Shown here: positions 1 through 64,000 of the stretch, in pieces
How positions within the stretch are numbered: position 1 is the first letter of the stretch
Layout: every line of letters starts with the position of its first letter
Source: Marsupella aquatica
Taxonomy: Eukaryota; Plantae; Marchantiophyta
Length of the DNA: 64,000 nt
NCBI GenBank assembly: GCA_973895155.1
Contig: OZ316899.1
Coordinates: 11,533,775-11,597,774, forward strand
Direction of reading: 5' to 3'
Notes under the pieces: model-generated
What the model was told of the DNA's origin: nothing
Database searches by the model: none
The model's input: only the letters and a program-made list of their open reading frames with translations
Made by a program: the position numbers and the translations under genes

Positions 1-690
1 TTGTCGACGACCAAGAACAAATTGAGAAGACTTTATCTACATTTCACGTAACTAACATGGTTCTTGCCTCCCAATATCGCAATATGAATTTCACCAGATA
101 CTCACAACTGATCTCCCATATGCTGCTTGCGAAAAACACCAAATCCTACTGCTACATAATGCGAAAACACGACCACCAGGGAGCGCAGTTCCCCCGCCTA
201 GACCATAGACTCACCTAGTGGAATTTACCTATAGAACAAGAGGACGTGGTTGCGGAAACTTCAGGGGGAGCAGGGGACGCCCACTAGGACAAGGGCGATA
301 CCAAGGATCAAGTGGCAGAGGAAGAGGTCAAGTCGACTTCCAACACAAGTACCAAGGCAACAATTGGAATAGACAGGGAGGCCAAGGATGGAACCAAGGC
401 AGAGGCTACCAAACATACACCAGAGATAAGTTCTCTCCATCCCCTTGTTTTCGCTGCGGCACAAAAGGGCATTTACAGAAAGTGTGCAGAGCCCCAACAC
501 ATTTAGTAAAACTTTATAAAGAAAGCATAAACAGACAAGATCAGGACCCACAAGGAAATTTCATGGAAATCCCAGAAAGCATAGAAACATATAGAATCAA
601 TATGGACACGCCTGAAACACAGCTTGCTCACCTAGATACACAGTCAAAACATTCTTCCAACCCCTCCAACTACATAGTAGACAGTGGAAA
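1..690 (+). pseudogene. gag: Copia gag C-terminus (RGG-rich, CCHC knuckle) and start of protease
   Basis: ORF 218-736 translation; homologous to 36895-37690 of the second Bianca copy. Confidence 0.85.
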
Positions 691-704
691 TCTCTATAAA
701 TTAT

Positions 705-2640
705 ACAACAAGATGACAATCAGGAAATCTCTATAAATTATATGCACACTGGCAAAATATGGCAAAGAAACATCACTACGATAGATGACATATTTTCATA
801 TACAATATCAAAAGATATTACTGAAGAAATACCGGATCCTATTACTGTACAAGAAGCACAATCAAGAGACGATTGGCCTAAATGGGAAATAGCATCAATT
901 CTGAACTGGAATCTTTAATCCAGAGAGAGGTATTTGGCCCTGTCATACCTGCGCCACTACATACACCACTTACTGGATATAAGTTTATATTCACAAAGAA
1001 AAGAAATGCGCAGGGAGAGGTAATTAGATATAAAGTCCGTCTGGTGGCAAAGGGCTACACCCAAATACCAGGCCAAGACTTCGATCTTACCTACTCCCCT
1101 GTAATGGACTCCATTACTTATCAATACATGATAGCATTTGCGCTTGCTCATAAATTGATGCTTCACATCTTAGATGTGGTTATTGCTTACCTTTATGGAA
1201 TACTAGACACCACCATTTATATGAAAGCCCCACCTGAGTTGATCACGAGAATGAAATTTCATACTCAGGGGGAGCAAGCTATTCGCACATCCCCTGGTCT
1301 ACACCTTGGGACAACAATAACAAAGACTTCTACAGAATACCATCGAATGAATACAAAAGAACCTTCGGTTCTTCATAAAGAAACTGTGCAACATACATTA
1401 CCAGCAAACTGGAGACCTAAAAAGAATTACAACAGACTATCTACACAGACAGTAAGAAAGGCTATGCAGTACAAGTATTACGCTCTATGTATGGCCTTAA
1501 GCAGAGCGGTCGCACATGGTATAAATGATTTAAAGCAGAAATGTTAGCACTGAACTTTGTTAACGATGACATAGCTCCTTGTCTTTTCCTGAAACAAACT
1601 GGAGCTGAATATATAATTGTCGCTATATATGTAGATGACATCAACATCTTTGGTACTCCTACTATAGTTAAAGAAACTATAGAAACACTGAAGCATATCT
1701 TTCAAATGCGGGATCTTGGAGAGCCCAAATACTGTCTTGGACTTCAGTTTGATTATGTGCAGGGTGGCATCCTAATCAACCAAACAACTTATACGAAGAA
1801 GATACTAAAACAATTCAACATGGACTCTGCTCATCCAGTGAGTACCCCAATGGAGCTGAGGTCGCTCGACCCTAATAAGGACACTTTCAAGAAGAGAACA
1901 GAAGCAGAGCCAACACTGGGACCAGAAAAACCATACCTTTCAGCAATTGGGGCCCTCATGTACCTCACAAACCAAACACGCCCCGACATCTCGTTTGCTA
2001 TCAATCTACTAGCGTGACACAGTCTACAGCCAACGAAAAGACATTGGAATGGCATAAAGCGAGTTTTTTTATACTTATAGGGAACTGCTGACTTGGGACA
2101 ACACTATTCTTTCCCAACAATGCTAACAGCAAATTGACAGGATTTGCTGATGCTGGCTACCTCTCTGACCCCGATGATGCCAAATTGCAAACTGGCTATG
2201 TCTTCCTCCAAGGAAATACCGCCATATCCTGGCGGAGCTCCAAACAAACCCTTACGACCACCTCCTCTAATCACGCGGAGATCATAGCGCTATACAAGGC
2301 CAGTCGCGAATGTATATGGCTCAGACAAGTGATCGATCATATAAACAAGAATACAAGTAGACCACTTTTAGACACGCCGACTATAATCTATGAAGATAAT
2401 CGACCTTGTGTCGATCAAGTTACACAGGGCTTCATCAAAGGTGATCAAATAAAACACATCGCGCCAAAGTTTTTCTATACCACGAACAACACGGTGATAA
2501 GATCCAAGTTTGATGGATTCCAAGTAAAGAAAACCGAGCAGACCTTTTCACCAAACCACTTCCTACTGCTCTTCATCAAGAACATGCATTCGGGATCGGG
2601 ATGCGTAGACTTTCCACACTTTTACAAACAGCTGATTAGT
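705..2640 (+). pseudogene. pol: Copia reverse transcriptase and RNase H, with frameshifts and stops
   Basis: ORFs 882-1547, 1541-2017 and 2134-2682 carry RT and RNase H motifs in different frames. Confidence 0.9.
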
Positions 2641-2945
2641 CTGATGTTTTCTAACACAAAACATTCAATCCCTAACTCGTAATACACTCCATACTGTTCG
2701 ATAGTGTTATGATATTGTTACGCTAAACACTACTCGATAATCCCCACACAGAACATTACTTACCAACTTTACAATTACTATAGAATGACCCTATGACATG
2801 TAAAGTAGTGGCACTCTTTCCTTCAGAAAAAAGCGGGAAGGTTTTAAGGAGACCACACTAAAATATAGGGATCAAATTCAACACTTAGAGTTACAATCTA
2901 TATATAGTGGCTCTTTTATACACCAATAAAAGAACCAAGGGGGAG

Positions 2946-3106
2946 TGTTATAACACCTAGATTACACTCCAAGTGGACTTTACTTTACACTCTAAGTAAC
3001 CCTTAGAAGTTAGGACAGTTATCCAACTGCCCTCATATGTAACTCATATATACTCATTCCTAATAGAAATGACATTGGATTGTTGGTGACGATATTGAGT
3101 AGAACA
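2946..3106 (+). repeat. Putative short 3' LTR of Bianca copy 1 (TGTT...AACA), preceded by PPT CCAAGGGGGAG
   Basis: PPT ends at 2945, directly before TG. The 3' end is inferred from AACA at 3103-3106 and from a size similar to the copy 2 LTR (~174 bp). Confidence 0.6.
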
Positions 3107-3158
3107 GTAATTTGAATTTTTGATGATTGTTGAGAGGCGTAGGCCAAGATGAGTAGGT

Positions 3159-5002
3159 ATGAGTGGAGTACCTTTGGGTGAATTGGAGGAAACCAAAGAA
3201 GTTCCAAGTCAAGATCTTCCATATTCCTCTCTACAACAAAGTGATTACATGAGTCCGCAGAACCCTCGGGTTGGTGCGGTATCTTCAGTTTTAGGAGCGT
3301 GGACGAGTGGAGGAACACCGGACCGACCAATCAGAACTAGACCTGCATATGTTAATTTGAGATCTGGGCCTAAACTTGTTGTGCCATCCGTCAGGGCAAG
3401 AAGAAGGAGTTTGGCAAGATTGAGCACAACTCCGGCACAAACTCTGGCAACGTCACAGGCACCCCCACCACCAGGAGGCCCTGCAATGGCGAGTCGGTTG
3501 AGGATTCGTTATGATTACTTCAGAGGAAAGAAGTTTAACTTTGAAGCCTGGATGGAGAATTTTGAGGCTGTGGTGGGTATGGCACGCGTGACAGTTAACA
3601 GGACACAGGTTTACTAGTACCAGCAAAAATTTTCCAGTTACCAGCAAAAAGTTACTGTTACCAAGAAAAATAACCATGTCAAAATATTTTCTAAAAAGTC
3701 ACATTTTCCAAAAAAAATTTTAAATTACAACATTTTTTGGCTAGCTTTGGGCGCTAGCATTACCAGCGTCGGGCTATTACCACCCATTTTCCTGTTACCA
3801 ATTTCTATTTGCTATTACTGTTTGTTGTATCCTGTCGTTTGTAAATACCCCGCTGTGGCAATGTCCAATGGAGATGATGCACCAGACATAAAAGCTAAAA
3901 ATTTTGGAGGTCTCATGAGAGGTGAAGCCAGAACATGGTACTCTAACCTGGCAAATATAGCTGATTGGGCTGTAGTAAAACCAAAGTTTCTGACGGCTTT
4001 CCGAGAAGATGGAGCCACTACTCGGGCGTTTACACAATTGAATTCCATAATGATGAAGAAGGCGGATTCCTTGAGTGGTTACCTCCAAAGGATTAACCGG
4101 CTTATCAAGAAAGTTACATCAGAGCCTCCACCGGCTTACTTGATCAAGGAATGGTTTATTCAAGGATTGTACCCTGGATTGAATAAGTTTGTCAGATCCT
4201 ACCACATTGACTGAGGCTTATGATGTAGCTCAATCTTATATAGATGCCAATCTCTCCCAACGGTCTTAGTTGGCAAAAGAGATTGAAGAAGAAGAAAGGA
4301 AAAAGAAAAAGAAGTCTAAGAAAAAGAAAAAGAAACAAGTCAATTCTTCCTCTTCTAAAGATGATACATCCAGTGAGAGCGTTGATAGTGGAGATGATAC
4401 GGACAGCACTGATGAGGAGGAGGTGAAACCCAATAAAGTGTCCATTGTTAAACCTACAAAAATTGCAAAAAGTGAAGGCAAAATGGTAGACATAATGGAA
4501 GGTCTTGCCAAACAGATAAAGGGATTGGCTGTAAACCTGGCGATGAATAACCCACCACGGAGACCCTTACAACAACAGAGGTACAATGTGTGGTGCGCTA
4601 TTTGTAAGAAGATGGGCCATTATCCTAATGAATGCCCTAGCTCGAAGTAAGTGAATTACATTGCAGGTGAAGACTATGAAGGTGAGATAGAATGTGATCC
4701 AGAGTTCTAGAGGTATGAAGATTCAGTGTATCAAATTCAACCTTAGCGCCCTGTACAATATTTCCCTAGACCACCAATAAGACCCCAAGGGGGACCTAAT
4801 AAGCCTATCTATAAGCCACCAATGGCACCACCAGGAGGATACCCACCAAGAGGAACCTTGCCAAGAGGCGTATGTTGGAATTGTGGGGATCAAGCCCATT
4901 TTTCACCACAATGTCCGTGGCCAAAGAGACCTGAAGGAATGACTCCTCTGTGTGGAAACTGCGGTAAGGAAGGTCATTTAGCGATGGAATGTCTTGCGCC
5001 AC
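3159..5002 (+). pseudogene. gag: gag of element B (N-terminal part), interrupted by a MITE-like insert
   Basis: GEARTWY capsid-like motif, Lys/Ser-rich linker, and knuckles CAICKKMGHYPNEC, CWNCGDQAHFSPQC and CGNCGKEGHLAMEC. Confidence 0.85.
3574..3851. mobile_element. 278-bp MITE-like insertion
   Basis: Flanked by GCTGTGG at 3567-3573 and 3852-3858. Ends are TGGGTAT...ATACCCC with an AT-rich interior. Removing it restores the gag frame. Confidence 0.75.
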
Positions 5003-5071
5003 TGTGATGCCTAGCCAGGAATCACTAAGCCGGTTTACATGGTAAGCAGGAGTGTACCCTGGAAACACCTT

Positions 5072-8000
5072 TGTGGTGCGTCCCATGGCTCCCTAAACCC
5101 AAGAAACCCCCCAGCTCAAGCCGATTCCCGCAGGTTTCGCGCTTGGCGAGGCCGTTTCCGCGGCTTAGCGGCATGGGACGCTGCTAACCTTCTACTACTA
5201 CTATTAACATTTTACACACATATACTGGACAGATCCTTCATCGGGTCATGAGATACGTAGCCGGCCTAATCTAGGCCTTCCCCTGTCTTCCCCTCCGTCT
5301 TGTTAGGTATGTTTGGATTCCGCCGCCGGAATGATCCCCAATAGGCTTGGTTAAGCCGCTAAGACCTCTCTCAGCTCGACACATCCAACTCTCACTCCCC
5401 TGCTTACTTTCCTTCCTTTTGGTTGATGTGGGCACTCTTCACACAAGTTAATGCGACACACAAATAGCAAAATGACTCATTCTGACTGAGTCATACCATG
5501 CACTTGCCATACAAACAGTACATCTCATACACAAGCTCTGCGAACTAAGCCGTGAGGCCAACTCTATTCAGCTCTTGCTTCCACTTCTCCCTCTCTTTGA
5601 TCGTGTCGGCCAACTCTCCCTGCGTCTGAGTCAGTTTTTCCTTGATATTCTGATTATCAGCCTGCGCGGTGTCCAACTGCCCCTGCATGATGTTCAGCTC
5701 ATGCCGTTTAATCCGCAATTCATCTTGGGCTTTCTTGGCCGCCCTTAGATCTTCAATCTCGGCTTCCATCCTCCTAAGCCGCCGAATGACCTCGTCCTTC
5801 TTGCTTCTCTCTAAAACCACCGCTTCTTCTAATTGGTGCTTCTCCAACTGCTCCCTATGGAAAAAGGGTCCTACCTCCAACTCCTCTCCAAAGATGTCGA
5901 GCGCAAGTTCCCCACACATCTCACCATACTCCATGGCTCTATTCTTAGCGTAGGTGGAGTAAGTAGAAGTGATCGGCATCGCCCATCGCGGCCTCTGCTC
6001 CCAAGCCGTCCTGCGGATCTCTTCAATCGTGGCTAGAGGTTTGCTTCCTTTTTCGGCTAGCCGCCTGATGTCCTCCGGCCAATCTCCTCCTGGTAAATCC
6101 TTTTCCCTAGCCAGGGCTGCCTCCTCTTCCTGCCTGATTCGCTCCTGAAATTCCTGCACCGTCTGTTTTATGCCGTCAAAGCTCGGGGGAGCAACATCTG
6201 GTGGGGGAGACTCAGGGCTACTCTGCTGGTTGGGGTCCCCTCGCACTACCCTTGGAAGTGTGGGGACAAACCGGCCACAGGTCCTTACTCCTGGAACGTG
6301 ATGGTCCGACCCATAGCCGGAATTATCATGGCTGCAGTCCTCCACTGCCTCCTCTACTTCTTGGACGTCCGGCTTCTCCCTCTCCTCTTCGTCGGTAGGA
6401 GCTTCAGGCAATTCTGCCTCAGATTCGGAGCTTGAGATTCCCACATACATTCGAACACCTGGCTTGGATTCCGGCCTGATTCTCTCCTTGTCTCCAGCAA
6501 AGGGGTTTTCTCTTGTGAGCCGGTGTAGGCCTACCTCTGTAGTAGTGTCCTGCATTGTTGCCGTTGCCGTTGCCGTTGTTGTTGCCGATGCCGATTTCTT
6601 TTCTTTCTCCAGTAGTTTCAGCAGACTCTGCATGCCTGGTTGCTGCATCGGCAAGTCCTCCTTCCTGGGCCTAAACACCTGCTCGATCGTAGGGCTAACA
6701 GGTGGTTGAGGCTTCTCAGCCAACGGCCTCGGCGTTGGAGCTTCCTCGGGTGCCCTTACCTGCAGGGGAAGTACTGGGGCAAAAGTCTGACCTCTGGCAT
6801 ACCGGCACAACAACGGCATGTGATAGCCAAGCCGCGATACGCTCCCCATGCCGATTACCTGCTGCTCCTCCTTTAAGATCTTCTTCAATTGGTTGAGGAG
6901 GTACCCGTTGTAGTCCCGGCTTGGGTCTGGCCTTTCTGCCAGATAGACCTGTGCTTTGCCGATCTCTGCCCTCGGCAAGTTACAATGCATGGTCACCCGC
7001 AAGAAGTTGATCATCTCTCCTATGTGCGGGTTGGTGCAGGTGTTCCGGAAGAAGCCATTCTTCGTTGATGGCCCGGGGAACGACCGGAACTCCTTGTCAG
7101 GCAAGGTCTTCTTGGTATCAACTTTGGTCTTATTGCCTATCGGCAAGCCAAACACTTCGGCAATTACCTTGGGAGTAAGATAGAAATCCTTCCCATATAT
7201 CCTCGTGCAATTGGTCTCGGGTTCCCATGACCGCACGAATTCTAATAGGTCTGACTCCGGTACCTCCGGCTTCAGCCATGGTAATCTTACAAAGGCCTCT
7301 AAGCCGGATCCGGCCATGAAGCCTTGGTACTTCTTGGTCTGCATGGCCGTAAAGCATGCATCCTCCTCCCGTGCAAAATGTAGTTGCACCTCCACCGGTA
7401 GGGTTGCCGCCCAGCCCTTCCAGGTGTCATCCCTGGTTGGAATGGCCTTGATGGGATCGACCTCCTCCTCTTCGGCTTCTCCCTGCCTCCTGCTCTGCTG
7501 CTCGGCTGGCTTGTTTGGTGCCGCCGACCTCGTTCTTTTTGCCGGGGTGGCTTCATCGTTGACGACTCCCTTCCTCTTCATCTCTGCTGCCGTGGAGGTT
7601 TCTCCTAGCACCGTTGCCTGGGTCCACCTTTCCGTGCTACCCTTTAATTCCCAGTGTATGTCGTTGCAGTTCTTGATGGCCTCTCGGATGCCGACGACGC
7701 TGTCTTTGCAAAACAGAAGATCGTCGAGTTGATTGGAAGTAGGCGTCCACAGGAACTCGTCCTTGATGAGTTCGCCTCCTAAGAAAGCTGTCTTCTGCAG
7801 CTCCCACAATCGAGCGAGCTCCTGCCATTCTCGAGCTGCCCTTTCTGATTCCTCGTCCTCGTAAGTCTTGATGTACTCAGTTGCCCGTTCGAACAGGCAT
7901 CCCCAGAAATGTGCCGCTTGATTGACGTTGCTCATACCCTCCTTAGGTCGATCGTCGGTATCTACTCTCTCCCCGAGTGCTTGCCTAAGCAGCTGACAGT

Positions 8001-8311
8001 AGTTGGCCTCCCGTAGTCGTCTGCCTAGTTCATGCTCGTAAATGAGCCACCATCTCCTGCAAGCGCTCCTTACCCCTCTCCTCTGCCGGTCCTTCTTCCC
8101 GTTGATCCTTCCTAGCCGCCGACGCTTAACGCGCCCTAACCCTAATCGAGTTTTCACCCTCAGCGTCCTTACCTCCGGCCTCGGCCCGGGTTCCATGGTT
8201 GCCCCTAATTGTTTATATTTTCCTTGTTTTGTCCCTATACTAAGGTGTTCCTAGGGTGCCTTCCTGCTTTACCCACTTAACTGGCCGAGTGATTCCTGTC
8301 TAGGCATCACA
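5072..8311 (-). repeat. 3' LTR of element A (3240 bp)
   Basis: Near-identical to 25781-29019; TG...CA termini; abuts the PPT. Confidence 0.95.
5545..8196 (-). CDS. LTR-encoded 883-aa protein (conserved globular domain, acidic/Pro linker, coiled coil); function unknown
   Basis: Uninterrupted ORF lying wholly inside the LTR, with TATAAA just upstream. Homologous to the other LTR ORFs. The true start codon is uncertain. Confidence 0.8.
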   Translation of the reverse strand: MEPGPRPEVRTLRVKTRLGLGRVKRRRLGRINGKKDRQRRGVRSACRRWWLIYEHELGRRLREANYCQLLRQALGERVDTDDRPKEGMSNVNQAAHFWGCLFERATEYIKTYEDEESERAAREWQELARLWELQKTAFLGGELIKDEFLWTPTSNQLDDLLFCKDSVVGIREAIKNCNDIHWELKGSTERWTQATVLGETSTAAEMKRKGVVNDEATPAKRTRSAAPNKPAEQQSRRQGEAEEEEVDPIKAIPTRDDTWKGWAATLPVEVQLHFAREEDACFTAMQTKKYQGFMAGSGLEAFVRLPWLKPEVPESDLLEFVRSWEPETNCTRIYGKDFYLTPKVIAEVFGLPIGNKTKVDTKKTLPDKEFRSFPGPSTKNGFFRNTCTNPHIGEMINFLRVTMHCNLPRAEIGKAQVYLAERPDPSRDYNGYLLNQLKKILKEEQQVIGMGSVSRLGYHMPLLCRYARGQTFAPVLPLQVRAPEEAPTPRPLAEKPQPPVSPTIEQVFRPRKEDLPMQQPGMQSLLKLLEKEKKSASATTTATATATMQDTTTEVGLHRLTRENPFAGDKERIRPESKPGVRMYVGISSSESEAELPEAPTDEEEREKPDVQEVEEAVEDCSHDNSGYGSDHHVPGVRTCGRFVPTLPRVVRGDPNQQSSPESPPPDVAPPSFDGIKQTVQEFQERIRQEEEAALAREKDLPGGDWPEDIRRLAEKGSKPLATIEEIRRTAWEQRPRWAMPITSTYSTYAKNRAMEYGEMCGELALDIFGEELEVGPFFHREQLEKHQLEEAVVLERSKKDEVIRRLRRMEAEIEDLRAAKKAQDELRIKRHELNIMQGQLDTAQADNQNIKEKLTQTQGELADTIKEREKWKQELNRVGLTA

Positions 8312-10274
8312 TAGCTCCCCACTTAATTGTGAAGCGTCCTCGCGAACCACTTCATCTTCGTCCATATAGTATTTCTTGAGGCGGTCATAATGGATGCGAA
8401 CTGGATATACCTCTCCCGTAATGTTGGCCAATTGTACGGAGCCATTGGGGAACATCATGGTTACTCTAAAGGGTCCTAACCAGCGAGTGTAAAGCTTTCC
8501 TGGAAACCTACTATACCTACTGTCATAAAGTAGCACAAGATCACCGGTGTGAATACTAACTACTTTCAACTTTTTATCATACTGCTGCTTCATGATATTC
8601 TGTCTATATTCTACTCTCTCGGCTGAAATCATTCTCGCCTCCTCTAAAGCTTCTAACCTATATTCTCGCTCCTTTAGGCTCTCCTCCGCTGAGGCTCTTT
8701 CCTCAATTGTAACTTGAAATGTCGGTATCTCAAGTTGCATGGGTACCAGGGCTTCTTGTCCAAAGGTTAAGAAGAAGGGTGTATGACCGGTAGTGGATTT
8801 ATAGGCAAGATTGTAAGCAAAAACAGCAGCAAACAATTTACCATCCCAATCGAGTTTGTTCTGAGCTACTGTCTTGTTCAATATCTTTCCTATAATTCCG
8901 TTTGCTCGTTCTGTCAACCCATTTGCCTTTGGATGGTAGGGAGTAGTAGGCCTATGTTTAACTAAATACTGCTCATTTAAACGACTAATTATATCATTCA
9001 AAAAATGGGTTCCTCTATCACTAACTAATTCTAGGGGTGCTCCATACCTGGTGAAGATCTGCTCATACATGAATCTAGCCGTAGTAATTGCATCATCCTT
9101 CGTTGTTGGTCTGGCCTCTACCCATTTAGTTGCATAATCCGTAGCCAGGATTATGTACTTGTTCCGTCGAGGGTGGGTCAGTGGTTTTAGAGGTCCAATG
9201 TAATCAATACCCCACTTCTTGAATGGTGCCAGAGGTAGAATAGGGTGCAGTGGATGTCTGGTGGACGCCCTTGGTCCTCCCGCTCGTTGACAAGGATCGC
9301 ATTGTTTGATAAGTTGATAGACATCCTTGTGCAAGGTGGGCCACCAGTAACCGGCATTTAATATCTTCTTAGACGTGGTTACTGGGGCAAAATGTCCTCC
9401 GGCTTCCTCTCCATGCATGGCCCGTAGGACTCGTTTTACCTCTCCCTTTTCCAAACACCTTTGAATCGTGCCGTTGATTCCATGCTTGTGCAGTATGCCT
9501 TTAATGCACTGATACTGTCTGACCTTCCGCACAAAGACTGCGGCTTGCTCTCGGCTTAATCCTGGCTGTAATCTGGAAGTGCTGAGAAATTGTAAAATCT
9601 CAGGGTACCATGTATCAGCTATTTCCACAACGAATAGCTCCTCGTCGGGGAATCGATCATCGATGCAATCCGTGGCAGGTTTACCTGTGATCCTTGAAAA
9701 GAAGTCGGCATTGGCGTGTAACTTTCCCGGCTTGATCCTCAGCTCATAGTCAAACTCCTGTAATAGCAAAATCCATCTTGCTACTCTGCCTGTAAGGTCC
9801 GGCTTATTGACTAGGTACTTCAAACTTTCATGATCGGTATGAAAGATTACCTTGTACCCTAGTAAATAATGCCTAAACTTTTTACAAGAATAAATGACTC
9901 CTAATGCTTCTCTCTCTGTGGTGGAGTAGTTCCGTTCGGCATCGGCAAGCTGACGGCTTGCGAAGTATATGGGATGGTCCCTTCCTTTCTCATCCAACCG
10001 ACTTAGTACTGAGCCGATACAGAAGCCCGAGACATCTACAAAAACATGAAAATCTTTGTTCCAGTCCGGTGCTATCATGACTGGGGCCTCTACTAACATC
10101 TGCTTCAATTCTACCACCGCTGTGACTCGTTCGGGTGTGGGTTCGAAGTCTGCTCCTGTCTTGAGCATGTTGGTTAATGGTAAAGCTAGCTTGGCAAAAT
10201 CCTTGATGAACCGGCGATAGTAACCAATGCATCCCAAGAAGGATCTTACATCCTTTATGTTCTTAGGTTGCATG
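8300..10274 (-). pseudogene. pol: RNase H and integrase of element A (separated from RT by CACTA1)
   Basis: Motifs VDVSGFCIG, EREALG, FHTDH, GGHF...CDPCQ zinc finger, GIDYIGP, SDRGTHF, ANGLTER and WLGPF. Joins RT in frame after CACTA removal (LDIMQPK). Confidence 0.93.
8312..8328 (-). promoter_or_regulatory. Polypurine tract of element A
   Basis: The minus strand reads AATTAAGTGGGGAGCTA immediately before TGTGATG. Confidence 0.85.
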
Positions 10275-11174
10275 CACTAGTAGAAACCGGGGGTATTTAG
10301 ACCCCATTAAACGACTATTCAATACCGTATAGGACTTGGAAACGACTGGGAAGGACTCTAGTCCTTTATAGGACTGCGAGTCGTATGTTTTGTTACTATA
10401 ATCAACTGAGTCCTTTATAGAACTGGTTTATAAGTCGTTTAATAGACTGGATTTTCAGTCTATTTTAGTCTTTGTGTGGGTAGCTTTGGTGAGTCTTTTT
10501 CAGTCTTTTATGGGCTGCGATGGTGAGTCGTTGGGAACAACTCAAAAGGTTATGGAGGGTAGTCTTTAAATATACTTTGTGGGTTTATAAAATGACTAAA
10601 GTAGACACTTTGTGGGGGTTTATAAAACGACTAAAGTAGACACTTTGTGGGGTATGTACAAGTCTTTCATGTCAACTGGAAATGAGTGATGAAGACCCCA
10701 CTATACTACTTGGAATGAACTCACTCTTGTGCACAAATAACACATTTCATTCATGTTTTATTGTGTACTTGGAATGAACTCACTCTATAAGGTCACCATT
10801 CACCATGTTAACATTAGAACCTCACACAAATTTTCAGAAAGCCATCTTCTATACCATGTACACTAATATGAATTCACAGATTCAAACATCATAGACTACA
10901 AAGAAGGTCACAAAGCATTCGTCTATACCATACACACTAATACTGAATTGATACAAAACAGATTCAAGTATCATAGACAATCACCATAGAGCCATAGTTT
11001 GACATCAATCACTTGTTTCATACATACAGAATTCAGAAATATCAATGTCACACACAACGGCTCCTTCATCCTCTTTACCAAATGGAAAAATTGGTACAGA
11101 TATTTCTTGGATTTTTCCAAGGCAATGTCAAAATGTAACACAATTCACATGATTCTATCTACACTTGTATTCAG

Positions 11175-14100
11175 TCACTGCAGACTAACACACTCTGATG
11201 GCCAGAGCACAAGAGATCCTACTGCATCTGCAATTATTTCTTGAGGTGGATCATCGTCTCTATTCGGAAATGGCAAATTACAATCAGATACAATCACTGT
11301 AGTCAACAACACTACTACATGGTCATCCGGGACCACTTTGCCATGGAATTTAGCATGATCCGGTCGCAAAATGCCTGTACCCACACATACCTACGAGTCA
11401 TTCTCCCATGATAGAAGATTATGGACTGGCTCTGCTGTGGCTATCACCTCCACCTTACCCTGGCTGTTTTTCTTGGCTTTCCTGGGTGGCTTATACATGA
11501 CATTATTCATACCTTGGTTGCGAGTCATGACTTTGGCACGAGTGTTTTGTGCTGGTGATCGAGAATTGGCTACACTCTTCTTCAAAGAATCTGCATCCAT
11601 ATTTGACACTTCCGATTGTGTAGCAGGATTTCCCTGCGACATCATCTCAGTATCTGCTAACATTGTACTTGCTTCAATTGAAGCATCTACAATCTTACTT
11701 GCATCCAATGTTGCTCCCAAGTTTCGACGTCGCTTCACCCTGCTCCCACTTGGTTGAGAGTCTGTCAACTCTGCATCAACTACAATTCAATGCATTGTCC
11801 AACATAAGTGAATCACTCATCACATGTGCGCCATGTACATGTCACCATCCACAAAGTTGTCACTATCTCCTTACCATTATGAACAGCCTTCTTCCCCTTC
11901 TTTGCCATTGCCATATCCTCCATGTCTGCTTCTGCTGATCAATAAACAGACCACAAGATTCAGGTTCAATCTATTAACCACTGAATTGTTTCTCAACAAT
12001 GGTAGGAGAGGAATTTAAAGCATCAGCTTACCTGATACCTCCTTGGCTATGGTCACTGAGGCACTGGGCACATCTTTTTCATTGCTCTTTGAATCACCTG
12101 ATACATCAATCATGATGTCACTTCAATTCCCAGTTTATCCAACCAATTCTTACAGAAAAGATTACCTCCAACCGGCTTAAGCTTCACAAAACTCCATGCA
12201 CTTTTCAAATGTAATGTACTGGATCATAGCAGGTTACCTGTCTCAGCAACCTTTTTGCCATTCTGCTTACCGATTACAGGGTCCAGGTTCTCTGCCTCCA
12301 CTCTTCCTGCATTCAAACCATTCACTCAATTCATGAAAACTTACTTCTAACATTTGAACATAGGACACAATGAACAATGGGCCTCTCTTGTTTCAAAATC
12401 CTCATTGCATACCTGTGTCAGATTTGCCAATTCCCTTTTTTGTTAACAAGGGCACACTTTGTACAATGTTGCCCTCATTGTTTGGTTGGGAACCACCCAA
12501 TTTTTCAATCACAAGCTTGAAATTAGATTCCACTGATGCAAGAAGGTTCGCTACAGATGCCTCCACAATATCCAAACGATCAGCCAATTTACTTTCCACT
12601 CGAGGGAGTCCACACTCTAATGACTTCAACCGTTCAGACATCTTTGTGAGAGTTGTAACAGTTCCCTGTCATAACACAGTTTACATATCTCAGATAATTG
12701 TCCCCAAGAACTGGTTGCTTACTTCCTACTACAATTCTTTCTGATGCTCAAGGCCAAATAGTCACAGAACATATAGAATTACAACATAATCACCTGTTTG
12801 GAAGTCACACTTGTCACCTCACTCCTTTGTTTCATGAACTCCTCTCTCACTTCTTGTGCTGATGGTTCTTCACCTGTCAATTTCTTCTGCAGTCCACATC
12901 AACATACATATGAATGAAACCAAGTGTTGATTGTCAATGAAAATGTAATAATGGTAGCAAGATGATAAGTTTGAGGCTTACTATCAGGCATGTCACTGCC
13001 TTACCAATTGTTCTTTCACTGGAGCATAACTTCCTCTCCCAGCCTGTGAAAGGTGTTTCACTTTGCCTCGAGCATTTGACATCAGTTCACTCTTGCTCTG
13101 TCCAGCCTCCGACATGAACCCTTTGATTAACCGTGTCCATTGATCCAGTTCCAATGATGGGGGTGGTGGCATTCTCCTGTTAGAACCATTGTCTATCCAC
13201 ATCCTTTTCAACCTATGCCTCTCTTGTTTCAAAATCCTCATTGCATAATCTGATATGCAATCTTCAACTGGGCCCTTACCATCATTACCAACATAGTCCC
13301 ACCGTTCAAGAATGTCCTTGCAGATAGCAGCCCAATCAGCTTTGTTCTGACTCCTAAACTCTGTAATGCTCAAATCTAACCAACGCAATACTTCTCCTCT
13401 TAGGTCAGAATGCCAACGGTTCTTACCATCACATGTGGGAGTTATCCAACCTTCGGAATTCACTTCTACTTTACCAAATTTGTTACTGTCTCCTGCCTTG
13501 GTACTCCCTGAAGCGCTACTAGGTGTCCCTCCACGGCCTGGTGTCCCCCCACGGCCTGGGGTCCCTCCACGGCCTGATCTCCCCCCACGGCCTGGATTGC
13601 ATTGTCCAAACCTCCCTGGAGTCCCTGCACATTTACAGGATCCATTTACAGTCACTTACATTAGGTAAGTATGAATCATAAATCCTGCTGCCAAATATAC
13701 ACTGGACTTCAGAGCAATTCTGCAATGACCAAGTTACCTCTCCCTTGGCGCATAGATGGTTCTGGACCACCTGTCCTATTGCTTTGTCTTGATGAATTAG
13801 GGCCGTTTCTCCCGCCTGTGAATGATTGCCGCCTATCTGAACGTGGATGGCCTTTGTTGTTTTCGTGATTGTCCCAATCAGAGTCTGCATACCAACAGGT
13901 ACATGCCACACTCATGGACCTGTAAGATAAACTCTTTGCCCTAGCTACACATCAGATAAGTCCATATTGAGCTAAATCTCTACTACCATCACAAAATCAC
14001 TAGCACAAGGCACTTACTTGTCCAATCATCCTCCTCACCTGTCCATTGCCCTCTGTACCCGTCTCTACCACGCTCTGGGTGTTCATATTCATCCCATCCA

Positions 14101-14360
14101 TCTTCTGCTCCATCATAGTCATCATCATAATTATCAGGCGTCCCTTGCCAATAACTCTGGCTCCTTCTAGGGTATGGATTATGTGATTTCTCTCTAGCTG
14201 CCCACCTACCTGGGACTTGATGAGGGCCCTGTGCATCCTGCACAGGTGCATTTTTCTGTGAGCCCCCTGCATCTGGGTCTCCATCCATATCCAATCTTTC
14301 CTCTTCACCCCACTCTCCAAGCCCCATGTCTGTCTCCATGTCATCACCCTCTTCCCCCAT
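11175..14360 (-). CDS. TnpA/Tnp1-like second gene of CACTA1, multi-exon; boundaries uncertain
   Basis: Lies downstream of the transposase. The blocks KNRWHSDLRGEVLRWLD and LPFPNRDDDPPQ...GSLVLWP recur in CACTA2. Confidence 0.55.
13520..13600 (-). repeat. 18-bp tandem repeat (about 4 copies) encoding GRGGTP
   Basis: CCACGGCCTG(G/A) units at an 18-bp period. Confidence 0.8.
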
Positions 14361-14537
14361 AGCTTCTGCACAGCACCCACAACCAAACAGGGAGAATCAG
14401 CACACTAAATTCAAAGTATCAATCAATTTCATGCATATCCAACTATCCTAAACATCATTCCAGGCAGCAATTCCCGTTCTGTGACTCTGTGCAGGTAGTC
14501 ATCCTCAACCTCATACTTGCCAATCGCCAGCTGTTGC

Positions 14538-17500
14538 CTATTGCAAATCATCAACCTCATCATATTCCATTTGCCCAGGTTCATCATATGTCTCTCTCAA
14601 TGTTAAGGGGATGTAGTCAGTCCCTGCCCGAGTTGGAAGTACAGTCTCATGACTAGGATGCTCGAATGCAGCATGGTCATCCAAACTGAACTCTACTTTA
14701 CTTCCATCCATCCGCCTGTTCCGTGCTTGGCTATGGCATACCACCCTCCAGCCATGTGACTCCTCCACATCTGCAAAGAAAGCCTGTTCAACTTGGCTAG
14801 GGAAAACAAAAGGCTCAGACCATTCTGGTACTCTGGACCTAAAATTGGCCAACAAGAACCCATCATGATCACGCTTCATGGTGGCCCTTGGTCTCTGCCA
14901 CTCTGATTTCACCCATGATCCCTTCATCAATATCACTGGGACACTTGTGTTACCATAATTCAACACCCAAATGTCGGTCAACTCCCCCACGTAACCCATC
15001 TTCATCCACCCCCTCTGTTCTTCAGAGGTTCTCTGCTCAAACACAGAAATCAAACCACAATCATATGATACACAATGGTCACCCTGCTCATCCCTCACTC
15101 GATAATGATTTCCATAAGCTCTCATCCGTTTGTAGGTCAGAATAGACAATCGTGGTGGCACAGATAGAAGATACAAATCCTTCTCCATATCTGGGTGATG
15201 TCTACTATGCTCTCGAATTGTCACCCGAATCCACTGCTCGAACTGTGGGAAGGGATCCTGCTGCCCAGAGTGTGCAGCTTTTTGCATATCATATTCCCTG
15301 CAATATGAGGTACAGGCATAGTTAGGTCTAAACAACACATGACAACCTAAGATCACCCTTGGAACAGACAAGAAGCATCACAACAAAGGCAAGTCAATTC
15401 AATCACTCACCTCCACCATGGTTGCATAGGCTCTGTGTTTGCCAGCACATATGAATGAGCCTTGTCTCGAATCGCAACAGGCAGCTGAACAGCACGTCCC
15501 ACACCTTCAACAACCTCGCCACTCACTCCATCATCTTCACCAGATTTCCAAACTCTTGTCATAGCTTCACGAGACCCAGCCATGTACTCTGTTAGGAATC
15601 CCAACGTCTCATCCTTAATGTACCCCAATGCCATGGAAGCCTCTGGCCTGTAGTATGTTCTCACATGACCTTTCAACAACTTCATGTATCGCTCCATAGG
15701 GTACATCCATCTGGTACTGACTGGCCCATACTGCCCTAGCTCTTCTACCACATGGATTAGGAGATGAGTCATAACATCAAAGAAAGCAGGGGGGAAGTAT
15801 ATCTCCAAGTCACAGAGGACATAAGCAGCATCCTACTTCAACTGCTCCAATCCTTGGGGATCCCACACTTTCACACATATACGGCGAAATACATTGCACA
15901 GTCGAAGAATGACATTACGGACTGGTTTCTGCATGAGACCTCTGAGGCATAGGGGCAGAATGTGCTGCATCAACACATGGTAGTCATGTGTTTTCATACT
16001 GCCAAGTTTATTCTTTGTAATATGCTTCTTGAAGGCACCAGCATAGCCAGAGGGCACTTTCAGACAGCTCAATCTATACAAGAATGTCTTCCATTCATCC
16101 TGTGTGCACACATAGGGAGCTTGGAACTTGAGAAGTACATTGGGATTGCTTGCATGGGGCTTCAACCAAAGGTGAGGGCGAATCCCCTTCTGTTGCATAT
16201 CAGCTCGAACTGCTCCTGTATCTTTCTCACCCGACAAGAACTTCAGCAAGCTCTCACAAATATTTTTCTCAATGTGCATGACGTCCACATTGTGTTTGCT
16301 GGGCTCGAATTCCTGCACTCCACAAAGCAAAGAATTCAACAACAGAAACACTAATTAACCACATAGGAGGATTGTAACCAACATCAATCCACCATTGCTC
16401 CAATCTAAAATTGCAATCATACAGGGGCTGGAGGCTAAGTACATTACCCTCCAGTACTCCAACTCCAAGTCCATCAAGGTCTGTCTTTTCACACCGTGTT
16501 TCACCACTGGATCCTCAGGTTCTCGATCAGTGGCACTTCTCTTGTCCCAATCAGCCTTCCTGGCTGCCCACCTCAGGACTTGCTCTCTGGTGACCCTCTG
16601 TGGTGGGCCACGAAGCTCTGTTTTGTTGTTGAAGTGTGCAATTTGAGACCGTGTGTGCCTGTAAGGATGATCAACAGGCAGATACCTTCTATGCCCCTGA
16701 AATTTCATACTGTGCAGGGCATGCGACCACTCACTTGTCACATTTTTCCCACATGGTGTGCACCCCACATAGCCCTTTGTCACTCGTCCAGATATGATGC
16801 CATGGCCTGGGTAATCTGCTATATCCAGCAAACAAATTGCATGCAGTCTAAAGGGGCTGGGTCGAAGAAGCCCCTTCAGAACATCATGGGTTAACACCCC
16901 TTCTATCCACAAAGTCTTCCACTCTTCCACTGCTGGAGCCAACATGATATCTATGAATTGCTCGGTCACAGAAGCTGGTCCAGGGATTAACAGCACCATC
17001 ATGACAAAAAACCTCTTTGTAGTCATCCATGGGGGAAGGTTGTAATTTAGCAGCGTAACCGGCCAACATGAATAACGGTTGTTTTTGTCTCCAAATGGGT
17101 TTACTCCATCCAGTGATAGACCAAATCGAAAGTTCCGCTTCTCTGCAGCAAACTGTGGCCACCTCTCATCAACAAATTTCCAATGGTTGGAATCTCCAAT
17201 GTGACGCTGCAGGCCATCACTGCTCTTGTTATCAGGAGTCCATGTCATCAGCTTGGAAATGGCAGGGCATCTAAACAGACGTTGTAGTCTAGGAATGAGA
17301 GGAAAATGACGAAGAACCTTGGCAGGGTGTGTACATTTCCCTACATTCTTGTACCTGTGCTTACCACAATGAGGGCATGTCAATTTATCTGCATGCTCTT
17401 TGCGAAAGAGAACACACCCATCAGGGCATGCGTCAATAGACACATAGTTCAGCCCAAGGTTAGACATCAATTTCCTAGCCTCGTACATATTTTTTGGAAT

Positions 17501-18250
17501 TGAATTACCATCTGGTAACACATTTCGGCGCAGGAAGGTCAACAACTCTGTCACAAATATATTGGGAACATTGTGATTGCCACAGATGTTCAACAACAAC
17601 ACGACAAAACCCAGCTTGGAGCAGTTCGACCCCTCGTAGATAGGAATGCAAGCTTCTTTGATGTGTTTTGGGCCCCCAAACACCCACTCCCTCTCTGCTG
17701 CACCTTCCCCAATGTCAAAGTCAGGTTCAGCTTGGCCGTCGCCAATGTGTGGCTGCGGTTCATTGTCCTCTTCTGATTCCACTGTGTCGTAAAAAGCATC
17801 AAGGTCTTCAAAAATCTCTTGAACCATTCTTGGGACATCCATCCCACCGTCCTCAGTGACTGCCTCTGCATCTCCATCTTGGTCATCCACGTTCTCATGT
17901 TGGACCCCAGGACCATCCTCTGCACAGTCTATGTCCTGCTCTACGTAGTCTCTACGCCTAGCTGTATTAGAATCCACAAAGTCAGCTCTCCACTCTTCAT
18001 CAGAGGAGTCTTCTTCTGCTGGTACATTCCAAACCCTCCACCGAGGGTGCCTTTCATGCCGCAGCAGGTGAAGGTGCACAGTGTTCAAACTCAATGACTT
18101 GAATCCTTGGCACTGTGTGCATGGGCATCTCATCCTCCTACTCCTACCTTGGGCGGCCCGGGCTTGTTCACGCATCCACAATTTAGAATCATGATGCCTA
18201 ATCCTAAATGGGTTGTGAAGAGGCAACCTTGGAGCCATCACTATACACAC
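14538..18250 (-). CDS. TnpD/Tnp2-type CACTA transposase, spliced (approximate exons 18250-16450, 16310-15840, 15810-15410, 15300-14538)
   Basis: Motifs MRCPCTQC, IDACPDGCVLF, LDGVNPF, YNLPPW, DYPG...GCTPC, DVMHIEKN, MKTHDYH, RWMYPMERYM and EPFVFPSQVEQAFF. Exon limits are approximate. Confidence 0.88.
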
Positions 18251-21200
18251 GCACTCAGCACCCTGTCATTTTATTATGCAAGTGAAAAATACACTTCCTG
18301 TTAAGGATTTCACCCCCGACTGTACTTGCCAAAATACGTAACGTTCCAAAAAAACAAAAAAACAAAAAATATAGGTGCCTGAGTCATGTACCTATTCTCA
18401 AGTGAATGAGACAAAATTCCTAAATGTTTGAGGGTGTCAACTCCTCCGCTGTCCTCACATGTACTGCCTCTGCACGTACATCCATGACCATATCAGAGTC
18501 CAATCATGTATAGTCATAGACACAGGTGCCAGGTGCGAGACCGGTGTGAGATGTCCTCATCTTACTACCACATCAAATACGGATACCAATCTTGTTGTCG
18601 ATGCCACTCAGCCCTGAGGTACTCAGGCATGTACATTAAGTCATCAAGGTCTAAACCCTGCTCATGCCATGGTGGTCTTCGATCCGTGCCTACAAGCAGT
18701 GGCAGCAGTGCCCTCCATGGTGCACATGTTGCTACCAAGTCCCTCCACTGGGTACTAATTAGTCTATATTTGCAGATATCTTGTGCGCCAGACACCACAA
18801 GAACCCTGACTTACATGCAATCGATACAATCTGCTTCTGTTGGCTGTCCTACAGCTCATGGCAGTGCCGTTGGGATAGGGTAAGTGAATATTGCCATAGC
18901 TGAAGCACATTGAGCTTGCAGCAAGAAGTGAAGGAGCATGGCCAAAAGCAGAAAAGACAGACAGGTTTTACAAGAAGAAACTAACAACCGCCAATCTGCT
19001 CAAATCCGCTGCATAGATCAAACCCTCCAAACTACACAGCCCTCCTTTGAAAACAATCCAATGTGCTTTGGCTGGTGGATGACAAGGACTGGGAGAAGAG
19101 GAAACGTCTGCACAATCAATCCAAATGACGGGACACAGAGACCAGGCACAGAGAGGATTTGTGCTTAGACAAAAACCACAAATTGTAGCATGGGCGCCAT
19201 AGCATTCTAGACAAAGCACAAAACATAGAATCTATGAATCTATGACTCATGGACTAACAAAATGATTGGGTAGCATGGCAAAAGGAAAGACAAATTTCAA
19301 AATGACAACATGGCCCGTTTCCGCCATTCATTTGACGTTGCTAGGTGTCCGTAAGATGACTGACCCACAGACAATCCCGACAACCTCATCTGACAGACTG
19401 CTTTTCTAGTGTGAAGAAATACATGATTACAAGCAACACCATGCCTCATCCAAGCAGGGAATTGAAAACATAACCATGTCATTCCTGTATTGGACAGTGT
19501 CCTCTGCCATTGCACTGCATAGTTGTTATTCCATGTTGGTTGTCAACAGTTTGTTGGCTTGCCACAGCCTAGATAGAACAATAAAATACTGTATATGAAT
19601 ACAACAAGAAAAATCTGCATACAGCGATGGCCTGGTCACTTGAGGAAAAAACAAAACTAAGAAGGCAGGCACACGGGCAACCGAGAAAAAAAGCTAGTGG
19701 CGCCTCGCGGAGAATCCAGAATGGTAATGCCCTTGCCCAGAAGCTTGGGAAACAAAAGAGAAAAAAACAAAAACGAGCTACCGACCACCGTCTTGACCAG
19801 GCCCGACATCCAAGGTATGGCTGGAGGCTGTGGTCCCCCCTTAGTAAAGAAAAGGATGCAAGTCAGAGCACGGGGCACAAGGCATGTTTGGATCCAGGGA
19901 GGAGCAAAACAGTAATGTCAAGCAAGAAGTGTGGAGAGACCAAATTCAGTAAACAAAAATAGGGGAGAACAAACATACATCAGCAGCAGCAGGAAACGAG
20001 AAAGTTGATTTGGGAGGGATTGTAGGGAGAGAGCTTTCGGTGGGCTCGGCTATGCGTGAAATATCGGGAGATAGATGTGCGAGAGAGTGAAGAGGGTGGC
20101 AAGCGGAAGACAGGTTGGGACTGGTCCCTTGGTGCCGGGGGGTAATATATGGGGTTTCAATGAACAATGGGCCAGTTTGAGGAGGATTAAGTAGCACACA
20201 CCCCACGTTCTTGGGTGGTGGTTGGGTGGGGTTTTGTTTGATTGAAGAAGAAATCACCATTATCTTCTGGAAGAAAGAAAATCGCAGGAAACAGTGGACG
20301 GGAGAACAAGGCATGTAATAGAGTACTCGCGGTTACTCTAACGGTGCACGAACACTCACCTCTGTCTTCCGCTTTGTCAATGTGGCCGATAAATCCCAGA
20401 GCGCTGCCAAGCTTGGTCGTTGCTCGATGGTTGAAAGTGCGCAGCTCAGGTCCCTAGCTGAATGTTCAACTCAATGTGGGATGCGGCATCTCCTCTTGGT
20501 TGACAACGCGCAATAGCGCTTGATGGTTGACAGTGCGCAGCTCAGCTTCGAGTTCCAACGTTACGATGCACAACGTTACGAACACACAACAATGGGAGTA
20601 GGCGGCGACAGGAATATCAGCTCTGAAGTGCAACCTTCACAGCTCACGCACATTCCAAGACTGTAAAAAAAGTCCGGTTCATGTTGTTACCGATTCTCAC
20701 ACCACATAAAGTCCACAATCCATAAAACACCCGTAGGGCGCCCGTAGAATAGATGCAACCCGCATGCAGCTTCACCAGCTGCAAATGGTAAGCAACAATA
20801 GAGGTAGTGGCAAGCAGAGAAAATAGAGAAGGCCAAGCATAGGCGACTTCAACTCTAACCTCCTTGCTTGACCCAGGCCTGAATGTCAGTCCACAGTGAC
20901 CTCCAATCTGTTCGATCCCTTCCGCAAGCAGCCGAGCGGCAGACGACAATGTAGGGATCAAGAACCAAGTGCCAGGCGGACATTGCACAAAATGAGGAAC
21001 GGGGGCATAGACAAAATCTACCGAAATGTACCGAAATCTACTCCCTGGGGTCCAGCCCACGGATGGACATCATGCAAGGTGGTCAAAAATGGTAAGTGCA
21101 ATCATTGGAGAGTTGTAGTCGCGATTACTAACGGTGCATCCACAAAATGCGTCGTCAAGTTGTCGGTGCGGCCGCAACAATTTTGACAGTCTCAGGATCA

Positions 21201-23098
21201 CAGGTCCACAAACAAGTTGCAAATGAAGACACGCAACGTCCAGGAGGGAAAGTCCGCAACACTAACCCTTTGTAAAGCCCCCGAGCTTACCTTCTAGCTG
21301 CCGACGCAAAGAGAAAACCTACTTGGACACTGAAGCAACCCTAAACTCAGAGTCTCACCTTAGCGCAACATCTCCTGGATTGGATTCAGCTAGCGTTGGC
21401 CCACTCTAAGCTCCCGCGCCGCTCCTTGTTGCTTCACCGTGTCCTCCCCAATGCCTCCTTTGGAGTCGCATGTAGTCTGCAGCTCACGACTCACGAACGT
21501 TAGGCCCACAACCTTGCACAAGACACAAACGGCATTCACTATGTTCACCCAATGCCTCTGCACAGGTGCTATATTCGGGTCGATCCTGCATTCAGCGATG
21601 GCGGTAAAAGGTAAGGGGCAATCTTCAATCGTCACAAGACAGCGCTACACATTCAACCAGCACAGGGAGTAGACGCTAGCAGCTTTGCATTTGAACGCTT
21701 GGCAGATCAATGCACTTACAACAGGAGGATGCAACTGCTCACAGCTCGCGTGAGGTGCTCGGGATGGCAAGAGTGTATACACTTAGAGCAGCATGACGCT
21801 TGGACTGATCGAGAAAGCTCATTGTCAATGAAAAACCCTTTGGCAAAACCCCGAACACCCAAGACCCCACCACCTTGTTTCGACCACTAAGTCACGAAGA
21901 ATTCTCCCGCGCCTTGCCCATGTAGTTTAGTCCGGCCCAAAAGTTAAGCGTAAACCCTTAAACAGAATTAGGGGAAGGAATTTACAAAGCCCTAACCGTT
22001 GGGGTGAGCCGTTGAGCACAGAAGCATATGTTCTGTAAACACTAGTGGACTCCAACAAGGCAAAAATGGCCTGGCAAATTACCCTAAGAAGGCAATGAAT
22101 GGTCATATTTGCACATACATGGTCGGCACATAGTGGCATTCTATTGTGCCATAATCAGGATTAAGGTTGCCCAACATTAAATCCAGTCCTAAAATGCAAT
22201 ATTCCTAATTTGCTATGATGACCAAAGCACTTACAGTCACCCTAACCCAAGACTTAGTGCAAGCAGTCATGTAAGCTCGTTTCCGTTGAGGTGACCCGTT
22301 GAGCATAATAAGTACGTCCGCGCCAGAGTGTTAGGCAACAAAAGACACAAAACTAACACGGGTTAAGGATAACTTTAAATAAAATCCTTTGGTGACAAAG
22401 TCATGGCCACTTAATTAGTTGTGCCCCACCCTAACCCTCCCCCCCCCCCCCCCCCCCCTTGTGGAATTAATCTTGGATCAAAAGGCACCATCATTTAGAC
22501 TAAAATCAATCACGGGCTAGACTGTTCATTGTGCCAATTAGTGGCCATGACCCTATTAAAATGACACTAGTTGGCAATGCGGAATATATCATGGTGTGGG
22601 AGTTGTACCTAGCTAGGGTTATAGTGATGCATTAGTTCCGGTTCCGGTTAGAAACCACCCTAAGCCCTCCAGTACAGTTGTACCCTAAGTTATGAAAAGT
22701 ACCCGTTACATGGATATTTACGGTGCAATGTTAGTTAAGGTTGGTGATATATACAAGGCATGTCCTTAAGCACTTAGGCCAAAAAGTAGCATGTCACCGG
22801 TCCTTCTTAAGTATACTCTTATCATGAACCCTTGTAAGACTTTGTATTATACTAGTCTTTGTGTGGACCTTTAGAGTGATTCCAAGAACAAAACCCATGA
22901 TGTCCTAGAGTGTTCACCCTTCACAAAGTAGCAAGGTTACTTTTCATAGTCTTTAACTAAACCGGAAAACACTCAAAGTCTTTTATAGTCTTTAACAAAA
23001 CCTTGGCAATGGATGCGAGTCATTTAAAGTATGGAAGAAGGACTTAGTGGGCTTAGTCCTATAAGGTATGGTCTAAATTACCCCGATTTCTACTAGTG

Positions 23099-24950
23099 AT
23101 GATATCTAGCCATACTGCTAGCTTACCTTTGTCAATCTCAATGCCCTTCCTTGATACCTTGTGAACTAGTAGCACCCCCTCGGTTACTGCAAAGAAACAT
23201 TTATCTGGGTGTAACTTGAGACCCACCTCTCTACATCTCATGAAGGTTTTCCTGAGGTATTTAGCATGTTTCAATGCCTTCCCGAATACTGCAAAGTCAT
23301 CAATGAAGATTTCCATGAACTTTCTCAAGTAATCATGAAAAATGTTCACCATTAATCGTTGAAACATAGCTGGTGCGTTGCAGAGTCCAAACGGCATACG
23401 ATTGAAGACATAGATCCCCCATTCCGTGATGAAGGCCGTCTTGATTTGGTCTTCCTGCCGAATCCTGATTTGGTTATAACCAGAGTATCCATCCATGAAT
23501 CAATATAGTTCATGACTGGCTACCATGTCTAGTACCATATCAGTAAACGGTAAAGGAAAATGGTCTTTTAATGTTGCTTCATTCAGCTTCCTGTAATCCT
23601 GACAAACCCGGATCTTGGGTTTACCATCGGGTCCAGCTTTCTTGGGAACTATCACAATTGGAGACACCCAGTCTGAATGCAGGATTGGAGTGATGAATCC
23701 AGCTTCCACTAGTTTGTCGATTTCTGTTTTGACCAGCAGGGAATACTTTGGGTTCATCCTTCGAATTGGTTGTCGAAATGATTTGGCTCCTAACATGAGA
23801 TCAATTCGATGTTCCCCTAGTGTTGGATCTACTCCCTTTAGATCTTGGTGACTCCATGCAAACACATCCTGAAATTCAATCAATAAGTCACTGATCTCTT
23901 TCTCGAGCTCAGGTGCTAGGTTTCTCCCTAAGTTCAGTTCTCTTCCCTCTCCTAAGTCGAGCTTCCGATATTGCCGTGCTTGGATCATATTAATCTGCTT
24001 CTTCAAATTCGGGTCCAGTTCGGCTTCCAGTCTCTCCAATCTCATACCTCCATAAACTGGAATCTCGGCTGGACTAGCCGAGTCGGTCGCTTCCTTGGTG
24101 TCCATAGATTGTCCCCTTGCCGTATTCGGTTTTGAATTGGTGGTCGGCTCCCCTTCCTGCCTTGGCTCTGGATTGTGTCTGTCCATCTCATCCACCTCTT
24201 GCTCCTGAGAGTCAGGCCGCTGTGCTCTCTCGGCTTCTAATAGGGCCTCAATTTGTTCTGCCCTCGTAATCGGCTTGTATGCCGATCCCTTGGTATTTAA
24301 TTCCTTGCCGATGATCGATGGCGTTGTGAACCCTGCCGGCTCTGCCACAACGCCTGCAGAAAATCCACTGTCCCTGCTACTGCTCCCCACTTAGCCGTTT
24401 CATCCAATTGGTCTACATCCTTTACTTCCTCCGGAATTGCAGCTAAAAAGGTGGATTCTATTGTAAAGCAGTCCTCGACCTCTTCGTCTTCTTCTTCCAA
24501 GTCACCTTCCATTGGTTCTTGCCATAATCCGCTGGGGGGTACCTCTGGTCCAAAGACACTTTCTTCGGTTAGGTCAGTGAGGCATTCTAACCAACGTACT
24601 TCATCGGCTGACTCCAGTCCACTGTCGTACCCATCTACTTCCCTTATGCTTTTCCTACGGTCATCCTTAGTGTCCCAGGATACCGTGATAGAGGGGGTCC
24701 CAAAAGTGAACTGCTTTTTACCCCAATCTTCTATTACCTCGGCTAGGTACAGCCATGGCCTACCAATCAATAGCCGGAATGACGTAGGATTTACCGGCTT
24801 CATTACTACATAGTTAATGCTAAAGAAGATACCTCCTATCTCTGTCTTGATGCCGGTTAACACTCCCGTGGGAATGACCTGATATCCATTGGCCATGTTC
24901 AACACTCTTCCAGTCATCTCCGGTGTTAGACCCCACCCTTTTGCTGTTGA
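23099..24950 (-). pseudogene. pol: Protease C-terminal half and reverse transcriptase of element A
   Basis: Motifs LLIGRPWL, SDWVSPIVIVPKK, CQDYRKLN, MPFGLCNAPAMFQR and FIDDF. Frameshift near 24390 and a stop at 23500. Confidence 0.92.
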
Positions 24951-25711
24951 ATCTCAGACTTAAGCTGTTTCTTCCGGCTTGTGATATCTGCATTAATGTA
25001 TAATTGAATATCCTTAATTGCTTCGGCTAAAGTCTCCGGGTTCTCCTTCCTAATTGCAAAACTCATCTTCTGTGGCAAAGCATTCACCAACCATTGAAGT
25101 TGCATACCTTCAGATGCATTGGTCTTTGTACGTCTTACCAGTTTCTGAAAGCGTTGCAAGAACTTCCTGAAGGATTTGTTCTCCTTGAACCGAAGTCGTC
25201 CCAACTTCAGCACTGCTAGTTCTGAAGTTCCAATTGGTCGAAACTCCTTAACAAAGAGTGTTTTGAAGATATCCCAGATGGCTTGATCTTCCACATCTAA
25301 TGCTCTGTACCAAGGCCTAGCCTCACCCTTGAACAGGCCGGGAAGAATCTGCATCTTGATGGCCGATTCTCCATTTGCTGCAGCGGTTCCCTCGAAATCA
25401 TCCAACCATTCGTCCGGATCCTCATCTCCTCTCCCATGAAATGCCTTGTAATGTATGCGCGACCGCTGGCTCAATCTGGTCCCTGGCTTCTCGTCTGGCC
25501 GTGCCTCTGGTTCCCCCATGTCGGTTGGAGACTCACTTCTCCTTACCGACTCTTCTTTTGGTATGTCTTCTTCGACGCCACTTCCAGTTTCGGAGCTACC
25601 AGCTCTTTCTACCCCTCTCAGTCGCTGTGTATCATGCCACCCGGCGAGCTGCTGCAGTCGAGCTCTCTCCCGTTGAATCACTCTTTCTTCCCTCGGCGTA
25701 AGGTCAGTCAT
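24926..25711 (-). pseudogene. gag: gag of element A, lacking its C-terminal part
   Basis: FHGRGDEDPDEWLDDFE...GEARPWY matches the gag of element C. Zinc knuckles and the protease DGG motif are absent. Confidence 0.88.
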
Positions 25712-25756
25712 TACCTACGCTTCCGTTCTAACTTCATATCTCACGGCTTAAGAAAT

Positions 25757-25776
25757 GCCCCCTCCATCTAGTGCCA
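25757..25776 (-). promoter_or_regulatory. Primer-binding site of element A (probably tRNA-Asn)
   Basis: The minus strand reads TGGCACTAGATGGAGGGGGC four bases after the LTR end. It resembles the complement of the plant tRNA-Asn 3' end (TGGCGCTAGAAGGAGGGG, from memory). Confidence 0.75.
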
Positions 25777-25780
25777 AAAA

Positions 25781-28700
25781 TGTGGTGCGTCCCATGGCTC
25801 CCTAAACCCAAGAAACCCCCCAGCTCAAGCCGATTCCCGCAGGTTTCGCGCTTGGCGAGGCCGTTTCCGCGGCTTAGCGGCATGGGACGCTGCTAACCTT
25901 CTACTACTACTATTAACATTTTACACACATATACTGGACAGATCCTTCATCGGGTCATGAGATACGTAGCCGGCCTAATCTAGGCCTTCCCCTGTCTTCC
26001 CCTCCGTCTTGTTAGGTATGTTTGGATTCCGCCGCCGGAATGATCCCCAATAGGCTTGGTTAAGCCGCTAAGACCTCTCTCAGCTCGACACATCCAACTC
26101 TCACTCCCCTGCTTACTTTCCTTCCTTTTGGTTGATGTGGGCACTCTTCACACAAGTTAATGCGACACACAAATAGCAAAATGACTCATTCTGACTGAGT
26201 CATACCATGCACTTGCCATACAAACAGTACATCTCATACACAAGCTCTGCGAACTAAGCCGTGAGGCCAACTCTATTCAGCTCTTGCTTCACTTCTCCCT
26301 CTCTTTGATCGTGTCGGCCAACTCTCCCTGCGTCTGAGTCAGTTTTTCCTTGATATTCTGATTATCAGCCTGCGCGGTGTCCAACTGCCCCTGCATGATG
26401 TTCAGCTCATGCCGTTTAATCCGCAGTTCATCTTGGGCTTTCTTGGCTGCCCTTAGATCTTCAATCTCGGCTTCCATCCTCCTAAGCCGCCGAATGACCT
26501 CGTCCTTCTTGCTTCTCTCTAAAGCCACCGCTTCTTCTAATTGGTGCTTCTCCAACTGCTCCCTATGGAAAAAGGGTCCTACCTCCAACTCCTCTCCAAA
26601 GATGCCGAGCGCAAGTTCCCCACACATCTCACCATACTCCATGGCTCTATTCTTAGCGTAGGTGGAGTAAGTAGAAGTGATCGGCATCGCCCATCGCGGC
26701 CTCTGCTCCCAAGCCGTCCTGCGGATCTCTTCAATCGTGGCTAGAGGTTTGCTTCCTTTTTCGGCTAGCCGCCTGATGTCCTCCGGCCAATCTCCTCCTG
26801 GTAAATCCTTTTCCCTAGCCAGGGCTGCCTCCTCTTCCTGCCTGATTCGCTCCTGAAATTCCTGCACCGTCTGTTTTATGCCATCAAAGCTCGGGGGAGC
26901 AACATCTGGTGGGGGAGACTCAGGGCTACTCTGCTGGTTGGGGTCCCCTCGCACTACCCTTGGAAGTGTGGGGACAAACCGGCCATAGGTCCTTACTCCT
27001 GGAACGTGATGGTCCGACCCATGGCCGGAATTATCATGGCTGCAGTCCTCCACTGCCTCCTCTACTTCTTGGACGTCCGGCTTCTCCCTCTCCTCTTCGT
27101 CGGTAGGAGCTTCAGGCAATTCTGCCTCAGATTCGGAGCTTGAGATTCCCATATACATTCGAACACCTGGCTTGGATTCCGGCCTGATTCTCTCCTTGTC
27201 TCCAGCAAAGGGGTTTTCTCTTGTGAGCCGGTGTAGGCCTACCTCTGTAGTAGTGTCCTACATTGTTGCCGTTGCCGTTGCCGTTGTTGTTGCCGATGCT
27301 GATTTCTTTTCTTTCTCCAGTAGTTTCAGCAGACTCTGCATGCCTGGTTGCTGCATCGGCAAGTCCTCCTTCCTGGGCCTAAACACCTGCTCGATCGTAG
27401 GGCTAACAGGTGGTTGAGGCTTCTCAGCCAACGGCCTCGGCGTTGGAGCTTCCTCGGGTGCCCTTACCTGCAGGGGAAGTACTGGGGCAAAAGTCTGACC
27501 TCTGGCATACCGGCACAACAACGGCATGTGATAGCCAAGCCGCGATACGCTCCCCATGCCGATTACCTGCTGCTCCTCCTTTAAGATCTTCTTCAATTGG
27601 TTGAGGAGGTACCCGTTGTAGTCCCGGCTTGGGTCTGGCCTTTCTGCCAGATAGACCTGTGCTTTGCCGATCTCTGCCCTCGGCAAGTTACAATGCATGG
27701 TCACCCGCAAGAAGTTGATCATCTCTCCTATGTGCGGGTTGGTGCAGGTGTTCCGGAAGAAGCCATTCTTCGTTGATGGCCCGGGGAACGACCGGAACTC
27801 CTTGTCAGGCAAGGTCTTCCTGGTATCAACTTTGGTCTTATTGCCTATCGGCAAGCCAAACACTTCGGCAATTACCTTGGGAGTAAGATAGAAATCCTTC
27901 CCATATATCCTCGTGCAATTGGTCTCGGGTTCCCATGACCGCACGAATTCTAATAGGTCTGACTCCGGTACCTCCGGCTTCAGCCATGGTAATCTTACAA
28001 AGGCCTCTAAGCCAGATCCGGCCATGAAGCCTTGGTACTTCTTGGTCTGCATGGCCGTAAAGCATGCATCCTCCTCCCGTGCAAAATATAGTTGCACCTC
28101 CACCGGTAGGGTTGCCGCCCAGCCCTTCCAGGTGTCATCCCTGGTTGGAATGGCCTTGATGGGATCGACCTCCTCCTCTTCGGCTTCTCCCTGCCTCCTG
28201 CTCTGCTGCTCGGCTGGCTTGTTTGGTGCCGCCGACCTCGTTCTTTTTGCCGGGGTGGCTTCATCGTTGACGGCTCCCTTCCTCTTCATCTCTGCTGCCG
28301 TGGAGGTTTCTCCTAGCACCGTTGCCTGGGTCCACCTTTCCGTGCTACCCTTTAATTCCCAGTGTATGTCGTTGCAGTTCTTGATGGCCTCTCGGATGCC
28401 GACGACGCTATCTTTGCAAAACAGAAGATCGTCGAGTTGATTGGAAGTAGGCATCCACAGGAACTCGTCCTTGATGAGTTCGCCTCCTAAGAAAGCTGTC
28501 TTCTGCAGCTCCCACAATCGAGCGAGCTCCTGCCGTTCTCGAGCTACCCTTTTTGATTCCTCGTCCTCGTAAGTCTTGATGTACTCAGTTGCCCGTTCGA
28601 ACAGGCATCTCCAGAAATGTGCCGCTTGATTGACGTTGCTTATACCCTCCTTAGGTCGATCGTCGGTATCTACTCTCTCCCCGAGTGCTTGCCTAAGCAG

Positions 28701-29019
28701 CTGACAGTAGTTGGCCTCCCGTAGTCGTCTGCCTAGTTCGTGCTTGCAAATGAGCCACCATCTCCTGCAAGCGCTCCTTACCCCTCTCCTCTGCCGGTCC
28801 TTCTTCCCGTTGATCCTTCCTAGCCGCCGACGCTTAACGCGCCCTAACCCTAATCGAGTTTTCACCCTCAGCGTCCTTACCTCCGGCCTCGGCCCGGGTT
28901 CCATGGTTGCCCCTAATTGTTTATATTTTCCTTGTTTTGTCCCTATACTAAGGTGTTCCTAGGGTGCCTTCCTGCTTTATCCACTTAACTGGCCGAGTGA
29001 TTCCTGTCTAGGCATCACA
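25781..29019 (-). repeat. 5' LTR of element A (3239 bp)
   Basis: Direct repeat of 5072-8311 with scattered substitutions and a 1-bp deletion near 26290. Confidence 0.95.
26254..28904 (-). pseudogene. Second copy of the family A LTR-encoded ORF (premature stop at 27258 and a late frameshift)
   Basis: ORFs 27258-28904 and 26289-27158 match 5545-8196. Confidence 0.88.
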
Positions 29020-29049
29020 ACCTTAGTATAGGACCAAAAACAAGGAAAA

Positions 29050-29055
29050 TATAAA
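29050..29055 (+). promoter_or_regulatory. Candidate TATA box near the start of the family A LTR
   Basis: TATAAA about 95 bp into the LTR, conserved in all three copies that retain this end. Confidence 0.45.
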
Positions 29056-29070
29056 CAATTAAGGGTGACT

Positions 29071-32000
29071 ATGGAACCCAGGCCGAGGCCGGAAGTAAGG
29101 ACATCGGGGGAGAGAACACGATTAGGGTTAGGGCGCGCTAAGCGTCGGCGGCTAGGGGTGACCAACGGGAGGGGAGACCAGAGGAGGAGAGGGGTAAGGA
29201 CCGCTCACGAGGAATAGTGGCTCATTTGCAAGAACAAACTGGGCAGACGACTACGGGAGGCCAAATGCTGTCAGTTGCTTAGACAAGCACTCGGGGTGGG
29301 AACAGATACCAATGATCGACTCAAGGAGGGTATGAGCAACGTCAATCAAGCGGCACATTTTTGGGGATGCCTATTCGAACGGGCAGGTGAGTACGTCAGG
29401 ACTTACGAGGACGAAGAATCAGAGAGAGCAGCTCGAGAATGGCAGGAGCTCGCTCGGCTCTGGGAACTGCAGAAGACGGCTTTCTTAGGAGGAGAACTTA
29501 TCAAGGCCGAGTTCTTGTGGACTCCTACTGCCAATCAGCTTGACGACCTTCTGTTTTGCGAAAACAGAATCGTCGGCATCCGGGAAGCCATCAATCGCTG
29601 CAACGACCTACACTGGGAGTTGAAGGGTAACACGGAGGGGTGGACAAAGGCAACCTTGCTAGGAGAAACATCCACGGCAGCCAAGATGAAGAGGAAAGGA
29701 AACAACAACGAAGAGGCCACCCCGGCAAAAAGAACGAGGTCGACGGCACCTAGGAAGCCAGCAGAGCAGCCGAGCAGGACAAGGGGAGAAGCCGATGAGG
29801 AAGAGGTCGATCCCATCAATGCCATTCCAACAAACGATGACACCTGGAAAGGCTGGGCGGCGACCCTACCGGAGGAAGTGCAATTACACTTTGCACAGGA
29901 GGAGGATGCATGCTTTACAGCCATGCAGACCAAGAAGTACCAAGGCTTCATGGCCGGATCCGGCTTGGAAGCCTTCGTAAGATTACCATGGCTGAAGCCG
30001 AAGGTGTCAGACTCAGACTTGTTAGAATTCATGGGATCATGGGAACCCGAGACCGATTCCACGAGGGTGTATGGGAAGGATTTCTATCTCACTCCCCGGG
30101 TGATTGCTGAGGTGTTTGGCTTGCCGATGGGTAATAAGACCAAGGTTGATACCAGGAAGACCTTACCTAACAAGGAGTTCCGGTCGTTCCCAGGACCATC
30201 AACGAAGAATGGCTTCTTCCGAAACACCTGCACCAACCCGCACATCGGAGAGATGATTGATTTCTTGCGAGTGACCATGCACTGTAACTTGCCGAGGGCA
30301 GAGATCGGCAAGGCTCAGGTCTACCTGGCAGAAAGGCCAGACCCAAGCCAGGATTACAAGGGGTACCTCCTCAACCAACTGAAGAAGATTTTGAAGGAGG
30401 AACAGCAGGTGATCGGCGTGGGAAGCGTGTCCCGGCTTGGCTATCACATGCCGCTGTTGTGCCGGTATGCCAGAAGTCAAATCTTTGCCCCAGTACTTCC
30501 CCTATCGGCAAGGACACCGGAGGAGGTCCCGGAGCAGAGGCCGGCACCAGAGAAGCCCAACCAGCCCGACAGTTCGACGATCGAGCAGGTGTTTAGGCCA
30601 AGGAAAGAAGACTTGCCAATGCAGCAACCAGGCATGCAAAAACTGCTGAAATTGCTGGAGAAGGAAAAGATAACGGTTCCGGCAACGGCAACGGCAATGG
30701 TAACGGCACCAATACAGGACGCTGCCCCAGAAGTCGACCTAAGCCGACTCAGAAGGGAAGACCCCTTTACCGGAACCAAGGAGAGATTGAGGCCGGAACA
30801 CAAGCCGGGAGTGCGAATGTACGTGGGAGCCTCAAGCCCCGAATCAGAGGCAGAGGAGCCAGGAGTCCAAGTAGTGGAGGAGGCAATGGAAGACTACAGC
30901 AATGATAACTCCGGCTATGGGTCGGATCATCATGTTCTAGGAGTAAGGACCTGTGGCCGATTTATCCCCACACTTCCAAGAGTAGTTCGAGGGGACCCCA
31001 CCCAGTAGAGTAACCCCAAGTCTCCCCCACCAGAGGTTGCTCCCCCGAGCTTTGACGGCATAAAACAGATGGCACAAGAATTTTAGGAGCGACTTAGGGA
31101 GGAAGAGAGAGCAGCCCTGGCTAGGGAGAAGGATTTACCAGGAGGAGATTGGCCGGAGGACATCAAGCGGCTTGCCGAGAAAAGAAGCAACCCTCTTGCC
31201 ACCGTAGAAGAAATCCGCAAGACGGCTTGGGAGCAGAGGCCGCGGTGGTTGATGCCGATGACTTCTAGTTACTCCACCTATGCTAAGGATAGAGCCATGG
31301 AGTATGGGGAGATGTGTGGGGACCTGGCGCTCAGCATCTTTGGGGAGGAGTTGGAGCAGGGACCCTTTTTCCAGAGGGAGATGTTGGAAAAGCACCGATT
31401 AGAAGAAGCGGTGGCTTTGGAGAGAAACAAGAAGGACAAGGTCATCCGGCGGCTTAGGGAAAAGGAAGCCGAGGTGAAAGACCTGCAGGCGGCCAAGAAA
31501 GCCCAAGATGAGTTGCGGATTAAGCGGCATGAGCTAAACATCATGCAGGGGCAGTTGGATATCGCTTAGTCTGACAATCAGATTATCAAAGATAAACTGA
31601 CTCGGACCCAAGGAGAGTTGGCCAGCGCAGTCAAGGAGAGAGAGAAATGGAAGTGGGAGCTAAGGGATGCAGAGGAAGCCCACTTAGCAACCAACAATCG
31701 GGCCATGGCGGAGAACCAGAGAAGGGAGAGGGCATTGAAAGGAGAGCTTGAAGATATCCGCGGAGCCCTTGAGCAGAAGGAAGCAGAGTTAGGGAAATCC
31801 TATCAAGGGATTATTGCGCTGCAGCAGGAGCTTGCGTCCCTGACGGCCAGCTTCAAGGCCGACCTGCGTGAAAAGGACGACCAGCTCGACCAGACTTATG
31901 CCAAGATGAATAAGATGGAGTCTGTGGTCGTCGCAGAGCTCAACAGGGAGCTAAGAGCAACCCAGGAGGAGAGGGCTACCTTGAAAAGAGAATTGGAGGA

Positions 32001-32670
32001 AGCCAATAAGGAGCTGGAGGAGGCGCGCAAGGACCTGGACGAGACCCAGGAGGAGTTGGAGGAAATCACGAGGAAGATGGAGAACCTACAGCGGCGGGCC
32101 GACAACCAAACGGAGCGGCTGAAGACACAAGCCGCAGTATTTAAATGCTTGGCTTCATCAGGTCCAACTCCAATTGGTGAAACCCAGTTACCAGGGGTAG
32201 TATTGGCCGAAGGACAAGCCGTAACACTCACCCCGGTGCTGGAGGTAAGTGGCAAGGGGAAGGAACCGGCTGTCGAAATAGGGAAGAAGAAGAAGCGGAA
32301 ACCCTCTAGGTCTAGGAGTTATACGGCTTCTCAAGCCATTGTGACCAAGAAGATAAACTCGGCACCAACCTCCGGCATCGGCACGATAGTGGATCCACCA
32401 GTCCTAGGAAGTGGAGATGGCAAGGCCGAGGCCGGGAGAACCAGTAATGTTGCCGAGGTACCAGATCCTCCACTAGAACATGTCGGGGAGGCCGTAGCCG
32501 TAGCAGAGGCCGTGACCGATGCTGAGGCCGAAGCCGAGGGTGGACCCAATCAGGCCGATGAAGAGTTGACTCGGTCAGGGGCAGGTAATCTGTCAGAGGA
32601 TGGACCAACGGTAGTGGTTGCGGAGGAAGCTTTGGGGGCGTCCATTGAGGACCAGCCACCGGTGTCGTGA
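29071..32670 (+). pseudogene. Full-length version (1199 codons) of the LTR-encoded ORF in solo LTR A', with four in-frame TAG stops
   Basis: ATG at 29071; ORFs at 29275, 31249 and 31618 share one frame; TAG at 29215, 31006, 31084 and 31567; long coiled coil at 31400-32130. Confidence 0.85.
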
Positions 32671-33586
32671 TGGTGTAAGGGCGCCGTCCCTTTTAGGGAG
32701 GGCGGACGTGGAGGTAGGAGGCGTGAGTGGGTAGGGCGGGCGCTGATCTCCAAGTTTAGACTTAGGATCAGGATTAGGAGACGGCCCTGACACTTAGATT
32801 AGTGGGATTTCGGATCCACGGGTGTGGACGACACTTGTGCTCCTGCTTCGCTGTAGTTAGGTAGATTATAGTTAGATAGATTACAGTAGGTAGATTAGGC
32901 TTACGCTGCAAGGAATCAGGCGGATCCACAACCAGGATAAGTACCTAGGCTGCGGGGAGTTCAGGGCCTCTTCTTTAACAAGTTTTTAGTTGCACCAGCA
33001 GGGCTGGGATCAAGTAGTAAGAGAAGCTCTCGGTTAGTTATACAGTGACCCTTGTATATATTCATGTTTCCTCATACTTAAGAACTGAATAGAGTTGGCC
33101 TCACGGCTTAGTTCGCAGAGCTTGTGTATGAGATGTACTGTTTGTATGGCAAGTGCATGGTATAACTCAGTCAGAAGGAGTCATTTTGCTATTTGTGTGT
33201 CGCATTAACTTGTGTGAAGAGTGCCCACATCAACTAATAGAGGAATAGAAGTAAGCAGGGGAGTGAGAGTTGGATGTGTCGAGCTGAGAGAGGTCTTAGC
33301 GGCTTAACCAAGCCAATTGGGGATCATTCCGGCGGCGGAATCCAAACATACCTAATGGAAGACCAGGAGAGGAATACAAGGGAGGGACTAGAATAGGCCG
33401 GCTAAGTATCTCATGACCCGATGAAGGATCTGTCCAGTATATGTGTGTAAAATGTTAATAGAGGATTAGCAGCGTCCCATGCCGCTAAACCGCGGAAACG
33501 ACCTCGCCAAGGACGAAACCTGCGGGAATCGGCTTGAGCAAGGGGGTTTCTTGGGTTTGGGGAGGCAGGGGACGCACCACAGCCAC

Positions 33587-35991
33587 CAAAGCCAAAAATG
33601 TTGGTAAGGTATGTACAAGAGCCAGTCAAAGATACCCAAAAACCTGAATCTAACGTTCGGCTTGTGTGTTATGAGGAGGAAATGTGGCTACCAGAAGGAC
33701 AGGTGGACCATGTCCAAATTGTGGAAATCACCTCTCCAACTTATCGGGACCCAAGGAAGGAGTCTACACCCCAAGTTGCCATAGTGAAGAAAAAGAAGAA
33801 AGAATGGGGAAAACTATCTCCAAGTGCAGATCTAGATCTGAATCCAAAACAGATCTAGATCTGAATCCAAAATTTGAAACTGTTGCCATGACCAAAATTC
33901 CAGATATGAATAATGGAGGACCACAAGGCCTGGTGTTTGACATTGAGGTACCTCACTTAGTCAAGGAAGAGGAACTTGGCCAACCCAACAAAAGAGTTAG
34001 AGAGAGAGAAAGAGTACCGAAAGTGTTTGCAATTACTCGATCTAAGGACAAAAAGTTGGCTAAGGCCCTTGAGAAGGAATTGAAGAAGGCCAAGCAACCT
34101 GTAGCAACCAAAAGAGAAGGGGTGGACCACGGGAACGATGGAACATATGATCGTAATGATCTTAAATACTTCTTACCGGACATCTCTACAGAAGTCAAAG
34201 AGATTTTGGCTCGCAAATTACAAGTGAAACCTGAAATCAAAAAGTCACTTACCCCTGTGGTACCTCCAATCAAAGAAGGGAAATTGAAATTGGAGAAATC
34301 CCAACCGTATGACATTGTGGCAAACATTGACAATGTCAAAGCCAACATCACAATAGGAGAATTGATTAGAATTAACCCTCAATTTTGAAGGGAGATCAGA
34401 TTAGTAGGTGGCAGAAGAAGGAGAAAAGCCAAATTGCCAACTGTAGATGTGCATAATTGCTTCCACCTTGAGGCTTCGGATAGAGGACAACCTATATTGA
34501 CCATTCAAATTGCTGGGTGTTCCATTCAGGGAGTTCCTATTGATGGAGGATCAAGTGTCAACCTCATCACAGAATCTATTGCATACAGTTTGGGATTTGA
34601 AAAATTTGAGCCCACTGATCGGTTCCTGAGAATGGCGGACAAAACTCGGGTTGCTCTAGTTGGAATTTTGCAGAATGTGGATACAATAATTGGAGGCATT
34701 ACATTTCCTTTAGGTGTATGTAATTATTCGACCCTCTTCTCCTTCCAATTTTCCAATCCTATTAGGACGGCCTTGGCTGTATGGTGTCGGGGTGAAAGTT
34801 AATTGGACTATGAAAGAATTAACTTTTGGTACCCCCGAGTGATTGTAAGTTGGGACGTAGATCCTCACCAGGGAGAGACAGAGATGGATGAAGGCTATAC
34901 TTCAAATTCCACGGTCACATCGACAGACTTTGATTCAATCAGAAACAAGACCAAGCGACGAAAAGAAGATGACGTGCGATTTCTCAATATTTTTGAATTT
35001 GATGCTCCTGTGGAGATGGAAAAAGTTCAAAAATAACCGCCGTAACTGAAATTCCGGAACTTGGTAGAAATCCAGAAACATCAGAAAATCTGGATCAATC
35101 ACACTTCAACCGAAAAGCTCCGGTTTTACACTGATTTGGAAGAGAACTTTGAAACAGGCTTACAGCCTGGATGACGCCAGAACCCTTCCTACCTAAGTAC
35201 TATAGTCAAATCTAGGACCTCGGATGGGGAGGGAGTCAAGAGTGACCAAGAAGGTGTCAGCACAGAGTCCTTACCGGAAGAAGCAAAAGGATTGACTATT
35301 GAACCTATGGGTTTTACTGAAGGGATAGTAGACCCAAGAGCTTACCAAAAGGTGGAGATTGAACCTGGAAAATTCTTGAATATCAGCAATCATATTCAGG
35401 GTGAGCAGAGAACTAAGTATGTGGAATTGCTGAAGCAGTATAGGGATGTTTTTGCCTGGAGCCATACCGATATCAAAGGCATACCCTCTTATCTAGGACA
35501 ACACCGGATAGACTTGGTTGAAGGAGCAGTTCCAATCAGGCAAAGGCAATATTGCCTTAATCCTTTTGCCTTTGCCAATATTTAGGGATGAGATTGATAA
35601 GCTAACTCAAGCAGGATTCATTTTTCCAGTCCTAAGCAGTGAGTGGGTTTCTCCCATAGTCATTGTACCTAAGAAACCAAGGCCGGACGGAAAAGTTAAA
35701 ATCTGGGTTTGTCAAGATTTCCGGAAGTTGAATGCAGCCACCAAGAAGGACCATTACCCCTTACCTTTTACTGACATTGTTTTAGATACGGTTACGGGAC
35801 ATGACCTTTTTAGCTTCCTTGATGGTTCCTCTGGATACAATCAAATTTCTGTTAGGGAGGAAGACCGTGACAAGACCACATTCACTATGGACTGGGGCAC
35901 ATATGCTTTCTCAGTAATGCCATTTGGATTCTGCAACGCCCCAGGAACCTTTCAAAGGATCATGATGATTAATTTTCAAGAATATCTTCAT
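33587..35991 (+). pseudogene. pol: gag C-terminus, protease and RT N-terminal half of element B
   Basis: ORFs from 33598 to 36006 with IDGGSSVN, VFAWSHTD and CQDFRKLN; many frameshifts. Confidence 0.88.
33827..33872. repeat. 23-bp tandem duplication containing the palindrome CAGATCTAGATCTG
   Basis: CAGATCTAGATCTGAATCCAAAA occurs twice and shifts the gag frame. Confidence 0.85.
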
Positions 35992-36165
35992 TGTTGTAAG
36001 GGATAAACCTAACCCTGATTACCTAGACTCACCCTAGTATATAGGGAATTGAGGTGGTTACATAACCACCATACCATGTACTATATAGGGAGTTATTTAC
36101 ACTCCCACAATCAGTGAGAAGGATGTGAGCTTGTCGGTGCATTGGTGTCTATGGTGTGCATAATA
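35992..36165 (+). repeat. 5' LTR of Bianca copy 2
   Basis: Lies between the break in element B RT and the PBS; contains an internal TATATA. Confidence 0.75.
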
Positions 36166-36178
36166 CGTTATCAGGACG
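36165..36178 (+). promoter_or_regulatory. PBS of the half-tRNA-Met type typical of Bianca elements
   Basis: ACGTTATCAGGACG versus the Bianca-type ACGTTATCAGCACG (from memory). Confidence 0.7.
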
Positions 36179-36576
36179 ACTCTCCAATTTGAGCAGAATT
36201 TGTTTTCAATTACTCATCCTTCCTCGGAATGAATCTTATGGCTAGTGACTTGTAGCAAGCAACAATTTTTTTATCTTGCCATGTTCACTGAATCAAGGTG
36301 CACACTTTGAATTATTGAGTGAATCAAAATCTGTCATACATGCGCAAAATCAAAAATTGAAGAAACAGGAGCGCAAGCATCTTGACACCAATATACACGG
36401 GAGATTCTGCACTTCGGCCAATACGAGGAAGTTTCTCAAAATTCCTTTGCATTTGTATTATCATCTCAAGGCCAGTTTAACAAAGCTGAATTTTACAATA
36501 TCCAGGTAGATCATAACTCTCAGATTCCTGGATATAACTCAATTTATATTCTAATCATCATAAACATAGTAGACTC

Positions 36577-39500
36577 ATGAACATGAATTCGATCAAGAAG
36601 CCTCAATTTAAGGCCCTAACCATTGATGGTGCAAATTATTTATCATGGTCACTGGACATCAAAGCATATCTTGCATCAAAAGACCTTTAGGATGCAATTT
36701 TAACTAATGTTGGCCTAACTTTACAGCAAAAGGCAAGAGCATTAATCTGTATACGTACCACCTTGTAGAGTCACTCAAGATCCAATATCTAAATCAATTT
36801 AACCCCCAAATCCTCTAGGAGGATCTGAAATTGAGGTTCGATCACATGCGACTGGTTTCCCTGCCAGCCGCCGGCCCGCCATGATTGGATAAATTTGCAG
36901 GTACAGGACCATACTTCCATGTCCAATTACAATGGCGAACTCTTCCAAATTATCTCACAGTTGGCAGTCTGTGGCCACCCAGTTGGCAACGACGAGAAAA
37001 TCAAACGAACTCTATCAACGTTCAGCGCAGGAAATATCATCCTTGCATCACAATACAGAAACATGGGATTTACAAAATATTCAAAACTCATTGCTCATAT
37101 GCTTCTTGCAGAGAAGCATCAATTACTCCTCCTAGAGAATGCAAAATCTCGCCCACCAAGGTCTGTCGCACCCCCACCTAAACCTGAAATCAACTTCAAT
37201 CGACAGAACGACAAAGCAAGAGGCAGAGGGCGTGGAAATTTCAGGGGGAGGCGAGGACGAACCTATGGTCAAGGCAAAAACCAACAACAAGGCAGGGACA
37301 GTGGCCAACCTGAAAGGGGAGGCCAAACCTTCGGAAATTTTAATTGAAGAGGAGGACAACAAGGTGGTGGATACAGAGACAGAGGCCAAGGGGGAGGCCA
37401 CGGAAGGGGATACAATAATTGGATAAGAGAGAACGATAACTCTACATAATGCTTCAGGTGCGGCACAAAAGGACACTTACAGAGAGATTGTCGAGCACCT
37501 GCCCATCTAGTCAAACTTTACAAGCAAAGCATGGGAACACCCAGTAATCAAGCCTATGGTTACTACATGGAAACTACAGATAATATTGAGAACTATGCAC
37601 CAGACCCAGTAGCACCTGAGGTCCATACTGCCCGATTAGGATCTAATCCCTCTCTTCTGGACGATCATCACAATTGTATTGTTGATAGCGGCACATCTCA
37701 TTCAATCCTACGCCACAAAGACTACTTCCTTAGCATAACTCCATCCCATCGATCCATGACAACAATCATTGGATCTAATTACATAGAGGAAGGTTATGGT
37801 CCAGCACAAGTCAGATTTCCCAAGGGAACAATCATCCAAATTGACTCAGCAATTTATGCACCACGGGCCACTAGAAACCTTATAAGTTTTAGTGACATAT
37901 GTGCCAACAGATTTCATATTCACACAGGCACCTGTGGAAACCGTGAAGTCTTGCACATCCTGGAGAACACCAAATCAGGGAGATTAGTCCGCGAGATACT
38001 ACCCATATATCCTCCTGGACTCTACATCACCCAAATCTATTCTTATCATACTGAGATTACTCCACTTACCTTAACACAGAGATGGCATAATCGTCTTGGA
38101 CAGCCTGGTACAACTGTGTACCACAATATCTTAAAGGCTACCGTTGGCATACCTCAAGGCGTTCACCCCTCAGCCTCCAGCAGACCATGCATTGCATGCT
38201 CACAAGGGAAAATGGTGACTCGTCCATCACCATCAAAGACAATACACAAGATCCCACAATTCCTAGACAGGATACAAGCAGATGTTTGTGGCCCAATTGA
38301 CCCTCCTTCTGGCCCATTCAGATATTTCCTGGTTATCATTGATGCCTCCACCAAGTGGTCACAGGTCTCACTGCTTTCCACCAGGAATCTTGTTTTCCCA
38401 AGGATTTTATCACATATCCTGAAATTAAAACATCAATTCCCAGAGAACCCAATCAAAAAAATTAGAGTTGATAACGCAGGGAATTTACATCAAAAACTTT
38501 CGATGACTTCTGTGAAACTACAGGTATCAACACTGAGTACCCCGTTGCACATGTTCATTTTCAGAATGGCATTGCCAAATCCGTGATCAAACAAATACAG
38601 ATGGTGGCCAGACCCCTACTGATGCAGTCCAACTTACTAGCATCAGCCTGGGGCCATGCGGTCCTACATGCAGCCGCCCTCTTAGATTGAGACCATCATC
38701 ATTTAATTCCCAAACCCCCCACTTCCTAGCATATGGATTGCCACCTGATATCACACATCTACGGACTTTTGGCTGCCTGGTACTTGTCCCAATTTTAGGT
38801 CCTAAACGAACTAAAATGGGACCTCAGAGACAACGAGGCATCTATGTTGGATTTGACTCACGCTCCATCATAAGATACTTGGAACCCTCAACAACAAACA
38901 TTTTCAAAGCACGGTTCCAAGATTGCAATTTCTTTGAAGATGAATTTCCAACTCTTACGAAAGACCCAAACAGAAGCGGAGAGGTAAAAGTGAAGGACTT
39001 ACAATGGTTTTCTACACATCCTTTTACTGACGACCACCAAACTAAAGAAGCAGATCAAAGTACAACGTGTCCTCCACTTACAATAGATGCTTATGAAACT
39101 TCCAGATGCCTTCAATGACCCAGCCATGGTCACTCGCTCACATTTAGAGGCAGCAAACATACCAGCTCAAATTTCTCGGAAGTCTACACCAGCAACTGAA
39201 GCTGCACCAAGGGCGAAGCGAGGTCGCCCTCTGGGATCCAGGGACTCTCACCCTAGACTGCCGCGTACAGGCCTTCCATCTCCCCCTGTTATACCAGTTA
39301 CAGTACCACCTTTACCACAAGAGGCCAATAATGAGGAGATCACGATTAATTATGTGCATACTGGGAAGATATTGCAGCGTGATACAATACAGGTCGATGA
39401 TACCTTTGCATTTAATATCTCTGAGGAGATCACAAATGATACACCAGATCCTCTAATGATTGTTGAGGCCCAATCTCGACCAGACTGGCCACAATGGGAG

Positions 39501-39977
39501 CTAGTTATAAACTCAGAAGTGGACTCCCTCGTACAACAAAAAGTTTTTGGACCGACACCTGCAGGAACCCATCACACGGGTTATAGGTTCATCTTTGTCA
39601 AGAAACGCAATGTGAAAGGAGAAGTGATCAGACATAAAGCTTGCTTAGTAGCAAAGGGCTACACCCAGATTCCCGGCCGGGACTTTGATCAAACTTACTC
39701 TCCTATGATGGATTCAATCACATACAGAAATCTCATCGAATATGCTCTTTTGCACAAACTCATCATGCATATTTTAGACGTGATCACTACCTATCTGTAT
39801 GGTATACTTGATACCACAATATATATGAAGGCACCCCCGGAACTAATTAAGAGATTAATGTTCCACATTGAGGGGGAGAAAACCGATAACACAAACCCAG
39901 GCCTACAACCTGGAGTACTCCAAACTTGCCCTATAGGAGATTTGGATTCCCTGACGATTGAGCTTGGACCTTCTGTA
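36577..39977 (+). pseudogene. Copia gag-PR-INT-RT polyprotein, degenerate
   Basis: ORFs at 36895, 37531, 38687 and 39087 follow Copia domain order, with stops and frameshifts. Confidence 0.9.
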
Positions 39978-40849
39978 CACTAGAAGAATCTGAGGTGATT
40001 TGAGACCGCAATATGTGACTCATTTTGGCTCATGTGACTTCATTGTGACTCAACGTGACGTGACCCAGGCTGTGACCCTTGGAGTTGCAAAAGTTGAGAC
40101 CAAAAAATGGAAGTCACTATTGATACTGGGCATTGCGACTTGCTTGATACCCATTTGTGACTGATCTGTGACTTTATTGTGGAGTCTAGCCTTGTTGATA
40201 CGTGACTGCAATGTGACTTTAATTAGTCACAGGGTAAGTCATATACATGACTTACTTGCACTTAAAAACCACTATCTTGTGACCTTTTAGTGTCACGTAA
40301 TAGACCAATGGAGACCCTGATCCGGGTCACACAACAGAACCATTTGGGCCTCTATATAGTCATGTTCATAACTAATAAGGTTGACATGGAAGTTGTAACC
40401 ATGACTAATGAACACAGAGGGACAGTTCATAAGGAGAGAGAGCACTCCACATTGCAATACATAGAAACACTCATGTTCACACTTTAGAAGTATAACACAT
40501 TGAATACAAGAAATGAACTGAGCATGAATGACATCCACATGAAACAAAGCATCATATAAGCGGATCCTACATAAAACATTCATAAGAATTCAACAGAATC
40601 ACAATCTTGCTAGAAGATGATCATCATTTCAATTACAATGAAATAGTTTACAATGTCATCAATGTAATTCGGAGAAAATAGGAACTCATAAACTGATAAT
40701 TGTTTGAGATAATTGAAAGCACATGCATGATACTATGAATCTCCAAGAGGACATGATTCTTGTACTGCTTCTTGAGATCTAAAATCTATAGAACATGACT
40801 CACACTACAAACAAATAATGACATGACATTGTTATGGATCCTCGATAAA

Positions 40850-43800
40850 CTTGCTTGGTCATAATACCAAAGAACCTGCAACATCTCCAAGTGTCTTCTG
40901 AGGAGGATCATCATTTGTGTTTGGAATGGGAAGGACAGCTTTAGGTTTCACTAGTAATGTGACTAACACTACTGAATAACCTGGGGGAATCCTCTTACCA
41001 TCAAACGTTGTAGAACCAACCTGCACTCTGCCAAATCCTACTCGTGCTCCACTTTCATCAACAGCTAACAAGCCACTTTGTCCCTCAACATTAGGTGCTT
41101 TCCCCACTTTCACCTTAGATCTTTTTGCCAGCACCGTTCTTGGAGGTTTGTATGAAACCTTTGACGTGGCTCTACTCCCAGCAGCAGACTTGCTTCGTGT
41201 GCGCATGCTTCCTCTCTTCACAGTAGTGAAGCTAGGCTCAGTAGGTTCCTCTATTGGGACTGTCACAGTAGCAGGTTCCTCACCTGGGAGTGTCATACCA
41301 ACTAACTCTTTGGTTGGATTTATCTCAACAAGAGGCACTCCTGTCATTGACAATGATACATTATGCAAATCATTTATCTTTGCAATGGAGTCAAGATCTA
41401 CATAGCATGAATCTGGCTCAATGGTATCATTGTCATGCTTGCTGATATCCTCATTTGCCCCAACATTGATATCATCCACTCTCTTGCCAATATCATCCTC
41501 ATCCAAACATGGTTCACTGCCCTCTGTCAAATTAGTTGCATGTACAGACTACAACTTTGTTGCCTCTAAATTGCAGCGAGTCTTTGCCAGGTTCTCATAC
41601 TTCTTCTCTGCATCACCTGTCTTATTCTCTATGGGCACAACAACCACAATATATGTTACAAAAAATAAACACATTCAACAAACAATGTCAATTCAAACTA
41701 TACATTTAATAATCATATCCCACACAGTTATAAAGGCCTTACCTTCTAGCCTAGATATCGTTGGCATGCCAGAAGAGTGCATAGACTTTGCCACCTCAAG
41801 TGGTGATGGTGAAACTCCTACAGAATTGGAATCAATTTTATCTCTCATCGACACTACAGCTTCCATTAATGTCTTGAAGTTCACATGGAAAGTCAGTCAA
41901 TGAATTCAAACGTTCATTGATCTCTGGAAGACATGTTTCCACAGCCTTCAAACGACCACTTATCTTTGTAAGTGAAGATCCACCTCCCTACATGACACAG
42001 GGGTATAGGTTCAATCACTCCATATGAAATGTTGGGCAATATATGCACAATCAATGTTATATGTGTACACCTGAAATTCAACGCAGGTCATTCAATTACC
42101 AATCAGAACTCATATAACTTACGTGCTTGGAGGATTCAGATGCACCCTCTTGAGCCCGGGTGTTCACAATTTCAGCCCTCAACTCTTCTTTTGAAGGGCT
42201 TTGCCCCAATTGGGCTTTCTGCACATGCATGGCAAACACAAGTTATCATTATTATTCAGGGAACGTACACTAAAAAACAAAGTGAACAGTACATAGTGTA
42301 GCATAAATTACATAATTAGCCATTGATTCTTACCAAGCGTTTTGCTATTGGTGCAGTGCCGGTCCTTCCTGTTAGATTAGGGTTCTGAACACTCAACCTG
42401 GCCTCAGTCGTCTGTGAACTCTTCTTTTTTGAAGCATCTGTTACAAAATAAGCTACTAACCTTGCCCACACTTTTCATCACAACTGGCTGGTGCAGGCAT
42501 ATCTGGCTTCTCCCCACCTTCCTTCCAAGCCTTATGCATTCTCCACCTCTCTTGCTTGATGATTTTACCTGGTGTACTCTCTAGGCAACCTATGTCCATG
42601 CCATCATCACTGCCCACATTATTCCATTTGGCAACAACATTTTCACATACAGTCTTCCAATCTTTTGGATGCTGTTTTTTAAAATTAATAAAACTCACAT
42701 CTAACCAACGCAATACTTCAGCTTTCAAATCAGCATGCCATCGGTTCTTGCAAGGACACTCAGCATCCACCCATTGTCTCTCATTCAACTTCATGTTCCC
42801 TTTCTTTGTCACCTCCCCTCGTGCACTGCTCTTGGTAGTATTGGGCGTTGTATTGGCCACCCCTTGATTCACCCTACCTGGGGTTCTGAAGACACCTGGG
42901 AAAATACAATGTCATTCGTGCTTGAGAACTACATACAGCAGAGTGAATGACGGCAACATTCAATGCTGCACTTCAACTAAAATTCTTCAAACATATATAC
43001 CTGTAGCTTTGCCTGTAGACATCTGGATAGGGACTGCACTCTGGAATTGTTGCGACCCTGGACCACCTGTCCAGCCTAGTACAGGGGCCGGATGATGTCA
43101 CTTTCTAGGTATGTATGTGCAAACATATGTACTGAAAACAAAGTATAAACTGTAGGAAAACAACTGAACATTCACCGACATACCTGGCCCCCTTCCGTGC
43201 TGCATCTGCATAGGGGCATTAGTGAATACTTGAGTTGATGGTTTGACTGTCCAACTTGCACACATACATTTTCTATCATTATACATGTGCAGAATCCCCC
43301 CACATGAATGGACTCCAGATATAATGAGTTCTTCCATTGCTCACAAGATCAGGCATTACCTGCCCCTCTTCCAGCGTTTGTAGGTACTGTATTTTGAAAT
43401 CCCTGCCAATTACCTTCACCACCTTCCCAACCTTGTTCATTCCACGACCCACCACCATCCTCCCAACCTGGTTCAACCCATGTCTGTCCTTGTGGACATT
43501 GGAACTGATCATTACCAGCATTTGCCCAATCAGGTGGGGCAGAATCTGCATGCAATGGCAAGTGGATAGAATTTCATGTTGTCTGAATCCAATACATCCC
43601 AAACAATGTCAAAAATTGATATGCAATCTGAGATTCAGGAGTGCCATGCCTTGACAAAGAACTGACATATAGATATATACTCACATCCCCATGGTTGAGG
43701 TGGACGTCCATACCCACGAGACTGTGGGTTTGGACCTGCTCTGCCTCTACCACGAGCTTGCCCCCTGCCATAGTATTGGGCACCAACCTCGGATCTACCA

Positions 43801-43880
43801 CTACTACCACCTCGCCAACCTTGATCAGAGGTCAGCCCCCCTGCTGGTATGGTGCATGCACAGGCTTTGTAGGCAAAACA
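40850..43880 (-). pseudogene. TnpA/Tnp1-like exons of CACTA2
   Basis: KNRWHADLKAEVLRWLD (42456-42872) and LPIPNTNDDPPQ...GSLVL (40859-41530) match CACTA1. Confidence 0.6.
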
Positions 43881-44311
43881 TAACTAACAAGATGCTGCAT
43901 CACATCACCAACTACAATGTCACAAACTAAGCAAGGTGCATATGTGTAGTACTTGTGACGCCGCCGGTACGGCGGTTAATGAGTGATTCAGTCTAACTGC
44001 GCTCGGCACGCGCGTTAGGTGGGTCTTAGGCCGCTATTATTAGCATAACGACAGTATTTAGGTAATCATTAGGGGTAGGACATCATTAGGCAATAAGGGG
44101 GACTTCAGGTTCGGGCTGGCGGCGGGTCGCTATTCGCACACCCGGGTTACGAGCGTGGAGGGGCCCCTCCCTCGGGTCCGTATAACGAACTTAAGGAAGC
44201 GGCCATTGACGCACGCTGACTCAGACCGGCGGAGTGGCCGGTACACCACAAGCGTGAGCGGTTCAACCTATGGGCGTCGAGGAGACGTCGGGGATCGACA
44301 AGCCCTCAAAG

Positions 44312-44318
44312 TATAAAA
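44312..44318 (+). promoter_or_regulatory. Candidate TATA box in the C LTR (mirror copy at 57448-57454 on the minus strand)
   Basis: TATAAAAGGGG about 100 bp upstream of the LTR ORF, followed by a CT-rich leader. Confidence 0.55.
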
Positions 44319-44419
44319 GGGGAGCCAACCCTTTGTAGTGCACCAGTCCATCAGTCCGCGCGCCAGCTTCGACCCCAGCTCTCTCGTTCTCTCTAGGTCG
44401 CCACTACTATCTCCTCTGA

Positions 44420-46798
44420 ATGTCGCACACGATCCTCTCCAGCTCGGCCATTCGATTCTGGACGCAGTTCCTATCTACCGGAAGGCACTTGGCCGATTCA
44501 TTGAAACACGCCAACCCGCGCCGATACGAGATCGAACGCGAATACAAGAGAGCCATCCGCCTAGCAGGACGACACCACTACGTCCTTAACTTTGACTACC
44601 CGTCTCAGAGCGAGCTTTACCGACCAGCTGAGGTATCTGGGTACTTCTTCAACGGAGACAAATATATCGGGTTCTGGGAAGCATTGCTTCGGCTTCCGGA
44701 CGAGGTCTTCAATATCCCGGGTACAATCGACCTGCAGCGACATCACTTCGACCACATCCCTGCCCAGGTTCGGGCTGTCATTAACGGCGAGTCCAGTACC
44801 AACCGTTCGACAAGGGCGTCCGCACTCGCTTCGGAGAACTTCTACCAGCACCTGCAGAGCTTCATGGGAACTCGGCCATCAACCAACATGACCAACTCAG
44901 CCGGGCCCGTACCCGTACCCGTGCCCATGCAACCTCAGCTTCAGCCTCAACCTCAGCTTCAGCCTCAGCCGCAGCCTAGCCAAACCCCACCACCTATCAC
45001 CCAGCCAGCACAGGTACGCTCTGTCATCAACGCTGTGGATCTTAGCGATGACGACGAGGCTACCCCACCCTTGACCAGGCGGCCCAGAGGAACAAACGCT
45101 CGGGGGGCCGACACTATATCGTCCCCACCCCCTGCTCTGACCCCAGGAGCGGCCCCAGCAGACAACATAGTGACCGTGGCCGCCCCGGGCCCGTTACCAA
45201 CCACAGTGGCACTCCCCAGGCCCGATCGGGAGGATGGGGAAGTATCACCTTCCCCGAGTCAGTCACGGGGAAAGAAGAGGAAGGAATCCATCACTGCATC
45301 TGGGGTACCGTTGGCCACGGTAGCCGTAGCCAAGGTGACGATGCATCACATGGGGGAAAACGTTCACAGCAACATCCTCCATCCCAAGCATGCGGTGTAC
45401 CTGAAGACTCAGGGATTTGAGCACCTCGCCTCTCTCCCCTGGAACACTTGCAGGTACTACGGGGAGGACATGACAGAATTCGTCAAGAATTATGACGACG
45501 TACGTCAACAGACTCGGCTGCGGGGAAGGAATATGTCCCTCACAGAAGAATGGCTCAAGATGATCTTCGGGTTACCCGAAGGTGACCATCGAGTCGAATC
45601 ATGGGCTCCCGGGGGCAAGGGGGCCAAGTACCAATCTTCAAGTTTTCCCTCAGAGGGATCAGTAGACAACGGGTTCGTGATGAGGACCTGCCTCATGCCC
45701 GAGATAGCTGAGCGGCTGGAGTTCCAGAGGTACGCTCTCCACATGATGGAACCCCGGGGGGAGATCTCCGCCGCCCAGGTTATCCAGGTCGAGAACTATC
45801 GACCTAGGAAATGGGCGTCGTACTTCGCTAAGAAATTCCATGAAGAGATGGAGCGGCGAAGGAAGACGCTGTACATTGGCGGGAAGGCGTATTTCGCTAG
45901 CCACATCGAAATCATTCTTGAGTGGTACGCCCGGTTTGATCGACGAATCCTTCCTCGCATCAACGTTACAAAGCTGGTCCCAGCTAGGTGGGTTTTTCTG
46001 GCATTGGAGAGACGGCCCCAACCCGAGGCCCGAAGTCCAGTGGACACGCCAGCTTCACCCACCCCACCTCCACAAATAGCTGTAATCGTAACCGAGGAGG
46101 CGCCGGAGGGGTCGGTCGTCGCAACCGTTGATGCGACCCAACTAGCCGGGCCAAGTACAGAAGTTGGTACGGCAGAGGTCTTACCCGAACCCGGGTCTCC
46201 CAAGGACCCGCCGGTGGCAATTCCGGAGAACCGGACATCGCTGCAGGAGGACACTCCAGCCCCTTCCAACGTTATGTCCCCAGGGCTGGACGTCACTGCC
46301 CCGGCCCCTGCGCGTGTTGATGTCTGCCCGTGCCCAAATCCGGACAGGCACAACTTGGACCACCCGGAACTCTTCGTACAGGGTACGTTTCTGAACGGGC
46401 TTCTGGGAGATTTCTCTCATCAAATTGCCCGAGATACCGGGGAGTTCATGGCCCGGAAGGTAGCCTGTTTCTTCAATCAGGAGTTGGTTGCCGCCGTAAA
46501 GGCAGGTCGGGCCCAGTCGGAGGCCCTTCAGAGGATAGAGCGGTACCGGGTGGAGTCCGTGTACCTAAAGAACGAAGTGGCGGCTCAAGAGGCTGAGCTT
46601 CTGCAACTACGACCCAAGGTTGCAGCCGCCGATGAGTTGTTAGCAAAGGCGTACGCTCTTACCGCCCTAGCCGAACAGGCCAAAGCTGGGAACGAGGCCG
46701 AGATTACACGACTCCGGAACCAGATTGACAGTTTGAAGAAACAAGCTGTCACCTGGCAGAAAGACCTGGAGGAGGCCGAGGAGCGTGCCAGGCATTAG
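44420..46798 (+). CDS. LTR-encoded 792-aa protein of family C (90-aa in-frame deletion in the coiled coil)
   Basis: Open ORF inside the left arm; homologous to the family A LTR ORF. Confidence 0.8.
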   Translation: MSHTILSSSAIRFWTQFLSTGRHLADSLKHANPRRYEIEREYKRAIRLAGRHHYVLNFDYPSQSELYRPAEVSGYFFNGDKYIGFWEALLRLPDEVFNIPGTIDLQRHHFDHIPAQVRAVINGESSTNRSTRASALASENFYQHLQSFMGTRPSTNMTNSAGPVPVPVPMQPQLQPQPQLQPQPQPSQTPPPITQPAQVRSVINAVDLSDDDEATPPLTRRPRGTNARGADTISSPPPALTPGAAPADNIVTVAAPGPLPTTVALPRPDREDGEVSPSPSQSRGKKRKESITASGVPLATVAVAKVTMHHMGENVHSNILHPKHAVYLKTQGFEHLASLPWNTCRYYGEDMTEFVKNYDDVRQQTRLRGRNMSLTEEWLKMIFGLPEGDHRVESWAPGGKGAKYQSSSFPSEGSVDNGFVMRTCLMPEIAERLEFQRYALHMMEPRGEISAAQVIQVENYRPRKWASYFAKKFHEEMERRRKTLYIGGKAYFASHIEIILEWYARFDRRILPRINVTKLVPARWVFLALERRPQPEARSPVDTPASPTPPPQIAVIVTEEAPEGSVVATVDATQLAGPSTEVGTAEVLPEPGSPKDPPVAIPENRTSLQEDTPAPSNVMSPGLDVTAPAPARVDVCPCPNPDRHNLDHPELFVQGTFLNGLLGDFSHQIARDTGEFMARKVACFFNQELVAAVKAGRAQSEALQRIERYRVESVYLKNEVAAQEAELLQLRPKVAAADELLAKAYALTALAEQAKAGNEAEITRLRNQIDSLKKQAVTWQKDLEEAEERARH

Positions 46799-47708
46799 CG
46801 GCGGAGTAGGAATAGATTAGGATTAGGATTGGCTTAGTCAGGCTCTTGGGACAGGCACCTGCCTTAGGTACAGCAGCGCTGCCCTGCTGTCCAGCCTGCG
46901 TAAATTAGGATCTTCTAATAAGACACAGCCATTTTCCGGCCTGACTGTCAGCTTAGTTAGGACCTTAGTCAGCGAATCTTCGGCGAGAGGACACCCCGTT
47001 CCTCGGCTCTTAGTATTTAGTGCACCCCTTGGTAGAGGCAGGGGGGGCTTTTTAGTTTCAGAGTCGGACATCCGCGGGACATGCGGGGAGTCCCGACCTC
47101 TGGGAATGACAGAGTACCAAGGGGAGGGGGTAGGACTAAGCTCGCCGGGCGAGTGCGGAGCCGGGCTCCGTTGTAGTGTGCACCCTCGGCCTTGAACCTG
47201 TGCATTCCAGGGCTGTCGTGTCAACTAAGTGTACGCATATGTTCCCTTTGTAGTAAAATCCTTTCCCATCATTTTCCTTCGTGTAAATCGAGATTGTATG
47301 CATGTGTGCGCATATGTGTGTGGGTTTCTCGTATATGGGTGGCAGCGCCAGGCCGAACACACTACCCGAGACGTGCACAGGGTGCAGCCTGCGGGTAAGT
47401 GGTTGCGAGCACGGGTTGAGGACCTGTATCATCGAATCCGGATCGAAGGCGGACAGCACGAAGGCTTAGAAGCCCTTAAGCCGGGGTCGATCCTACTATC
47501 GACTAAGGTACGTTCCGGCGGCGGAACACAAACCATACCTAGGAGGTGTTCGTATTTAGCAGTATGCGCACTTAGCGCTAGTTTACGAGAATAAGGTGCA
47601 TTACGTGCTTCCCTTCCTGCCCGAACCCTCAGATTTACGAGGGATGTGCCCATCTAAGCTGAAGTCTGAGTTAAGGCCGAAGCCTACGACGTGACATAGC
47701 CTTTGTTT

Positions 47709-47726
47709 TGGCGCTAGATGGAGGGG
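47709..47726 (+). promoter_or_regulatory. Primer-binding site of element C (probably tRNA-Asn)
   Basis: TGGCGCTAGATGGAGGGG, nearly identical to the PBS of element A. Confidence 0.8.
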
Positions 47727-47819
47727 GCACTCTACATATCGTAGAGGGGAGACATGTGCGTATTCACCTAGGCAGGATACATCAGGACGTAGTACTAACC
47801 ATTGCATTTATATGAGTAA

Positions 47820-50800
47820 ATGCCCGTCACTCGTTCTCAAGCAGCTTATTTGAGGAGATTGACCAGCGAACGAGAAAGTGCAACCACAACAAGCTCCGAC
47901 TCGTCGGGCTCGGAGGACTCGCAATCGTCCCGACGTATGAACATACCCCCGGGATCTTCGGGGTCCGGTTCGACCGGCCCTGCTGCGGTTCCACCACCAC
48001 CACCACCACCACCACCTATGGCAGCCGCTCCACCGGTGGCCCGCGCTGCTCAGGCGCCTCCACAAATATTGCAACGATCGCGATTTCATTATCGACCTTT
48101 CAAAGGGCGTCATGGGGATGATCCGGATGAATGGTTGGATGAGTTTGAAGCCACTGCTAAAGCTAATGGGGAAGACGCCATTAAGCTAACCGTCCTCCCG
48201 GGAGTGATGCGGGGAGAAGCTCGTCCATGGTACAACTCGTTACCACCCGGGACTACCTGGGCACAATTCCAAGCTGCATTGCTGCAGGAGTTTCGTGTCA
48301 TTGGATCAGAACAACGTTCTCTATTAAAGATTGGCCAGCTTTGCATGGGAAAAAAAGAGTCCCTGCGGAAGTTCATTCAGAAGTTTCAGAAACTTGCGGC
48401 CAAGATCTGGCCCAGGCCAGGAGATGCGCTCCATCTTACATGGTTCCTTCATGGTTTGCCCACGAATATGCAATTCTGGGTACGCCAGAATAATCCAATT
48501 TCAATGCAGGCGGCCATAGCGTGCGCCGAAACTTACCGGGAGTCCACCTATAACTCCTGGCGGAGCCAGCGAGCACGCCGCAGGAAGGGTAAGTACGAAA
48601 CCTTCAGTGACAGTGACTCCGAATCGGACAATGAGAGGAAGAAGAAACGCAAGAAGAAGAAGAAACATCGTTCGACCTCGTCCAGCTCCGAGACGGAATC
48701 CAGTTCGGATTCAGCTTCAAGCATCGGATCCTCTACCTCCAGTTCATCAGGAAGTGACTTGGAGAGCGAAAGCCGGAGCAAAAAGAAGAAGAGACGAGTG
48801 AAGAAGGAGGGGAAGATTAAACCCCGGGCGCGAAGAACGATACCAGATCCAAAGGCTGCCAAAGCAGACAAGCTGAACGAAATCACGGATCGACTCAAAG
48901 CACTGTCAGTACATCTTGCAGAAAAGCCGGTGGAGAAGAAGAAGCCATCTGAGATTCGAGCCCATGCGTGGTGTTCAAAGTGCTTCCAATCCGGCCATGT
49001 GGTGCAGGAATGCCCAAGGTGGAAGAACCGAGTTCACCAAGTAGAGCTGGATGATGTTGACAACCCGGGCCCCGAATCGGAGTCCACGGAGTATTTCTTT
49101 GAGGACCCTCCTGATTCCGTGTACCAGATTTCAACGGTAGGACCGCGTAATTTAGCGGGTAGAACTGCGTACCCCTACCCAAGTAATGGCCGGAGTTTCC
49201 AGGTTATCAGTAACCCGAGCATCCCTCCTAAGCCAGGGATTTGGCGGTCCCCGGTTTGTTACAACTGTGAAAAGCCAGGACACTTTGCGAGGGAATGCAC
49301 CGAACCAAGACGTCAGGGAGATGGCCGAGGCACCCCACTATGTCAAGTTTGCAAAACGGAGGCTCATTCCACGTCCAACTGTCCGTTGGTAATCGTTGCT
49401 CGAACGAGTGCGGCTAGACCGGCCCAGGCTGGACCAGTCACGAGCGATGCAGTCGTCCAAATGATTGCTGTAGAATGGCAAGATGACAACACCGAGTGGG
49501 TGAATCTGGTGGACGTGGCGGAACACCCTAATCCATTGGATGAGGCCGAGTGCTACCGAGTGTCGACAAGGGCCGAACGGAAGGAAGAAAAGATGGAGGA
49601 GAAACGGAGGAAAAAGCAAGATACTACTCCGGTGCAGCCAGCGATAAATATACCCCCGGAAAAGGACGATGACTACCGACGGGATGACCCGAAGCTGTTT
49701 TTCCCCCGCATCGAAGAATTGGTAAAGAAACAGCTGGAGGCTTACGAAGCTCGGGAATACCAGAAGGCAATCGATAAGGACATCAAAGCAGCCGAGACAG
49801 CCCGGCGTCAGGAGCAAGAAAAGCAAGATAAACAAGAGGAAGCCAAGCAGCAGCCAATGAAAGAAACAAAGGAGGACTATGATATTAAGGAGGACGTGAA
49901 GAGTTGCCCGGTTACAGCGACGGTGGGGCAACTGCTGCAGAACAACCCACAGTACAGACGACAACTGAGGGAGTTGCTCATGGGTCGCCGAAGGAGGAGA
50001 CTACCCCGAGTTGGGAGTGCGGACTGCAACATGATATGCGAGGACCTTGGAGCGCCGGACATCTCGATCGAAATTAATAACTGTACCATCAAGATGGTTC
50101 TTGTAGACGGAGGAGCGGGAGTCAACATCATGACTGAAGAAACGTCAGTCAAGTTAGGATACCTCACGTATCAACCCACGGCCCGAGCTATCAGATTAGC
50201 AAACGGGGCAAGGGTCCTCCCATTAGGCACGTTCACACGAGTGCTCACTCTGGTGGGAGGGGTAGAGTTCTATCTCAACTTCTTAGTCATGAGGCCGGTT
50301 CGTCCCTCCTCTTATCCGGTTCTTCTGGGCAGGCCGTGGTTGTACGGTGGCCGCGTAGTCACGGATTGGGGAAAGAAGGAGCTACGGTTCGGGGAACCCA
50401 CCGTACGGGTATCCTGGGCAATGGACGATTATCAGGGAGAAACCCCACAAGGACCCAAGGAATATGATTCGGAGACCTCGGAGGAAGAGGAACTCAATAT
50501 GATCGAACTCATCTCGTCCCTATCCGAGGAAGATGTCTTCGGAGTTGAAGCAACCCGAGAAATACATCTCCTAAATTACCCGAGGGCTGCCATTGAGTCC
50601 ACCCCAAGTACATCTACTGTCGGGGATGAGGAAACGCATGAACAACTCGTCGAGACGGAGGACACGGCTCCAGCTAAGCAGGGAGCCGAGGCTACTCCTT
50701 CCATTTCAGAGCCTCGTAACCATGAACCAGCCCAACAACCGCCTGAGGCCGAAAACTCGAGACCGAGACATAAAAAGCGAGTCTCATGGGATCCGTCCAT

Positions 50801-53800
50801 TCCGCAATTGGAGGAAGTAAACCCCATCCCGAGACCAATCCCGGTCCCACCCATGTACGGAGGGGTTCGGTTAGCTGAGCTTGACGCGAGCTTGGACCCG
50901 AGTCTGCAAAACCAGGTTGAAGTCATCAGGAAGGAGCACTACCGGAAGTACACTATTGGGATGGACAAATCTTTTAACCTGGGCCACGCTCTGACGGGGA
51001 AGGCTGAAAAATCCATCCAAGCTTTGCTCAAGGAATATGAAGATGTGTTTGCATGGAGTCATCATGATTTAACAGGCGTCTCCCCCGAGTTGGGAGAACA
51101 CACAATCGATCTGAACCTAGGAGCCCATGCGGTACGACAGCGACAACGTCGCATGAATCCGAGGTACTCCATCTTAGTAAAGGAGGAAATTGATCATCTC
51201 CTCGCCGCCGATATCATTTACCCGGTAATGGCCAGCGACTGGGTCTCTCCCATTGTCATTGTACCAAAGAAGGGAGGTACGGATGGAAAACCTAAGATTC
51301 GTATCTGTCAGGACTACCGTAAGCTGAATGACGCAACCCGAAAAGACCATTACCCATTACCATTCACGGATATGGTTCTAGATATGGTGGCCCGAAATGA
51401 AATCTATACATTTCTTGACGGGTATTCAGGTTATAACCAAATCTGGATTCGTCTCGCGGATCAGCTCAAAACAACTTTCACTACGGAGTGGGGAACGTTC
51501 GCATTTCGGAGGATGCCTTTTGGTCTGTGTAACGCCCCGGCTATGTTTCAGCGCCTTATGATGAATATCTTCCACGATTTCCTACGGGAATTTTTGGAGA
51601 TATTTATCGATGACTTTGCCATCTTCGGAACCGTTGCCATGCACCCCGAACACCTACGACAAACGTTGCAACGATGCCGAGATGTTAACCTCAAACTACA
51701 TCCCGCCAAATGCTTCTTCGGGGTAGAGGAGGGGGTGTTACTCGGGCATCGTGTGTCCAAACGGGGCATTGAGGTGGACCAAGGGAAAGTTGCGGCCTGG
51801 ATGGCGGTGGTGTTCCCCTTGGATCAAAAAGCAGTACGATCCTTCTTGGGCTGCGTAGGGTATTACCGCCGGTTCATTAAAGACTTTGCTAAAATTGCGT
51901 TGCCCTTAACTGAGATGATGAAGAAGGACGCAGCGGTCGAGGAGACACCCCGAAGACGGATTGCTTTTGAGGAACTCCGTAAACGACTCACCACCGCGCC
52001 TATCATGGTCACCCCAGACTGGAATAAGGAGTTCCACGTGTATGTCGATGTGTCAGGGTTCTGTATCGGATCCGTACTTAGTCAGCTAGATGAGGATGGA
52101 TGATCACCCCATCTATTTCGCTAGCCGTCAACTATTTGCAGCCGAAAAGAATTATTCCCCCACTGATCGAGAAGCTTTGGGAATAATCTACTCGTGTAAA
52201 AAGTTCCGACACTATCTGCTAGGCTACAAGGTCATTTTCCACACGGATCATGATAGCCTGAAGTACATGGTCAACAAAGCGGATGTGATAGGACGGATAG
52301 CCCGGTGGGTGCTACTTCTCCAGGAATTTAATTACGAAGTTTGGGTTCGGCCAGGAAGGGTACACCTCAATGCCGATTTCTTTTCACGACTGGACGGCGT
52401 ACCAGTCGATCAGCCAATTGATGATATTTTTCCGGATGAGGAGTTGTTCCACGTGGGGGAAGGGACACCAATGTGGTACGGCTCAATAATCACCTTCCTT
52501 TTAACGGGCCGCATCCCTGACGGCATCAATCAGGAGGCCGCCGCTGTGTTTTTACGGAAAGCCGGGCCTTACGTCATGATACAGGGTCACCTACATAAGG
52601 AAGGTATTAACGGAAAGTTACGACGCTGCTTAGAGTATAAGGAGACACTTATCGTGATACGGGCCCTGCATGAAGAAGAAGCTGGAGGCCATTTCGCGGC
52701 AGTTACGACAGCCCGAAAGATTCTGGACTCGGGGTATTGGTGGCCTACGTTGCATCGGGATGTACAGCGCTTCATTAAGGGCTGTGACTTGTGTCAGCGA
52801 GCGGGGGCCCCGAGGCGGGCTCATCATCACCCGCTCACATCTGTGCTTCCATTGGCACCATTCGAAAAATGGGGAATTGATTATATCGGACCGTTCACTC
52901 CCGTTACCCGAAGGCGAAGGTGCAGGTACATCCTATTAGCTATTGATTACTCCACCAAATGGGTCGAAGCGCGGGCTACGGTAAAGGACGACGCCGCAAC
53001 CAGTGCCAGATTCTTATACGAACAGATTTTCACCCGATTCGGACCGCCCTTAGAATTGGTAAGCGACCGTGGAACCCACTTCCTCAATGACACCGTAGCC
53101 CAGCTTACGGAGCGTTACCTAGTCAAGCACCGCAAGACTACCCCATATCATCCTAAAGCCAACGGGATGGCGGAGAGAGCAAATGGTATAATTGGGAAGA
53201 TCCTCAACAAAACTGTAGCTGCGCACAAAACGGATTGGGATGATAAGTTGTACGCGGCGGTGTACTCGTATAATCTAGCTTACAAAACTACTACGAGTCA
53301 CAGCCCGTACTTTCTGGTGTTCGGCCAACATTCGTTGGTGCCCGTCGAATTTGAAGTGCACACTCCACGGGTCAGCATTCGGGATCGCTTACCTGAATCT
53401 GAAAGTCTGTCAGACCGAGCTTATCAGATTGAAGCCTTGGAAGAAGCACGGCTACTGGCAGCTCGACACACCGTGAAGAAACAGGCAACTTCGAAGAAGC
53501 AGCACGACAAAGGACTACGGAGGGTCGACATCGTGGCAGGCGATCTAGTCCTTCTGTACGATAGTAGGTACATGCAGTTTCCAGGGAAGCTGCATACCCG
53601 GTGGTTGGGGCCCTTCCTTGTCAATCAGATCTACCGAAACGGATCTTTGGAGCTTGCGACGTATGCCGGCGATTTACTCCCCACGCGAATCAGCTACGAT
53701 CGTGTAAAAAAGTACCACCATCAAGATGACGACGTCGATAGCGATGTTTGCGAGGACGCTTCACAATTAAGCAGGGAGCTATGTGACAAAGGCTATGTCA

Positions 53801-53808
53801 CGTCGTAG
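47820..53808 (+). pseudogene. Gag-Pol polyprotein of element C (three CCHC knuckles, PR, RT, RH, INT) with one frameshift near 52095
   Basis: ORF 47820-52103 has VDGGAGVN and FIDDF; ORF 52090-53808 has GIDYIGP, SDRGTHF and WLGPF. The break falls where element A reads LDEKGRDHPIYF, consistent with a 2-bp loss. Confidence 0.93.
53765..53781 (+). promoter_or_regulatory. Polypurine tract of element C
   Basis: AATTAAGCAGGGAGCTA before TGTGAC; matches the PPT of element A. Confidence 0.85.
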
Positions 53809-56800
53809 GCTTCGGCCTTAACTCAGACTTCAGCTTAGACGGGCACATCCCTCCTAAATCTGAGGGTTCGGGCAGGAAGGGAAGCACGTAATGCACCTTA
53901 TTCTCGTAAACTAGCGCTAAGTGCGCATACTGCTAAATACGAACACCTCCTAGGTATGGTTTGTGTTCCGCCGCCGGAACGTACCTTAGTCGATAGCAGG
54001 ATCGACCCCGGCTTAAGGGCTTCTAAGCCTTCGTGCTGTCCGCCTTCGATCCGGATTCGATGATACAGGTCCTCAACCCATGCTCGCAACCACTTACCCG
54101 CAGGCTGCACCCTGTGCACGTCTCGGGTAGTGTGTTCGGCCTGGCGCTGCCACCCATATACGAGAAACCCACACACATATGCGCACACATGCATACAATC
54201 TCGATTTACACGAAGGAAAATGGTGGGAAAGGATTTTACTACAAAGGGAACATATGCGTACACTTAGTTGACACGGCAGCCCTGGAATGCACAGGTTCAA
54301 GGCCGAGGGTGCACACTACAACGGAGCCTGGCTCCGCACTCGCCCGGCGAGCTTAGTCCTACCCCCTCCCCTTGGTACTCTGTCATTCCCAGAGGTCGGG
54401 ACTCCCCGCATGTCCCGTGGATGTCCGACTCTGAAACTAAAAACCCCCCTGCCTCTACCGAGGGGTGCACTAAATACTAAGAGCCGAGGAACGGGGTGTC
54501 CTCTCGCCGAAGATTCGCTGACTAAGGTCCTAACTAAGCTGACAGTCAGGCCGGAAAACGGCTGTGTCTTATTAGAAGATCCTAATTTACGCAGGCTAGA
54601 CAGCAGGACAGCGCTGCTGTACCTAAGGCAGGTGCTTGTCCCAAGAGCCTGACTAAGCCAATCCTAATCCTAATCTATTCCTACTCCGCCGCTAATGCCT
54701 GGCACGCTTGCCAGAGCCGCCCGAATGGGAACGGCCATCCCGCTGCCTTCGAAGCCTGTCATTGTCCGCCTTGAGGAGCTGGACCTGGTCCAGCAGAGAT
54801 TCGTTCTCTCGCCTTGCCGCGTCCGTCTCCTCTACTGCCTCCTGACATGCCTCCTCCAGCTGCTGGGCGTCGCTCGTCAGTTTACTCGCCAGCTGGTCCT
54901 GCTTCTCGGCCTCGGTTTGGAGCCGTGCCATCTCGGCCTGCAGCGTGGCTATCTCCGTCGCGTCCCGCTGGGCTCGCTCCTCGGCCTCCTCCAGGTCTTT
55001 CTGCCAGGTGACAGCTTGTTTCTTCAAACTGTCAATCTGGTTCCGGAGTCGTGTAATCTCGGCCTCGTTCCCAGCTTTGGCCTGTTCGGCTAGGGCGGTA
55101 AGAGCGTACGCCTTTGCTAACAACTCATCGGCGGCTGCAACCTTGGGTCGTAGTTGCAGAAGCTCAGCCTCTTGAGCCGCCACTTCGTTCTTTAGGTACA
55201 CGGACTCCACCCGGTACCGCTCTATCCTCTGAAGGGCCTCCGACTGGGCCCGACCTGCCTTTACGGCGGCAACCAACTCCTGATTGAAGAAACAGGCTAC
55301 CTTCCGGGCCATGAACTCCCCGGTATCTTGGGCAATTTGATGAGAGAAATCTCCCAGAAGCCCGTTCAGAAACGTACCCTGTACGAAGAGTTCCGGGTGG
55401 TCCAAGTTGTGCCTGTCCGGATTTGGGCACGGGCAGACATCAACACGCGCAGGGGCCGGGGCAGTGACGTCCAGCCCTGGGGACATAACGTTGGAAGGGG
55501 CTGGAGTGTCCTCCTGCAGCGATGTCCGGTTCTCCGGAATTGCCACCGGCGGGTCCTTGGGAGACCCGGGTTCGGGTAAGACCTCTGCCGTACCAACTTC
55601 TGTACTTAGCCCGGCTAGTTGGGTCGCATCAACGGTTGCGACGACCGACCCCTCCGGCGCCTCCTCGGTTACGATTACAACTATTTGTGGAGGTGGGGTG
55701 GGTGAAGCTGGCGTGTCCACTGGACTTCGGGCCTCGGGTTGGGGCCGTCTCTCCAATGCCGGAAAAACCCACCTAGCTGGGACCAGCTTTGTAACGTTGA
55801 TGCGGGGAAGGGTTCGTCGATCAAACCGGGCGTACCACTCAAGAATGATTTCGATGTGGCTAGCGAAATACGCCTTCCCGCCAATGTACAACGTCTTCCT
55901 TCGCCGCTCCATCTCTTCATGGAATTTCTTAGCGAAGTACGACGCCCATTTCCTAGGTCGATAGTTCTCGACCTGGATAACCTGGGCGGCGGAGATCTCC
56001 CCCCGGGGTTCCATCATGTGGAGAGCGTACCTCTGGAACTCCAGCCGCTCAGCTATCTCGGGCATGAGGCAGGTCCTCATCACGAACCCATTGTCTACTG
56101 ATCCCTCTGAGGGAAAACTTGAAGATTGGTACTTGGCCCCCTTGCCCCCGGGAGCCCGTGATTCGACTCGATGGTCACCTTCGGGTAACCCGAAGATCAT
56201 CTTGAGCCGTCCTTGTGTGAGGGACATATTCCTTCCCCGCAGCCGAGTCTGTTGACGTACGTCGTCATAATTCTTGACGAATTCTGTCATGTCCTCCCCG
56301 TAGTACCTGCAAGTGTTCCAGGGGAGAGAGGCGAGGTGCTCAAATCCCTGAGTCTTCAGGTACACCACATGCTTGGGATGGAGGATGTTGCTGTGAACGT
56401 TTTCCCCCATGCGATGCATCGTCACCTTGGCTACGGCTACCGTGGCCAACGGTAACCCAGATGCAGTGGCGGATTCCTTCCTCTTCTTTCCCCGTGACTG
56501 ACTCGGGGAAGGTGATACTTCCCCATCCTCCCGATCGGGCCTGGGGAGTGCCACTGCGGTTGGTAACGGGCCCGGGGCGGCCACGATCACTATGTTGTCT
56601 GCTGGGGCCGCTCCTGGGGTCAGAGCAGGGGGTGGGGATGATATAGTGTCGGCCCTCCGAGCGCTTGTTCCTCTGGGCCGCCTGGTCAAGGGTGGGGTAG
56701 CCTCGTCGTCATCGCTAAGATCCACAGCGTTGATGACGGAGCGTACCTGTGCTGGCTGGGTGATAGGTGGTGGGGTTTGGCTAGGCTGCGGCTGAGGCTG

Positions 56801-57812
56801 AAGCTGAAGCTGAGGTTGAGGCTGAAGCTGAGGTTGCATGGGCACGGGTACGGGTACGGGCCCGGCTGAGTTGGTCATGTTGGTTGATGGCCGAGTTCCC
56901 ATGAAGCTCTGCAAGTGCTGGTAGAAGTTCTCCGAAGCGAGTGCGGACGCCCTTGTCGAATGGTTGGTACTGGACTCGCCGTTAATGACAGCCCGAACCT
57001 GGGCAGGGATGTGGTCGAAGTGATGTCGCTGCAGGTCGATTGTACCCGGGATATTGAAGACCTCGTCCGGAAGCCGAAGCAATGCTTCCCAGAACCCGAT
57101 ATATTTGTCTCCGTTGAAGAAGTACCCAGATACCTCAGCTGGTCGGTAAAGCTCGCTCTGAGACGGGTAGTCAAAGTTAAGGACGTAGTGGTGTCGTCCT
57201 GCTAGGCGGATGGCTCTCTCGTATTCGCGTTCGATCTCGTATCGGCGCGGGTTGGCGTGTTTCAATGAATCGGCCAAGTGCCTTCCGGTAGATAGGAACT
57301 GCGTCCAGAATCGAATGGCCGAGCTGGAGAGGATCGTGTGCGACATTCAGAGGAGATAGTAGTGGCGACCTAGAGAGAACGAGAGAGCTGGGGTCGAAGC
57401 TGGCGCGCGGACTGATGGACTGGTGCACTACAAAGGGTTGGCTCCCCTTTTATACTTTGAGGGCTTGTCGATCCCCGACATCTCCTCGACGCCCATAGGT
57501 TGAACCGCTCACGCTTGTGGTGTACCGGCCACTCCGCCGGTCTGAGTCAGCGTGCGTCAGTGGCCGCTTCCTTAAGTTCGTTATACGGACCCGAGGGAGG
57601 GGCCCCTCCACGCTCGTAACCCGGGTGTGCGAATAGCGACCTGCCGCCAGCCCGAACCTGAAGTCCCCCTTATTGCCTAATGATGTCCTACCCCTAATGA
57701 TTACCTAAATACTGTCGTTATGCTAATAATAGCGGCCTAAGACCCACCTAACGCGCGTGCCGAGCGCAGTTAGACTGAATCACTCATTAACCGCCGTACC
57801 GGCGGCGTCACA
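53782..57812 (-). repeat. Right arm (inverted LTR, 4031 bp) of element C
   Basis: A complete LTR TGTGACGCC...CTTTGTCACA on the minus strand, starting exactly at the PPT. Confidence 0.93.
54692..57346 (-). CDS. LTR-encoded 884-aa protein of family C (full length)
   Basis: Open ORF mirroring 44420-46798, with the whole coiled coil present. Confidence 0.82.
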   Translation of the reverse strand: MSHTILSSSAIRFWTQFLSTGRHLADSLKHANPRRYEIEREYERAIRLAGRHHYVLNFDYPSQSELYRPAEVSGYFFNGDKYIGFWEALLRLPDEVFNIPGTIDLQRHHFDHIPAQVRAVINGESSTNHSTRASALASENFYQHLQSFMGTRPSTNMTNSAGPVPVPVPMQPQLQPQPQLQLQPQPQPSQTPPPITQPAQVRSVINAVDLSDDDEATPPLTRRPRGTSARRADTISSPPPALTPGAAPADNIVIVAAPGPLPTAVALPRPDREDGEVSPSPSQSRGKKRKESATASGLPLATVAVAKVTMHRMGENVHSNILHPKHVVYLKTQGFEHLASLPWNTCRYYGEDMTEFVKNYDDVRQQTRLRGRNMSLTQGRLKMIFGLPEGDHRVESRAPGGKGAKYQSSSFPSEGSVDNGFVMRTCLMPEIAERLEFQRYALHMMEPRGEISAAQVIQVENYRPRKWASYFAKKFHEEMERRRKTLYIGGKAYFASHIEIILEWYARFDRRTLPRINVTKLVPARWVFPALERRPQPEARSPVDTPASPTPPPQIVVIVTEEAPEGSVVATVDATQLAGLSTEVGTAEVLPEPGSPKDPPVAIPENRTSLQEDTPAPSNVMSPGLDVTAPAPARVDVCPCPNPDRHNLDHPELFVQGTFLNGLLGDFSHQIAQDTGEFMARKVACFFNQELVAAVKAGRAQSEALQRIERYRVESVYLKNEVAAQEAELLQLRPKVAAADELLAKAYALTALAEQAKAGNEAEITRLRNQIDSLKKQAVTWQKDLEEAEERAQRDATEIATLQAEMARLQTEAEKQDQLASKLTSDAQQLEEACQEAVEETDAARRENESLLDQVQLLKADNDRLRRQRDGRSHSGGSGKRARH

Positions 57813-58499
57813 GTACTTAACATATCAAACCTCTAAACAATAGTTTTTAACTCAAAACCTTGTCGGGAAAACTACTTACCTGTTTCTTTTGGGGCTGCTT
57901 TGCAATGTATTCATCGTCATAACCCCCATCCTCATCCATTTCCTCTAGAAAATACTCATCATCTGCATCTTCTTGTCTAGTGTCTGTACCCACCTGTGCA
58001 GCATCCATGTCATCTCCACATTCTGCCATTGTAGGTACGACCTTCTTGCTCAACCTTTCACTCCAACGCACAGGCCCAGAGATAGTGCTGGTCACCCTTC
58101 TTGCGTACTCCTTTTGTTTCTTTGAAAGTTTTGTGGCTCTACGACATTCCAATATGAGAATACAGTCACAATTTTAGTGCCACATTGAACTATTCATGTC
58201 ACACAAACTCAGCGGAGGGGTGTGGTTGAGAATCGTTCCCTTACAATTCAGCCACATCCTTTTTCAGTTCCAGTTATGCAATTTTGGCTTTCACGTATGC
58301 TCGTTGTTCCATAGCTTTCCTTTCATACTCACACATCTCTGTGTCACTCTGTTCCACCCTACTGGACCACAAAAACATGTCATCTATGGTCACCCCGTAT
58401 AACACAATGCAACCACAATCACTAGGCATCCATCCATACATTTGTGTTGCTTCAGAATTACTTTATTACACATCCTTCCCCTCACTAATGTCCATGCAA

Positions 58500-58835
58500 A
58501 CAATTCACATTACTCATGGCACAGGCACACTGTTGGCACTCTGAATTTGCCTCCTTTAGCAAATGCATCTACCCTTGTCACAGGAATGAAGTCCCCGCTA
58601 TCATGAACTATAGGCACTTGGTCTGAACGCCGATGATCAAAGGCACTATGAGAGTGTAAATGAAACTCAAGGTTTGATCCTTCCATCCGACGTTGCCTGG
58701 CTTGTTTATGACACACTACACACCAATTTGGGGAGTCTTCCACATCCAGGAAGAAAGCTTGCTCCACCTGACTGGAAAACACAAATGGCTCAGACCATTC
58801 GGGGAATTTCCCTCTGAAAGTGGCCAGCAAGAAAT
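58500..58835 (-). pseudogene. C-terminus of the CACTA2 Tnp2 transposase
   Basis: FLLATFRGKFPEWSEPFVFSSQVEQAFF matches CACTA1 FLLANFRSRVPEWSEPFVFPSQVEQAFF. Confidence 0.85.
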
Positions 58836-60530
58836 TGTGGTGCGTCCCATGGCTCCCTAAACCCAAGAAACCCCCCTGCACAAGCCGATTCCCGCAGGTT
58901 TTGCTCTCGACGAGGCCGGTTTTGCGGCTTAGCGGCATGGGACGCTGCTAACTCTCTTCCACTAACATTTTACACACATATACTGGACAGATCCTTCATC
59001 GGGTCATGAGATACTAGCCGGCCTATTCTATGCCTTCCCTTGTCTTCCTCTCCTTATCTTTAGGTATGTTTGGATTCTGCCGCCGGAATGATCCCCAACT
59101 GGCTTGGGTAAGCCGCCAAGACCTCTCTCAGCTTGACACATCCAACTCTTACTACCTTGCTTACTCCCTTCTCTTGGTTGATGTGGGCAATCTTCAAACA
59201 AGTTAATGCGACACAAATAGCAAAATGACTCCTTCTGACTGAATTATACCATGCACTTGCCATACAAACAGTACTTCTCATACACAAGGTCTGCGAACTA
59301 AGCCGTGAGGCCAACTCTATTCAGCTCTTAGGCATGAGGAAACATGAATATACACAAGGGTCACTTTATAACTAACCGAGAGCTTCTTTTACTACTTGAT
59401 CCCAGCCCTACTGGTGCACTAAAAACTTGCTAAAGAAGAAGGCCCTGAACTCCCTGTTGCCCAGGTACTTATCCTGGCAGTGGATCCGCCTAATTCCTTG
59501 CAGCATAAGCCTAATCTATCCTAACTATAATCTACCTATGTACAGCAAGGCAGGAGCTCAAGTGTTGCTCTTACCAGTGGATCCGCAATCCCACTAATCT
59601 AAATGTTAGGGCCGCCTCTTGGTCCTTATCCTAATTCTAAACTTGGAGATCTGAGCCCGCCTTGCCCACTCATGCCTCCTCCCTCCACGTCTGCCCTCCT
59701 TAAAAGGAGTGGCCCTCCACCACCATCATGGTAGCGGTGGCTGATCCTCAATGGACGCCCCCAATGCTTCCTCCGCAACCACTGCCGTGGGTCCGTCCTC
59801 TGACAGATTACCTACCCCAGACCCAATCAACTCACCCGCGGCCTGACCGGGTCCACCCTCGGCTTCGGCCTCAGCATCGGCCACGGCCTCTAATACGGCT
59901 ACGGCCTCCCTGACATGCTCTAGTGGTGGATCCAGTACCCCGGCTTCATCACTGAGTGTCTTGTCCTCGGCTTTGCCATCCCCACCTTCTAGGGCAGTTG
60001 GATCCTCTGCCGTGACCTTGCCTGCGGTTGGTGCCGGGTTTACCTCCTTGGTCACGACGGCTTGAGAAGCCGCATTACTCCCTGATCTAGAAGGTTTCCG
60101 CTTCTTCTTCTTCCCTGGTTCGGCAGCTGGTCCCTTCCCCTTGCCACTTAATTCCGACACTAGTGCGAGTGTTGCGGCTTGTCCCTCGGCCAGTACTACT
60201 CCTGGCAACTTGGGTGCCCCAATTGGAGTTGGACTTGATGAAGCCAAGCACTTAAATACTACGGCTTGTTTCTTTAGCCGCTCCGTTTGGTTGTCGGCTC
60301 GCCGCTGTAAGTTCTTCATCTTCCTTGTGCTTTCCTCCAACTCCTCTTGCACTTCATCCAGGTCCTTACACGCCTCCTCCAGCTCCTTTTGGGCTTCCTC
60401 CAACTCTTTTTGGGCTTCCTCCAACTCCTTCTTTAAGGTAGCCCTCTCCTCCTGGGTTGCTCTTAGCTCCTTGTCAAGCTCCATTACAACCTCAAACTCC
60501 ATTTTATTCATCTTGGCATAAGTCTGAGCT
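58836..60530 (-). mobile_element. Fragment (3' 1.7 kb) of another long-form family A LTR (A''), including the end of the LTR ORF (59726-60526)
   Basis: Starts TGTGGTGCGTCCC; colinear with 31890-33581; encodes QTYAKMNKME...ASIEDQPP. Confidence 0.9.
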
Positions 60531-63500
60531 GAGCAACCCAGCGCCACTCCCACAAGCCCGGGGGGATAACACAGCGACTATAGCGGCCCCAACACCAATA
60601 CTTACGGCGGTAGTGCTGCTGCCGCCCGATAGAATCAGACATTTCACTAATTCTGGAAAATTCTCCCAAGAATGGAATATTGAAAAGTTGTTTTTTGGAA
60701 ATTTTTGAGAAGGGGTTTTGGAATTTCTAAAATGAGGTTTTGGAATATTTAGTTTAGAGTTTTGGAATTTTCAGATTAGAGTTTTCGAATGAACACAAAG
60801 GGCACCTTGTCCATTGAAATTGTCAATTCTCTCGTTCATCCTATCGAGTGCTCGTTTTATATAGTGCAAATCTTTGTGGAGCTTGTCCTTATTATCGACA
60901 GATGCAAAGATGAAGGAATTTAAAATCAAATGTGCTAGAGCCCTTTTTATATTGAACTTTTCTTCCATAATATAAATTCCTTGATTTGATGGGTCAACGG
61001 TCTAACTATCAAAGATATCGCGGATCTTTCCGCGTGTGACAAGGGACTTTCTATAGAGCCCTTTCTTTCTGTAAAATTCTGGATATCTTCCCCCCGAAGC
61101 CTGAAACTCCAAGGCCTAGGATACCAACCGGGGGGCAGGTTCGTTGTCAGATGTTTTTTTGCTAAACACTTTTGACCTTTCACCTTTGCCCATTTTAATT
61201 TTCACGACCTGGGACGGGCTACACCTTTCCAATTCTGATATTCTACACTCAAGAGTGTCAACTCTCTGAGTGAGGAGCGACAAAGACCAATTTTGTGAAT
61301 CACTTGATCTCTCTAATCACCCCATAGATGATTCACAATGTTAACAAAATCTCAAGAGGAAGGCCTCTGGGTCAGAAGCTTGGCCCAAAGGGGGGGACTT
61401 CTAGAGCCCAAGGATTAGATAGCCGTCGGACGAGGAATCTGCGCTAAGCTAAGCTCTATTGGATAACTGGAAATCAAGTCTACTTGCTCGGTGTACTCTA
61501 CGCAATAATGTGTCCTCCAAAGTTTTAGGAAAGAGGTGACACAAAAAAACGAGATACATCAGAGCTGAAGATACCATGCAAGTGATTGACAACGTGCACA
61601 CGATTTTGAAAAGGAAAACTTTTCATTATTCACAAAAATAGTTGATGTTGGAAGAGGCATCCCTCAAACCAATGCCATCGATGCCAAAATGGAATTCAAA
61701 ATCTGTTGGGAAGATGACTCCAACCAAACTACCCAAGGAAGCTGGCATCGAGATGTGGGTAAGACAATTGCGGAGGAACAGAAGGACCTCAACGCTCTAC
61801 GCGAGACTAGCGCAGAAAGAGATTTGGGTTTAGGGTTGATCTACGATCTCACAGTTGCAAGAGGCATTCCTCCAATCACCGTACGTCCAGGTTCCTAAAC
61901 ACCTTTCAGATAAGGAAATCTCCCTTACCAGTTTAAAGCATAAACAAAAGTGAGCGAACACAATCTAAAATTTCCGGAGTTGAATATCTACGCGAGACTT
62001 GCGTAATCCTCAAAATGCTTCAAAAACTTAAGACTCTTCCAAATGGCTTCAAATCTTAATCGTTCCACGAAGATGGCATCCACTCATCCGAGTCTGGAGT
62101 GGATTCATGATAGTCAAGGAATGCTTCCTTTGACCAAGCTTGATGGTCCATCGGAGCCTGCCACTGCTTCTTTCCCTTCCCATAGTAGACATTGACGTTT
62201 TCCTTCATGCTTCTTTTGTTGACAGTCTCCCTGGGCATCTTTCTGGCTTTCCTTGCACCCGATGCCTCCTGCCCCTCGATAGGCGGCACAGAATTTCCTC
62301 CATGGCTAATCTTTGAATCGTCCATTTTTATTCTCCAGGTGTCTTACAATCGGGAAAGCCACAGGTATCTCCATCGAGTTCTGACAAGAAAAACCTTTTA
62401 CATCGAGTACACTCTCTTAAAAAAGATCCTTCTTTGTCAGAATTGCAATTACGGTCAAACCCATCCGCAGGCGTGTAAATCTTGGTAGACCTCCTTGGGG
62501 CGTTTCCCTCCTTTGAGCTATGAGACGGGGAAACCTCTATTGAGTTGTTGGTCACGCCGAGGTCCTTGGACATCACTGGTGGATTCATCGAGAGAACTCA
62601 AGAGATCCTCTTGAAATCAGATTAAGAAATATGAAAACTAACACAAATCAAATGACGACAGAAACTAACATCAATAGCAGATTGAAAGTGAATCAAAAAC
62701 CGCAGAATGGGAAAAGAGAGTGAGGAGTTCCCTATTTGGACAAGACCAAGAAACGGCCAAAGCGTGCGAATCACGGGTCTATGGCCATGTCGCTTTCAGT
62801 AGACCCTAGCCTAGAGACCAGAGTGAGGCCGCTCTATGCAACCCTTGTGCAGATCCAAATGGTCTACCTAAACCTTCCTTGGTAAGGCAAAACGAAGAGG
62901 CCCTATGCGAGCCTCGTGCAGAAACAAACACTTCGTTCAGAAGTTCTCGGAAATGTATGCATTCACGCTTTCAAGAACATGAACTGGAACTTTCACTTTA
63001 CCCTTTGCCTTTGAATTCCAGCCATTGATTGTAGACGTTGCAAGGAGCCAGTCGTGTTGGATTGTAGGACTTTGGTAATTTGGATCAACTTCCCAGGACT
63101 GTTTAGAATTGAAACAATCCCGATATCGTTCAGAGTCTGGGACAGACAATTTTTGATGGACAGGTCTCCACCATTCCACCTCAAACTCCCCAGCATGAGC
63201 ATCATCCGGAACCCGCACAACGCGATCCATGGCTCTTCCTAGCCAGAATCGAAGGGGAACTATTTGTTCAAATTCATCTATTGGACAAAGAATAACAAAC
63301 GTATCCTTTTTAATATCCTCAAGTGGGGAGAATCTTGACCTTTCTTGCTCCGAGCGGTGGCCAACAAATATTGTCTGTCTCTCATATTGATCTTCCTGAA
63401 GTTCATGCTCAAGGCTGCCCATGACATCATTGACAGAGCCAATGTTATTCTCAAAAATCCCAACCTCAGCTCGATATCCGGTTCCATGGTTAGTTCTTGG

Positions 63501-64000
63501 CCAAAACCCATCGAGTAGTAGATAGTCCCTCTCCAAATTAGGCGTAGAGCACAGGGAACCTTCGAAGACCCTGATGACATTTTCCCAATACTCAATTTCC
63601 GGGGATCGAAAATGATATCCCTCTGATGTGACATCTTTCCAGGCGGCTTTTAGTCATGAAACGTAATGAACGAGGTATTTGAGAATGTCACTCGCTCGCT
63701 TATGAGTCGACTCCATTTGTTTTGAAAGAGGATTTCCGGAGGGAAACACAGAGTCCTTTCCAGTAGTTTTCCAAATGGTGTGACCTTTTGCAGGTAGCCA
63801 CGGCGAATCAATTTTCTCCCAATATTGATAAACAGGTGTATTTTCTTTCATTGGAAACAAGAACTGCACAGGGGCCGACTGACCTTGGATCTTCTTCACA
63901 TAAGAAGAAACATAAGCTTTGTATCCGACAACCTCCCAGATGAATCTTGGGATTGGATGCTTCTTCTCACACTCCCAAACTTCAGCCATCAAACTAAAGA
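60531..64000 (-). mobile_element. Unclassified insertion, probably a DNA transposon, running off the window
   Basis: LTR homology ends abruptly; GTTTTGGAAT repeats at a ~21-bp period in 60690-60790; a long interrupted minus-strand frame at 62937-64000. Confidence 0.4.
62937..64000 (-). pseudogene. C-terminal part of an unknown protein, possibly transposase-associated
   Basis: ORFs 63654-63992 and 62937-63536 share a frame; motifs QFLF...YQYW...WLP and FWLGRA...FEVEWW. Confidence 0.45.

What the first reader, a model, noticed from the sequence alone, without database searches (positions are those of the whole stretch)
43954..57812. Integrase-type Gypsy retrotransposon with inverted ~4-kb LTRs and a clean shared TSD
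Seen: the arms 43954-47706 and 53782-57812 are reverse complements. The PBS follows the left arm, the PPT directly precedes the right arm, both outer ends are the same U3 terminus (TGTGACGCC), and one 5-bp TSD (GTACT) flanks the whole unit. The 278-bp length difference between the arms is fully accounted for by indels (270+6+4-2). Established: Gypsy reverse transcription needs direct repeats for strand transfer, and inverted terminal repeats are typical of DIRS elements, which use a tyrosine recombinase and make no such TSD. Inference, three options: (a) a replicating class with inverted LTRs and fold-back replication; (b) a one-off template switch at the 6-bp terminal repeat TGTGAC/GTCACA that made a molecule with two U3 ends which integrase still inserted; (c) a post-insertion flip of the 3' LTR between those termini.
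Basis: partly seen in the sequence, partly recalled or inferred. Interest (0 to 1): 0.92.

Follow-up and report, generated by a model that had tools for sequence, protein, structure and literature searches.

The report
Gypsy retrotransposon with one flipped LTR
This is one copy of a liverwort-type Gypsy retrotransposon whose right-hand 4-kb terminal repeat sits backwards. It is most likely a one-off copying accident during reverse transcription that the integrase still inserted, not a new class of mobile element.

Summary
Arms 43954-47706 and 53786-57812 are reverse complements (about 1.1% mismatch; indels of 6, 270 and 2 bp). A 5-bp duplication, GTACT, flanks the unit, and both outer ends are the same U3 terminus. 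The interior encodes gag-PR-RT-RNaseH-integrase, with one frameshift.

This accessory gene lies inside the LTR throughout this lineage.

A sister family in the same window, and relatives in the liverwort Calypogeia fissa, share the same primer sites and the same LTR-borne gene. All of them have direct LTRs, so inversion is not the lineage's architecture.

Comparison suggests the true LTR ends at GTGACA (47696). If so, the flipped arm also contains 10 nt of the leader between LTR and primer site, which an integrated 3' LTR lacks. The first U3 bases also occur at both the inner junction and the outer end. That points to copying, not cut-and-flip.

Best reading (about 0.6): a snap-back template switch during reverse transcription made a cDNA with two U3 ends, and integrase inserted it. 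No other copy of this family could be found, so a census in the source genome is still needed.

The parts
43949..43953 (.). Left copy of the 5-bp target-site duplication, GTACT
   Evidence: Read directly. It is identical to 57813-57817.
43954..47696 (+). Left arm, the 5' LTR in normal orientation. It starts TGTGACGCC; its probable natural end is GTGACA.
   Evidence: Inverted repeat. The end at 47696 is inferred from three things: the ACA|TAG pattern shared with L003 and the Calypogeia elements; a 10/14 terminal inverted match to the U3 start; and the fact that no extra deletion is then needed.
44420..46798 (+). ORF3, left-arm copy (792 aa), with in-frame 6-bp and 270-bp deletions relative to the right-arm copy
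47697..47708 (+). Leader (spacer) between the LTR end and the PBS. Its first 10 nt (47697-47706) are also present, reverse-complemented, in the right arm.
47709..47729 (+). Primer-binding site. It matches family A at 20 of 21 positions, and its first 20 nt recur in Calypogeia relatives.
47820..52103 (+). gag (capsid, CCHC), protease, RT and the start of RNase H (1427-aa ORF)
   Evidence: Pfam matches.
52090..53808 (+). Rest of RNase H, then integrase (H2C2 zinc domain plus rve core). It is in another frame, so pol is broken by one frameshift inside RNase H.
   Evidence: Pfam. Relatives read through this point in one frame.
53762..53781 (+). Conserved polypurine block ending in GGGAGCTA. Together with the five bases that follow, it matches family A at 24 of 25 positions.
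53782..53785 (+). Junction bases TGTG. They equal the first bases of U3 as made from the PPT and have no partner in the left arm.
53786..53795 (-). Reverse complement of the first 10 nt of the LTR-PBS leader, carried at the inner end of the right arm
53796..57812 (-). Right arm, an LTR in inverted orientation. Its outer end is the U3 terminus.
54692..57346 (-). ORF3, right-arm copy (884 aa, full length), antisense to gag-pol
57813..57817 (.). Right copy of the target-site duplication, GTACT

Best explanation
This is a single, now dead copy of a liverwort-type, non-chromodomain Ty3/Gypsy retrotransposon. In its lineage the LTRs are 3-4.7 kb long because the plus-strand primer site sits directly after integrase, which places an ~880-aa accessory gene (ORF3) inside U3.

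In this copy the right LTR was built backwards before integration. During reverse transcription a plus-sense DNA strand copied another plus-sense LTR strand (a snap-back or strand switch). One breakpoint lies 4-6 nt after the polypurine primer site. The other lies 2-4 nt from the junction between the PBS/tRNA primer and the DNA. These are two natural ends of strong-stop intermediates.

The product was a cDNA with a complete U3 terminus at each end. Both ends look the same to integrase, so it was inserted normally and made a 5-bp duplication. The copy then decayed neutrally.

Shown: the anatomy, the junction sequences, the TSD, and the canonical architecture of relatives. Inferred: the position of the natural U5 end, the timing before integration, and the exact order of strand transfers.
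For: (1) Two identical U3 termini abut a perfect 5-bp TSD. The canonical sister element in the same window also makes a 5-bp TSD (ACCTT).

(2) Both inner breakpoints lie at reverse-transcription landmarks. These are fixed by the PBS and PPT blocks conserved with family A and with Calypogeia elements.

(3) In three independent Calypogeia copies the integrated 3' LTR stops at ..GTTAACA, while the 5' LTR runs on for 38-50 nt (starting TAG or TAA) to the PBS. Element C and its closest relative L003 show the same ACA|TAG pattern. GTGACA at 47696 also gives a 10/14 terminal inverted match to the U3 start; only 3 of about 3750 positions in the arm reach 10. On this reading the right arm contains 10 nt of leader that an integrated 3' LTR would not have. 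TGTG(AC) of U3 also occurs both at the inner junction and, complete, at the outer end. That needs copying, not cutting and re-joining.

(4) The lineage shows another integrated product of aberrant strand transfer. The 3' LTR of L031 carries U5, leader and exactly 18 nt of PBS, then restarts in U5 at a GGGG microhomology.

(5) The arms differ by 1.1%, with 6 synonymous and 20 non-synonymous changes in ORF3. This fits two copies that were identical at insertion and then drifted, as for family A's LTR pair at 99.2%.
Against: No canonical copy or solo LTR of family C was available. The natural U5 end is therefore inferred by analogy, and a rival candidate end exists at 47528 (12/14 match). If the LTR really ends ..TTTGTCACA, with the left arm having lost 4-6 nt, then a simple flip between 6-bp terminal inverted repeats also fits.

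The proposed pathway needs more than one unusual strand transfer to give a fully double-stranded product. None of this is observed directly.

The flanks are themselves a near-palindrome (11/13), which slightly weakens the TSD as independent evidence.

Read-level support for the assembly could not be checked.
Confidence: 0.6

Rival explanations
1. Post-insertion rearrangement of an originally normal element. Either the 3' LTR was flipped between its own short terminal inverted repeats, or a host replication or repair template switch (MMBIR-like) replaced the 3' LTR with an inverted copy of the 5' LTR.
For: If the LTR ends ..GTCACA, the 6-bp termini TGTGAC/GTCACA would allow a flip that keeps the PPT, both junctions and the TSD exactly as seen. 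Rare LTR inversions have been reported in endogenous retroviruses: HERV-K124 (PMC3625200) and a guppy foamy-like ERV (PMC5210030). A two-switch copying event using AC and ACA microhomologies would also reproduce both junctions (inference).
Against: Both breakpoints must fall exactly on LTR boundaries. About 24,000 pairs of 6-bp inverted repeats are expected by chance in 14 kb, so this is unlikely without a process that recognises LTR ends.

A simple flip also needs an unrelated 4-6 nt deletion at the very end of the left LTR. It cannot explain leader bases in the right arm if the LTR ends at 47696.

A copy that ran on into the left flank would give CACAAGTACT, not the observed CACAGTACT.
Confidence: 0.17
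2. Assembly artefact: the 3' LTR is direct in the real genome and was placed backwards.
For: Repeats of 4 kb are hard to assemble, and no reads were available to check. The element was not found in any public collection searched.
Against: The arms are distinct sequences (42 mismatches, an in-frame 270-bp indel), not one sequence used twice. There are no N gaps.

An orientation error would also flip some adjacent unique sequence. Here the PPT side and the TSD side are both in correct orientation right up to the LTR boundary, and the inner junction carries a specific 4-nt join plus leader bases. Palindromic chimeric reads would give a zero-spacer palindrome, not 6 kb of unique interior.
Confidence: 0.05
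3. A heritable architecture: family C, or a sub-lineage, replicates with inverted LTRs by a fold-back mechanism and integrates with a DDE integrase.
For: Both termini are integrase-competent U3 ends with a clean TSD. Both ORF3 copies and most of gag-pol are still open. No census of family C was possible, so this is not formally excluded.
Against: All comparable elements have direct LTRs: family A in the window and Calypogeia L031, L032 and L035, which share the PBS, PPT and LTR-borne ORF3. The RNA would lack a 3' R for first-strand transfer, and ORF3 in the right arm is antisense. There is no internal complementary region and no tyrosine recombinase. pol carries a frameshift. The junction looks like an irregular 2-nt microhomology join rather than a designed boundary.
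Confidence: 0.04
4. Two independent events: an inverted solo LTR or second copy happened to lie next to a 3'-truncated element, or two copies recombined.
For: The window is a dense nest of retrotransposons with several LTRs in both orientations.
Against: The same 5-bp TSD brackets the whole unit, and both outer ends are U3 termini. Recombination between inverted repeats flips what lies between them, not the repeats themselves. The arms are 98.9% identical, whereas unrelated LTR copies in the window are about 85% identical.
Confidence: 0.02

Closest known systems
Canonical elements of the same liverwort Gypsy lineage: family A in this window (5072-29019, minus strand) and Calypogeia fissa elements (L031, L035)
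   Same: Same gene order. The PBS is nearly identical (TGGCRCTAGATGGAGGGGGC). The PPT block is the same and ends in GGGAGCTA, followed by TGTGA. LTRs are 3-4.7 kb and contain a homologous ~880-aa ORF3. The TSD is 5 bp where checkable.
   Different: Their two LTRs are direct. In element C the 3' LTR is reverse-complemented, carries 10 nt of leader at its inner end, and presents a U3 rather than a U5 terminus to the flank.
DIRS retrotransposons (DIRS-1, PMC7192593, PMC3950715)
   Same: Retroelements whose terminal repeats are inverted.
   Different: DIRS elements use a tyrosine recombinase, have an internal complementary region and make no TSD. Here there is an rve integrase, no complementary region and a 5-bp TSD.
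Sporadic LTR inversions in endogenous retroviruses (HERV-K124, PMC3625200; guppy foamy-like ERV, PMC5210030)
   Same: Single proviral copies with an inverted LTR, regarded by those authors as rare accidents and linked to template switching.
   Different: In HERV-K124 the inverted LTRs are partial and the locus is complex. Here the inverted LTR is complete, the boundaries are base-exact, and one TSD brackets two U3 ends.
Athila/Tat-type plant Gypsy elements with a sense accessory ORF after pol (PMC7264820, PMC11728184)
   Same: No chromodomain, and a large sense ORF downstream of integrase. A distant ORF3 relative (P0247) weakly matches Pfam PF20167, a family that PMC11728184 relates to Athila ORF1.
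   Different: In described plant elements the extra ORF lies between pol and the 3' LTR. Here it lies inside the LTR and is therefore present twice per element. Membership of the Athila clade was not tested by phylogeny.
MMTV sag and HIV nef (my own knowledge, not checked here)
   Same: Accessory coding sequence placed in U3 of the LTR.
   Different: Those are short ORFs of animal retroviruses. ORF3 fills most of a 3-4 kb plant LTR and is unrelated in sequence.

Membership tests
Ty3/Gypsy LTR retrotransposon | pol domain order protease, RT, RNase H, integrase, with gag upstream | tested here: met
   Pfam hits: Retrotrans_gag, zf-CCHC, aspartyl protease, RVT_1, RT_RNaseH, Integrase_H2C2 and rve, in that order on the + strand.
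Ty3/Gypsy LTR retrotransposon | PBS next to the 5' LTR and polypurine tract next to the 3' LTR | tested here: met
   Both blocks are conserved with family A and the Calypogeia elements. Which tRNA is used was not identified.
Ty3/Gypsy LTR retrotransposon | Two LTRs in direct orientation | tested here: not met
   The arms are reverse complements. By genes and primer sites it is a Gypsy element, but an aberrant one by architecture.
Ty3/Gypsy LTR retrotransposon | Short target-site duplication made by a DDE integrase | tested here: met
   GTACT on both sides. Family A has ACCTT.
DIRS | Tyrosine recombinase in place of a DDE integrase | tested here: not met
   rve and H2C2 integrase are present, with no recombinase domain.
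DIRS | Internal complementary region that matches the repeat ends | tested here: not met
   Arm and interior share only two 13-mers, against 0.7 expected by chance.
DIRS | No target-site duplication | tested here: not met
   A 5-bp TSD is present.
Integrase-bearing DNA transposons with terminal inverted repeats (Ginger, Maverick/Polinton) | No reverse transcriptase; a cut-and-paste or self-synthesising element | tested here: not met
   RT, RNase H, gag, PBS and PPT are all present.
Athila/Tat (non-chromovirus) clade of plant Gypsy elements | No chromodomain at the integrase C-terminus | tested here: met
   No chromo domain hit in the 572-aa RNase H-integrase ORF.
Athila/Tat (non-chromovirus) clade of plant Gypsy elements | Placement within the clade by RT/integrase phylogeny, and an accessory ORF homologous to ATHILA ORF1/Transposase_32 | tested here: inconclusive
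   No tree was built. ORF3 itself has no Pfam hit. The only link is a distant relative, P0247, with a sub-threshold PF20167 match.

The most novel reading that the evidence does not exclude
Family C, or a branch of it, is a DDE-integrase Gypsy lineage that propagates with inverted LTRs. It would use the two identical U3 termini for integration and a fold-back (panhandle) intermediate in place of the usual R-mediated strand transfer. That would be an architecture so far known only from tyrosine-recombinase DIRS elements.
Probability: 0.03. Interest if true: 0.9.

Novelty: new variant of a known kind. Interest (0 to 1): 0.4.

Why it matters
If the best reading is right, this copy is a natural record of two things usually seen only in vitro. 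One is reverse transcriptase making a snap-back product at strong-stop landmarks. The other is a retroelement integrase performing concerted integration of a DNA with two U3 ends.

The copy may also have a consequence for the host. Its two LTR promoters face each other, and a read-through transcript would fold into a stem of up to 3.7 kb. That could trigger small-RNA silencing of the family. This is an inference by analogy with the maize Mu killer locus (my own knowledge) and was not tested.

The by-product may be more useful than the flagged anomaly. A liverwort Gypsy lineage carries a conserved ~880-aa gene, under purifying selection, inside its LTRs. The gene's core fold gives a weak structural match to the VANC21 anti-silencing protein. 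The review of plant accessory ORFs that was read describes such ORFs only in the internal region.

Tried and rejected
1. Other copies of family C were sought in five ways.
- Window self-comparison found none.
- Word-indexed protein searches were run with ORF3 (blank), with gag-pol (best 52%) and with the integrase C-terminus as a separate 272-aa piece (best 75% over part).
- An exact 17-mer from U5 was scanned against the metagenome collection. It gave 26 matches, and none is homologous to the element by blastn.
- An exact look-up of the 884-aa ORF3 found nothing on record.
- No census was therefore possible, and the source genome was not identified.

2. A DIRS reading was rejected.

3. A DNA transposon with long inverted repeats and an rve integrase was rejected because RT, PBS and PPT are present.

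4. I first suspected that LTR copy B (29020-33581) and the LTR fragment at 58835-60526 formed a second inverted-LTR element hosting this one. This was rejected: they are only about 85% identical, and neither is followed by a PBS.

5. Autointegration was considered and rejected. Its inversion product is a circle whose ends are consumed, so it cannot give two free U3 ends with a host TSD (reasoning from established retroviral biology).

6. The idea that the inverted similarity extends into the flanks, so that the 'TSD' is only part of a longer palindrome, was rejected. The 13 flank bases differ at two positions plus one indel, against 1.1% divergence in the arms.

7. Pfam on whole ORF3 and on its parts gave nothing, even with the E-value limit raised to 10. 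A profile search of PDB sequences also gave nothing.

8. dN/dS beyond codon 480 of ORF3 was dropped, because the ungapped alignment breaks down there.


Full report
**What is in the sequence**

The flagged interval is a 13,859-bp unit. Two arms, 43954-47706 and 53786-57812, are reverse complements. Aligned, they show 42 mismatches within the arms (about 1.1%), almost all transitions. They also show indels of 6 bp, 270 bp (present only in the right arm) and 2 bp.

The outer ends read TGTGACGCC on the left and its reverse complement on the right. GTACT lies immediately outside both ends, at 43949-43953 and 57813-57817.

The 6-kb interior encodes, on the + strand, gag with a CCHC knuckle, an aspartic protease, RT and RNase H, then an H2C2/rve integrase. 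It has no chromodomain and no tyrosine recombinase. RNase H is split between two frames at 52090-52103. Relatives read through that point in one frame, so this copy has a broken pol.

Each arm carries a long ORF: 44420-46798 (+), 792 aa, and 54692-57346 (-), 884 aa. The 6-bp and 270-bp indels are in frame, so both copies remain open.

This ORF3 has no Pfam match and no word-indexed relatives. It is nevertheless homologous to an 883-aa ORF at 5545-8196 (-) in the same window (28% identity over 185 aa, E = 8e-19).

That second ORF lies inside the LTR of another Gypsy element, here called family A. Family A is on the minus strand. Its LTRs are direct (5072-8311 and 25781-29019, 99.2% identical). 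It has a clean 5-bp TSD (ACCTT) and a nested CACTA transposon.

A third, ~85% identical LTR copy (29020-33581) allows a selection test. For codons 281-480 dN/dS is 0.12, and for codons 1-280 it is 0.38. ORF3 is therefore a real gene under purifying selection, not a chance open frame.

**Fixing the canonical architecture**

Families A and C share the primer-binding site at 20 of 21 positions (25756-25776 on the minus strand and 47709-47729). They also share the block that ends the integrase ORF and the polypurine tract and continues into the LTR start, at 24 of 25 positions.

A search with the integrase C-terminus as a separate piece found its best named relatives in the liverworts Calypogeia fissa and Marchantia. 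The window is therefore very probably from a liverwort, although the species was not identified.

Six Calypogeia loci were fetched. They carry the same PBS, the same polypurine block followed by TGTGAGG, and ORF3 homologues inside long LTRs. Where both LTRs survive they are direct:
- L031: 4.7 kb, 96.3% identical.
- L032: 3.8 kb.
- L035: 294-4742 and 10946-15353.

The closest pol relative overall, a metagenome contig (L001, 52% over gag-pol), is assembled as a direct tandem. The normal plan of this lineage is therefore: direct LTR with ORF3, then PBS, gag-pol and PPT, then direct LTR with ORF3. Element C departs from this plan only in the orientation of its right LTR.

**The junctions**

A canonical family C element should read ..GGGAGCTA|TGTGACGCC.. 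at the 3' junction. The observed sequence is ..GGGAGCTA|TGTG|ACAAAGGCTA|TGTCACG... At the left arm the sequence is ..CGTGACA|TAGCCTTTGT|TT|TGGCGC...

There are two ways to read this.
- H2: the LTR ends at GTGACA (47696). The 12 nt up to the PBS are a leader. The TGTG at the junction is the start of U3 as primed from the polypurine tract.

Four lines of evidence favour H2.
- It needs no coincidental deletion.
- In three independent Calypogeia copies the integrated 3' LTR stops at ..GTTAACA next to unrelated flank. The 5' LTR continues for 38-50 nt, beginning TAG or TAA, before the PBS.
- Element C and its closest relative L003 show the same ACA|TAG pattern upstream of a T-run and the PBS.
- The end at 47696 gives a 10/14 inverted match to the U3 start, and only 3 of about 3750 positions in the arm score 10 or more.

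One of those other positions, 47528, scores 12/14, so the exact end is not settled. Any end upstream of 47706 leads to the same conclusion. I put H2 or a variant of it at about 0.7.

**What this implies**

Under H2 the right arm contains the reverse complement of leader bases that an integrated 3' LTR does not have. The first 4-6 bases of U3 are also present twice: once at the inner junction and once, complete, at the outer end. Cutting out a 3' LTR and re-inserting it backwards cannot produce that. A polymerase must have copied a plus-sense LTR-plus-leader strand onto the end of another plus-sense strand.

The two breakpoints lie 4-6 nt after the polypurine primer site and 2-4 nt from the DNA/tRNA junction. 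These are the natural ends of plus-strand strong-stop DNA, and the overlap is only the dinucleotide AC. Two routes give the observed join:
- a plus strand running through the PPT switches onto a strong-stop plus strand (possibly its own 5' part, a snap-back);
- or a nearly complete strong-stop plus strand switches onto a plus-sense template at the start of U3.

Completing both strands needs further steps that I cannot reconstruct.

The result has a full U3 terminus at each end. To integrase these ends are equivalent, and the 5-bp TSD is what the lineage normally makes.

The same lineage shows another integrated accident of strand transfer. The 3' LTR of L031 runs through the leader and exactly 18 nt of PBS, then restarts in U5 at a GGGG microhomology.

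After insertion the two arms drifted. They show 6 synonymous and 20 non-synonymous differences in ORF3, which is the neutral expectation. The 270-bp deletion is bounded by an 8-nt repeat.

**Rivals**

- Post-insertion rearrangement remains possible (about 0.17), mainly through H1. It requires both breakpoints to fall exactly on LTR boundaries. A copying event that ran into the left flank would give one extra A at the right junction, which is not seen.
- Mis-assembly is unlikely (about 0.05). The arms are distinct sequences, the unique sequence on both sides is correctly oriented right up to the boundaries, and the inner junction is a specific join.
- A replicating class with inverted LTRs is not supported (about 0.04). 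Every comparable element is direct. The interior has no DIRS-like complementary region (two shared 13-mers against 0.7 expected). The RNA would lack a 3' R. This copy's pol is broken.
- That last rival is not formally excluded, because no second family C copy could be found anywhere.

The literature held here treats LTR inversion in integrase-type elements as a rare accident: HERV-K124 (PMC3625200) and a guppy foamy-like ERV (PMC5210030). It treats inverted repeats as a class feature only for DIRS.

**ORF3**

A profile of the central domain found 122 representative proteins at E <= 0.001. All those that carry names come from liverworts (Calypogeia, Riccia).

The domain folds with high confidence (pLDDT 90.9, pTM 0.88). 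Its only notable match among solved structures is VANC21, the DNA-binding anti-silencing protein of the Arabidopsis VANDAL21 transposon (9lnj_A: E = 0.045, probability 0.94, TM 0.52). There is no sequence-level match to any solved structure. This is a lead, not an assignment.

One distant relative has a sub-threshold match to Pfam PF20167. PMC11728184 links that family to Athila ORF1.

The review of accessory ORFs in plant LTR retrotransposons (PMC7264820) places such ORFs in the internal region. An accessory gene lying wholly inside the LTR therefore seems not to have been described there.

**Verdict**

The most likely story is a one-off product of aberrant reverse transcription, integrated through two U3 ends. 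It is a curiosity with some mechanistic value rather than a new class.

Noticed in passing
window 5072-29019 (minus strand); LTRs 5072-8311 and 25781-29019; ORF3 5545-8196: This is a canonical sister element (family A). It has direct 3.2-kb LTRs (99.2% identical), TSD ACCTT, a PBS at 25756-25776 and an intact 883-aa ORF3 inside the 3' LTR. The 5' LTR copy of ORF3 has one stop. The element hosts a CACTA transposon (Transposase_21 ORF at 16355-18250).
   Followed up: yes
window 44420-46798, 54692-57346, 5545-8196, 29071-31662; L031, L032, L035: An ~880-aa accessory gene lies wholly inside the LTRs of this liverwort Gypsy lineage, because the polypurine primer site sits directly after integrase. 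Its central domain is under purifying selection (dN/dS 0.12). The domain folds confidently, and its best structural match, a weak one, is the VANC21 anti-silencing protein.
   Followed up: partly
L004 5041-5088 and 15762; L031 4616-4662 and about 15606; L035 4742-4780 and about 15353: In Calypogeia relatives the integrated 3' LTR ends at ..GTTAACA, but the 5' LTR is separated from the PBS by 38-50 nt. The linear cDNA should therefore carry a long tail beyond the terminal CA, which must be removed at integration. This is an unusually long LTR-PBS spacer.
   Followed up: partly
L031 15380-15610: The 3' LTR runs through the leader and exactly 18 nt of the PBS. It then restarts about 135 nt back in U5 at a GGGG microhomology and ends normally. 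This looks like an integrated product of a misplaced plus-strand transfer.
   Followed up: partly
window 43940-43953 and 57813-57825: The host flanks of the element are a near-palindrome (11 of 13 positions, centred on AGTACT). Before insertion the target would have been an imperfect palindrome of about 22 bp. It could be chance, an integrase target preference, or part of another repeat.
   Followed up: partly
window 29020-33581 (+) and 58835-60526 (-): These are two further LTR copies of the family A type, about 85-90% identical to family A. Neither is followed by a PBS. The first abuts the right TSD copy of family A head to head and carries an ORF3 copy with four stops.
   Followed up: partly
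L001 (metagenome scaffold, 18.7 kb held): The closest full-length pol relative (52%) is assembled as a direct tandem with a 9,490-bp period. Two small ORFs lie between pol copies, one with a Zn_ribbon_Elf1 hit, instead of ORF3. It has the same polypurine block but not the same PBS.
   Followed up: no
window 704-1547, 37531-39983: Ty1/copia fragments (RVT_2, gag_pre-integrase, Pol_BBD hits) are present. The whole window appears to be nested transposons with no evident host gene.
   Followed up: no
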